Below are positions 1 through 50,877 of a stretch of 50,877 bases of DNA, piece after piece. The notes beneath the pieces are model-generated. The model was not told where the DNA came from. It saw only the letters and a list, made by a program, of their open reading frames with translations, and made no database searches. The DNA comes from an uncultured Clostridia bacterium (GTDB lineage Bacteria > Bacillota > Clostridia > TANB77 > CAG-508): assembly GCA_934162625.1 (NCBI GenBank), contig CAKPJM010000002.1:1-50877 (forward strand), read 5' to 3'. The translations under genes were made by a program, and so were the position numbers. Each line of letters starts with the position of its first letter. The stretch's first letter is position 1.

Positions 1-139
1 GATTTTTATAATCCATCCTTCAATATCTTTAAAAGCATCATTTATTTTATTTACTAATTTTGGTGTAAAACCAAAAACAGTTGTTGATAAAATTAATATA
101 ATATATGTAGTCAGAGCTACTGTAAATAAAACTTTTTTC
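1..139 (-). CDS. Partial CDS (N-terminus only; continues beyond window start): small protein with a hydrophobic signal/TM segment (MKKVLFTVALTTYIILILSTTVFGF...)
   Basis: The reverse complement of 137..139 is ATG, preceded by AAGGATGG as an RBS. The frame stays open to position 1. The N-terminus is hydrophobic. Confidence 0.4.
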
Positions 140-191
140 ATAAATACCATCCTTATTAATATATTTAGATTTTTATAAAAAATCTATAAAA

Positions 192-1875
192 TTATTTTTT
201 AAAATATGGAAACATTTTCAATTTTGTAGGAGTTAAAATCTTGTAACCATTAGACAAAAATGAAATAGAAGAAAATGTTTCTAAATTTTGAGTGAAAAAT
301 TTTGTATCATAAACAAAATCATTTTGAATATTAGTAGAAATACTTTCAGAAATGTTAGATTTTTTAGATACTAAAGAATTTGTAAAATAATTAAAATTTG
401 TTTCAGAAGCATTCTCAGATATACTTTTTGAAATTTTTTGTTTATCTTCTTTTCCTATTTGTTTTTGTGCATTTTCTATAGTAAATATATCATCTGTTCT
501 GAGCCATAATTTATTAACTAAATTCTGAACTATTACTTTTACAGTGGATTCATTTTTTAATGAATTTAGTAATGAAGAATAACTTTGAGTAGCAACAATG
601 CTTATGCATTTAGACTCTCTACTTTGAGCAAAAAAATCTGCATCAGATGCATTTACATATTCATGATACTCATCACACATAAATATTGTTGGTAAAACTT
701 CTTTGTCTGAAGAAAGCTGAGACAATATTTCTGTTTGAAAGTCAAGTTTTAAATATGCTGCTATAATTTTTGACAGATTTCTATATTTAGAAATATTCAT
801 GTTTAACACAACAATTTTTTTATTATTTATTACATCTTTAAATCCATTAAAATTAATATCTTTTTTATTAGGACAAAATACTTTAGATATTTCATAATCA
901 GATATGAATGTATTTGTAATTCTACTTATTTCTGATTTTAATATAGAAATTGTTCTAGAGTCTAAATTTTTAAATTCATTTTCAAAAAAGTTAAGAGATG
1001 AATATAGATTAAAAATATCTTTGTGTGATAATTTACCAGTTTGAAATATAAATCTCAAATTCTCTATTTTACTTTTATAATAATCATCATAATTTATTAA
1101 ATTATGTAGTTCAGTAAAAGTGACGTAATTATTGTTATATAATCGACATAGTTTAATTGCCTCTGTTAATATTTCTTGTGCTTTATCTAACCAGTAAGAT
1201 TCAGAATTGTTAGTAGAAAAAAGTTCTAAAATGGTTTTTAATCTATTTGCCAAAACGGAGGCATTAAGTTGGGGTTTATCTAAAGGGTTATATCGAGTAT
1301 TAGAATTAAGTTCTATAACAATTACATCAGAAATTCTGTTATAAGTTTTTGAATACTCTAGAACTTGTTTATAGAAATTACCTTTTACATCTAAAATTAA
1401 CATTCCAAATTTGGGAGAGGTAGATTGTAATAATTGGTTTAATAATGGATACATTACAGAAGCGGTTTTACCGAGAGCCAATAGTCCCTGTAACAAGAAT
1501 ATTTTGATATAGGCCTTTTTCAGGAATATAAACTTTTTCATTTTTGTTATTTGAACCAATTAGTAGATCAAAATTAGTATTGTAATTAGATAAATTTAAT
1601 AAATGTGGCTTTTTTTGCTTCTTTTGTTTTTTTACAAATATAAAACTTTGCAAAGAAAAAACTGATAAATATATTGCAATAAAACATGTTATACAATAAA
1701 GGTTTTTTATATAATTCCAAACTGTAGGGTATTCTAATGCAATGTCAAACTTACTTAAGGAATATGGAAAAATTAAAGACTTAGCAGTAAAAATTGGATA
1801 AAATATAATAATAACTATAAAAAACAATATTGTAGAAAAAACAAAAGGTAATAAAAATTTTTTGATAAATTTCAA
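192..1875 (-). CDS. VirD4/TraG-family type IV coupling protein-like P-loop ATPase, interrupted in the Walker A by a 1-nt insertion (plus-strand G at ~1473, i.e. coding-strand C before GGT)
   Basis: ORFs 1468..1875 (two N-terminal TM helices ending ...NILVTGTIGS) and 192..1559 (GKTASVMYPLL...) overlap in different frames. Removing one base restores GTIGSGKT. Downstream motifs MCDEYHEY (Walker B) and FAQSRESKCISIVATQS are present. TTG start with AGGAGG RBS. Confidence 0.6.
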
Positions 1876-2212
1876 GAAAACCTCCTATAAGTCAAATGAA
1901 TCTTTTTTTACTTTTAATTTAAGACCTTGCAAATTATGGAAAACTATAATATTAACAAGAGAATAAATTGAATAAAGAACAATAAAAAGATTAATAATAA
2001 AAGAAATAAAAAAAGTATGAATTAAAATAATAAAACACTCCTTTCCATTTTTTACCATAATAATACATTATTTTAAATTTGTCTATACTTTTTTTAAAAA
2101 ATATGATAAAATTTTTTGGTAATAATGGACATAACTTTGTTTACCAAACTAAAATGAAGAGTAGAAAATTAAAAATACAAAGACTCTTCGAGGTTTTGAA
2201 GGAGGAAAAATT

Positions 2213-2395
2213 ATGATAGAAAAAACAACAAAAATTGGAGAATTATTAAAAATAGCACCAGAAAAAGCAAATATTTTACTAGAGGCAGGAATGCATTGCT
2301 TAGGATGTCCAGCATCTCAAGAAGAAACAATAGAAGAAGCTTGCCAAGTGCATGGAATAGATGTAGATGAATTGATAGAAAAGATAAATTCATAA
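2213..2395 (+). CDS. DUF1858-type small redox/disulfide protein (hybrid-cluster-protein-associated domain)
   Basis: 60-aa ORF with GMHCLGCPAS motif. GAAGGAGGAAAAATT RBS. Confidence 0.6.
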   Translation: MIEKTTKIGELLKIAPEKANILLEAGMHCLGCPASQEETIEEACQVHGIDVDELIEKINS

Positions 2396-2514
2396 AAATA
2401 ACAAAAAAATTGATAAAATTTTAAAAAAAGATTGACAAATGCAAAAAAATATTGTAAGATATTTAAGCAACTGTGAGGAACGCAGTTGCTTAAATAATTC
2501 TTTTTTTGAATTAT

Positions 2515-2590
2515 GGGCTATTAGCTCAGGTGGTAGAGCACTTGACTTTTAATCAAGTTGTCCCGCGTTCGAGTCGCGGATAGCTCACCA
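2515..2590 (+). tRNA. tRNA-Lys (anticodon TTT)
   Basis: Cloverleaf GGGCTATTAGCTCAGGTGGTAGAGC... with anticodon loop CTTTTAA and a 3' CCA. Confidence 0.85.
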
Positions 2591-2624
2591 AAACAAATAC
2601 TAATTTATAAATTAGTATTTGTTT
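2591..2624. repeat. Perfect 34-bp palindrome between tRNA-Lys and tRNA-Glu (AAACAAATACTAATTTATAAATTAGTATTTGTTT)
   Basis: Exact inverted repeat. Likely an inter-tRNA processing structure or terminator-like hairpin. Confidence 0.6.
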
Positions 2625-2630
2625 ATTTAA

Positions 2631-2705
2631 GGCCCGTTGGTCAAGCGGTTAAGACATCGCCCTTTCACGGCGGAGACATGGGTTCGATTCCCGTACGGGT
2701 CACCA
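2631..2705 (+). tRNA. tRNA-Glu (anticodon TTC)
   Basis: GGCCCGTTGGTCAAGCGGTTAAGAC... with anticodon loop CTTTCAC, T-arm GGTTCGATTCC and a 3' CCA. Confidence 0.85.
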
Positions 2706-2714
2706 ACAAAATAT

Positions 2715-2790
<76 letters not shown>

Positions 2791-2990
2791 TTTTAATTAA
2801 AGCAGAACGTTATTTTAATGGTCTGTTTTAATTTTGACTTTAATATTGCTAAAATGACAAACACAAAAGAGGGAAAATATGATCTGTTTAAATTGCAAAA
2901 AGTAGTTCCTTGACAAGTACATATAAAGGTGCTAATCTAAATAATGGAAGAAAATCAAGAAAAAAATATAGCTAAAATAAGGAGGAAACC

Positions 2991-3716
2991 ATGAAAACAG
3001 TATTGGTAACAGGTGGCTCAAGAGGAATAGGAAAATGTATTGCGGAAAATTTAGCGAAAGATGGGTATAATGTAGTATTAAATTATAATAAATCGGTGAA
3101 GGAAGCAAAAAAAATAAAAGAAGAATTAGAAAATCAAGGGATAAAAATAGAAATATTTAAAGCAGATGTATCCAAAAGAGAGGATGTAAAAAAACTTATT
3201 AAATTTACAATAGATAAATTTAATAATATAGATGTATTGATAAACAATGCAGGAATTGCTAAGTTACAAATGTTTAATGATATTACAGATGAAGATTGGA
3301 ATGAAATGCTAAGTACAAATTTGAATTCGGCATTTTTTACAATACAAGAAGCTTTACCTAATATGATACACAATAAAAATGGGTGTATTATAAATATTTC
3401 TTCGATATGGGGAATAGTAGGAGCATCATGTGAAGTTGCATATTCAGTATCTAAAGCAGGAATAAATGGATTAACTAAAGCTCTTGCAAAAGAATTGGGG
3501 TTATCAAATATAAGAGTAAATGCAATTGCACCAGGAGTGATAGATACGGATATGAATAGCAATATAGACAATGCTATAAAAGAACAAATAAAGGAAGAAA
3601 CACCATTAAATAGAATTGGTAAACCGATAGATATATATAGATGTGTTAAATGGCTTATTGAAGACGAATTTACTACTGGTCAAATAATTTCTCCTAATGG
3701 AGGATACGTAATTTAA
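2991..3716 (+). CDS. Short-chain dehydrogenase/reductase, 3-oxoacyl-ACP reductase (FabG)-like
   Basis: TGGSRGIG Rossmann motif, NNAG, and a YSVSKAG catalytic YxxxK. AAGGAGGAAACC RBS. 241 aa. Confidence 0.8.
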   Translation: MKTVLVTGGSRGIGKCIAENLAKDGYNVVLNYNKSVKEAKKIKEELENQGIKIEIFKADVSKREDVKKLIKFTIDKFNNIDVLINNAGIAKLQMFNDITDEDWNEMLSTNLNSAFFTIQEALPNMIHNKNGCIINISSIWGIVGASCEVAYSVSKAGINGLTKALAKELGLSNIRVNAIAPGVIDTDMNSNIDNAIKEQIKEETPLNRIGKPIDIYRCVKWLIEDEFTTGQIISPNGGYVI

Positions 3717-3717
3717 A

Positions 3718-3746
3718 AAAGAAGTGGTTTTGCACCACTTCTTTAA
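3718..3746. terminator. Bidirectional rho-independent terminator (AGAAGTGGT-TTTGC-ACCACTTCT)
   Basis: 9-bp perfect stem flanked by A/T runs, located between convergent genes. Confidence 0.7.
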
Positions 3747-4210
3747 TCATTATTAGTTATTTTTTTCTTATAATTTCCAGAAATTAATTTTGGAACATAA
3801 GTAATAATTTTATATATTGCTAATCTAATTTTTTTACTCCATAAATAACTTTTTCTTAATTTGTTAGGCCTATCTAAAGATGAATTTATCTCTGAAATTA
3901 TTAAATCTGTACTTTGAGATTCTAAAGGGAACACATAATTTTCGAAATTATTATTATCCCATTCATTTTTTTCATTTCTAAAACAGAAATTAAAAGAATC
4001 ACTATCTATAAGAGCTATTTCTGCTTGAAAGCCAAGTTCTGTTCTTTCCATTTTTACTTCTGATAGGTTATCCCAGTAAGTACCAAATCCATAGTGTATA
4101 TAAACTTCTTCAGAGTTATTTTCAAAAAAAGTTCCTGTATAAGAGATTTTTACAGTACTATTTTTTAGTAATTTATCAGTATTAAAAAATATATTTTTTA
4201 CAAGCTCCAT
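3743..4210 (-). CDS. Hypothetical protein (155 aa)
   Basis: ORF with an AGAGGAGAG RBS. No recognisable motif. Confidence 0.5.
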   Translation of the reverse strand: MELVKNIFFNTDKLLKNSTVKISYTGTFFENNSEEVYIHYGFGTYWDNLSEVKMERTELGFQAEIALIDSDSFNFCFRNEKNEWDNNNFENYVFPLESQSTDLIISEINSSLDRPNKLRKSYLWSKKIRLAIYKIITYVPKLISGNYKKKITNND

Positions 4211-4302
4211 TTTACTCTCCTCTTAATATTTATCTTTAGTAGAAACATTATATTATTAAAAAATATAATATTCAAGTATTTTTTACAAAAAACATTTAAA
4301 AA

Positions 4303-4875
4303 TTATTTAATATTTAAAATTTTACCAATTATATAAAAATTAGCTGAATTAGTTACATCTAAATCATCTATTTCTTTATTGTCTGCTCGTAATAAAAGTT
4401 TACCTTTTCTGTTAATAAATCTACGAATAAGTATTTCACCATCAACACTAAATATACCAACTTCCTTGCTATTTAAAAGAGAATTAAATTCTACAAAAGC
4501 ATAAGTTCCCTTTTTTAAAGAAGGTTCCATACTAGTGTCATTTACTTTGACTGCCATAGAAGCACTTGGGATAGCAGAAGGGCAATCTATAAAGCTATCT
4601 AATTTATTTACAGCAGGAACTTTATTGTAAGATATATGATTAATAAGTTCATAAGTTTCTTGTTCTTCGCTAATTTGTTTATCATATGTATACATTAATT
4701 GTTGGTAAGGTATATCTAAAGCTTTACATATGTTCTTTAAAGCCTTATGACTAGGATTTCTTTCACCTTTTTCAATATGTGTTAAATGACCTATATTTAT
4801 ATCTGTAAGTCTTGCAAGCTCCGTTTTAGTCATTCCTTTTTCTTTTCTAACTTTTGCAATCATATCACCGATCAT
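4303..4875 (-). CDS. cI/LexA-like repressor: N-terminal XRE-family HTH fused to a C-terminal S24 peptidase domain
   Basis: HTH KGMTKTELARLTDINIGHLTHIEKGERNPS, and a C-terminal S24-like segment with SMEPSL...K. Start chosen at MIGDM, preceded by AAAGGAGTG. Confidence 0.75.
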   Translation of the reverse strand: MIGDMIAKVRKEKGMTKTELARLTDINIGHLTHIEKGERNPSHKALKNICKALDIPYQQLMYTYDKQISEEQETYELINHISYNKVPAVNKLDSFIDCPSAIPSASMAVKVNDTSMEPSLKKGTYAFVEFNSLLNSKEVGIFSVDGEILIRRFINRKGKLLLRADNKEIDDLDVTNSANFYIIGKILNIK

Positions 4876-4978
4876 AATATGCACTCCTTTATTTTACAAA
4901 ATCTAAGCATATTATATAGAATAAAATGTAATTTGTCTACTAGTAAATTATAAAAATGTAAAAATTTAGCAAAAAAAC

Positions 4979-5008
4979 TTGACTTGTCAAAAAGGTATAT
5001 GTTAATAT
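4979..5008 (+). promoter_or_regulatory. Sigma-A-type promoter for the cro-like gene, with a palindromic operator TTGACTTGTCAA overlapping the -35
   Basis: TTGACT, 17 bp, TTAATAT. A 12-bp perfect palindrome at 4979..4990 lies in the divergent cI/cro intergenic region. Confidence 0.5.
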
Positions 5009-5042
5009 ATTGTTAAATAGACAATAAAGGAGGGCTAAAATT

Positions 5043-5237
5043 ATGAATAACAAGATAAAAGTAATAAGAAAAGAAAAAGGAATGACTCTATATGAATTGG
5101 CGAAGTTATCAGACATTTCAACAGGGTATTTATGTCATTTAGAAATAGGGACAAGAAAAAATCCATCCTTTGAGGTGATGGAAAAAATTGCAAAAGCATT
5201 AAACAAACCTATAAATGAAGTGTTTTTTATACAATAG
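5043..5237 (+). CDS. Small XRE-family HTH protein (Cro-like), divergent from the S24 repressor
   Basis: KGMTLYELAKLSDISTGYLCHLEIGTRKNPS. 64 aa. Confidence 0.75.
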   Translation: MNNKIKVIRKEKGMTLYELAKLSDISTGYLCHLEIGTRKNPSFEVMEKIAKALNKPINEVFFIQ

Positions 5238-5368
5238 TAATATATAACCAAAAGCTGGCGTAAAATTAATAAAAAGAAAAAGAATTAATAATGAAAAAAT
5301 ATTGTAAAAGAATAATAGTTATGCTAATATAAAATAGAAAAATATTATTTTATGTCAGGAGAAGGAAT

Positions 5369-7264
5369 ATGGAAGTCAACGAAAAAAAAGATGAAAAACA
5401 AAAGAAAGACAATGGAATAAAAGAAGTAGTAGATAAAGAAAAAAATATAGAATTAAATGAAAAAAAAGTGGAGACAAAAATAGAAAAAAATGAAAAAAAA
5501 GAAATAGAAAACATAGAAGAAACAAAAACTAAAGAGAGCAAAAAAGAAAAGATAAAAAATAAAAAAAATAAAATAATAATTATATCTGTAGTATCTACAA
5601 TTATTTTATTAATAGCCATATTTCTTTGCTCAATTTTTGCTTTATTAAATATGAATAATAATAGAATAATAAGAGGAGTAATAATAAATCGAATAAATGT
5701 AGAAAATTTAACAAAAGAAGAGGCATTAGAAAAAATAGAGGAAGAAGTTAACAAAAATTTAGATAAAGATATTAATGTGAAATACAACGACTTTGAATAT
5801 TCAATAAAACTAGCCCAAATCGAAGTAAAGTATAAAATTGAGGAAACAGTAGAAAAAGCATTTAACACTGGAAGAAGCAATAATATATTTGTAGATAATT
5901 ATACAATTTTAAAGACGAGGTTTAAAAAAGAAAATTTAGATTTAGAATATGAGTACAATGAAAAATTACTTGATGAAATAATTGATGATATTACAGTAAA
6001 AATTCCAGGAGCAGTGGTTGAACCAAGCTATTATATAGAAAATGAAAAATTATATATTTCAAAAGGAACAAAAGGAAATACTATAGAAAAAGAAGTCTTA
6101 AAAAGAGAAATCCTTGAGAGAATAGAGAAAGAAAAAAACGAAGATATAATTTTAGAAATATATGAAGTAGAGCCAAGCAATATAGATATAGAAAAAATAT
6201 ATAATGAAGTGCATACGGAACCTAAAGATGCTTATTATACAAAGGATCCATTTGAAATATTTCCACATGTGAATGGCATAAATTTTGATAAAGAAGCAGC
6301 AAAAGCAATTCTTGAACAGGATAAAGAGGAATATGAAATTCCATTAATAATAACGACTCCAAAAATAACTACAAATAAAATAGGAACAGAAGCATTTCCA
6401 GATATGCTTTCTACATTTAGCACAAGGTATGATGCAAGTAATACTCCGAGAACAACAAATTTAAAGTTAGCTATGCAAAAATTAAATGGAGTAGTAGTAA
6501 GCCCGGGTGAGACTTTTTCTTATAATAAAACATTAGGAAAAAGAACAGCAGAAGCTGGTTACAAAGAGGCCGGGGGATTTGCAGGAGGAAAAGTTGTTCA
6601 AACTCTTGCAGGAGGAATATGCCAAATATCTTCTACATTATATGATGCTGTAGTTTATGCAAATTTAGATATTGTAGAAAGACATAACCATATGTTTTTA
6701 GCGGGATATGTAGGTGCGGGAAAAGATGCAACTGTAGTTTATGGAACATATGATTTTAAATTTAAAAACACAAGAAAATATCCAATTATGATAAAAACAT
6801 CAATAGGAAGCGGAGTTGCACAAATTAGTATCTATGGAATAAAAGAAGAAGTTGAATATGAAGTTGAGATATCTAGCAAAATATTAAGTTATATTCCATA
6901 TAATGTTGTTTATGAAACAGATAATAGTTTAGCAAGCGGAAAAGAAAAAGTTGCTCAAAATGGAATGAATGGTTGCAAAAGTATAACATATAAAATCTTA
7001 AAATTAAATGGAGCGCAAGTGTCAAGCACGGTACTATCTACAGATACATATGATCCTATGAACAAAATAATAAAAAGAGGACCTTCTAAAACAACTGAAA
7101 CAAGTACTGTACCTAAAGAAGAAACTACTAAAACAGAGCCAGAACCAACTCCAAAGAAAGAACCAGAACCAATTTCAGAGCCGGAGCCAGAACCAACGCC
7201 AACTCCGTCCCAAACAGAAAAGGAAACCAACACAATAACAAATAATACAGCGGAAGGAATATAA
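5369..7264 (+). CDS. VanW-family protein with an N-terminal Lys/Glu-rich segment, one TM helix, a G5-like region and a C-terminal Pro/Glu/Thr-rich tail
   Basis: VanW core: GVVVSPGETFSYNKTLGKRTAEAGYKEAGGFAGGKVVQTLAGGICQISSTLYDA. The EPEP TP repeats at 7130..7215 are low complexity. Confidence 0.8.
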   Translation: MEVNEKKDEKQKKDNGIKEVVDKEKNIELNEKKVETKIEKNEKKEIENIEETKTKESKKEKIKNKKNKIIIISVVSTIILLIAIFLCSIFALLNMNNNRIIRGVIINRINVENLTKEEALEKIEEEVNKNLDKDINVKYNDFEYSIKLAQIEVKYKIEETVEKAFNTGRSNNIFVDNYTILKTRFKKENLDLEYEYNEKLLDEIIDDITVKIPGAVVEPSYYIENEKLYISKGTKGNTIEKEVLKREILERIEKEKNEDIILEIYEVEPSNIDIEKIYNEVHTEPKDAYYTKDPFEIFPHVNGINFDKEAAKAILEQDKEEYEIPLIITTPKITTNKIGTEAFPDMLSTFSTRYDASNTPRTTNLKLAMQKLNGVVVSPGETFSYNKTLGKRTAEAGYKEAGGFAGGKVVQTLAGGICQISSTLYDAVVYANLDIVERHNHMFLAGYVGAGKDATVVYGTYDFKFKNTRKYPIMIKTSIGSGVAQISIYGIKEEVEYEVEISSKILSYIPYNVVYETDNSLASGKEKVAQNGMNGCKSITYKILKLNGAQVSSTVLSTDTYDPMNKIIKRGPSKTTETSTVPKEETTKTEPEPTPKKEPEPISEPEPEPTPTPSQTEKETNTITNNTAEGI

Positions 7265-7269
7265 AAATA

Positions 7270-7302
7270 ATAAATGGGAGGGGAAACAGTAAATCCTTCC
7301 CA
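7270..7302 (+). terminator. Rho-independent terminator after the vanW-like gene
   Basis: AATGGGAGGGGAAACAGTAAATCCTTCCCATTT hairpin. Confidence 0.55.
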
Positions 7303-7371
7303 TTTAAAATTTAAGAGCTTTATTTATTGACAAAGATAAAATTTAGTATTATAATACAACCATTGAAATAA

Positions 7372-7447
7372 GCACCATTAGCTCAGTTGGTAGAGCAACT
7401 GACTCTTAATCAGTGGGTCCAGAGTTCGAGTCTCTGATGGTGCACCA
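7372..7447 (+). tRNA. tRNA-Lys (anticodon CTT)
   Basis: GCACCATTAGCTCAGTTGGTAGAGC... with anticodon loop CTCTTAA, T-arm GGTCCAGAGTTCGAGTCTCTG and a 3' CCA. Confidence 0.85.
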
Positions 7448-7483
7448 AAAAAGAAACCATATATCTTTATGTGGTTTCTTTTT
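7447..7483. terminator. Terminator hairpin after tRNA-Lys(CTT) (AAGAAACCATATATCTTTATGTGGTTTCTT)
   Basis: 10-bp stem with a T-run. Confidence 0.7.
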
Positions 7484-7652
7484 CTAAGTTATTTAAATAA
7501 AATTCCCAAGAATCTAAATCATTTTTTTGTTCAAAAAAATCAAATAAAATTTTTCTTTCTGTTTTATATTTTTCACATTCTTTTTTTGTTTTTTCTAAAA
7601 AAATTATAGTTTTTTTCTCTAATAATTCAACTCTTTTATCCATAGTAATCAC
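7467..7652 (-). CDS. Small hypothetical protein (61 aa)
   Basis: ORF only. It overlaps the terminator hairpin. Confidence 0.3.
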   Translation of the reverse strand: MITMDKRVELLEKKTIIFLEKTKKECEKYKTERKILFDFFEQKNDLDSWEFYLNNLEKETT

Positions 7653-7808
7653 CTTCTATAAATATATCATAACATAGGAATTATATAAATTATGTCGAAA
7701 TATGTAAAAAATAAAGAAAAAATAAAAAACTACACAAAGGAATAAAAATATGATATAATATTAAATGCTTGTGCATTAAAATTATATAAATTAAAAGGGG
7801 TGAGGTTT

Positions 7809-8750
7809 ATGTTAAACATTTATAATACGGACTTAAAAACGAATAAATTTGAAAAAATAAAAGAGTTTAGACCAGGGTCCTGGATTAGTTTAGTAAACCC
7901 ATCTGAGGAAGAAATAAAAGAGGTTTGCTCAAATTTAAAAATAGAAGATGAATTTATAAAATATCCACTAGATTACGAAGAGCAAGCCAGAATCGATATG
8001 GAAGATGACATGACTTTGTTTGTAATAGATGTTCCAATAATCGAAGATAATAAAGAAGAAAAAGTTTATACAACAATGCCGTTAGGATTAATTGTAGTAA
8101 GAGACGAATTTTTTATTACAGTATCATTAAAAAAGAACAGAATAATAGACAACTTTGAAAAAGGTAGAATAAAAGGCATGTACACATACAAGAAAACAAG
8201 ATTTGTATTACAAATATTATATTTAAATGCGTCATACTATTTGACAGACCTTAAAAGAATAAACAAAAGTGCAGAAAATACAGTAGGTGTATTAAAAAGA
8301 ACAATGAAAAATGAAGAGTTAATACAATTACTAAACTTAGAAAACAGTTTAGTTTATATAACAACATCATTAAAAGCAAATGAATTAGTTATGGAGAAAA
8401 CTGCAAGAGGAAAAATATTAAAATCATATGAAGAAGATGATGAAATACTGGAAGATGCAATAATAGAAAATAGACAGGCTATAGAAATGGGAAAAATATA
8501 TAGTGACATTTTAAACACAACAATGGATGCTTCTGCATCTATAATTTCTAATAATTTGAATATAGTCATGAAGTTTTTAACAGCAATAACAATTGTGCTT
8601 TCGATACCAACATTGATAGCAAGCATATATGGAATGAATGTACCTTTACCATTTGCAACAAGCCCACATGGGTTTGCAATAGTAATAGGAATATCGTTAT
8701 TAATATCTTTTGGGACAGTTATATGGCTTAAAAAAAGAGATATGTTATAG
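7809..8750 (+). CDS. corA: CorA-family Mg2+/Co2+ transporter
   Basis: YGMNVPLPF (GMN motif) followed by two C-terminal TM helices. ATG at 7809 preceded by AAAGGGGTGAGG. Confidence 0.85.
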   Translation: MLNIYNTDLKTNKFEKIKEFRPGSWISLVNPSEEEIKEVCSNLKIEDEFIKYPLDYEEQARIDMEDDMTLFVIDVPIIEDNKEEKVYTTMPLGLIVVRDEFFITVSLKKNRIIDNFEKGRIKGMYTYKKTRFVLQILYLNASYYLTDLKRINKSAENTVGVLKRTMKNEELIQLLNLENSLVYITTSLKANELVMEKTARGKILKSYEEDDEILEDAIIENRQAIEMGKIYSDILNTTMDASASIISNNLNIVMKFLTAITIVLSIPTLIASIYGMNVPLPFATSPHGFAIVIGISLLISFGTVIWLKKRDML

Positions 8751-8760
8751 GAGGAAAAAA

Positions 8761-10341
8761 ATGTTAAATGCAGTAGGAGTAACCGTAAGATTTGGAAAAA
8801 GAGTATTGTTTGAAGATGTAAATATTAAATTTACAAAAGGAAATTGCTATGGCTTAATAGGAGCTAATGGTGCTGGAAAATCTACATTTTTAAAAGTACT
8901 ATCTGGAGAACTAGAACCAAGTAAAGGAGATGTTTCTATAGATAAAGGAGAGCGTCTATCTACTTTAAAACAAGATCACTTTGCTTATGAAGAGAATACT
9001 GTAATGGATACAGTTATAATGGGAAATAATGAACTTTATAGTATAATGAAAGAAAAAGAAGAAATATATGCAAAACCAGATTTTTCAGAAGAGGATGGAT
9101 TAAAGGCAGCAAAGCTAGAAGAAAGATTTGGAGAATTAGATGGATGGAATGCAGAATCAGATGCTGCTACACTACTTAACAACTTAGGAATTCCAGCAAG
9201 TATGCATTATAAATTAATGAAAGAAATAGAAGCAAAAGATAAAGTAAAAGTGCTATTAGCACAAAGCTTATTTGGAAATCCAGATGTTTTATTATTAGAT
9301 GAGCCAACAAACGACTTAGACTTAAAAAGTATAAATTGGTTACAAGATTTTTTAATAGATTTTGAAAATACTGTTATAGTTGTGTCACATGATAGATACT
9401 TTTTAAACAAAGTTTGTACACACATAGCAGATGTTGACTTTGGAAAAATTAAAGTTTACCCAGGAAACTATGACTTTTGGTATGAGTCAAGCCAATTAGC
9501 ATTAAAACAAGCAAGAGAACAAAATAAAAAGAAAGAAGAAAAAATAAAAGAGTTACAAGACTTTATAGCAAGGTTTAGTGCAAATGCTTCAAAATCTAAA
9601 CAAGCAACTTCAAGAAAAAAATCTTTGGAAAAAATACAATTAGAAGAAATAAAAGCATCAAACAGAAAATATCCATATATTGATTTCAAACCAGATAGAG
9701 AACCAGGAAAAGAAATACTTACAGTAAAAAATTTATGCAAAAGTGTAAACGGAGAAGAAGTGTTAAAAAATATATCTTTTTCAGTAAAAGCAGATAATAA
9801 AATTGCAGTTTTATCTGATAATGAATTAGCTACAACATTATTATTCCAAATAATTGCAGGTGAGATAGAACCAGATAGTGGAGAAGTTATATGGGGACAA
9901 ACCATAACAAAAGACTACTTCCCAAAAGATAATTCATATTTATTTGAAAGAGATGAAATATTAGTAGACTGGCTTAGAAAATATTCTAAAGACCCAGATG
10001 AAACATATGTAAGAGGCTTTTTAGGAAGAATGCTATTCTCAGGCGACGAAGCATTGAAAAATGTAAAAGTTTTATCAGGTGGTGAAAAAGTAAGATGTGT
10101 ATTATCTAAGTTAATGCTTTCTGGTGCAAACTTTTTAATCTTTGATGAACCTACAAACCATTTAGATATGGAAAGTATTACAGCTTTAAACGAAGGAATG
10201 AAAAAATTTAAAGGCAACTTATTATTTACATCTCATGACCACCAATTAACACAAACGGTTGCTGATAGAATAATAGACTTAAGAAAAGAAAAAATAATAG
10301 ACAGAGAATGCACATACAATGAATATCTAGGAATTGAATAA
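8761..10341 (+). CDS. ABC-F family ATPase (tandem NBDs, no TMD) with an apparently degenerate second ATP site
   Basis: NBD1 Walker A GANGAGKST; Walker B LLLDEPTNDLD and FLIFDEPTNHLD; NBD2 signature LSGGEKVR. AGGAGGAAAAAA RBS. Confidence 0.85.
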   Translation: MLNAVGVTVRFGKRVLFEDVNIKFTKGNCYGLIGANGAGKSTFLKVLSGELEPSKGDVSIDKGERLSTLKQDHFAYEENTVMDTVIMGNNELYSIMKEKEEIYAKPDFSEEDGLKAAKLEERFGELDGWNAESDAATLLNNLGIPASMHYKLMKEIEAKDKVKVLLAQSLFGNPDVLLLDEPTNDLDLKSINWLQDFLIDFENTVIVVSHDRYFLNKVCTHIADVDFGKIKVYPGNYDFWYESSQLALKQAREQNKKKEEKIKELQDFIARFSANASKSKQATSRKKSLEKIQLEEIKASNRKYPYIDFKPDREPGKEILTVKNLCKSVNGEEVLKNISFSVKADNKIAVLSDNELATTLLFQIIAGEIEPDSGEVIWGQTITKDYFPKDNSYLFERDEILVDWLRKYSKDPDETYVRGFLGRMLFSGDEALKNVKVLSGGEKVRCVLSKLMLSGANFLIFDEPTNHLDMESITALNEGMKKFKGNLLFTSHDHQLTQTVADRIIDLRKEKIIDRECTYNEYLGIE

Positions 10342-10345
10342 AAAA

Positions 10346-10470
10346 CAAAATGGAAAGATTTCGGACGGGCTTTTTTCTTTTACCCAAAAAGGAAACTATT
10401 AAAAAATTTTTAATAGTTTCCTTTTTACTATCTATTAAACTGGAAAGAAAAAAGTCCGTCCGAAATCTTT
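10346..10470. terminator. Nested bidirectional terminator: outer IR AGATTTCGGACGGGCTTTTTTC/GAAAAAAGTCCGTCCGAAATCT around an inner IR GGAAACTATTAAAAAATTTTTAATAGTTTCC
   Basis: Long inverted repeats between the convergent ABC-F and response-regulator genes. Confidence 0.7.
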
Positions 10471-10474
10471 CTCT

Positions 10475-11536
10475 CTATTGTTCTGGGTTGAACTTTTTCA
10501 TAATTTCTTGAATTTTATCATAATCATTATTTAATATATCTAAAAATGCGTCAGCACATTCAGGGTCAAACTGAGTTCCTTTACACTTTTCCAATTCAGC
10601 TTTAACAATATCTAAAGATAAAGAGTTTCTGTAAGTCCTTTTTGAAGTCATTGCATCAAATGCATCTGCAACAGCAGTTATTCTTGCTAAATATGGAATT
10701 TCTTCTCCTTTTAATTTACCAGGATACCCGAAACCATCAAAACGTTCATGATGATGCTTTACTATAGGTATAATGTCACTGAAAATAGTTGCATTTGATA
10801 ATATATGAGCACCTATTGCAGGATGATTTTTTATTTCTGAATATTCATCATCTGTTAATTTAGAATCTTTTAGAAGTATACTGTCAGGAACTCCAATTTT
10901 TCCTATATCGTGGAATAAACCACCTATTTTTAAATCGTTAAGTTCTTTTTCAGAAAGACCTAACTTTTCTCCTAGTAAAACCGAATATGCAGAAACTCTA
11001 TCAGAATGACCTCTAGTATATGTATCTTTAGCTTCTACTGTATAACGCAAAGTTTCAATGCTTTCTAAATAAGCTTTTTCTAATTTATCATAAGTATCTT
11101 TTAATTCTAAATTGATTTTTCTAATTAAATTCATTTGAGATATTGCTTTTATTCCAGATTCAATAAGTAATAGCAATTGATCAAATTTGTCGCTTTTTTC
11201 GCAATATCCTTGAATATCTAATCTCCTAATAGTTTCTAAAGGAGGTGCTAAATCTTTGTGACCAGTAAGCAACAAAATATATAAATCTTTATTAAATTTA
11301 CGAATTGCTTCTACAACTTGATCACCATGAACAGGAGTCATAATAAAATCAAGTAGCATTAAATCAAAATGCTCTGTTTTGACTCTTTCTATTGCTTCAA
11401 TAGGATCAGTTATCCCAACAAAACTATAACCAGATTTAGTTAAAAAAACTTTTAAAGAATCGAGTATTCCAGATTCATCATCTACAGCTATAATTTTGTA
11501 TTGAGAGTTTTCATTTGAATAAATGTTTTTTCTCAT
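10475..11536 (-). CDS. Two-component response regulator: REC domain fused to an HD-GYP (c-di-GMP phosphodiesterase-type) domain
   Basis: REC domain IIAVDDESGILD...LLDFIMT. HD-GYP signature HHERFDGFGYPGKLKGEEIP and HD motif GLFHDIGK. Confidence 0.85.
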   Translation of the reverse strand: MRKNIYSNENSQYKIIAVDDESGILDSLKVFLTKSGYSFVGITDPIEAIERVKTEHFDLMLLDFIMTPVHGDQVVEAIRKFNKDLYILLLTGHKDLAPPLETIRRLDIQGYCEKSDKFDQLLLLIESGIKAISQMNLIRKINLELKDTYDKLEKAYLESIETLRYTVEAKDTYTRGHSDRVSAYSVLLGEKLGLSEKELNDLKIGGLFHDIGKIGVPDSILLKDSKLTDDEYSEIKNHPAIGAHILSNATIFSDIIPIVKHHHERFDGFGYPGKLKGEEIPYLARITAVADAFDAMTSKRTYRNSLSLDIVKAELEKCKGTQFDPECADAFLDILNNDYDKIQEIMKKFNPEQ

Positions 11537-11744
11537 AAAATCCCCCCGCTAAGAATAATCTTATATGCATTATATTCAAATAATAAAAAAAAAGCAATAA
11601 AAAAACGAAAAAAGTTACATAAGTTATATTCACAAAATGGCATTTTTATGCTATAATCATTCAAGAATAAAGCTAAACATAAGTAATATAGTTAAGAGTT
11701 AATATTACAAAATTTGCAGACAAATTTTGTAGGAGGATGTTGAA

Positions 11745-12651
11745 ATGATTTTTAAAGATTATTATAAAATATTAGGACTAGAAACTAATAAAGTGAACTT
11801 AAGTGAAGTAAAACTAGCTTTTAGAGAACAAGCAAAAAAATATCATCCAGATGTAAATGGAGGGAATAGTAGAACAGAAGAGAGATTTAAAGACATAAAT
11901 GAGGCATATAGAGTGTTATCTAATCCTTCTAGTAAAAGAAAATATGATAGAATCTGGAATAGAAATGTTGGAAATAAGCAGGACCAGAAAGATAACGAGG
12001 AAAATAGAAGCATAGACTCTGTATTTAGTGATTTCTTTAGTATGTTTTTTGGTTCACCAGATAACAATGAAGAAAAAGAAGAAAATAAGAAAAAGAAGAA
12101 AATTCCGGTTAAAGGGGAAAATATAGAAACAGAAATAAATGTTGGAATAGAAGATGCTTATTATGGAACAGAAAAAAAGATATCACTAAGAACTGTGAAT
12201 CGGTAAAATGAAGACTTTTTCTGTTAAGATACCAGAAGGAATAAGAGATGGAGAAAAAGTAAGACTTTTAGGACAAGGAAAGCAAGGAAAAAATGGTGGA
12301 AAAAATGGTGATATGTTTATAAAAATAAATATCCAAAACAATAATAAATTTAAGCTACAAGGTTACGATATAGTGACAGATCTACTATTAACACCATGGG
12401 AAGCAGCATTAGGGAAAAGAGTAAACATAGACTCTGTTGATGATACAGTTTCTCTATATGTTCCTCCAGGAATACAAAGCGGAGAAAAAGTCAGAATACC
12501 ACAAAAAGGATATAAGGATGGAAGAGGAAGTAGAGGGGACTTAATAGCAGAAGTAAAAACTGTAGTTCCTAAAAAGTTAACAGAAGATGAAAAAGAATTA
12601 TTTGAAAAACTAAAAAGCATTTCAACATTTAACCCGAGATCAATAAAATAA
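11745..12651 (+). CDS. DnaJ/CbpA-like co-chaperone (J domain plus C-terminal substrate-binding domains, no Zn finger), interrupted by a 1-nt C insertion at 12201
   Basis: J domain DYYKILGL...KYHPDVN in ORF 11745..12206, and the DnaJ C-terminal domain in ORF 12208..12651. Deleting the C in AAT-C-GGT joins them as ...RTVNGKMKTFSVKIPEGIRDG. Confidence 0.7.
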
Positions 12652-12745
12652 CAATGCAGAAAATTTATTTTCATAGCAAACACACAACTATAATTTTGAT
12701 AATATATTGGTTTACTAAATAGTAATATATAGAGAATTTAAAATG

Positions 12746-12774
12746 TTGACATAAACATAAAAATGAGGTATAAT
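12746..12774 (+). promoter_or_regulatory. Consensus sigma-A promoter (TTGACA, 17 bp, TATAAT)
   Basis: Perfect -35 and -10 hexamers upstream of the 12841 ORF. Confidence 0.6.
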
Positions 12775-12840
12775 TATAATTGTGATTATACATACGACAA
12801 AATACATTATTATATGTAGAAATGAGGTGCTATTATAAGC

Positions 12841-13380
12841 ATGGAGGAATTTATAAAAGGAAAACATTTTAGTATAACAGATCCACAAAATGTAAATACA
12901 GTAATATATCAAGTAAATAAAACACCAAAAGAGGAGCTAAAAGAAAATTCTCCTAAATTTACTGTTGAAAGACTAGACTTTACAGAAGAATTAGTAGGAG
13001 AAAAAAAGAAAAAAACATTTTATGTAAACAAACCTGCGCCGGAAGGAGATCATTTAGTGATATTATCTTTTGGTAATGAAAAGGTAGTAGTAAATACAGG
13101 AATTTTAGAAGATGCACAAGTAAAAATTTCTAAAAAACCAATGCCTATAAAATTTACAACACTTTATAATGAAAAGGAAACAGAGTATAAAGAAGTTCAA
13201 TATACACCAAATTTAAAAAGACCAATTTCAATAATTGACCCAGAAACAACAGAAGAAATAAAGCCAGTTTTATATTTTGATGAGGAAACAAATGAGGTAA
13301 AAGGCAAATGCAAGTTAAAACCTTTTAAAAGTTATTTTGCGTTTGAGGTTAGAGAGAAGATTAATAGGGAAGGGGAATAA
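12841..13380 (+). CDS. Hypothetical protein (179 aa)
   Basis: ORF downstream of a consensus promoter. No motif recognised. Confidence 0.5.
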   Translation: MEEFIKGKHFSITDPQNVNTVIYQVNKTPKEELKENSPKFTVERLDFTEELVGEKKKKTFYVNKPAPEGDHLVILSFGNEKVVVNTGILEDAQVKISKKPMPIKFTTLYNEKETEYKEVQYTPNLKRPISIIDPETTEEIKPVLYFDEETNEVKGKCKLKPFKSYFAFEVREKINREGE

Positions 13381-13382
13381 TT

Positions 13383-13589
13383 ATGAGCATAGAATCTACA
13401 AATGTAGAAAATATAATAACAGTTGTAGGAGGAGAAGTAGTTTCAAATCTGAAGAATAGGACAGAAATACCACCTACTAAATCAGTAAAAAAAGATAGTC
13501 CAAAAAAAGAGGAAGTTTTAACTATAGCATTAGAAGGAGAATGGGCACAAGAAAAGAGTAATAAACAAGCAGAAATAGGTGATAGATAA
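13383..13589 (+). CDS. Hypothetical small protein (68 aa), translationally coupled to the upstream ORF
   Basis: GGAAGGGGA RBS overlapping the upstream stop. Confidence 0.4.
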   Translation: MSIESTNVENIITVVGGEVVSNLKNRTEIPPTKSVKKDSPKKEEVLTIALEGEWAQEKSNKQAEIGDR

Positions 13590-13615
13590 TTATACAAATG
13601 AAAAGGTGATAAGTT

Positions 13616-15575
13616 ATGAATTATAAAGTTAAGAATGCTTTAGAAAAAAGTAAAATAGCATTAATAATAGCGTTAGCAATATGGGTTGCTTTATCCATAT
13701 TGCTTTCTGCGCCTATAGCGGTTAGCATAAAAGAAGCAACAACTAGCGGAAATATTGATATTAATAAATTTTTTGATATATTATTTTCTAATATAGGTTC
13801 AATAGGCTCAAATATGTCAAAAATATTCTTACCAGAATATTCATCTATTTATTGGAAAACAGAAGGATATGTAACAATAGGTGTATTAATTATACTAGCA
13901 GTAGGAATTGTAAAGTCAATGCCAAAGAATGAATACACAGATATAGAGCACGGATCAAGTGATTGGGCTTCTGGAGAACAATATAGTGTTTTAAGCAAGA
14001 AAAAAGGAATATTACTTGCCGAAAATCATTATTTACCAGTAGATAAACGAGGAAACGTAAACGTATTAGTAGTTGGACGGTTCAGGATCTGGTAAATCTG
14101 CATCATATGTTATTCCAAATGCATACCAACTTCTAGGATCATATGTGTTTACAGACCCAAAAGGTGAATTATATGATAAAACAGCAGGATATTTAAAAAG
14201 CCAAGGGTATGATATAAAAATATTTAATTTAGTAAATCCTAAGAATAGTGATGGATATAATCCTTTAATGCACATACAAAGTGAAATAGATGTAGATGTT
14301 ATAGCAAACACAATAGTAAAAGGTCAAAGCGATGTAAAAAATCAATCTGACCCATATTGGGATGATATGGCAGAAATGCTATTAAAAGCATTAATATATT
14401 ATTTATTAGCAACAAGACCAGAAGAAGAACAAAACTTGGCAAGTTGTGCCGAATTAGTTAGAGCTGCTAATAATAGTGGAGCAGGAAATTTATTAACAGA
14501 ACTTATGAATCAATTACCATATGATCATCCTGCTAGAATGAATTATAAATCTATAGAAATTGCACCAGAGAAAACATATAGTTCTATTCTTTCTTCACTT
14601 CAATCAAAGCTTGGTAAATTTGATTCAAAAGAAATAGCAGAACTTACTTCTACAAATACAATAAATTTTGAGGAAATAGGAAGCAGAAAAACAGCAGTAT
14701 ATGTAATTTCATCAGATACACATGCTGCATATGACTTTTTGCTTACAATATTTTTCTCACAAATGATACAAAGATTATATGACTTTGCAGACTTAAAAGG
14801 GGGAGCATTACCACAACCTACATATTTTATATTAGACGAGTTTGCAAACATTGGTAGAATACCAGATTTTGATAAAAAAATATCAACTTCAAGAAGTAGA
14901 AAAATATCATTTAGTGTTATATTACAAAACCTAGATCAATTAGAAGCTGTTTATGAAAAATCGCATGAAACAATAATAGGTAACTGTGATACTACATTGT
15001 TTTTAGGAAGTAACTCACAAAAAACAGTAGAGTATTTTTCTAAAGAATTAGGAGAAAAAACAATAAATAGAGATAGCTGGTCTGTTAGTAAAGATAAAAA
15101 CATGTGGAGACAAGGCTATAATAAATCTGATCAAGTTATGGCAAGAGCTCTTATGACTCCAGACGAGCTTAGAAGATTAGACAACGATATGTGTATCATA
15201 TTTGAGAAAGGAATTAAACCAATAAAGGCAAGAAAATATTATTATTTTAAATATGATACTTTAAGGCTAGTAAATAGATTTGCTTGCAGCCATAATGATA
15301 TAGATCCAATAGATAGAGGAGTTTGGAGAAAATATAATCCATATAATCCTTATGTAGAAAGCAGTGAACAAGAAAAAGCAAATGATACAAAAATAGAATC
15401 ACTAGATGATTTATTCGAAGATGATAATGATGCTCCAACTTTGCCACAAGATAATGAAGAATTAGAAAATAAACAAAAACAAGAAAGCAGTGATGAACTA
15501 TCATACGATGTACAGAAAGAGCTAGAAGCGAAATTTGATGAGCTGTTCGGAGCTTTAGAAGATGATGATAATTAA
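13616..15575 (+). CDS. VirD4/TraG-family type IV coupling protein (two N-terminal TM helices, acidic C-terminal tail), with Walker A interrupted by a 1-nt C insertion at 14078
   Basis: ORFs 13616..14095 (...NVLVVGRFRIW*) and 14073..15575 (SGSGKSASYVIPN...). Removing the C in GGA-C-GGT gives VLVVGGSGSGKS. Also ILDEFANIG Walker B, SRSRKISFSVILQNLDQLEA, and a DDLFEDDNDA acidic tail. Confidence 0.75.
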
Positions 15576-15578
15576 TTA

Positions 15579-15598
15579 AAAGGTGAACTGAAAAGTTC
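15579..15598 (+). terminator. Terminator hairpin GGTGAAC-TGAAAA-GTTCACC
   Basis: 7-bp stem after the coupling-protein gene. Confidence 0.55.
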
Positions 15599-15624
15599 AC
15601 CTAAAATTATATAAGGAGATAAAC

Positions 15625-16213
15625 ATGATAATTGGGATTGATTTAGATGATACAATTACAAAAACAGAAGAAATTTTATTTAAATATGCAAAAAAATATA
15701 ATGAAGAAAAGAATATAATTTATAAAATTGATAGAGATAAATGGGATTGGAATAAAGCTTTTGGATGGAACGATAAAAGCGTTGAAGTTTTTTTTGAGAA
15801 ATATTTAAAAAAAGTTTTTAAAGAAGTAGAAATAAAAGAAGACGCAAAGGAAGTAATAAATACTTTAAAAAAAGATGGAGATACAATAATAATTATAACC
15901 GCAAGGAACAGTGAAAATGTAAAAGATGTGCACAAGATTTGTGAAAAATGGCTAAAAGATAAACAAGTAGAAGTTGATAAAATAGTAATTAACGGAGAAG
16001 ATAAAGCAAAAGAGTGCAAAGAAAATAATATAGACATATTTATAGATGACCGGAATATACCATTGCGAAAATGTATACAGTAATTTAAAAATACCAGTAT
16101 TATTAATGAATAGCAGATATAACAAAGACTATGAAAATCCAAATATAAAAAGAGTATATAATTGGAAAGAAATATATAATGAAATAAGCAAATATAAAGA
16201 AAAAATCTCTTAA
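15625..16213 (+). CDS. HAD-superfamily 5'(3')-deoxyribonucleotidase (NT5C)-like phosphatase; full length requires a +1 shift at GAC-C-GGA (16051)
   Basis: DxD motif IGIDLDDTI and FIDD motif IV. The zero frame stops at 16083. The +1 frame continues 53 codons (…RVYNWKEIYNEI…, resembling the NT5C C-terminus) and ends exactly at a terminator hairpin. Confidence 0.55.
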
Positions 16214-16228
16214 TATTAAATTAAGAGA
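16200..16228. terminator. Bidirectional terminator AAATCTCTTAA-TATTAAA-TTAAGAGATTT
   Basis: Perfect 11-bp inverted repeat between the HAD gene and the convergent histidine-kinase gene. Confidence 0.65.
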
Positions 16229-16259
16229 TTTCTTCTTTATATTTGAAAACTCAAATCAG

Positions 16260-18080
16260 TTAGAACAAAGGTATTTCAATAAAAAATGTTGTTCCTTTTC
16301 CTTTTGTTGTTTCATATCTCAAATTACCATTAAAGTGAGCTTTAATATTTGAATAAGACATAAATAATCCAAGACCGGTTCCGTTTTTTCCCTTTGTTGT
16401 TACCATTTCTTTAAACAGTTTTTCTTGAACAGTTTCTGGTAGTCCACCAGCAAAATCTTCTATTTTGAAGATTATATTACTATTTTCTTTGTATATTGTA
16501 AAATTAATATTTTCATTAGATTTACCTTGAGCTTGATAAGCCTGAATTCCATTAGAAATTATATTATTAATTACTTGTACTAAACTGTTTATATTTCCTT
16601 TTACAGAAGTATTAACATCTATGCTTGCTTGAGCATTTAAATTTATTAAAGCATTTTTTAACTCATGTTTCATTAATATATCTACATAGTTTATAAGTTC
16701 TTTTACTGTAAAGCCATTAGAAGTTTGTTCTGAAAATGCAACAGCCTGTCCTTTTATAGCAGTAATAACATCAGACATATAAGATAAATGAGTTCTAATT
16801 TTATCTATCCATTCATTCATATCTTTTGCTATATCATGATGATCTTGTATAGTTACTTCTGGGTCTCCAATACTTGCATCATATTCTTTAATTAAATCAG
16901 ATAATCCTTCGGCAGCTCCTGCTATAGACATTATAGGTGTTTTTAAGTTATGAGCAATACCACCAATCATCTGTCCAAGAGAAGCCAAACGCTCCTTTTC
17001 TATAAGCATATCTTGGTTGCTCTTTATTGTTTGCATGTCTATAGTATGTTGAGTAATATCTTTAAAAAGTATTAGGGTTCCAAGATATGTATTTTTATTT
17101 TTTATACTATTAACTTCAATATTAAAGTATTTATTTAATTGAGAGAAATACCTTTCTATTTTTATAGTTTTATCATTTGATTTTGTTTTGTTAATTGCAT
17201 CTAAAAAAGCATGTCTTTTCTCTGAATCTTTAGAAAGCTTTGTAATTAAATCATTAATATTAATGTTTCGAAGTTCGCCAGTTTTTAGAGAGAATAAGTC
17301 TAAAAAAGTTTGGTTAAAATCTGTTACAATATTTTCGTCATTAACAATAATGTATCCGTCAGACATTCTATCAACAACTCTTTGAAGTGCTATTGGTGTT
17401 ACTTTTAAAAAGTCAAATTTAAATATAGCAAAAGCAATAAAAAGTATAGCAATTGTGAAAGCTATAGGAGTGGTATATATTGAGGAATTTAAAATTCCTA
17501 GTGTGGATAGTATATTCATAGTTAAACATATACCGCTTCCTGTACATATTAGTAATGATTGCTTAGAAAAAAAGCCAGAATTCTTAATAGAGTATAACAT
17601 TAATCTAAAAATTGCAATTAAAATGCAAGAATAAGAATATAATGTATGTATATAAAAATATGGTCCAAAAATAACTTGTTGTAAATCTATAGAATATGAT
17701 TGATAGAATAGATGATGATAATTATTTGTCCATAATATAATAAGAGAAATTAATGGCAATATAAATAATAATTTATGTTTTGAGGTTAATACAAGCTTAG
17801 TATTTATAAATATAGAACTAGTTAGTAGAAAGCATACAGGAAAGAAACATGTTCCAATATAAATAAATTTCTCAAATATAAAAGGGTCTGCGTTAAAAAA
17901 GTTAGTAAATATTACTTGAAATAACACACCTATAGAAATAATTAGAGTGCAAGCTAAATCAAGTATAAAGACGCGACTAAGTTGTTTACGATCTTTTTTG
18001 TGTAATAAGTAAATACAAAACCAGATCATTATAGCTACCGACATTAATAATAAATAGAATTGAATATTTAAATTTTTCAT
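16260..18080 (-). CDS. Sensor histidine kinase: multi-TM (about 7 TM) N-terminal sensor, PAS-like linker, HisKA (H-box IAHNLKTP) and HATPase_c
   Basis: Six or more hydrophobic helices over the first ~230 aa, then ERLASLGQMIGGIAHNLKTP, and G-boxes GTGLGL. Start MKNLN preceded by GAGGGGAAAG. It directly abuts the NRPS stop region, suggesting an operon. Confidence 0.8.
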   Translation of the reverse strand: MKNLNIQFYLLLMSVAIMIWFCIYLLHKKDRKQLSRVFILDLACTLIISIGVLFQVIFTNFFNADPFIFEKFIYIGTCFFPVCFLLTSSIFINTKLVLTSKHKLLFILPLISLIILWTNNYHHLFYQSYSIDLQQVIFGPYFYIHTLYSYSCILIAIFRLMLYSIKNSGFFSKQSLLICTGSGICLTMNILSTLGILNSSIYTTPIAFTIAILFIAFAIFKFDFLKVTPIALQRVVDRMSDGYIIVNDENIVTDFNQTFLDLFSLKTGELRNININDLITKLSKDSEKRHAFLDAINKTKSNDKTIKIERYFSQLNKYFNIEVNSIKNKNTYLGTLILFKDITQHTIDMQTIKSNQDMLIEKERLASLGQMIGGIAHNLKTPIMSIAGAAEGLSDLIKEYDASIGDPEVTIQDHHDIAKDMNEWIDKIRTHLSYMSDVITAIKGQAVAFSEQTSNGFTVKELINYVDILMKHELKNALINLNAQASIDVNTSVKGNINSLVQVINNIISNGIQAYQAQGKSNENINFTIYKENSNIIFKIEDFAGGLPETVQEKLFKEMVTTKGKNGTGLGLFMSYSNIKAHFNGNLRYETTKGKGTTFFIEIPLF

Positions 18081-18095
18081 TTTCTTTCCCCTCAT

Positions 18096-21000
18096 TTATA
18101 TAAATTTTATTTTTTGTAAATATTTTATATATTTTATCATATAATCTTTATTAATAGTCTTCCAACTAAATTTTATTTCTTTAAAAAAGTCTTCTGTAAA
18201 ATTACAATTTAATCTAATATTTGATGTATAAACTAATTGTTTATTTTCATTTAAATCGTATATTATGCCAGATAAAATTTCTTTTCTCTTGTTATCTGCT
18301 AAAATTCCAGTAATAATATCTGTCATCATTTTTTCTGGAACAGGCAATAGGTTAATACCTAATTCACTAAGTGTTTCAACGAACAATTTAATAGGCAATA
18401 AGTTTGTGTTATAAATGTGCAAAACATTGCAAATGCTTGTATAGCTAGCAGATTTAATTATAGCTTCTGCCGCTAAATCAACAGGAGTTAGTTCAATAGA
18501 ATGAGATAATAGATAATTAGGGAAAGCACCAATCTCTATGAAGGACTTAATGCGCTTTGCAAAAGCGTATTCATTTGGAACACGCCGTCAGAATACCTAT
18601 TTGTTATATTTCCTAAACGTAAAATTTGGGCATCTAGTCCTTTAGAGACAATTGCTTCCAATACTAAAAGTTCTGCTCTAAACTTTGTTGTAGAGTATAC
18701 TCCTTTAATATTTTGGCCAACATATATGTCAGACTCTTTAAATATTTTTTTATCATTAATATTTTCAGGAGTTTCTATAACAGTTTCTTCTTTTTCGCCG
18801 TTACCAGATACACTTATTGTTGAAACGTGCAATAATCTTTTTCCTGTATTTAAACAAAAATCAATAACATTTTGAGTTCCTTTTACATTTATTTCTTCAA
18901 ATTTCTTCTTTATACCAAAGTGTTTAACTAGTGCACCAGAGTTTATAACGATGTCAACATTATTCTTTAATTCTAAATAATCATTTTCACACAATCCTAA
19001 ATCTTCTTTTACAATATCTCCACAAACTACTTTTATCCTATTGTCAAACAATTCATTATATTTATTTCCAAAGTAGAAATTTAGAATTCCTTTTAAACGT
19101 TCTTTTATATCTAAAGCATCTTTTTCTCTTACCAAACAGTATGCAATACCACTATTAGACTGTAAAAATGCATCTAAAACGTGTGCGCCTAAATAACCTG
19201 TTGAACCAATTAATAACATATTATCAAATTTGATTTTTTTAATTGTATTTAAATTATCTATAGTATTTCTTGCTAAAACAGCATTAACTTTACTATAGTC
19301 ATAATTTTTTATAAATACTTCATCAGGAGTTTTTAAATTAGCAGACAACTGTTTTATAGTTGGAAAAGCAAATATATCACCATATTCAAATTCCAAACCA
19401 TATTTAACCGCTTCTATTTGCATACTAATTGCTGCAACTGAATCTCCGCCAATGTCAAAGAAATTATCGTTGATATCTATGTCATCAATTTTTAATATGT
19501 TTTTCCAAATTTGAAGAAGCTTTTCTTCAACAGAATTTAATTCCTCAATATTTATTTTATTATTTGCAACTGGTTTGTTTAGCTCAGGTAAAGGAAGGGC
19601 CTTTCTATCAATCTTTCTATTTATTGTATAAGGCATTTGATCTAATTTTACAATGTATGTAGGTACCATATATGCTGGAAGTGCTTTCCTTAAAGCATCT
19701 TTTACAATGTCCTCTGAAACATCTTTGTCACAAGTATAGTAACCACATAAGGCCTCCTTTCCATCTATTTCAATTTTATTTACTATTGCTGAAGAAACAG
19801 TTGGAACATTTAGCATTACATTTTCAATTTCCCCAAGCTCAATTCTTAATCCTCTTAATTTAATTTGATTATCAATTCTTCCTAAACATTGAACTTTTCC
19901 ATCAAATGTCCATCTACCAATATCTCCAGATTTATACATCTTTCCTTCGCCAAAAGGATTATCTAAGAATTTTTCTGCTGTTAATTCTGGTTTACCTATG
20001 TATCCATAACCTACTTGAATTCCAGAAATGTATATTTCACCAACAACACCAATAGGTAAAGGTTTCATGTTTTTATCTAATATGTGAATTTGAGTATTCA
20101 TTATTGGAGGACCAATAGTAATTTCCTTTTCTCCATTTAAATTTTGAACATTACAAAGTATAGTTATTTCACTAGGACCATATATATTGTAAATTGTTAT
20201 ATCATCTGCTAGAGCCCTTAAGTCTTCAACAAATTTTTCTGGAAGAGGTTCTCCACCAAAAACCATATTTTTTACTTGAGCTAATGCAGTATCTGGTTCT
20301 CTATTATCATAGTTGATTTTCATTAAACTTGGAGTAACAGTCATAACATCAACATGACATTTTCTAATTAATTCATCTAAAAGTTTTGGATTTCTATGTT
20401 CTGCATTATTAGCCATAGCTATTTTTAATCCATGAGTTAATGAAACTATAATTTCATAAACGAAAATATCAAAAGGTGTAGAAGTTACAGAGGCTATACA
20501 ATGCTTATTACCCTCTTTTAAATAATCTAAAACAAGAGTCATAGCTTTAACCATGTTAGCAAAGCCTACTTGGTTTAGCATTGCACCTTTAGGTTTTCCA
20601 GTAGAACCAGATGTATAAATAAGATAAGATAGATCCTCACGATTTATTTTAACATTTGGATTTTCAAAGTTTTTATTGTAAATATCTTCTATGTTTAAAT
20701 CAATTTCTATGCAATTTTCAATAGAAGACACTCTATCCTTTAATTCTGCTTGTGTAAGTACATATTTTGTTTTACTATCTTCTAAATAATATTTTGTTCT
20801 CTCAATAGGGTAATTAGGGTCAACATTAAAGAATGCAGCACCAGCTTTTAAAATAGCCATCATACATACTATTGTTTCAAAAGAACGATTTGTCATTACA
20901 CAAACAATATCATTTGATCCAATACCTTTTTCTATTAATAGGTGAGCTAAGCTATTTGCTCTTTTATTTAACTCATCATAAGTTAAAGTCTTGTCATTAC

Positions 21001-24000
21001 ATATAATTGCAATATTGTTTGGATGCATTTTTACTTGTTCCTCAAATATAGAAACAACTGTATCATCATTAATAGGTCCATAAGTATTATTAAATTGTTT
21101 TAATAATACTTTTTCCTTTGGAGTTATAATTTCAATATCGTCAATACTTATAGCTGTATTAGAAATTAATTGATTTAATATAAATATATAGTGTTCTAAG
21201 AAACTATTAATTGTTTCTTTTTTAAACAGACTAGAGTTATATTCTAAATTAAATCTAGCTAAATCTGGAATGATTTCTAACCAAATATTAAATTTAGCAG
21301 TTTTGGTATTTGAATACAATAATTCTAAATTAGCATTTTCTAAATTATATTTTGATTTTTTTGTGTTTTGATAAGTTAATACTACATCAAGTAAAGAAGA
21401 GTTTTTATCTAAATTTAATTTTTTAAGTATAAGTTCATAAGGATATGGCTGATTTGATATTGCATTTGTTACTATGTTCTGCGTGCTGTTTAATAAACTG
21501 TCAACTGAATTTTCAGGTAGAATATCATTTTTTAATACAATATTGTTTACAAACATACCAATAATATTATTAAATTCTTCATAATTTCTTCCTTCTAATG
21601 GACTACCAACAATTATATTAGTTTGGCCGGTATATTTATATAATAAAATATATAAAGCAGAAAGGAATACTGTATATGCAGAAACGTCGTGGCTCTTTGC
21701 AAGTTCTTCTATTTTTGCAAAAGTTTCTTTAGGCATGTCATAAGATATTTTATCACCTTCATAAGATTTTGAATTTGCAGGGAAATCATAAGGTAAGTTT
21801 AGTGAAGAAATTTGAGAATTAGCGAATGTACTTGTCCAGTATTCATCATATTTTTTTATTTCGTCACTTTCAACAAAAGATTTTTCCCATTCTGAATAGT
21901 CTATATATTCGAATTTTAATTTATCAATATTATTGTTACTATATAAGGTACAAAAATCTTGTATTAATATATTCAAAGAAGCACCATCCATAATTATATG
22001 ATGAGTATCTAGTAAAAGTAGAGTCTTTTTATTATCAAGAACGTATACAGAGGCTCTAAGTAAAGGCGCAACTGCTAAATCAAAAGGCTTAGGAAATTTA
22101 TCAAGAATAGACTGTAAATCTTTTTCTTGACCATTATAGCAATCAATTTTGATTTGAGTGTGATTAATAATTCTCTGATACAACTCACCATCAACAATTT
22201 CAAATTGAGTTCTAAGAGAGCTTTGATTATCAAGTATTTTATTAATACAGTTTCTAATTTTATTAACATCTAAAACAGAATCTATTAATAATCCACCTGA
22301 GACATTATATACAACATTGTTTCCACCAGAGATAGCTTGTGTTGAGTAAAAGATTCTTTTTTGTGCAAAAGAAGCTTGATAGATATCTTTGATTTCTGCT
22401 TTCTTTAAAGGGCAGGTCTTGTTATATAATTCCTTAGATGAGATAATATCAGACAAATCTTTAATGATAGGATTTTCTAACACATCTTTAACAAAAATTT
22501 GTACACTAAGTTCACTATAAATTTTTGCACATAAATTTATAGCTGTTAAAGAATCTCCTCCTAATTCAAAGAAAGAATCAGTTATGCTAATATTTTTAAT
22601 TGTTAATATATTTTCCAATATTTTTATTAATATTTTATCTGTATTATTTCTAGGTGAAATTATACTTTTACATCTAGTTTCTATAATTGGTTCTGGCAAA
22701 CTTTTTCTGTCAATTTTCCCATTAGGAGTATAAGGGATTTTTTCCAATTTAATAAAATATTGAGGTATCATATATTTTGGCAATTTTTTTTGTAAAGTAT
22801 TTCTAAGACTTGTCAAATCAATTTCTGCAGTAGATGTAAAATACGAACATAAAAACTCATGTCCATCTTCAGAAATCTTTTTCACTACAATACAATTAGT
22901 TATATTCTCAAAGTTAATTATTTCGTTTTCTATTTCGCCTAATTCTATTCTAAGGCCCCTTATTTTTACTTGATTGTCGCATCTTCCAAGACATACAATT
23001 TCACCATTAGGTTGAAAATATCCTAAATCACCAGTCTTATAAAGTTTTATATTACTACTAGAGAATTTATTTAGTAGGTAACTTTTTTTTGTCAAGTTTT
23101 CATTGTTTAGATATCCAAGTCCAACTCCATCACCAGATATATATATTTCACCAGGAGTGTTTATAGGGCAAACATTTAAATTTGTATCTAGAATGTAAAC
23201 TTGTGTATTGTATAAAGGATGTCCTATAGTAATGCGATTATAGTTTGTAACATCTGTTAAAGTTGAAAAAACAGTAGTTTCGCTAGGGCCATATCCATTG
23301 TATATAATTGGAGAACATAAATCTTTTAGTTCATTTACTAAAGAAATAGGCAGTTGTTCTCCAGCAAGAGTTATAAATTTCAAATTTGAAAGAGATGGAA
23401 TATCATCAATATTATTAACTAGCAACTGCATTCTAGAAGGTGTAGTTTGAATTATTTCTATATTGTTCTTTTCGATTAAGTTATTCAATAATCTAGGAAT
23501 TGTTTGCTCCTGTTCATTTGCAATTACTAATCTTAATCCTTTTTGAAGTGATACTAATGTTTCAAAAATAAATATATCAAAACTTACTGTTGTAACAGAT
23601 ACAATTGTTCTATAAATATTTTCTTTTAAATATTGTACATAATTATTACAGTAATTAGTAAGGTTAGACAATGATTTGTGAATTAACATTACCCCTTTAG
23701 GTTTTCCTGTAGAGCCAGAAGTATATATAATATATGCTAAATCATCTGGTTTATTTATATTTATTAAATTATCTTTATTAGAATTATATAATTCATTATC
23801 AAGCTCAACAAATAATTTGTTATCAAAAGTTACTTTGTTTTCCAATCTTTTAAAAGTTAATAGTAATTTTGCATTACTGTTACTTAACATATATTCAATT
23901 CTGTCTTGAGGATATTCTGGGTCTATTGGGATATAGCAAGCACCAGATTTCAAAACAGCAAGAATAGATACAATCATTTCTAGAGAACGATTTACCATAA

Positions 24001-25537
24001 TACCTACAATATTATTTCTTTCAATTCCGTTTTCTCTTAAATAGCAAGCTAAACTATTAGCTTTTTCGTTTAATTCTCTATATGTTAATTTTTGATCCTC
24101 AAAAACAACGGCAATATTATCTGGAGTTTTTTCTACTTGTTCTTCAAATAATTGAGTAATTGTTTTATTACGTGGATAATCTGCATAAGTATTATTAAAA
24201 TCATATAATATTTTTTTCTTCTCATCAGGAGTTACAATCTCAATGTCTTTTAATTTAACAGTTTCATTTTCTAAAATTTGATTTATAATATGTAAAATTC
24301 TAGTATGAATAGAACAAATATCATCAATAGAATATTTGCTTATTAAGTAATCATATGCAATATTTATATTTCCTGTATCATTCATATCATAAAGGTGAAT
24401 ATCAATATCATCAGAGATATAGTCATTTCCAATCCAAGTTGAATCATAATTAATGCCAGCAGACTGTTTATTACTTCTAACATTTTGATATGAAAGTAGA
24501 ATATTATATAAATTTGGAATTGTATTATCTTTTTTTCTTAAATTTTCTAATATATATTGATACGGATACTTTTGGTGTCTAAATATTTTTAAAAAGTCGG
24601 TAGAAATATTTGATAAAAATTCCGAAAATGAATTTTCATGATTAATAGAAATTCTAAAAGGAACTGTACTAATATACATACCAGTTGTTTGTTTCTCCTT
24701 AAAATTTCCTCTGTTTAGTATAGGAGTCCCAATAGTAAAATCACCTAATGAAGACACTCTTGAAATATAAAGAGAAAAAACAGCCATGAAGAAATTAAAA
24801 GCAGAAGCTTTATTTTTTTTACAAAAATCGTTAATTAAATTCATAGTTTCTTTTGGTATAACAAACTGTTTTCTTTTAGCTTTGCACTCTAAAGAAGAGT
24901 TTTCTTTTTCGACACTAATAGAAGGAATTGTAGCAACTTCTGGAATTGTTTCAAAAATGCTATTCCAAAACTCTTCATCCTTTTTGAATTTTTCACTATT
25001 TAAATATTCTTGTTCAGAAAAAATATAATCTATGTAAGAAGGATTTGTTCCTTCAATATCTTGAGAATTAACTAGTTTTTCATAGTAACCCATAATTTCA
25101 TTAACAACAAGACCAGCTGTCCAAGCATCAGAAATTAAATGGTGAGCTGTTATAATAAAACCACCATGGTTATCTTCAAATTTAAATAATTTAAAATTGT
25201 ATAAAAAATTATCTAAAACATTAAATTGTGTATTAGACATTTGCTTCTCTAAATGCTTTATATCATTAGCAGAAGAAACTGAAACTATATCTACATCAAA
25301 GTTAGTAAAGTCATCAACGTACTGTTGAACAGTATTATTTTGCATAGTGAATTTTAGTCTAAAACTATCATTATTTTCAACAAATAAATTTATAGCACTC
25401 TTCAATGCATTAAAATTCACTTTTTGTAAAATTGTTACGCTACCGGTAATGTTCTCGATAGGAGTCTCCTTATAAAACTCACCTGTTAGCCATATAGACT
25501 TTTGTGGGTTTGTTAAGTTATACAATTTCTTTTCCAT
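18096..25537 (-). CDS. Bimodular nonribosomal peptide synthetase C-A-T-C-A-T-R (terminal thioester reductase); the R domain is split by a 1-nt deletion near 18570
   Basis: C domains: HHLISDAWT and HHIIMDGAS. A domains: LAYIIYTSGSTGKPKGVM / LSYLIYTSGSTGKPKGAM, YKTGDLG / YKSGDIG and GRxDxQVKIRGxRIELGEIE. T domains: FFELGGDSLTAI and FFDIGGDSVAAI. R domain: LLIGSTGYLGAHVL ... YSTTKFRAE. The main ORF stops at 18536, while the conserved R-domain tail (…YAFAKRIKSFIEIGAFPNYLL…TPVDLAAEAI…) continues in another frame to 18096. Confidence 0.85.
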
Positions 25538-25815
25538 AATATCACCTTTAATATTTTCTACATCATATATATCGCGAAAATACTTATAAATCAAGTATTC
25601 TACTAAATTGTAACATAAAATACAAACTAATGTAAACTGTTTGACACAAAGATATAAAAACAAACAATTTCCGACAAATTCGTTTTTGGGCGTATGCAAT
25701 ACGCCCCTACAAATCCCACCTCTCACTGCACACCTCACACATCCATTTCACAAATTCCAATTTCTTTGATTAAAATACCAGATTTAGGAAATGATATTAT
25801 AAAAGGAGATTTTGT

Positions 25816-26946
25816 ATGTACGAATATAAAAAAAGACAAAGCAAATTTAAAAGAATATTTCTAAATTTTATTTTAATTATAATTGTTGCTGCTGCAAGTA
25901 TATTTATTTATGATATGTATACAAATATTGATGTGTATTCAGCAGAAGAAGAGGAAAATAAAGCAATAAAATTATCTTCAAATAAAAGTGACGTACAATT
26001 AGATGAAGAGGATGCAACAAAAGTTTTGGAAAAAACAATTAAATCTGTTGTTGGAATTTCAAAAATAAAAAATACAGGTAGTTCTATATTTTTAAATAAC
26101 AGCACCTCGGAACTAGGACTCGGAACTGGAATGATTGTGTCTGAAAATGGTTATATATTAACAAATTGGCATGTTGCAGGAAATAAATATAGTAATTGTT
26201 ATGTAACACTAGATAACGGCAGTGTGTATAATGGAAATGTAATGTGGGCAGATAGCGATTTGGATTTAGCAATTATAAAAATATCAGCATCTAATTTGAA
26301 TTATATAAGTTTAGGGGATTCAGACAATATAAAAATAGGTGAAAAGACTTATGCTATAGGTAATCCTATAGGAGTTGAATTTCAGAGAACAGTTACATCT
26401 GGGATAATAAGTGGTGTAAATAGAACAGTAAAAATAGAGGAAAACAATGAAGCTTCATATATGGAAGACTTAATACAAACAGATGCAACCATTAATCCAG
26501 GAAATAGCGGAGGACCATTAATAAATACTAAAGGAGAAGTTATAGGAGTAAACTCAATAAAAATAAAAGAAGCAGAAGGAATAGGATTTGCAATACCTAT
26601 AAATATTATAAAACCTATTTTAGAAAGCTTTTCTGTAAATGGAAATTTTGAAGAGGCGTATTTAGGATTATTTGCATATGATAAAGAGGTTATTCCATAT
26701 TTGGATAATAGCATTAATTTTGATTCTGGAATTTATATAGCTCAAATTTCTGTAGATGGGCCAAGTAAAACATCAGGCTTGAAAGTTGGAGACATTATAA
26801 CTAAAATAGACAATATATCTATAAATAAGATGAGTGAACTTAGAAATTATATTTATACTAAAAAAATAGGAGATGAAGTTAGCTTAACAATTTTAAGAAA
26901 CAAAAAAGAAAGAACTGTAAAAATAAAACTTGGAAAAAAATCGTAG
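25816..26946 (+). CDS. HtrA/DegP-family trypsin-like serine protease with a C-terminal PDZ domain, membrane anchored
   Basis: TNWHV (His), DLAIIK (Asp), GNSGGPLIN (Ser), PDZ-like GLKVGDIITKIDN. AAAAGGAGA RBS. Confidence 0.85.
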   Translation: MYEYKKRQSKFKRIFLNFILIIIVAAASIFIYDMYTNIDVYSAEEEENKAIKLSSNKSDVQLDEEDATKVLEKTIKSVVGISKIKNTGSSIFLNNSTSELGLGTGMIVSENGYILTNWHVAGNKYSNCYVTLDNGSVYNGNVMWADSDLDLAIIKISASNLNYISLGDSDNIKIGEKTYAIGNPIGVEFQRTVTSGIISGVNRTVKIEENNEASYMEDLIQTDATINPGNSGGPLINTKGEVIGVNSIKIKEAEGIGFAIPINIIKPILESFSVNGNFEEAYLGLFAYDKEVIPYLDNSINFDSGIYIAQISVDGPSKTSGLKVGDIITKIDNISINKMSELRNYIYTKKIGDEVSLTILRNKKERTVKIKLGKKS

Positions 26947-27064
26947 TATAAGTTGATGTTAAGCCCGATATATAAAAACTTGCTAAAAAAATTTTAAAAT
27001 GATAAGATTATAAGTGATATAAAAGGTATATAGTAAAATATTTATTATATACATGGAGGAAAAT

Positions 27065-28297
27065 ATGAAGATACTTATAATAAATCATTCGCCATTAATA
27101 GGATCTGGTAGTGGCATATACACAATGAATATAGCAAAAACATTAAGAGAAGAAGGGCACACTATAAAAGTAATTACTGCAGCAAATAGCTTAGAATTTC
27201 CAGACATGGGAGATATAGAAATACACCCAATCTTTTTTAAATACAAAGATAATGTAGAAGGGCAACTAGAATTTAATGTGCCATGCTTTGACCAATATCC
27301 TACAAGTGATGTAGTTTTTTACAACTTAAGTGAAGAACAACTAGAGGAATATAAAGAAAAGTTTAGAGAGGTATTAGAAGAGGAAATAGCAGATTTTAAA
27401 CCAGATATTATACATACACAACATATATGGATATGGTCTAGTATAGCTACTGAATATAATTTGCCCACAGTTATAACATCACATGGCTCTGATATGATGG
27501 GATATAATATAGATAATAGCTTTGGAAAATACTGTATAAAGGCAATAAATGAATGTGATAAAATAATTACTATATCTAAAAAGAATAATCAAGTTGTAGT
27601 GGAAAATTTTCCAGAAGCTAGTAGTAAAAGTGCAACATTAAAAAATGGATATGATACTAAGATTTTTTATTTAAAAGGTTTAGAAAAGCAAAGTATATTA
27701 AGTGAATTTAATATAAACAAAAAATATGAAAAAATAGTTTTATATGCAGGAAGATTAACAGAAAACAAAGGCATAGATGTATTGCTTAATGCAGCAAAAA
27801 AATATGAAAATGGAAAAATTTTAACTATAATTGCTGGTGGAGGAGGCCTTTTAAAAGAACTAAAATCTCAAGTTGCTAATTTGAACTTACAAGATGTTGT
27901 CTTTGTAGGGGATCAAACTCAAGAAAATTTGAGTAAATTATATAATATTGCTGATGTTTTAGCTGTACCTTCAAGAATTGAAGGATTTGGATTAGTTGCA
28001 ATAGAAGCACTAGCTTGTGGTACTCCAGTAGTAGCTACAAATAAAGGTGGAATGACAGACTTTATAAATGATGAAGTTGGAGCTTTGGTAGATGTAGAAG
28101 ACGATGTTATGCTAGAAAGAGAAATATCAAAAATATTAAATGGAGAGAAAATATTTGATAGAATAAAACTAGCAAATTATGCGAAAAATAATTATTCAGA
28201 AAAAGTTGTTATTAATGACCTAATAGATATTTACAAGGAGACAATAAACAAAAAGCAAAATTTACTTGACAATAATAGGAAAAATAATGTAAAATAA
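27065..28297 (+). CDS. GT4-family glycosyltransferase (BshA-like retaining GT-B)
   Basis: EGFGLVAIEALACGTPVVAT motif. ATGGAGGA RBS. Confidence 0.75.
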   Translation: MKILIINHSPLIGSGSGIYTMNIAKTLREEGHTIKVITAANSLEFPDMGDIEIHPIFFKYKDNVEGQLEFNVPCFDQYPTSDVVFYNLSEEQLEEYKEKFREVLEEEIADFKPDIIHTQHIWIWSSIATEYNLPTVITSHGSDMMGYNIDNSFGKYCIKAINECDKIITISKKNNQVVVENFPEASSKSATLKNGYDTKIFYLKGLEKQSILSEFNINKKYEKIVLYAGRLTENKGIDVLLNAAKKYENGKILTIIAGGGGLLKELKSQVANLNLQDVVFVGDQTQENLSKLYNIADVLAVPSRIEGFGLVAIEALACGTPVVATNKGGMTDFINDEVGALVDVEDDVMLEREISKILNGEKIFDRIKLANYAKNNYSEKVVINDLIDIYKETINKKQNLLDNNRKNNVK

Positions 28298-28314
28298 ATA
28301 AAAATAATAATGCG

Positions 28315-28516
28315 ATAGTACAATGCAAAGCTGTACAGAGTTACTATTAGAGATTAAGGGTCACTGGCTGAAAGCCCTTTTTAGAAGACAGTACAAAGTG
28401 AAACACATTGGAGCATATTTTAATAGAGTGAAGAGTTACATTTGTTAATTCTTAAGTTAGGGTGGTACCGCGGAGTTATATTCGTCCCTGCAATTTTAGA
28501 TTGCAGGGGCTTTTTG
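28315..28516 (+). promoter_or_regulatory. T-box riboswitch leader controlling asnS
   Basis: Canonical T-box sequence AAGTTAGGGTGGTACCGCGG at ~28453..28474. Stem I carries an AGAGA-type box. The intrinsic terminator GTCCCTGCAA-TTTTAGA-TTGCAGGGGCTTTTT sits immediately upstream of the aminoacyl-tRNA synthetase. Confidence 0.8.
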
Positions 28517-28554
28517 CATCTTGCAATTAAAATAATTGAAATGGAGGAGTTTAT

Positions 28555-29949
28555 ATGGAGAGAATTCAAATCAAAGAAATCTTTAGAAACCAAAAGAACT
28601 ATATTGGAAAGGAAGTTAGTGTTTGTGGATGGATTAGGCAGATAAGAGATTCAAAGAAACTTGGATTTATAGAATTAAACGATGGTAGCTTTTTTAAATG
28701 CATTCAAGTTATTTTTGAAGAAGATAAAATAAGCAATTTTAAAGACGTTGCAAAACTAAGTATAAGTTCAAGCATTTTAGTAAAAGGAGATTTGGTAGAG
28801 ACACCAGAAGGAAAACAACCTTTCGAAATTCATGCAAAAGAAATAGAAATTTTAGGAGCATCAGATTTAGATTATCCAATTCAAAATAAAAGACACACAT
28901 TTGAGTATTTAAGAACAGTTGCACATTTAAGACCTAGAACAAATACTTTTATGGCAGTATTTAGAGTGAGATCTTTAGTTGCATATGCAATTCATAAATT
29001 TTTCCAAGAACAAGGATTTGTATATGTTCATACTCCATTAATAACAGGAAGTGACTGCGAAGGTGCAGGAGAAATGTTTAAAGTAACAACTATGGATTTA
29101 GATAATATCCCCAAAAATGAACAAGGAGAAGTTGACTATACACAAGATTTCTTTGGAAAATCAGTAAATCTAACTGTTAGTGGACAATTAAATGGAGAAA
29201 TGTTTGCAACAGCATTTGGAAATATTTATACATTTGGACCAACATTTAGAGCAGAAAATTCTAACACTCCAAGACATGCAGCAGAGTTCTGGATGATTGA
29301 ACCAGAAATGGCTTTTGCAGATTTAAGTGATAACATGGATGTGGCAGAAGCAATGGTTAAATACATTATAAAATATGTAATGGAAAATGCTCCAGAAGAA
29401 ATGGAATTCTTTAATAAATTTATAGAACCAGGATTAATAGATAGACTAGAAAATGTTGTTAATAATGAATTTGAAAGAATAACATATACAAAAGCAATAG
29501 AACTATTAACTCCATATAAAGACCAATTTAAATATCCAGTAGAATGGGAAGCAGGACTTCAAACTGAGCACGAAAGATTTATAACAGAGAAAATTTATAA
29601 AAAACCAGTATTTGTTACAGACTATCCAGCAGGAGTAAAAGCATTTTATATGAAACAAAATGCAGATGGAAAAACAGTTGCAGCAGTAGACTTGTTAGTA
29701 CCAGGAGTTGGGGAAATTATTGGAGGTAGTCAAAGAGAAGAAAACTATGAGGTATTAATAAATAAAATTAAAGAACAAGGAATGAATGAAGAAACATATA
29801 AAGCATATCTAGATACAAGAAAATATGGAACAGTTGTACATTCAGGATTTGGTCTAGGATTTGAAAGAATGGTAATGTATTTAACAGGAATGTCTAATAT
29901 AAGAGATGTAATTCCTTTCCCAAGAACTACAGGAAATGCAGAATTTTAA
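28555..29949 (+). CDS. asnS: Asparaginyl-tRNA synthetase (class IIb)
   Basis: N-terminal OB-fold anticodon-binding domain; class II motifs [14 protein letters not shown] and [10 protein letters not shown]. 464 aa. GGAGGAGTTTATATG. Confidence 0.9.
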
Positions 29950-29960
29950 TTTAAAAATAA

Positions 29961-29999
29961 AAAACAGATTAAACAATATAAATGATTTAATCTGTTTTT
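29961..29999. terminator. Bidirectional terminator AAAAACAGATTAAA-...-TTTAATCTGTTTTTTTT
   Basis: 12-bp stem with a T-run, between asnS and the convergent DMT gene. Confidence 0.75.
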
Positions 30000-30035
30000 T
30001 TTATATATACTAGGAAATTTCTCATTTCCTGTAAA

Positions 30036-30899
30036 TTAAATTTTAATTAATATTACGCCAAGAATTGTTAATAAGCTAATAAACAATTTATAATATAATG
30101 TTTTTTTATCTTTATCTATAAAGTATTCATAGATTGTATTAAAAATAATAGTTAAAGTTAAAAGCGGTGCTACAACAGATACATCACCATATTCATAAGC
30201 TTTAACAGAAGAAATAAGCATAATGCACCATGAAAAACTAACTAATAAAAATTTTTTCTTATTATATAAATTAAATTCATTTTTTAAATCTTTTATAGAA
30301 AGTTTACTAAATACTTTAATTATAAATGCTGGTATTAGTACAGTGAAAACAGTATAAATACCAATATTGAAGTTTTTTGCGATATTTACATTAATAAACA
30401 TTGCGACAGCAAATAAAAAGTTTGAAATTACTGACATTATAAAATATTTATTAAATTCAAATTTACCAGATTTATTTAGAGACAATAGAAAATTTGATGC
30501 AATTATTAAAATTATACCAAAAACTCTTTTAATTAAAAAATCTTCTTTAAGGAATATAAATCCAAATATTACTAAAAATACAGTAGATAATTGTTTTAAC
30601 ATACTAAAAGTGGAAGGGTCAAGACCATATCTAGCCTCTATATTTAATCTATCTGTTACTGCATAAATAATTGTAACTATTCCTACGATAAGATAAACCG
30701 TTCCATCACTAGGAAGTTTAAAAGCAAAAAATGGAGATAATATTAATGCAAAAATTGCTGTAAAAAATTCTAATAAAATAGTTAATGCTGAGGCATTCTT
30801 CATTTTTCTATTTACACTTTTAAAACCTTGAGCAAAAAAAACAGCAAAAATTAAATATATAATAATCCATAAAATATAATTCAAAGTTGTTACCTCCAA
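30036..30899 (-). CDS. DMT-superfamily (EamA-like) membrane transporter
   Basis: 10-TM hydrophobic profile in two repeated halves. 287 aa. Confidence 0.6.
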   Translation of the reverse strand: MEVTTLNYILWIIIYLIFAVFFAQGFKSVNRKMKNASALTILLEFFTAIFALILSPFFAFKLPSDGTVYLIVGIVTIIYAVTDRLNIEARYGLDPSTFSMLKQLSTVFLVIFGFIFLKEDFLIKRVFGIILIIASNFLLSLNKSGKFEFNKYFIMSVISNFLFAVAMFINVNIAKNFNIGIYTVFTVLIPAFIIKVFSKLSIKDLKNEFNLYNKKKFLLVSFSWCIMLISSVKAYEYGDVSVVAPLLTLTIIFNTIYEYFIDKDKKTLYYKLFISLLTILGVILIKI

Positions 30900-31133
30900 T
30901 TATAGTGTTAACAATTTTTCAATTATAATTTATAACAGTAAAAATTAAATGTGTCAAGAAAAGGTATGATTTATATATATTGACTCAATTATTGCATACG
31001 AAAAAATGCAAAATTTGTTTCAATACTGTAGAGAAACGGAACTTGCAGTATATCACAGAAATTGCCATAAATGAATTGTTAGACTAATGTATAAGATATA
31101 ATTAATTATAAAAAATAAAAATTTTAGGAACAA

Positions 31134-32408
31134 TTATAAAATTGCTCCTAAAACTAATATTCCAATATTATCATTATAAATTTCATTAAATTGACTAATA
31201 GGAAGAGGATTCTCACCAAGACCTGCTTCTATTGTATATCCAGGTCTTCTATACTCTTGTAAGAACCAGTCTTTGTATCCAGCAAAGCTAGAGTTGTAAG
31301 GAACTTCACTTAGAGCATAGCCACTAACTTGTGCAAAAATTTCACCAATTTGCATAGCTTCTTGAGTAGCATAATTTTGAAATTGCCAGTAAATTTCTTT
31401 GCCTTGAGTATGATAAGCAAGTATTAATCTAAAGTTATGAAGTTTAGTAAAATTATATATAGCAATAGCTTCTGGGGCTACTAAAGGTTCAGAACCTACA
31501 TAATCTCGCGGAGCAGGGGAAGTAAAACCTTGTGCAAATTTAATTCTTTTGGCTTCTTCCCAACCAGCTGGGAATTGTAAGTTTAAGTCAATTCCACTAA
31601 TATTAGCTTTCCAACCACTAGGAAATGGAATAGAAGGGTAGTTATTTGCAATAGTTTTAGCACTATTATATATACTAGAATTAGGCTTTGTCTGACCAGT
31701 AACCAAATTTACGCCGTCTGGATTACACATAGGAACAATATATATAGAGGTATCATTAAAAATATTTCTAACGTTGTATCCAAATAAAGTTGAATTATTA
31801 ACTAATGCTAAACAAAAATTTTCTACAAACTTCATAAGCAAAGGAGAAGTAATCCATTCATTTGCATGTATAGAAGCACTATAAAAAACTTCTGTATCAC
31901 CGGTTCCAAGTCTTATGTATGGAATAGAATTATTAAGAACACTAGATCCAATCGAACCTATTTCTAAAAATGGATATATACTAGAAAGTGCATTAATATT
32001 GAGTTGCAATATATTTGCACTATAACCTATATTTGTAGGAACAATATTTCCAAAAGGAACTGTAATTTGCTGACCTATTTGCAAATTATTGGGTGAAATA
32101 CCAGGATTTGCAACAATAATTCTATTCACTGTTGTAGAAAAACTATTTGCGATACTATGTAATGTGTCACCCTGTTTTATGGTATATGAGGTTCTGCCAT
32201 TTATATATGGAAATAGTGCATCCCAAGTAGAAGAGCCAACAACTCCATCTGGAGTTAATCCAAAGTTTCTTTGAAATCTTCTAACAGCAACTTGTGTTAA
32301 AAGACCAAAATTACCATCTATATTTCCAGAATAAAAGCCTAATTTCATTAAAGTACTTTGCAACAATTCCACCATAGGACCAGTTGAACCTAAACTTAAT
32401 GTTTCCAT
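31134..32408 (-). CDS. Peptidoglycan-binding (PG_binding_1) plus LysM plus M14 zinc carboxypeptidase: gamma-D-glutamyl-diamino-acid endopeptidase-like cell-wall hydrolase
   Basis: Segments are N-terminal [21 protein letters not shown]...VRRFQ (PG binding), [16 protein letters not shown] (LysM), and M14 motifs SASIHANEW and HTQG. Confidence 0.75.
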
Positions 32409-32467
32409 TTAATCACCTAAAATATAATATTATGAAATAATAAAATTTATGATATAATAAGTATGAT

Positions 32468-32575
32468 AAATTGTAATTTGTATGAACGATTCTAGGGACT
32501 GTCCCTCTTTTGTCTAATGACAAAAGGGGACTGTCCTGAATCGTAAATGTAATCTATTGCAAATTGTAGGTGAGA
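32468..32575. repeat. ~108-bp palindromic (MITE/REP-like) element with AAATTGTAATTTGT-type termini and an internal GGGACTGTCCC core
   Basis: Left arm TTGTATGAACGATTCTAGGGACTGTCCCTCTTTTGTC. Right arm GACAAAAGGGGACTGTCCTGAATCGTAAATGTAA. A related terminus reappears at 50798..50836. Confidence 0.5.
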
Positions 32576-32819
32576 TTTTAATCACCCGCCTTCAAAGAAA
32601 TTACTCTAATAATGATTTGCTTTGGGCAGACACAGGGCCTGCCCCTACATATATAGCAATTTCTACAATGTCTTCGGTTGCCGAGGGCGGTAACCCTCTA
32701 CAGCATTTGCGACAAATTTGTTTTTTGGCGTATGCAATACGCCCCTACGAATCCAACTTCCAATCTCACACTTCAATAAAACAAATTACAATTTGTTAAA
32801 AATTTTAAGGAGAATAATC

Positions 32820-33467
32820 ATGAACAAGAATGAAATATTAAAAAAAGTAGACCACACAGTTCTTGCTCAAACTACAACATGGGAGCAAGTAAAAAACATA
32901 TGTGATGATGGAATAAAATATAATGTTGCATCTGTTTGTATTCCACCAAGCTATGTAAAAGATGCAAGAAAGTATGTTGGTGATAAATTAAAAATATGCA
33001 CAGTTATAGGATTCCCTAATGGGTATAACACAACAAATGTAAAGATTTATGAAACATTGTCTGCAATAGAAGAAGGTGCAGATGAAATTGATATGGTTAT
33101 AAACATAGGGTGGTTAAAAGATAAAAAATATGGAGATATAGAAAAAGAAATAAAAGCCATAAAAAATGTATGCGGTGAAAAAGTATTAAAAGTAATAATA
33201 GAAACATGCTTATTAACAGATGAGGAAAAAATAGAAATGTGCAAAATTGTAAAAAATGCGGGAGCAAACTATATAAAAACATCAACAGGATTTTCAACAA
33301 GCGGAGCAACATTTGAGGATATACAATTATTTAAAAGAGAATTAGAAGAAACATATGTAAAAATAAAAGCAGCAGGAGGAATAAAATCTTTTGAAGATGC
33401 AGAGAAATTTATAGAGTTTGGTGCAGATAGATTGGGAACAAGTAGATTAGTTAATTTAATGAAATAA
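32820..33467 (+). CDS. deoC: Deoxyribose-phosphate aldolase
   Basis: TVIGFPNG, catalytic Lys region YIKTSTGF, and GADRLGTS. 216 aa. AAGGAGAATAATC RBS. Confidence 0.85.
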   Translation: MNKNEILKKVDHTVLAQTTTWEQVKNICDDGIKYNVASVCIPPSYVKDARKYVGDKLKICTVIGFPNGYNTTNVKIYETLSAIEEGADEIDMVINIGWLKDKKYGDIEKEIKAIKNVCGEKVLKVIIETCLLTDEEKIEMCKIVKNAGANYIKTSTGFSTSGATFEDIQLFKRELEETYVKIKAAGGIKSFEDAEKFIEFGADRLGTSRLVNLMK

Positions 33468-33469
33468 AT

Positions 33470-33512
33470 TAATCAAAATACCCCTTAAGCAAATATGCCT
33501 AAGGGGTATTTT
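33470..33512. terminator. Bidirectional terminator ATCAAAATACCCCTTA-...-TAAGGGGTATTTTGAT
   Basis: 16-bp near-perfect inverted repeat. Confidence 0.75.
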
Positions 33513-33514
33513 GA

Positions 33515-33835
33515 TTAACTAAGCTTTTTTCTGAGCTCAAGAGGAATAACCTCATTGTAGATTTGGTTATATTGACCAAAAAAACAGTTCCAGAGACGTA
33601 CCTGTTCACCATCAGGAAAGTTTTTAGGAAGAACTTCAGCAGAATGCTTACCATTTCCCAAAAAGGTTATAGAATAAGATCCTTCCTGTTCGTTCCCATT
33701 TTCATCTGTGTAGGTAAAAGGCATTGACTTGTAAATGTGTTGCAACTTACCAGTGATTACTGAGTCTGGTAAAACTACTGCTTCCTTTGGAAGAGTTAAG
33801 TCTTTAAATTTAACCATTTTCACAAGAGAATACAT
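33515..33835 (-). CDS. Hypothetical protein (~107 aa)
   Basis: ORF. The start is uncertain (the ATG at 33835 abuts AAAGGA). Confidence 0.4.
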   Translation of the reverse strand: MYSLVKMVKFKDLTLPKEAVVLPDSVITGKLQHIYKSMPFTYTDENGNEQEGSYSITFLGNGKHSAEVLPKNFPDGEQVRLWNCFFGQYNQIYNEVIPLELRKKLS

Positions 33836-34000
33836 CCTTTCTAAAAAATTATACAGACATTTCTGCATGGCAAAAATTATACCACAGAGATATACATAAT
33901 GCAATATTAACGTAAACAATAGAAATAATTCAACATATTTTTAACACATTAGTTGAATAAAATATTGAAATATACTGCAAAATTTGATAAAATAAGACAA

Positions 34001-34102
34001 GAATAGAGTAGAGAATAAATAGTTAAGTGTTACTAAACGGGAAGTTGTTAGTAAACGAAAAGGCTTTTAGCTTTGCTGATTTATTTTCGCATTCCGCTAT
34101 TA
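34001..34102 (+). promoter_or_regulatory. THF (tetrahydrofolate) riboswitch aptamer upstream of folT-folC
   Basis: Matches THF-I hallmarks in order: AATAGAGTAG ... GTTAAGTGT ... ACGGGAAGT ... ACGAA ... CGCATTCCGCTATT (P1 closing). This is the folT 5' leader position. It is followed by hairpin GGAAGCTCC/GGGGGCTTTTTTT overlapping the RBS. Confidence 0.7.
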
Positions 34103-34160
34103 AACAAAGAGTAGTCTTTATTTAACGTGGAAGCTCCAGAATTAAAAGGGGGCTTTTTTT

Positions 34161-35984
34161 ATGAGCAAATTTACAATTACAAAAACAAAAAAATTGATAT
34201 TAGCAGCAATGTTTTTAAGTATACTGCTAGTTCTATCAAGATTTTTATCTATTAAAACTTCGTTTCTAGTAATAAGTTTTAGTTTTATTCCAATGATGCT
34301 ATGTGGAGTGTATTTAGGACCTAAATATAGTTTGGCTGTAGCAGCGTTAGGAGATTTAATAGGAGCACTTATTTTTCCATTCGGTGCATATTTCCCAGGT
34401 TTTACTATAACGGCAGGATTAATGGGATTTATATATGGAATATTTTTATACAAAAATCCAAATAAAGAAATAAAAGATAAAACATTTATTTTTAAACTAA
34501 TATTAAGTAGTTTAATTGTGCAAATAGGAGTAAAAGTTATTATTGAATCTGCATTTTTAAATATTATGTATGGAAAAGCATACATAGCAGTAATATTAAC
34601 AAGAATAACAACACAAGCAATTATGTTACCAATACAAGTAATAACAATTTATTTACTAGAAAAAGCATTAAGACCATTTGCAAAAAAATATATTTATGAG
34701 GAAGAAACCATGAATATAGATGAATATTTAAATACATTTAGCAAATTTACAAAAGATCCTAATTTAGATGCTATGAAATATCTAATGGAAAAGTTTGATA
34801 ATCCGCAAAAAAAATTAAAAATAATTCATGTAGCAGGAACAAATGGAAAAGGCAGTATATGTGAAATGTTAGCAAGTGTTCTTGAAAATACAGAATACAA
34901 AGTAGGAAAATTTATATCTCCACATTTAATAAGATTTAATGACGGAATATATATAAATAACAAAGAAATTACAGATGAAGAAGTAGAAGAAATTTTAATT
35001 CCACTATCAAAAGAAATAACTAATTATAATAAAACACATAAAGTACCAGTAAAATGGTTTGAAGCAATTACATCACTTAGTTTGATATACTTTGCAAAAA
35101 ATAACTGTGATGTTGCAATATTAGAAACAGGCCTTGGAGGAACAACTGATTGTACAAATATTGTGGATTCAATGGTTTCTATTATAGGAAACATTGGATA
35201 TGACCATGTAGATATATTAGGAAACACAATAGAGAAAATTGCAACACATAAAGCAGGAATAATAAAAGAAAATTCAGATACAGTATTTGCTAAGCAAGAA
35301 GAATGCTTAAATAGCATTATAGAAAATACTTGCAAAGAAAAAAATACAACATTACATTTGGTAAATTTAGATGAAATACAAAATTACTCATATACTTTGG
35401 ATTTACAAAAATTTGATTATAAAGAATATAAAGAGGTTGAAATTAATTTGAAAGGAAAAGCTCAAATAAACAATGCAGCAGAGGTATTAGAATGTATTGA
35501 TATTTTAAAAAGCAAAGGATATAAAATCTCTAAAGAGGCTATTTACAATGGACTAAAAAATGTTGTGCATAAAGCAAGACTAGAAATTTTAAGTCAAAAT
35601 CCAGTAATTATATTTGATGGAGGGCACAATGAAAATGCTATAAATAATTTAAGACAAAATGTTGAACAATACTTTTCACAAAGTAAAAAAGTATATATTA
35701 TTTCACTTTTAAAAACAAAAGATTATAAAACAATAATTAAAAATGTATGTAAAGAAAAAGATTCAATATTTATATTTACAAGTGGAAATGACAAAAAAAG
35801 ATATGTATCAAAAGAAAAGTTATATAAAGAAGCAAAGAAATATTTAAATGATATAAATATGTATAAATATGAATTAAAAGATGCAATTAACATTTGTAAA
35901 AAGGCATATAGTGACAGAGTAATTTTAATAGTTGGAAGCTTTTATGTGTATAAAACTGTATGTGAGGTATTAAAAAATGATTAA
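34161..35984 (+). CDS. folC: In-frame fusion: ECF-transporter folate S-component (FolT-like, ~175 aa, 5-6 TM) plus folylpolyglutamate synthase/dihydrofolate synthase (FolC, Mur-ligase family)
   Basis: The N-terminus is hydrophobic and ECF-S-like. From ~34710, MNIDEYL...IHVAGTNGKGS (Mur ligase P-loop) and DGGHNE. There is an internal GAGGAAGAAACC-ATG at ~34708 and no stop codon between the two parts. Confidence 0.75.
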   Translation: MSKFTITKTKKLILAAMFLSILLVLSRFLSIKTSFLVISFSFIPMMLCGVYLGPKYSLAVAALGDLIGALIFPFGAYFPGFTITAGLMGFIYGIFLYKNPNKEIKDKTFIFKLILSSLIVQIGVKVIIESAFLNIMYGKAYIAVILTRITTQAIMLPIQVITIYLLEKALRPFAKKYIYEEETMNIDEYLNTFSKFTKDPNLDAMKYLMEKFDNPQKKLKIIHVAGTNGKGSICEMLASVLENTEYKVGKFISPHLIRFNDGIYINNKEITDEEVEEILIPLSKEITNYNKTHKVPVKWFEAITSLSLIYFAKNNCDVAILETGLGGTTDCTNIVDSMVSIIGNIGYDHVDILGNTIEKIATHKAGIIKENSDTVFAKQEECLNSIIENTCKEKNTTLHLVNLDEIQNYSYTLDLQKFDYKEYKEVEINLKGKAQINNAAEVLECIDILKSKGYKISKEAIYNGLKNVVHKARLEILSQNPVIIFDGGHNENAINNLRQNVEQYFSQSKKVYIISLLKTKDYKTIIKNVCKEKDSIFIFTSGNDKKRYVSKEKLYKEAKKYLNDINMYKYELKDAINICKKAYSDRVILIVGSFYVYKTVCEVLKND

Positions 35985-36793
35985 ACTAGAAAATGTTAAT
36001 TTTAAATATAAAAATGGTAAAGAAGTATTAAAAAACATCAATTTAGAAATACAAGAAGGCGAATTCATAGCAGTAATTGGCAAAAATGGTTCACGGAAAA
36101 TCAACATTGTCTAAATTAATAGCGGGCTTGTTAAAACCAAAGTCTGGAAAAATAACTGTTGATAATATAAATACAGCAAATAAAAAAGAATTCTATAATT
36201 TAAGAAAAAAAATAGGAATGGTATTTCAAAATCCAGAAAACCAAATAATATTTAACAATGTATATGATGATATTTCATTTGCTTTAAAAAATCTAGAATT
36301 AGATAATGCAGAAATTAGAATAAAAACATCATTAGAAAAATTAAAAATGGATAAATATTTAAAAAGTCCAACATATGAACTATCTTTGGGACAAAAGCAA
36401 AGAGTTACTATTGCAGGAGTTTTAGCAGTAAATCCTAAATATATAATTTTTGATGAACCTACTACAATGCTAGACTCAGAAGGAAAAGAAGATGTTTACG
36501 AAATAGTAAAAACATTAAAAAAACAGGGATACACAATAATTTATGTAACAAATGTAATGGATGAAATTTTAATAGCAGATAGAGTAATAGTTTTAGAAAA
36601 AGGCGAAATTATAAAAGAATTTAATAAAGAGGAAGTATTAGAAAATATAGAATTCTTGGAAGAACACGAAATAAAAATACCAAGTCTTGCTAAAATGTTA
36701 TATGAATTTAGAAAAAATGGAATAGAAATAAAATTAGAAGAGTGGACAAAAGAAGAATTAACTAACAAAATAATAGAGGTAGCTAAAAAATGA
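35977..36793 (+). CDS. ecfA: ECF transporter ATPase (EcfA/CbiO-type ABC), with Walker A interrupted by a C insertion at 36094
   Basis: Upstream frame MIKLENVNFKYKNGKEVLKNINLEIQEGEFIAVIGKNGS then R K I N I V stop. Removing the C from TCA-C-GGA gives GKNGSGKSTLSKLIAGL, continuous with ORF 36077..36793 (LSLGQKQRV, IIFDEPTTMLD). Confidence 0.75.
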
Positions 36794-37377
36794 AGTTAAA
36801 ACACATAATTAATATAATTAAATTTGTATTTTTTCTAACATATGTAATTTTAATATTTTTTGTAAAAAGTAATATAGCATTAATTGGAGCGCTAGCAATA
36901 GATATTATCTTAATAATTGCATATAAAATTAATTTAAAAAGTTTAATAGATAATCTAATAAAAATATCTATATTTGTATTAATAACAGCAATAATAAATG
37001 CTTTTGTTGTTGATATAAATTATGCTGTAATAATTGGAATTAAATTAATTTTGGTGTGTATTATGACATATGTATTTTCAAAAATGCTTTCATATATGGA
37101 ATTTGCTACAGTTATAGAGGACTTAGCATATCCATTAAAGCTGCTAGGAGTAAATCCAAAGGATTTAGGATTATTAATTACAATAGCAATTAGCTTTATT
37201 CCAATATTAAGAGAAGAACTAGAAAAAATAAAATATGTTTTACTTGCAAAAGGATTTAAAGTAAATACAATAAATATAATAAAAAATATGAATATAGTGT
37301 TTAAACCGTTATTTGTATCGATAATGGAAAGAATAAACGAAATAGAATATTCATTAAGAGCAAAAGGATATCAATAA
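36790..37377 (+). CDS. ecfT: ECF transporter transmembrane T component (EcfT/CbiQ-like, short form)
   Basis: The start overlaps the ecfA stop (ATGA). Multi-TM protein with a C-terminal coupling-helix SLRAKGY (A-R-G-like) motif. Confidence 0.65.
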   Translation: MKLKHIINIIKFVFFLTYVILIFFVKSNIALIGALAIDIILIIAYKINLKSLIDNLIKISIFVLITAIINAFVVDINYAVIIGIKLILVCIMTYVFSKMLSYMEFATVIEDLAYPLKLLGVNPKDLGLLITIAISFIPILREELEKIKYVLLAKGFKVNTINIIKNMNIVFKPLFVSIMERINEIEYSLRAKGYQ

Positions 37378-37577
37378 TTTCAGAATAGAAAGAATCTATA
37401 ATAAAATAACTTTATACTTTTATTTTGAAATTTATTTTCTTTATATTCTATGTTATAATATCAACGAAAAAATAAACATAAATTAAAAATATTACTATGC
37501 AAATATATTATACAAAATTTTATAAAGAAAGGAGTGTATAATTAAGACATTTTCTATGTTTTATTATACGAAGAAAA

Positions 37578-38834
37578 ATGAAAGAGTCAATAAAAAATAT
37601 AGTAGAATCGTTAATAACAATTGTGGTTGTTCTTTTAATAATTATTGGATATGCAAAATATGCAGAAAATCAGAGAAGAGATAATCTGAAAAAAAGTAAT
37701 GTAATACTTGGCACAGAGGATTATACTAGCAATATGGTAGATTCAAGTTATAATAAAAGTAATAATTTAAAAGTACAAAGCCGATATGGAAGCGTAACTC
37801 CCCAAAAAAATATATTGATACTAATTTTATGTGCCTCATTTGTAATGTTTATAATATCATATGGAATTAATAAACAAATGAAAACAAAAGAATATAGAAG
37901 AGAAACAGAAGGCCTGCTTTCCCCAATCTTGGCAGAAGCTGTTATTGACAGAAAAATAGGGTTAAAAGAATTGATAATGACTTCAATAATTCAATTAAGT
38001 ATAAAGGGAAATATTAAGATTATAAATAATCAAACAATTGAACTGATTTCAAAAGAAAATTTGGAAGAATATGAAAAAGGCGTTATAGAATTATTATTTA
38101 AAAACAGTGATAGAATAGAATTTAAAGATGTAAACGCTATTTTTACTTCTTCAAATAGAGAAACACTAAACTTTACCAAGAAGTTGAGTGAAATTAAAGA
38201 AGCTATATCAAATAAAATAATCTCTTTGAAAATTTTTTCAAAAAATATAACAATAGTAAACCAAATTATAGGACTATTTGCTACTTTAATTTGCATAAAT
38301 TTACCACAAATATTTTTAAATATGGAATACATTAAAGAAATTAAATTTATATTTTGGACTCTTAGTGCTTTAATTATTTGGTGGTATATAAAAAAGAATA
38401 TAAATAATACAACCTTAAAAGAAGAAATAGTAAAAAAATATAAAAGAAACGAAAAGAAAGGAAGTAATTCAGCAATTTTAGAAAAAATGGCAATATTAGT
38501 AATGGTTATAATTAATATAGCAAAATGCAATATGGAATTTAAAATAATAACATTGCTTATATTGTTGTTAAATATATATGTAATACACAAAAGTAAAAAA
38601 AATATTTTAACAGAAAAAGGAAAAAAAGAGCAATTAGAATTAATAAAGTTAAAAAACTATATAACAGAATACAGCTTAATGAAAGATAGAGATCTAAATT
38701 CAGTTATTATTTGGGATGAGTACCTGGCTTATGCAACAGCATTTGGAATACCAAGCAAAATTACAAATTCTATATATGAAGGATGGTATAATATGAATCT
38801 AGACTTGCAAATAATAGATTTAATATTGAGGTAA
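37578..38834 (+). CDS. DUF2207-like predicted membrane protein
   Basis: Several TM helices. C-terminal segment ...IIWDEYLAYATAFGIPSKI typical of the DUF2207 C-terminus. Confidence 0.5.
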   Translation: MKESIKNIVESLITIVVVLLIIIGYAKYAENQRRDNLKKSNVILGTEDYTSNMVDSSYNKSNNLKVQSRYGSVTPQKNILILILCASFVMFIISYGINKQMKTKEYRRETEGLLSPILAEAVIDRKIGLKELIMTSIIQLSIKGNIKIINNQTIELISKENLEEYEKGVIELLFKNSDRIEFKDVNAIFTSSNRETLNFTKKLSEIKEAISNKIISLKIFSKNITIVNQIIGLFATLICINLPQIFLNMEYIKEIKFIFWTLSALIIWWYIKKNINNTTLKEEIVKKYKRNEKKGSNSAILEKMAILVMVIINIAKCNMEFKIITLLILLLNIYVIHKSKKNILTEKGKKEQLELIKLKNYITEYSLMKDRDLNSVIIWDEYLAYATAFGIPSKITNSIYEGWYNMNLDLQIIDLILR

Positions 38835-38922
38835 TAATTAACGTTCAGATATAATTTTGAGTAATATTGAGTAGGAGAATAGTTGATTTGTTTTATACAA
38901 GCAAAAATAAGAGGTAATTAAA

Positions 38923-39477
38923 ATGGGAATAATTGAACTAATACTATTAAGCATAGGTCTCGCAATGGATGCTTTTGCAGTATCTATTTGCAAGGGGATT
39001 TCTATGAAAAGAATGAATTGGAGAAAAGCATTAATAATAGGAATGTACTTTGGAGGATTCCAAGCATTAATGCCAGTTATAGGATATTTTTTAGGAACGG
39101 CTTTTGAATCAATAATAACTAATATAGATCATTGGGTAGCATTTATACTATTAGGAATTATTGGTGGAAATATGATAAAAGAAGCTTTTGAAGATGAAAG
39201 TGAAAACTGCAATGATGATGTGGGATTTAAAACTATGATAATGCTAGCAATAGCTACAAGTATAGATGCTTTAGCAGTTGGAATTACATTTGCATTTTTA
39301 AAAGTAAATTTAATTGCAGCAATAAGTATGATAGGAGTAATTACATTTGTGCTATCAATTATAGGAACTAAAATAGGAAATAGATTTGGCGACAAATACG
39401 AGAGTAAAGCGGAATTAGTTGGAGGAGTAATTTTAGTTTTATTGGGAATAAAAATTTTACTCGAACATTTACTTTAA
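38923..39477 (+). CDS. mntP: Manganese efflux pump MntP
   Basis: [10 protein letters not shown] and [10 protein letters not shown] duplicated motifs, 6 TM, 184 aa. Confidence 0.85.
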
Positions 39478-39494
39478 ATGAAATAGGAGAAAAA

Positions 39495-39806
39495 ATGTAT
39501 TATACATATATGTTAAGATGTCTAGATAATTCACTATATACAGGAATGACAAATAATTTAGAAAAAAGAATAAACGAGCATGTGTTAAAGGGAAAAAATG
39601 GAGCAAAGTATACAAAATCACATAATGTAATTAGATTAGAAGCGGCTTGGAAAAGTAAGGATAAGTCATTAGCTTGCAAACTAGAATACCAAATTAAAAA
39701 TCTTACAAAAGTACAAAAGGAAAATTTAATAAATGGTGAAAAATTATCAACATATTTAAGCGGAAAAGTGGATTGTAGGAGGTACAAAAAGATAAATTGT
39801 GGATAA
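39495..39806 (+). CDS. GIY-YIG nuclease-superfamily small protein (UPF0213/YhbQ-like)
   Basis: YTYMLRC..SLYTGMTNNLEKRINEH. 103 aa. Confidence 0.75.
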   Translation: MYYTYMLRCLDNSLYTGMTNNLEKRINEHVLKGKNGAKYTKSHNVIRLEAAWKSKDKSLACKLEYQIKNLTKVQKENLINGEKLSTYLSGKVDCRRYKKINCG

Positions 39807-40071
39807 ATTGCCATGCTAAAATTCCTCATCCCTTTTGGCACTTTTGGCAAAACTACATTAGTAAAATATAGAGCAATTTTATTGAAAGTTGTTCTATATT
39901 TTTATATAATAATCAAAAAAACAACAATTTATTTTAGATTACTAGAAGATAGATTTAAAATGGCACAAAATCAATCATGGTGCGAATGTGTAACGGATGT
40001 ATTAATAATTAAACAAATTATAATATGATATACAGTAAAAGTTGAGTACAAAAACAGATTTAAGGAGTTTT

Positions 40072-40500
40072 ATGGAAGAAAAAATTACATGGGATTTAAT
40101 TGATAAAATAATAGAGGATATCGCAAACAAAATAAATTCAAGCAACTTTAATATAGAATATATTGCACCTATTCCTAAGGGCGGATGGACTGTTGCGGCC
40201 TTACTTGCACAGCGCTTAAATGTAAAAAAATCAATATCATTAGCACAAGAAAAATCACCTGATGGAGTAAAGACATTTATTGCAAATAAATTAAATTATG
40301 AGAATAAGAATGTTTTAATAGTTGAAGATTCTATTGAAACTGGGAGAGGTCTATTTGGAGCAAAGTCTGAATTAGCTAAAAGAGGTGCTAATGTAAAAAC
40401 TATGGCATTATGGGTAATCCCATCTTTTAATGGAAATCTACCAGATTATTATTTTAATATAGGAAACATACCAGAATTTCCATGGGAAATAAAGTATTAA
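40072..40500 (+). CDS. Small type-I phosphoribosyltransferase-domain protein (142 aa)
   Basis: PRPP-binding motif VLIVEDSIETGRGL. AAGGAG RBS 6 nt before the ATG. Confidence 0.6.
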   Translation: MEEKITWDLIDKIIEDIANKINSSNFNIEYIAPIPKGGWTVAALLAQRLNVKKSISLAQEKSPDGVKTFIANKLNYENKNVLIVEDSIETGRGLFGAKSELAKRGANVKTMALWVIPSFNGNLPDYYFNIGNIPEFPWEIKY

Positions 40501-40633
40501 TGATAACTGAAAAATTAATAAATAAATTGAATGATGAAGTAAACGAAGGAGTGGTTGCTCTCGTTTTTATGCTAAGAGATGCCAAGAGGGACGACAAGCT
40601 GTCCCTTTAGGCATTAAATAGTTTTGAAAAAAG

Positions 40634-40662
40634 TTTACATAAGCTAAAAAATGTGGTATAAT
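40634..40662 (+). promoter_or_regulatory. Promoter for the flotillin gene (TTTACA, 17 bp, extended -10 TGTGGTATAAT)
   Basis: Spacing and hexamers are near consensus. Preceded by hairpin AGGGACGACAAGCTGTCCCT. Confidence 0.55.
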
Positions 40663-40746
40663 CTGAAAGTAGAGTTTTATTCTGTACAACAAAAGAATAA
40701 TGTGGTGGAAAATATTGATTTAAATCAAAGGGAGATGCTTATTATT

Positions 40747-42471
40747 ATGATGCAGACGATTTTATCCATTATTATTCCTATAGTGATTGCAATTGTCGTA
40801 TTGGTTGCAGTTATTTTGCTTGCAAAGTCCATGTATCGCATTGCAGACGTTGACAAAGCTCTTATCATTACTGGTGGTAAGAAACCTAAGGTTATTATTT
40901 CTGGTGGTGCTTTCGTGATTCCGATTATTCGGAAAGCGGATTTTTTCGATCTCTGTATGCTTACAGTACCTGCCGATGAAGATGAGATTATGACAAAAAC
41001 AGCAGTTCCGATTATTGTTGATTGGACAGCTCAGATTCGTCCTGACAGGAGAGACCAGGCTCAGCTTGAAACTGCCATTATCTCATTCAAAGAAAGAGGT
41101 AAGAAAGGTATTATCGACGATGTTCGACTTACTCTTATGGGTGCTGTTCGCGACGTTGTTGCAAGCATGACACCTGAGGAAGTTCTTGCTGACAAAGAAG
41201 TATTTAAGAAAAATGTTCAGGTGTCGGTTGAGGATGAGATGAACAAGATGGGACTTGAGCTCGTTTCGCTTAACATTCAGGATATTACCGATCGCAATGG
41301 TTATTTTGATAACATTGCATTTCTCGATAAATCCGAGAAGCAGAAAGCTGCTGATATCAAGGCTGCTGAGACCGATCGTATCACTCGTGAACGTAAGGCT
41401 TCGGAAAGTCTTTCAGCAGAAAAAGCTGAAGCAGAAGCAAAACGTGAGGCTGAAATCGCTCGAATGGATGCTGAACAAGCTGAAAAGGAAAAACGAAAGG
41501 AAACTGACATGAAAATTGCTCAGTTCCGTATTGAGACAGACACTGCCCAAGCTAATGCTGAAGTTGCAAAGGAACTTCAGGCAACTGTAAGACAGAAAGA
41601 AGTTGAAGAACAGCGTGGTGCTGTTGAGATTATGAAGCAGGAGCAAATGAATCTCGCAGCACAGAAGGAAAGAGAAGTTAAGATTACTCGTGCAGAATCT
41701 GAAAAGGCTACTATGCTCATTAATGCAGAAGCTGAGGCTAATGTTAAGTCTATTGAGGCTGATAATGAAATTCAGGTAGCTGAGCGTAAGGCTAATGCTA
41801 AGCGCAAGGAGGCAGAAGGTAATGCAGACGTTCAGAAAACAGAGGCAACAGCACGTGTTGCTGTTGCTGAAAAGGATGCAAATGCAGTAAAATTGGAAGC
41901 AGAAGCTGCTGCGGCCAAGACTCGTGCAGAAGGTACTGCTGCGGCAGATGTTGTTAAGGCCAAGCAGGTAGCTGAAGCAGAAGGTCATAAGGCCAAACTT
42001 CTGGCTGAAGCAGAAGGTACGAAAGCTCAGCAGCTTGCTGAAGCAGAAGGTATCAAAGCTAAAAAGCTTGCTGAAGCAGAAGGTGAACGCGCACTTGCTG
42101 AAGCGCGAGCTGCTAATGAGAAGGTCAACTTTGAAATTGAAAAGTTGAAAATTCAGACTGATGCGCAGATTAAGATTGCCACCAGCACGGCAGAAATTAT
42201 GGCCGATATCGGTCAGAATGCTGAGTTCGTCAATATTGGTGGCGGAAATCTTCCTAGCCTTAATGGTAACGGAGGAACTGGTAATGTTCTTATTGACACT
42301 ATCATGTCCATTCCTGGAATCATGAAAGTGCTCAATGTTGAAAATCAGGCTCTTAACGGACAGTCAATGACTGACGAAATCAAGGGATTGTCTGATGCAA
42401 CTTTGAGTGGCCTTGGCGCTTTGGGAAAATCTTCAGAAGAAACATCCGTATCTGAAAAAAATAAAAACTAA
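40747..42471 (+). CDS. Flotillin (SPFH/band-7 family, FloT/YuaG-like) with a C-terminal Ala/Glu-rich coiled-coil repeat region
   Basis: N-terminal TM helix, SPFH domain, EA repeats AEAEG(T/I/E)KA. GC content is conspicuously higher than in flanking genes. Confidence 0.8.
   Translation: MMQTILSIIIPIVIAIVVLVAVILLAKSMYRIADVDKALIITGGKKPKVIISGGAFVIPIIRKADFFDLCMLTVPADEDEIMTKTAVPIIVDWTAQIRPDRRDQAQLETAIISFKERGKKGIIDDVRLTLMGAVRDVVASMTPEEVLADKEVFKKNVQVSVEDEMNKMGLELVSLNIQDITDRNGYFDNIAFLDKSEKQKAADIKAAETDRITRERKASESLSAEKAEAEAKREAEIARMDAEQAEKEKRKETDMKIAQFRIETDTAQANAEVAKELQATVRQKEVEEQRGAVEIMKQEQMNLAAQKEREVKITRAESEKATMLINAEAEANVKSIEADNEIQVAERKANAKRKEAEGNADVQKTEATARVAVAEKDANAVKLEAEAAAAKTRAEGTAAADVVKAKQVAEAEGHKAKLLAEAEGTKAQQLAEAEGIKAKKLAEAEGERALAEARAANEKVNFEIEKLKIQTDAQIKIATSTAEIMADIGQNAEFVNIGGGNLPSLNGNGGTGNVLIDTIMSIPGIMKVLNVENQALNGQSMTDEIKGLSDATLSGLGALGKSSEETSVSEKNKN
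41966..42110 (+). repeat. Four tandem 33-bp in-frame repeats (GCTGAAGCAGAAGGTnnnAAAGCTnnnnAGCTT) encoding LAEAEGxKAxxL
   Basis: Direct tandem repeats inside the flotillin coiled-coil region. Confidence 0.7.
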
Positions 42472-42520
42472 ATTCACAGTATAAACTCTTAAGTTAGTTA
42501 CTAATCCACTACATTCTTTT

Positions 42521-42558
42521 GGGAGGGTACCATCAATATGGGTATCCTCTTTTTTTTA
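42521..42558 (+). terminator. Rho-independent terminator after the flotillin gene (GGGAGGGTACC...GGGTATCCTC followed by T8)
   Basis: GC-rich hairpin followed by an 8-T run. Confidence 0.6.
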
Positions 42559-42623
42559 TCATAATTTTTGATTAATTTTCAGACAGCCTGACGGGGAATT
42601 TTGGCACAAAACTATTTTGCATT

Positions 42624-43229
42624 CTAAACTGCAGTTATAAAATTTAATATTCCAATAAACCCGAAGATTAAAAATAAAATTCCAGAAAAAGCTTGCATTG
42701 CTTTTTCAGATACTTTTTTACTTAAAAATTTTCCAAATAAAATTGCAATTAAATCACTTGCAACCATTGCAAAAATTGCACCTAGAATGAGCATGATTTT
42801 ATAGCTTGGATATTGAATCCCTAAACCAATAGAAGCAAGAAATGTTTTATCTCCAAATTCTCCAACAGCAATGCTAAATGCAATAAATAAAATATATTGG
42901 AAATTATTTTTAAAGGAATTTCTATTGCTATATTTAGAATCAGCATCTTTATTACTAGATTTTAAAGTAATTATTCCAAAAATTATAAAAGAAATATAAG
43001 TAATTATTTTTATAAAATATTGAAATTTCAAATCTTCTATATTTCCTAAAAAACTACCAAATAATATTGCCAATCCATGACTAAATAAAGACCCAAGAGC
43101 TACTCCTAATAGAATTGTAGAAATTTTTAACTTAGAAGAAAAAGACAAGGCCAAAAGCTGTGTTTTGTCTCCCAACTCAGATATAAAAACAAGAGTAAAT
43201 GCAATTATAAAAGGATAAATTAAGAACAT
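42624..43229 (-). CDS. GDT1/TMEM165 (UPF0016) family cation transporter
   Basis: Duplicated E-x-G-D-K-T motifs (ELGDKTQL, EFGDKTFL). Start MFLIYPF preceded by AGGTGG. Confidence 0.8.
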   Translation of the reverse strand: MFLIYPFIIAFTLVFISELGDKTQLLALSFSSKLKISTILLGVALGSLFSHGLAILFGSFLGNIEDLKFQYFIKIITYISFIIFGIITLKSSNKDADSKYSNRNSFKNNFQYILFIAFSIAVGEFGDKTFLASIGLGIQYPSYKIMLILGAIFAMVASDLIAILFGKFLSKKVSEKAMQAFSGILFLIFGFIGILNFITAV

Positions 43230-43314
43230 TATTACCACCTAAAAAAATATATTCTAATTAAATGTTAATATTACAATAACTTAAACATAATATATTAATG
43301 TGCGAGGAGGTAAT

Positions 43315-44345
43315 ATGTTAAAATGTAATTTGAAAAATATTAGTAAGGTAACATTTGTAATAATAGGGACTATTATAGGAGCAGGGTTTGCATCACGGAC
43401 AAGAGATTTACACTTTTTTTAATAGGTATGGAATAAAAGGATTAATAGGCCTTGTATTTTCAATGTTTTTAATGAGTTATATAATTTATAAAACGTTTAA
43501 GATAAGCTTGTGTAAAAATGCAAATATGTATCAAGATTTTTTAGTAGATATACTACCAGATAAATTAAAAAATAATAAAGCATTAGTATTTATTGTAAAT
43601 AATATAATAAATTTGTTCCTTTTAATTTCATTTAATATAATGGTTGCAGGTTTTTCTACATACTTTTCTCAGGAGCTATTTCTTCCTAAACTAATAGGAG
43701 GAATATTAATAGCAATAATAGCATTTATTACATTCTTTAAAGGAATAAATGGAGTAATAAAAATAAACTCATATTTAATACCAAGTCTCATTGTATTAAT
43801 AATTTTTTTAGGAATTAAAAAAATAGAAACAATTGAAATAATAAGAGAAAACTCAAAGTCTTTATATTGGATTATAAGCAGTATTCTATATGCAAGTTAT
43901 AATAGTATAACTTTAATCCCTATTTTAATTAGCTTAAGAAAAGAATTGAACAATAAAAAAGAAGCACGGAGTAGTAGCCATATTTACATTTATAATAATG
44001 AGCATATTGTCAATAAGCATATATTTGTTAATGAATACGTTTTCAGATGAAATAAGGGATGTAGAACTTCCAATTGTGTATATAGCAAACACTTTAGGAG
44101 TATTAGGAAAATATATCTATGGAATAGTTATACTAATTGCTATATTTACAACAGCAGTTTCTACAGGATATGGCTTTCTGATGAATGTGACAAAATCAAG
44201 AAAAAAATACCTAAAGTTAGCTGGGATAATTTGCTTAGCAGCTATTTTTATAGGCCAACTAGGCTTTTCAAGTCTAATAAATATACTTTATCCAATGTTT
44301 GGATATTTGGGAATTATACAGATAATTTTTTTGTTAATAGCTTGA
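43315..44345 (+). CDS. YkvI-like multi-pass membrane protein/permease, interrupted by two C insertions (43396 and 43967)
   Basis: Three consecutive frames (43315.., 43388..44050, 43998..44345) join seamlessly when the C of TCA-C-GGA and of GCA-C-GGA are removed (…GAGFASGQEIYTFF… and …KKEAGVVAIFTFIIMSILS…). Confidence 0.6.
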
Positions 44346-44408
44346 AAAAGTAGCACTAGTTTGATATAAATAGAATTGTAGTAAACATATGAGAAAAGGT
44401 GTATAATT

Positions 44409-45611
44409 ATGAAATATTATATGTTTAATGGAATAGGTGGCAATAAAGAAGAAAATAAGGTTAAGAAAATAAATAAGAAAAAAGTAGTAAATACAATAAT
44501 AATTATTATTTGCATTCTATTAATTATTAGTGCAGTAGTTTTGTACACTACAAATGAAAAATGTAGAGAGATACTAGATAGATATGTATTTAGAAAAGAA
44601 GTATATGAAAATAATCTTCCTACAATAAAAATAGATTCAAACAAAAACATATCAACATATGCATATAATAAATATATTTCTGTACTAGAAGAAAACAAGC
44701 TAAAATTATACAACAAAATGGGAAGAGAAGAAACGGCTTTAGATATAGAAATATCGACACCAATATTTGAAGCAAATGGAGAATATCTAGGAATTGCAGA
44801 AAAAAATGGGCAGAAATTGTATTTAGTAAATAATAAAAATATAGTTTGGCAAAAAGATATAGAAGGGAAAATAAGCCAAGTAAATGTTAATAAAAATGGA
44901 TATGTGTCAGTAATTATATCTGGAACAAGTTATAAAGCAGTAATAAAAGTATTCGATTTAAATGGAAATGAATTATTTACATATTATCTATCTACAACAA
45001 ATGTTATAGACACAGACATATCTAATGATAATAAATACTTTGCCATAGCAGAAGCCAACTTCTCTGGAATAGTTCCTCAATCTACAATTAAAGTAATATC
45101 TATAGAAGAAGCAAAAAACAACTCTGCAGATGCGATAAAATATACTCATCTAGCAAATGCAAACGATCTAATAATAAATATTAAATATCAAAATAAAAAT
45201 GAATTAGTATGTATGTATAATGAGCATATAGATATTTTAAAAGAAGGAGAAAGCACAGAGCTAATAAATTTAAAAAATGAAGAAGTGTTGTTTGCAGATG
45301 TTAATTTACAATCAAAAATAATAAAAATAACAAAGAAAACTACAGGACTATTTAGTGCAGAAGCGGAAATGCAAATAATAAATAGTAATACAAAAGATAC
45401 AAACATTTATGCAATAGAAAATGTTCCGAAATCAATTTTGGTACAAGATAATATGATAGCAATAAATTTGGGAACAAAAGCTTTATTTATAAATAGTAAC
45501 GGGTGGCTAGTAAAAAAATATCAGTCATCTCAGGAAATTCAAAAAATATTGCTATGTAATGATGTGGCAGGAATTGTATCAAAAAATAAGATAGAAATAA
45601 TATCTTTATAA
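44409..45611 (+). CDS. Hypothetical membrane-anchored protein (DUF5711-like; N-terminal TM, repeated beta-rich segments)
   Basis: Intact 400-aa ORF with an RBS. Confidence 0.5.
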   Translation: MKYYMFNGIGGNKEENKVKKINKKKVVNTIIIIICILLIISAVVLYTTNEKCREILDRYVFRKEVYENNLPTIKIDSNKNISTYAYNKYISVLEENKLKLYNKMGREETALDIEISTPIFEANGEYLGIAEKNGQKLYLVNNKNIVWQKDIEGKISQVNVNKNGYVSVIISGTSYKAVIKVFDLNGNELFTYYLSTTNVIDTDISNDNKYFAIAEANFSGIVPQSTIKVISIEEAKNNSADAIKYTHLANANDLIINIKYQNKNELVCMYNEHIDILKEGESTELINLKNEEVLFADVNLQSKIIKITKKTTGLFSAEAEMQIINSNTKDTNIYAIENVPKSILVQDNMIAINLGTKALFINSNGWLVKKYQSSQEIQKILLCNDVAGIVSKNKIEIISL

Positions 45612-45623
45612 GGAGGAAAAAAT

Positions 45624-46242
45624 ATGTGGGTTATATTTGATTTATTGATAATAGGAATAATTGGACTGTGTACATTTATAGGATATAAACAGGGATTGGT
45701 AAAAGCAATAATAAAGATACTTTCTTTTGTTATTGCTATAGTAATTGCTTTAATTTTATATAAGCCTGTAAGCAATATAATTATAAAAAATACATCTATA
45801 GACGATAATATAAAAAATGCAATAGTAGAAAAGATACTACCAGAGGGCGCAGATAAAAATCAGGAAGTAACAATAGAAGATAATATAACAAATAAAATAA
45901 AAGGAGAAGCAAGCAATACTGTAGAAGGCATCTCAGAAGCATTTTCTATAAAATTAATAGAGACAGTGGTGTTATTAATACTATTCGTAGTTGCAAAAAT
46001 AATATTAAGAGTAGTTTGCATGCTAACTGACTTAATTACAAAATTACCAGTATTAAAACAGTTAAATAAAACCCGGAGGCATAATATATGGATTAATTAA
46101 AGGAATAGTTATAGTATATGTAATACTAGCAATTGTTTACTTAGTTTCTCCATTAATTAAACAAAACATAACAAAAGAGATAGATAATTCAATAATAACA
46201 AAACAAATTTATAATAATAACATATTATTAAAAATCGTATAA
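45624..46242 (+). CDS. cvpA: CvpA-family membrane protein, interrupted by a C insertion at ~46074
   Basis: The zero frame ends NKTRRHNIWIN*. Removing one C from ACC-C-GGA continues as ...KTGGIIYGLIKGIVIVYVILAIVYLVSPLIK... to the stop at 46240..46242, followed by a strong terminator. Confidence 0.65.
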
Positions 46243-46255
46243 AACAAGGAACAAA

Positions 46256-46325
46256 AGAAATTTTTAGGACGGACTTTTTTCTTTTTTGAAAAGAAAGAAA
46301 AAAGTCCGTCCTAAAAATTTCTTTT
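46256..46325. terminator. Long perfect palindrome/terminator (GAAATTTTTAGGACGGACTTTTTTC...GAAAAAAGTCCGTCCTAAAAATTTC)
   Basis: ~30-bp arms. Shares the GGACGGACTTTTTTC core with the 10346..10470 terminator. Confidence 0.75.
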
Positions 46326-46408
46326 AATAAAAAATCCAATCAAAATATTGATATTTGTATTTATTTTTGCTATACTAATAAATACGTAAAAATATAGGAG
46401 TGGTAAGA

Positions 46409-47434
46409 ATGGAAAAAGACGATAAAACAAAAGAAAAAATTAATGCACAAAAAAATGGAAAAAGAGCTAAAAAGAAGAAGAGACATATTGGATTGAAAAT
46501 TTTTATATTTATATTAATAATACTTGGAATATTAGGAGGTCTTTATGCAAAAAGAGTTCACGATTTAGATGGCAACTGGTTAGCAGCTCTTCTTGGACAT
46601 AATAAAGATACATTAAAAAATCTTGACAAATTATACATATTAGCTATGGGCGAAAGTACAGGAATGTCAGATACAATAATTGTATGTTCATATGACCCTA
46701 AGACACAAGAAGCGTCAATGCTTTCTATTCCAAGAGACACTTTTATAGGTGAAAGCAAGAAAAGAGCAACTACAAGTGATAAAATAAATGCTTTATATAA
46801 TGGTGGTAAAAAACCAGAAAAAACTATAGAAGCAGTAAATAAATTAACAGGACTAAATATACAAAATTATATATTAGTAGATACAAAGGCTTTGGTAGAA
46901 CTAGTAAATGCAATTGGAGGAATTGAATTTAATGTTCCAATTGATATGAAATATGATGATTATAGCCAAGATTTACATGTAGACTTAAAAGCAGGTATGC
47001 AAAAATTAAATGGAGATCAAGTAGAACAATTAGTTAGATTCAGACATAATTCAAATGGATCTACATATTCTTATGAATATGGAATAGAAGATTTTGGAAG
47101 AATGAGAACACAAAGAGAAGTATTAATGACAATTGCAAAACAAACAATACAGCTAAAAAATATAAAAGAAATAGGTCGAATTGTAGACATCGCAGAAAAA
47201 TATGTGCAAACTAACATGGACTTTAAGTTACTAAAAGATTATATACCATACGCTGTTAATATGAACGCTGAAAACATAAAAAGTGCTCAATTACCAGGTC
47301 AATCGCAATATATAAATGGAATATCATTCTTCTTAGCAGATGAAGATGAAATAGATAATGTAGTTGATGAATTGTTTACAGGAACAAATGAAACGACGCA
47401 GGAAAGCCAAGAACAAAACAATACAATAGAATAG
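46409..47434 (+). CDS. LytR-CpsA-Psr (LCP) family cell-envelope phosphotransferase
   Basis: N-terminal TM; SDTIIVCSYDPKTQEASMLSIPRDT LCP core. AGGAGTGG RBS. Confidence 0.8.
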   Translation: MEKDDKTKEKINAQKNGKRAKKKKRHIGLKIFIFILIILGILGGLYAKRVHDLDGNWLAALLGHNKDTLKNLDKLYILAMGESTGMSDTIIVCSYDPKTQEASMLSIPRDTFIGESKKRATTSDKINALYNGGKKPEKTIEAVNKLTGLNIQNYILVDTKALVELVNAIGGIEFNVPIDMKYDDYSQDLHVDLKAGMQKLNGDQVEQLVRFRHNSNGSTYSYEYGIEDFGRMRTQREVLMTIAKQTIQLKNIKEIGRIVDIAEKYVQTNMDFKLLKDYIPYAVNMNAENIKSAQLPGQSQYINGISFFLADEDEIDNVVDELFTGTNETTQESQEQNNTIE

Positions 47435-47489
47435 ACAAGAAAAGTAACTTTGCTACACTTTTCTTCTCACCGATTTGAGTTTCCGAATA

Positions 47490-47522
47490 AAAAAATGGGG
47501 GGCTATAAAAGCTCCCATTTTA
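47490..47522. terminator. Bidirectional terminator AAAATGGGGGG-CTATAAAA-GCTCCCATTTT
   Basis: Hairpin between the LCP gene and the convergent carboxypeptidase gene. Confidence 0.6.
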
Positions 47523-48800
47523 TCTATATTTATTTTTTAATCTTTGCTTTTTATTCTTAATTCTTTTATTCTTAGCATACATCCAAAGTATTAATACAAT
47601 TATAATAAGAATTGCTAATTTTAATAAAAATCTTGATTTCTTTACATCATTATTTGCTAGCAGATCTTCTGTATATTGAATTCCATCCACAGTATATGTA
47701 ACACTTCCTATTACATCTCCTTTTTTTAGAGGGGCCTTTAAATTATCATTTAAATTTATTTCAGGTAAAACAGCTGAATCCTTATCAACTTGTTTCATTA
47801 ATGCATAAACATCATTTGCTACTACTGCTTCGACTTTCTTTGTTTTTCTAGTTGCATTTTTAATATTAAGAGTCTGAATGATTCCTCCTTTATTTATTAT
47901 TTGCTTTAACGTGTATGTGTTATATCCATAATCAAAAAGAGACAATGTATCTAAATATCTTTGACTCAAACCATCTTTAGTTTGACTAGCACCTAAAACA
48001 ACAGTTATTAATTCTAAATTATTTTTATTTGCAGAAGCAATTAAACAATTACCAGCAGGAGTGGTAAAGCCAGTTTTTATTCCTGTTGCATATTGATAAT
48101 AATAGTTATCTGCCCTATCACTAGTGTCTAAATGTAATAAAGAGTTAGTTGTTCTAAAAATTCTATCTTCCCTATCATATTTATTAGTAGTAGGAAGAGT
48201 ATAAGAGGTTGTAGAAACCAAAGTCCTAAAAGTTTCATTTTTCATTGCATATCTAGCCATTAAAGCTAAATCATAAGCAGTTGAATAATGATTTTCATCG
48301 TGTGCGCCATTAGGATTAACAAAATTGGTAGATGTGCACCCTAATTCCTTTGCTTTTTCATTCATAAGGTCTGCAAACTTTTCTACAGACCCAGAAACAT
48401 GTTCAGCGAGAACAATTGCAGCATCATTAGAAGAGCCCACCATAAGCACATATAAAAGTTGTTCTACAGTTAATTCTTCGCCAATTTGAAGATTTGCAGT
48501 AACATATCCAGAAGACAGAGACATAACAGCATCATAACTAACAGTAGCAATATCAGATAATTCACAATTTTCTAAAACAATTATTGCAGTCATGATTTTT
48601 GTAAGACTTGCAGGATATCTTTTTTCATTAATATTCTTTTCATACAAAATTTTTCCAGAAGAATAATCCATAAGAAGTGCTGAGGGAGAGGCAATGTCTG
48701 GAATCTCTTCTTCGGCATTTACAAATGGAGAAAAAATCATACTTAAACTTAATAGTAAAAGTAAACAAATGAATAAATTATTAATAAAACTCTTTTTCAT
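47520..48800 (-). CDS. Serine-type D-Ala-D-Ala carboxypeptidase (PBP5/DacB/DacF-like) with a C-terminal membrane anchor
   Basis: Signal peptide; SxxK (ASLTKIMT), SxN (SSND) and KTG motifs. Confidence 0.85.
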   Translation of the reverse strand: MKKSFINNLFICLLLLLSLSMIFSPFVNAEEEIPDIASPSALLMDYSSGKILYEKNINEKRYPASLTKIMTAIIVLENCELSDIATVSYDAVMSLSSGYVTANLQIGEELTVEQLLYVLMVGSSNDAAIVLAEHVSGSVEKFADLMNEKAKELGCTSTNFVNPNGAHDENHYSTAYDLALMARYAMKNETFRTLVSTTSYTLPTTNKYDREDRIFRTTNSLLHLDTSDRADNYYYQYATGIKTGFTTPAGNCLIASANKNNLELITVVLGASQTKDGLSQRYLDTLSLFDYGYNTYTLKQIINKGGIIQTLNIKNATRKTKKVEAVVANDVYALMKQVDKDSAVLPEINLNDNLKAPLKKGDVIGSVTYTVDGIQYTEDLLANNDVKKSRFLLKLAILIIIVLILWMYAKNKRIKNKKQRLKNKYR

Positions 48801-48879
48801 TACTTATCACCTATATATAAAATTCTACTAATATAATATATTAAATTTTAATTAAAAACAATATTAAAGGAGGTTTTTC

Positions 48880-49524
48880 ATGGAATTTTTAAATAAAAAA
48901 CAAAAAATAATATTTATAGTAATAGGAACATTAATGGTAATGTTTATAGGCTATTATATTATAAAGAAACAAGACGATTATAAGTATAAAGAAATAGAAA
49001 CCATAATAGAAGAAGATAGTGCAGCAAATGCTGTTAATTATGAAGAAAAAATTGAGGACACAAGTATAATTGTACATGTGACGGGAGCAATAAAAAAAGA
49101 TGGAATTATTAAAGCAAAACAAGGTGATAGAATTGCAGATGTAATTGAAAAGGCTGGAGGGATAACAGAAGAAGCGGATTTGTCAAAAATCAATCTAGCA
49201 TATAGGGTAAGTGATGGACAAAAGATATATATACCTAGCATAAACGAAAAGAATCTTCAAACTGAAACAGAAGAATATATAACAAATGAAGCTGGAAAAA
49301 ATATCATTGTAGAGGAAGAAGAAACGAACAAAGAAAAAGTCAATATAAATACCGCGACACAAACAGAATTAGAAACTTTAAGTGGAATAGGACCATCGAC
49401 AGCACTTAAAATAATTAATTATAGGAATGAAAACGGAAAGTTTAAAACAAAAGAAGATATAAAAAATGTGCCCGGCATAGGAGAGCAAAAATACGAAAGC
49501 ATAAAAGAAAATATTAATATATAA
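48880..49524 (+). CDS. comEA: ComEA-family DNA receptor (N-terminal TM, SLBB domain, C-terminal tandem helix-hairpin-helix)
   Basis: TELETLSGIGPSTALKIINYRNENGKFKTKEDIKNVPGIGEQKYESIKE. Confidence 0.85.
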   Translation: MEFLNKKQKIIFIVIGTLMVMFIGYYIIKKQDDYKYKEIETIIEEDSAANAVNYEEKIEDTSIIVHVTGAIKKDGIIKAKQGDRIADVIEKAGGITEEADLSKINLAYRVSDGQKIYIPSINEKNLQTETEEYITNEAGKNIIVEEEETNKEKVNINTATQTELETLSGIGPSTALKIINYRNENGKFKTKEDIKNVPGIGEQKYESIKENINI

Positions 49525-49594
49525 GCTTAAGAATAATTTTTCCTGTTTTTGTAAATAATACAAATAATAATTATTTACAAATGGAGGTTTTGAT

Positions 49595-50370
49595 TTGATG
49601 AACAAGGTGGAAATCTGTGGTGTAAACACAGCAAAATTACCTGTGCTATCAAATGAAGAAAAAAATGAACTTTTAAAAAAAATAAAAAACGGAGACCAAA
49701 TAGCAAGAGAAGAATTTATAAACGGAAATTTAAGGCTAGTTTTAAGTGTTGTGCAAAGATTTAATGGAAGGCGGAGAAAATGCAGACGATTTGTTTCAGA
49801 TAGGATGTGTGGGACTTATAAAATCAATAGATAATTTCGATATCACATTAAATGTACAGTTTAGTACTTATGCGGTACCTATGATAATTCGGAGAAATAA
49901 GAAGATACTTAAGAGACAATAATCCAATTAGAGTAAGTAGATCAATGAGAGATTTAGCATACAAAGCTTTACAGGCCAAAGAAAAGTTAATGAAAGAAAA
50001 ACAAAAAGAACCAACAATAGAAGAAATTGCAAAAGAAATAGGTGCAGAGAAAGAAGAAATAGTTGTTAGTTTAGATGCAATACAAGATCCGGTATCTTTG
50101 CAAGAGCCGATATATAATGAAGGAAGTGAAAGCATATATATAATGGATCAAATAAAAGATTCAAAAAATACAGATGAAATGTGGGCGGAAAATATAACAA
50201 TAACAGAAGCTATGAAAAAACTAAAAGGTAGAGAGAAAACTATAATTTCTAAAAGATTTTTTAATGGAAGAACACAGATGGAAGTTGCAGAAGAGATAGG
50301 CATATCTCAAGCACAGGTATCAAGACTAGAAAAAAGTGCAATAAATAGAATAAAGAAAATGTATAAATAA
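49595..50370 (+). CDS. sigG: Sporulation sigma factor SigG, interrupted by two C insertions (49772 and 49890)
   Basis: MMNKVEICGVNTAKLPVLSNEE...GNLRLVLSVVQRFNGR then a frame break. Removing the C in AGG-C-GGA and in ATT-C-GGA restores GENADDLFQIGCVGLIKSIDNFD...YAVPMIIGEIRRYLRDNNPIRVSRSMRDLAYKA..., continuous with ORF 49945..50370 (region 4 HTH ISQAQVSRLEK). Confidence 0.8.
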
Positions 50371-50399
50371 GAAGCGAAGAAAAACGCTTCTTAATTTTT
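50371..50399 (+). terminator. Terminator GAAGCG-AAGAAAAA-CGCTTC followed by a T-rich tail, after sigG
   Basis: 6-bp stem immediately after the stop codon. Confidence 0.5.
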
Positions 50400-50500
50400 A
50401 ATATGCTATATTGTTATTGCCTTTGAGATTTCCTCATTTTATTCGGAAACTCAAATCGGCGAGAACAAGGGATGAATTAAAGTAGCTTTGTTGTGAAATT

Positions 50501-50734
50501 TTATATTTCTACTAAAATAATATCTTCTCCAATACATTTTATATTTTGCCAAGGGATTACTATATCATTATTTCCAGAAAATACATTAAATAATTTGGAA
50601 TTTCCAGGAACAATAATTGAGGTTATAACGCCGCTATTTAAATCAGCTGTAACATCCTGAACAAAACCAAGCCTTTTACCATCTACAATATTAACAACTT
50701 CTTTATGTTTAAAATCTAACCCTTTTGTACCCAT
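50501..50734 (-). CDS. ymxH: YlmC/YmxH-family sporulation protein (PRC-barrel)
   Basis: 77 aa. VDGKRLGFVQDVTADLNSGVITSIIVPG is typical of YlmC/YmxH, in its usual position next to sigG. Confidence 0.75.
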   Translation of the reverse strand: MGTKGLDFKHKEVVNIVDGKRLGFVQDVTADLNSGVITSIIVPGNSKLFNVFSGNNDIVIPWQNIKCIGEDIILVEI

Positions 50735-50877
50735 AAAATCTCCTACTTATATAAAATATATAATAATTATATTCAATACATACTGAAAAATGATAAGAAC
50801 AAATTGTAATTTGTGTGAGTAAATCGCTTTCTGAAAAATTAAAATATTAAAAATGGAAAAAACGTTGCGAATGGATT

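What the first reader, a model, noticed from the sequence alone, without database searches (positions are those of the whole stretch)
16260..25537. Single-gene bimodular NRPS (C-A-T-C-A-T-R) apparently translationally coupled to a multi-TM/PAS sensor histidine kinase
The domain order is condensation-adenylation-thiolation twice followed by a terminal NAD(P)H-dependent thioester reductase. That is the architecture known from gut-Clostridia clusters that release dipeptide aldehydes which cyclise to dihydropyrazinones/pyrazinones (protease-inhibitor type) and from aureusimine-type synthetases. There is no PPTase, MbtH, thioesterase or transporter in the flanks. The NRPS stop (18096) abuts the start of a ~7-TM histidine kinase (18080), with no response regulator adjacent. 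A secondary-metabolite synthetase hard-wired to a membrane sensor kinase has not, to my knowledge, been described. The promoter region carries a repeated hairpin motif shared with deoC.
Basis: partly seen in the sequence, partly recalled or inferred. Interest (0 to 1): 0.8.

Follow-up and report, generated by a model that had tools for sequence, protein, structure and literature searches.

The report
Peptide synthetase wired to membrane sensor
An uncultured gut Clostridium carries a two-module peptide-aldehyde synthetase followed by a seven-helix membrane sensor kinase and, further downstream, a cyclic-di-GMP-degrading response regulator; the trio is conserved in about 80 species, and synthetase and sensor are swapped together between near-identical strains, as expected if the peptide is a strain-specific signal read by the kinase.

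Summary
The NRPS (C-A-T-C-A-T-R) and the 7TM-PAS histidine kinase are real and adjacent, with a 15-nt gap and no terminator. Three details of the finding are wrong.

- **Not one ORF.** A 10-bp deletion at 18566/18567 frameshifts the R domain (stop at 18536). An otherwise identical contig is intact.
- **A regulator exists.** A REC–HD-GYP response regulator sits at 10475-11536 on the same strand. It directly follows the kinase in most relatives; here a ~4.7-kb insert separates them.
- **The promoter hairpin** is a window-specific 90-nt repeat.

The host is an uncultured gut Clostridia lineage, not C. perfringens. A kinase-based scan gave 80 species loci. Wherever enough upstream DNA was held, an NRPS ends just before the kinase (median gap 14.5 nt), down to 36% kinase identity.

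In near-identical backgrounds only the NRPS specificity modules and the kinase sensor are replaced. In one pair, the A1 domain and the 7TM domain changed in two separate blocks.

Best reading: a signal synthase–receptor–c-di-GMP circuit with strain-specific variants, like agr or Rpf. I found no description of it, but the two key papers on this NRPS family were unreadable here.

The parts
25607..25636 (-). Promoter-like site (TTTACA-18-TG-TACAAT) upstream of the NRPS start
   Evidence: Consensus scan only. It lies downstream of the repeat insertion.
18536..25537 (-). NRPS ORF as it stands: C1-A1-T1-C2-A2-T2 plus the N-terminal two thirds of R (2333 aa), ending at a premature stop at 18536-18538
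   Evidence: Motifs HHLISD and HHIIMD (C domains), TSGSTGKPKG x2 (A), GGDS x2 (T), GSTGYLG and YSTTK (R) are intact. Stachelhaus codes: A1 DIFQTAGVFK, A2 DIYTVGIILK.
18566..18567 (-). Junction of a 10-bp deletion (AGATGAAAAT) that frameshifts the R domain
   Evidence: Alignment to L005 and L004. L091 is identical to the window over 7,821 bp apart from these 10 bp.
18096..18565 (-). Out-of-frame remainder of the R domain (C-terminal subdomain, about 155 aa), ending at TAA 18096-18098
   Evidence: Aligns to the C-terminal part of 6VTJ in the intact orthologue.
18081..18095 (-). 15-nt NRPS-kinase junction containing the AGGGGA ribosome-binding site
   Evidence: Across 78 loci the gap has a median of 14.5 nt, and 56 are at most 30 nt. 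No terminator-like site lies here.
16260..18080 (-). Sensor histidine kinase (605 aa + stop): 7TM sensor (~17394-18053), PAS (~17049-17387), DHp with His377 (16950-16952), HATPase_c (~16266-16595)
   Evidence: Pfam. Seven hydrophobic segments; H-box HNLKTP, N box, G boxes. Homologues listed.
17038..22535 (-). Hypervariable cassette relative to strain L007: NRPS module 2 + R + kinase 7TM and PAS. It is 50-69% nt identical, while the flanks are mostly 84-99.7% identical (NRPS module 1 96-99.7%, RR 97.7-99.7%)
   Evidence: Sliding identity profile and domain identity table.
16194..16240 (-). Terminator-like hairpin just after the kinase stop
11745..16083 (+). Opposite-strand insert separating the kinase from its regulator: split DnaJ, two unknown ORFs, a VirD4-type coupling protein, a HAD hydrolase
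   Evidence: Pfam. Absent between kinase and regulator in most relatives, where the gap is 11-300 nt.
10475..11536 (-). Response regulator with HD-GYP output (REC aa 15-124; HD_5 aa 166-326; motifs LLDF, HDIGK, HHERFDGFGYP)
   Evidence: Found downstream of the kinase on the same strand in 68 of 82 distinct loci. Best NCBIfam match is a c-di-GMP phosphodiesterase RR, below cutoff.
25667..25756 (.). 90-nt repeat element with hairpin GGGCGTAT-GCA-ATACGCCC; second copy at 32705-32794 in front of deoC
   Evidence: Absent from all 90 related loci held at that point. It is not part of the conserved system.
25816..26946 (+). HtrA-type serine protease with PDZ domain, divergent from the NRPS
   Evidence: Pfam and NCBIfam. 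Found in this position in 47 of 82 loci and in L088. Any functional link is unproven.

Best explanation
The unit is a three-gene signalling module, not a stand-alone biosynthetic gene.

1. Synthesis. A short NRPS makes a very small peptide. In this lineage the NRPS is C-A-T-C-A-T-R, so the product is most likely an N-acylated dipeptide aldehyde released by the reductase domain. The PPTase must be encoded elsewhere.
2. Sensing. The 7TM(-PAS) sensor of the kinase encoded 15 nt downstream recognises that product or a spontaneous derivative of it.
3. Output. The kinase autophosphorylates on His377 and passes the phosphate to the REC domain of the HD-GYP regulator. The regulator changes cyclic-di-GMP (or a related dinucleotide) hydrolysis rather than binding DNA.

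The NRPS specificity domains and the kinase sensor are exchanged as matched alleles between otherwise near-identical strains. The system therefore behaves like a set of strain-specific signal variants, comparable to agr groups, with an Rpf-like output.

Shown here: gene content, conserved order and spacing, intact catalytic motifs, and the mosaic co-replacement. Inferred: the chemistry of the product, ligand binding by the 7TM domain, phosphotransfer to this regulator, and c-di-GMP as the output.

In the window itself the R domain is frameshifted by a 10-bp deletion. As written, this copy should be signal-negative but receptor-positive, unless the deletion is an assembly artefact.
For: Conservation from the kinase side:
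- The kinase query found 80 species loci, from 88% down to 36% identity.
- An NRPS lies directly upstream on the same strand in all loci with enough upstream DNA. The median gap is 14.5 nt, and 56 of 78 gaps are at most 30 nt.

Conservation from the NRPS side:
- 5 of 6 NRPS representatives, at 35-48% T-R identity, have a HisKA_7TM kinase directly downstream.

The regulator:
- REC-HD-GYP follows the kinase in 68 of 82 loci. This includes the distant Sporobacter-type loci, as a 503-515-aa REC-DUF3369-HD-GYP protein.
- The regulator has no DNA-binding domain.

The partner NRPS varies in architecture (C-A-T-C-A-T-R, C-A-T-R, C-A-T-C-A-T-TE, C-A-T-TE) while the kinase and regulator stay the same.

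Mosaics, as amino-acid identity (nucleotide profiles):
- Window allele vs L007: C1 98, A1 98 | C2 36, A2 44, T2 44, R 35-45, 7TM 52, PAS 46 | kinase core 97. The RR is 99%.
- L001 vs L070: about 100% everywhere except two separate blocks. One is A1 (44%). The other is the R C-terminus plus 7TM (73% and 56%).
- Window vs L001, which are different species: C2-A2-T2-R_N is 97-99% although the kinase core is 84% and the RR 83%. The allele is shared across species.

Statistics:
- Among locus pairs with kinase-core identity of at least 0.85: same A codes and 7TM at least 0.8, 12 pairs; different codes and 7TM below 0.8, 39 pairs; exceptions, 3 and 1.
- Label permutation after regressing on kinase-core identity gives p about 5e-4.
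Against: - No chemistry, binding or expression data exist for any member.
- The A-domain codes of this allele match no canonical specificity.
- One pair (L022 vs L025/L029) differs in the A1 code but keeps 85% 7TM identity.
- Co-replacement could partly reflect physical linkage: the sensor lies next to the 3' end of the NRPS. In L001 vs L070, however, the two blocks are 4.2 kb apart.
- Eight loci show no HD-GYP regulator within 10 kb.
- One NRPS relative has no kinase.
- No c-di-GMP riboswitch or diguanylate cyclase was seen nearby.
- The locus pairs in the statistics are not phylogenetically independent.
- Many loci are MAG contigs, and some have broken ORFs.
Confidence: 0.55

Rival explanations
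1. The kinase and regulator act upstream of the NRPS. The 7TM-PAS kinase senses an unrelated gut cue, such as a membrane, diet or host signal. Through c-di-GMP it controls production or use of a peptide-aldehyde protease inhibitor that is aimed at host or competitor proteases.
For: The NRPS family is reported to make dipeptide aldehydes that inhibit proteases (as summarised in PMC12327764). The genes are arranged as an operon. HtrA is a frequent divergent neighbour.
Against: The regulator has no DNA-binding output. A general environmental cue would not require the sensor domain to be replaced whenever an A domain is replaced in otherwise identical genomes. The kinase core and the regulator stay conserved while only the sensor varies.
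Confidence: 0.2
2. The co-variation is hitchhiking. The NRPS is a recombination and diversification hot spot, for example under selection from target proteases. The adjacent 5' part of the kinase gene is dragged along without recognising the product.
For: In three of the mosaics the variable tract is contiguous and runs from inside the NRPS into the kinase. The right-hand breakpoint sometimes includes PAS and sometimes does not.
Against: In L001 vs L070 the two replaced blocks are separated by 4.2 kb of 98-100% identical DNA. The right-hand breakpoints fall at domain borders (7TM/PAS or PAS/DHp) and never inside the kinase core. The adjacency is kept across NRPS architectures and down to 36% kinase identity.
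Confidence: 0.15
3. The kinase is an orphan kinase of the clostridial sporulation-initiation type that merely sits beside an NRPS. This is the reading suggested by a low-GC Clostridium with 'no adjacent regulator'.
For: In this window no regulator is directly adjacent. Orphan kinases acting on Spo0A are well known in clostridia (papers listed).
Against: The organism is not C. perfringens or a close relative. A cognate-looking REC-HD-GYP gene follows the kinase in most relatives and is present here 4.7 kb downstream. The NRPS-kinase adjacency is near-universal in the loci examined.
Confidence: 0.03
4. For this window only, the NRPS is a dead gene. The pair is then a decaying remnant with only the kinase still in use.
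For: A 10-bp frameshifting deletion removes the C-terminal subdomain of R in frame. Several MAG loci also show fragmented NRPS ORFs.
Against: L091 is identical over 7.8 kb except for those 10 bp and is intact. The change is therefore very recent, or a minority variant, or an assembly artefact. All other catalytic motifs are intact.
Confidence: 0.3

Closest known systems
Gut-Clostridia dipeptide-aldehyde NRPS family (Guo et al. 2017 Cell; rup/ruminopeptin, Schneider & Balskus 2018) and AusA of Staphylococcus aureus
   Same: Two modules ending in a thioester reductase. The T-R didomain is closest to the PCP-R structure 6VTJ and the AusA reductase 4F6L. AusA is the best NCBIfam model. The hosts are from gut samples, mostly uncultured Clostridia. 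PMC12327764 summarises dipeptide aldehydes as the products of this gut family.
   Different: AusA lacks the N-terminal C domain, and this protein scores below the AusA cutoff (1431 vs 2500 bits). In what I could read, the family is discussed as making host or bacterial protease inhibitors. No paper I could search links it to a 7TM kinase plus HD-GYP regulator or to matched synthase/sensor alleles. The two primary papers could not be read here.
agr quorum sensing of staphylococci (agrBDCA specificity groups)
   Same: The signal-synthesis genes and a polytopic membrane sensor kinase are adjacent. A hypervariable tract covers the signal determinants and the sensor domain, while the kinase core and the regulator stay conserved. 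Alleles are shared across species. This comparison to agr rests on my general knowledge; the pattern in this system was shown.
   Different: In agr the signal is a ribosomal thiolactone peptide and the regulator (AgrA) binds DNA. Here the signal would be nonribosomal and the output an HD-GYP phosphodiesterase. There is no sequence relationship to AgrC or AgrA.
Rpf/DSF system of Xanthomonas (RpfF synthase, RpfC kinase, RpfG REC-HD-GYP)
   Same: The logic is the same: a small-molecule synthase, a membrane sensor kinase and a response regulator whose output is an HD-GYP c-di-GMP phosphodiesterase. The regulator here has the same REC + HD-GYP architecture with HD and GYP motifs.
   Different: The Rpf signal is a fatty acid made by an enoyl-CoA-hydratase-type enzyme, and RpfC is a hybrid kinase. 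No allele polymorphism of this kind is known to me. The phylum and the sensor domain are different.
Vfm quorum sensing of Dickeya (PMC9306890)
   Same: The signal is made by NRPS-type adenylation enzymes (VfmO/P). Their predicted specificity is polymorphic between strains, and that polymorphism determines which strains can talk to each other. A two-component system transduces the signal.
   Different: Vfm is a 26-gene cluster in Gammaproteobacteria. The polymorphism there is linked to an ABC permease (VfmG) rather than to the kinase sensor, and the regulator output is transcriptional. Here the module is a compact three genes with a c-di-GMP output.

Membership tests
Reductase-terminated bimodular NRPS (AusA / gut dipeptide-aldehyde type) | Domain order (C-)A-T-C-A-T-R in one polypeptide | tested here: inconclusive
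   The domain order is present. In this window, however, the polypeptide is interrupted in R by a 10-bp deletion. The orthologues L005, L001 and L091 are intact single ORFs of 2483 aa.
Reductase-terminated bimodular NRPS (AusA / gut dipeptide-aldehyde type) | Catalytic motifs: C HHxxxD, A core motifs and Lys517, T GGDS serine, R NAD(P)H-binding GxxGxxG and YxxxK | tested here: met
   HHLISD and HHIIMD, TSGSTGKPKG x2, GGDS x2, GSTGYLG, YSTTK. Both Stachelhaus codes end in K.
Reductase-terminated bimodular NRPS (AusA / gut dipeptide-aldehyde type) | Scores above the curated AusA equivalog cutoff | tested here: not met
   NF047350 scores 1431 bits against a cutoff of 2500, covering aa 378-2479 only. 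It is AusA-like, not AusA.
Reductase-terminated bimodular NRPS (AusA / gut dipeptide-aldehyde type) | Product is a dipeptide aldehyde or pyrazinone | not testable with these tools
   Needs heterologous expression with a PPTase and LC-MS. The test of whether C1 is a starter-type C domain was inconclusive.
Classical two-component sensor histidine kinase (HisKA type) | H-box histidine in DHp, plus N, G1 and G2 boxes in the ATPase domain | tested here: met
   HNLKTP (His377), NNIISN, DFAGG, GTGLGL. Pfam finds HisKA and HATPase_c.
Classical two-component sensor histidine kinase (HisKA type) | A cognate response regulator encoded with it | tested here: met
   REC-HD-GYP lies directly downstream in most of 82 loci and 4.7 kb downstream here. 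Phosphotransfer itself was not tested.
RpfG-type REC-HD-GYP c-di-GMP phosphodiesterase regulators | REC domain with a phospho-acceptor Asp, and an HD-GYP domain with HD and GYP motifs | tested here: met
   Pfam finds Response_reg and HD_5 over 6-169 of 170 positions. Motifs DDE, LLDF, HDIGK and HHERFDGFGYP are present.
RpfG-type REC-HD-GYP c-di-GMP phosphodiesterase regulators | Hydrolyses c-di-GMP | not testable with these tools
   The best NCBIfam model is a c-di-GMP phosphodiesterase RR (NosR family), but at 202 bits it is below the cutoff of 400.
Pherotype-type quorum sensing (agr-like matched synthase/receptor alleles) | A hypervariable tract confined to the signal determinants and the receptor sensor, with conserved transmitter and regulator | tested here: met
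   kinase core 96-100% and RR 99% identical, against 7TM 46-60% and swapped NRPS domains 36-53%, in five independent pairs.
Pherotype-type quorum sensing (agr-like matched synthase/receptor alleles) | The receptor responds specifically to the cognate signal, and the response depends on cell density | not testable with these tools
   Requires biochemistry or genetics in organisms that are so far uncultured.
Orphan sporulation kinases of clostridia | No partner regulator in the genomic context; acts on Spo0A | tested here: not met
   A partner regulator is conserved next to the kinase.

The most novel reading that the evidence does not exclude
The gut-Clostridia reductase-terminated NRPS family has so far been interpreted as a source of protease inhibitors. 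In a large part of its members it may instead be the synthase arm of a previously unrecognised cell-cell signalling system. Strain-specific (acyl)peptide aldehydes or acids would be read by matched 7TM histidine kinases and converted into cyclic-di-GMP changes by an HD-GYP regulator. Alleles would be exchanged within and between species to create private communication channels in the gut.
Probability: 0.4. Interest if true: 0.9.

Novelty: new variant of a known kind. Interest (0 to 1): 0.8.

Why it matters
Short reductase-terminated NRPS genes are among the most widespread biosynthetic genes of the human gut, and their native role is unsettled. One kinase variant of this system alone was seen on 333 contigs and indexed in 632 blocks of the assembly collection.

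A conserved, co-diversifying link to a membrane sensor kinase and a c-di-GMP phosphodiesterase gives a concrete hypothesis for that role: self-signalling with strain-specific variants. It can be tested without culturing the hosts, by synthesising the predicted products and reconstituting the kinase and regulator.

The natural domain swaps would also be useful. They act as ready-made maps of which NRPS and sensor segments set specificity, which matters for NRPS engineering and for building orthogonal signalling parts.

Tried and rejected
1. C. perfringens origin and an orphan sporulation kinase. This was my first guess, from the 27% GC and the apparently lone kinase. The genome scan rejected it: the hits are uncultured gut Clostridia such as Clostridium sp. 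CAG:452 and CAG:273 and Ca. Scatovivens, and a partner regulator is conserved.

2. Promoter hairpin as an operator shared with deoC. Rejected: it is a 90-nt repeat, absent from all 90 related loci held at that point, and matches no Rfam family.

3. A c-di-GMP riboswitch that could close the loop onto the operon. None was found in the window or in six related loci.

4. Typing C1 as a starter C domain by comparison with solved structures. Inconclusive: the best hits are ordinary C domains (Txo2 and others), and the rhizomide starter C domain scores only E = 1e-13.

5. Assigning amino acids from the Stachelhaus codes. The codes of the window allele match no canonical code I know, although other alleles carry Gly-, Val-, Thr-, Pro- and Asn-type codes.

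6. Literature. Ten full-text searches found no paper connecting this NRPS family with a histidine kinase or an HD-GYP regulator. Guo 2017 (PMC5302092) and Schneider & Balskus 2018 were not readable, so prior mention of the neighbouring genes in those papers cannot be excluded.

7. Structure prediction of the 7TM sensor. Not run.

8. PPTase, MbtH, TE or exporter in the window. None found.


Full report
**What is in the window**

On the minus strand an NRPS starts at ATG 25537. Pfam finds two Condensation, two AMP-binding and two PP-binding domains, and a terminal NAD_binding_4 thioester reductase. The order C-A-T-C-A-T-R is therefore correct.

It stops at 18536-18538 after 2333 residues. The last ~155 residues of the reductase are encoded in another frame, down to TAA 18096-18098.

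The cause is a 10-bp deletion (AGATGAAAAT, junction 18566/18567). It shows up against intact 2483-aa orthologues in L005 (96.5% nt identity) and L001-L004 (about 90%). An independent metagenome contig, L091, matches window 21070-13260 with no mismatch at all over 7,821 bp except that it carries these 10 bp. The frameshift is therefore either a very recent variant or an assembly artefact. It is not an old pseudogene.

All catalytic motifs are intact: HHxxxD in both C domains, the A3 core in both A domains, GGDS in both T domains, and GSTGYLG and YSTTK in R.

Fifteen nucleotides after the R-frame stop, behind an AGGGGA ribosome-binding site, a 605-aa histidine kinase starts at 18080. It has a HisKA_7TM sensor (seven hydrophobic segments), a PAS domain, His377 in an HNLKTP H-box, and a complete ATPase domain. 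No terminator-like site separates the two genes, and one follows the kinase at 16240-16194. Co-transcription is well supported. Translational coupling is only possible, because the kinase has its own ribosome-binding site.

No PPTase, MbtH, thioesterase or dedicated exporter is present anywhere in the window.

**Whose genome it is**

The 27% GC and the seemingly orphan kinase first suggested C. perfringens and a sporulation kinase. That is wrong.

I scanned one genome per species using the kinase as the query. It returned 80 loci. Almost all come from uncultured gut Clostridia MAGs of humans, rabbits, mice and sheep. They include Clostridium sp. CAG:452, CAG:273 and Candidatus Scatovivens. From memory, these are GTDB TANB77/CAG-508. 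More distant hits are Sporobacter termitidis (40%) and a MAG labelled Deltaproteobacteria (36%).

The lineage is common. One kinase variant alone was seen on 333 contigs.

**The pairing is conserved, and there is a third partner**

In every locus with enough upstream sequence, an NRPS lies directly upstream of the kinase on the same strand. The stop-to-start distance has a median of 14.5 nt. It is at most 30 nt in 56 of 78 loci, and a few overlap.

Clustering all ORFs of the loci showed a third conserved gene. It is a ~350-aa response regulator with a REC domain and an HD-GYP domain. It starts 11-300 nt after the kinase in most species and is detectable downstream on the same strand in 68 of 82 distinct loci.

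The window has this gene at 10475-11536. It carries the LLDF acceptor region and the HDIGK and HHERFDGFGYP motifs. In the window's clade it is separated from the kinase by a ~4.7-kb opposite-strand insert (4-4.8 kb across the clade). The insert holds a split DnaJ, two unknown ORFs, a VirD4-type coupling protein and a HAD hydrolase. So 'no response regulator adjacent' is literally true here but misleading.

The distant loci have a longer REC-DUF3369-HD-GYP protein in the same place.

The NRPS partner varies: C-A-T-C-A-T-R, C-A-T-R, C-A-T-C-A-T-TE and C-A-T-TE. The constant is a very short NRPS that begins with a C domain, followed by the 7TM kinase and the HD-GYP regulator.

The link also holds from the NRPS side. 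Among representatives of the closest reductase-terminated NRPS clusters, five of six that I looked up have a HisKA_7TM kinase immediately downstream. Their T-R identity to the window is 35-48%. One, from an isolate genome, has none and has an MFS transporter upstream instead.

**Synthetase and sensor are replaced together**

The regulator is far more conserved across species (70-83%) than the kinase (51-65%) or the NRPS (36-55%). The reason appears when close genomes are compared.

*Window versus L007.* A sliding profile shows:
- 96-99.7% nt identity over NRPS module 1;
- an abrupt fall to 50-69% from about 22535 to about 17038;
- a return to 93-96% in the kinase core and 97.7-99.7% in the regulator.

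At the protein level the identities are C1 98, A1 98, then C2 36, A2 44, T2 44, R 35-45, 7TM 52, PAS 46, then kinase core 97.

*L001 versus L070.* These are about 100% identical over 18 kb except for two separate blocks. One is the A1 domain (44% aa). The other covers the last ~146 residues of R plus exactly the 7TM domain (73% and 56%). The 4.2 kb between the blocks is 98-100% identical, and PAS and the kinase core are 100%.

*Other pairs.* L025 vs L035, L001 vs L008 and L022 vs L041 show the same rule: kinase core 96-100%, 7TM 50-60%, and different A-domain codes.

*The reverse case.* The window and L001 belong to different species (kinase core 84%, regulator 83%). Yet they share a nearly identical C2-A2-T2-R_N segment (97-99%) and PAS domain (95%). 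Alleles therefore cross species boundaries.

*A-domain codes.* I anchored Stachelhaus codes on PheA (1AMU), after confirming the reference fragment. About fifteen code types are shuffled between the two modules across the loci. They include canonical Gly, Val, Thr, Pro and Asn codes. The window has DIFQTAGVFK and DIYTVGIILK, for which I can assign no substrate.

*Statistics.* Among locus pairs with kinase-core identity of at least 0.85:
- 12 have the same codes and 7TM identity of at least 0.80;
- 39 have different codes and 7TM identity below 0.80;
- 3 and 1 are exceptions.

After regressing on kinase-core identity, a label permutation gives p of about 5e-4. The pairs are not independent, so the individual mosaics carry more weight than this p value.

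**Interpretation**

The regulator has no DNA-binding domain. The variable part of the kinase is its sensor. The breakpoints sit at the 7TM/PAS or PAS/DHp borders. A change of an A domain 4 kb away is accompanied by a change of the 7TM domain.

The simplest account is that the 7TM sensor recognises the NRPS product, and that matched alleles define strain-specific signal variants. The output would be HD-GYP-mediated turnover of a cyclic dinucleotide.

In logic this combines agr (a hypervariable synthase/sensor tract) with Rpf/DSF (synthase, kinase and REC-HD-GYP). The nearest precedent for an NRPS-dependent polymorphic signal is Vfm of Dickeya (PMC9306890).

The chemistry is inferred. The T-R didomain is closest to PCP-R 6VTJ and to the AusA reductase. 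AusA is the best NCBIfam model, although below its cutoff. The gut family is reported to release dipeptide aldehydes (PMC12327764). Because the protein starts with a C domain, I expect an N-acylated product rather than a pyrazinone, but the C1 subtype test was inconclusive.

The rival readings are:
- the kinase senses another cue;
- the co-variation is pure hitchhiking;
- the kinase is an orphan sporulation kinase.

They are weighed in their own sections. The first two are not excluded. The third is essentially refuted.

**The promoter motif**

The hairpin-containing element at 25667-25756 has a 77% identical copy at 32705-32794 in front of deoC. It is absent from all related loci, including L005 and L007, and matches no Rfam family. 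It is a small repeat inserted in this strain, not part of the system.

**Novelty and limits**

Ten full-text searches found nothing that links this NRPS family to a kinase or an HD-GYP regulator, or that describes matched alleles. The two primary papers on the family could not be opened, so the flanking genes may have been drawn there.

The NRPS family is known. The three-gene circuit and its co-diversification appear to be new, but they follow a known design principle. I therefore rate this a new variant of a known kind, with high interest. It gives the most widespread gut NRPS family a testable native function.

All functional steps remain inferred: the product, ligand binding, phosphotransfer and c-di-GMP hydrolysis. 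Many loci are MAG contigs.

Noticed in passing
window 25816-26946 (+): An HtrA-type serine protease with a PDZ domain is divergently transcribed from the NRPS. It holds this position in 47 of 82 related loci and in L088, but not in the distant Sporobacter-type loci. A peptide-aldehyde synthetase next to a serine protease is suggestive (target, processing or self-protection), but it may simply be local synteny.
   Followed up: partly
L056, L058-L061, L063 (e.g. L060 8765-10768): Some relatives carry a second histidine kinase (~670 aa) between the NRPS and the 7TM kinase. It has the same kinase core motif but a different sensor, with two TM segments and a large extracytoplasmic domain. In L059-L061 the NRPS is monomodular (C-A-T-R).
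   Followed up: partly
window 11745-16083 (+) and 192-1559 (-): The insert between kinase and regulator carries a VirD4/TraG-type coupling protein (14073-15575) and a DnaJ split into two ORFs (11745-12206 and 12208-12651). The DnaJ split is also present in L001, while L011 has an intact 307-aa version. A second, weaker coupling-protein-like ORF lies at 192-1559. These look like remnants of a conjugative element.
   Followed up: partly
window 34002-34101 (+): A THF riboswitch (77.5 bits) lies in front of a 607-aa fusion of an ECF-transporter S component with a Mur-ligase/FolC-like domain (34161-35984). ECF ATPase and T components follow at 36077-37377.
   Followed up: no
L022 and L041 (both from MAG CANQCT01): Two contigs of one rabbit-gut MAG carry syntenic copies of the locus. 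Their kinase cores are identical, but the 7TM and PAS domains are 50% and 46% identical and the NRPS codes differ. The flanks are 80-92% identical. Most likely two strains or species with different alleles from one sample were binned together.
   Followed up: partly
window 40651-42471 (+): The GC peak (0.44 against a background of 0.27) is the Ala/Glu-rich coiled-coil tail of a flotillin-like SPFH/Band_7 protein. It is not foreign DNA or an rRNA gene.
   Followed up: yes
window 2515-2787 and 7372-7444 (+); 4303-4884 (-): There is a cluster of three tRNA genes plus one further tRNA gene, and a LexA-like repressor (HTH + Peptidase_S24).
   Followed up: no
L008, L013, L015-L017, L021, L023, L034, L047, L053, L085: In roughly a quarter of the MAG loci the NRPS is broken into several ORFs, while the kinase is usually intact. 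This could reflect frequent loss of the synthase (receptor-only strains), or assembly problems in a repetitive and polymorphic gene. I did not resolve which.
   Followed up: no
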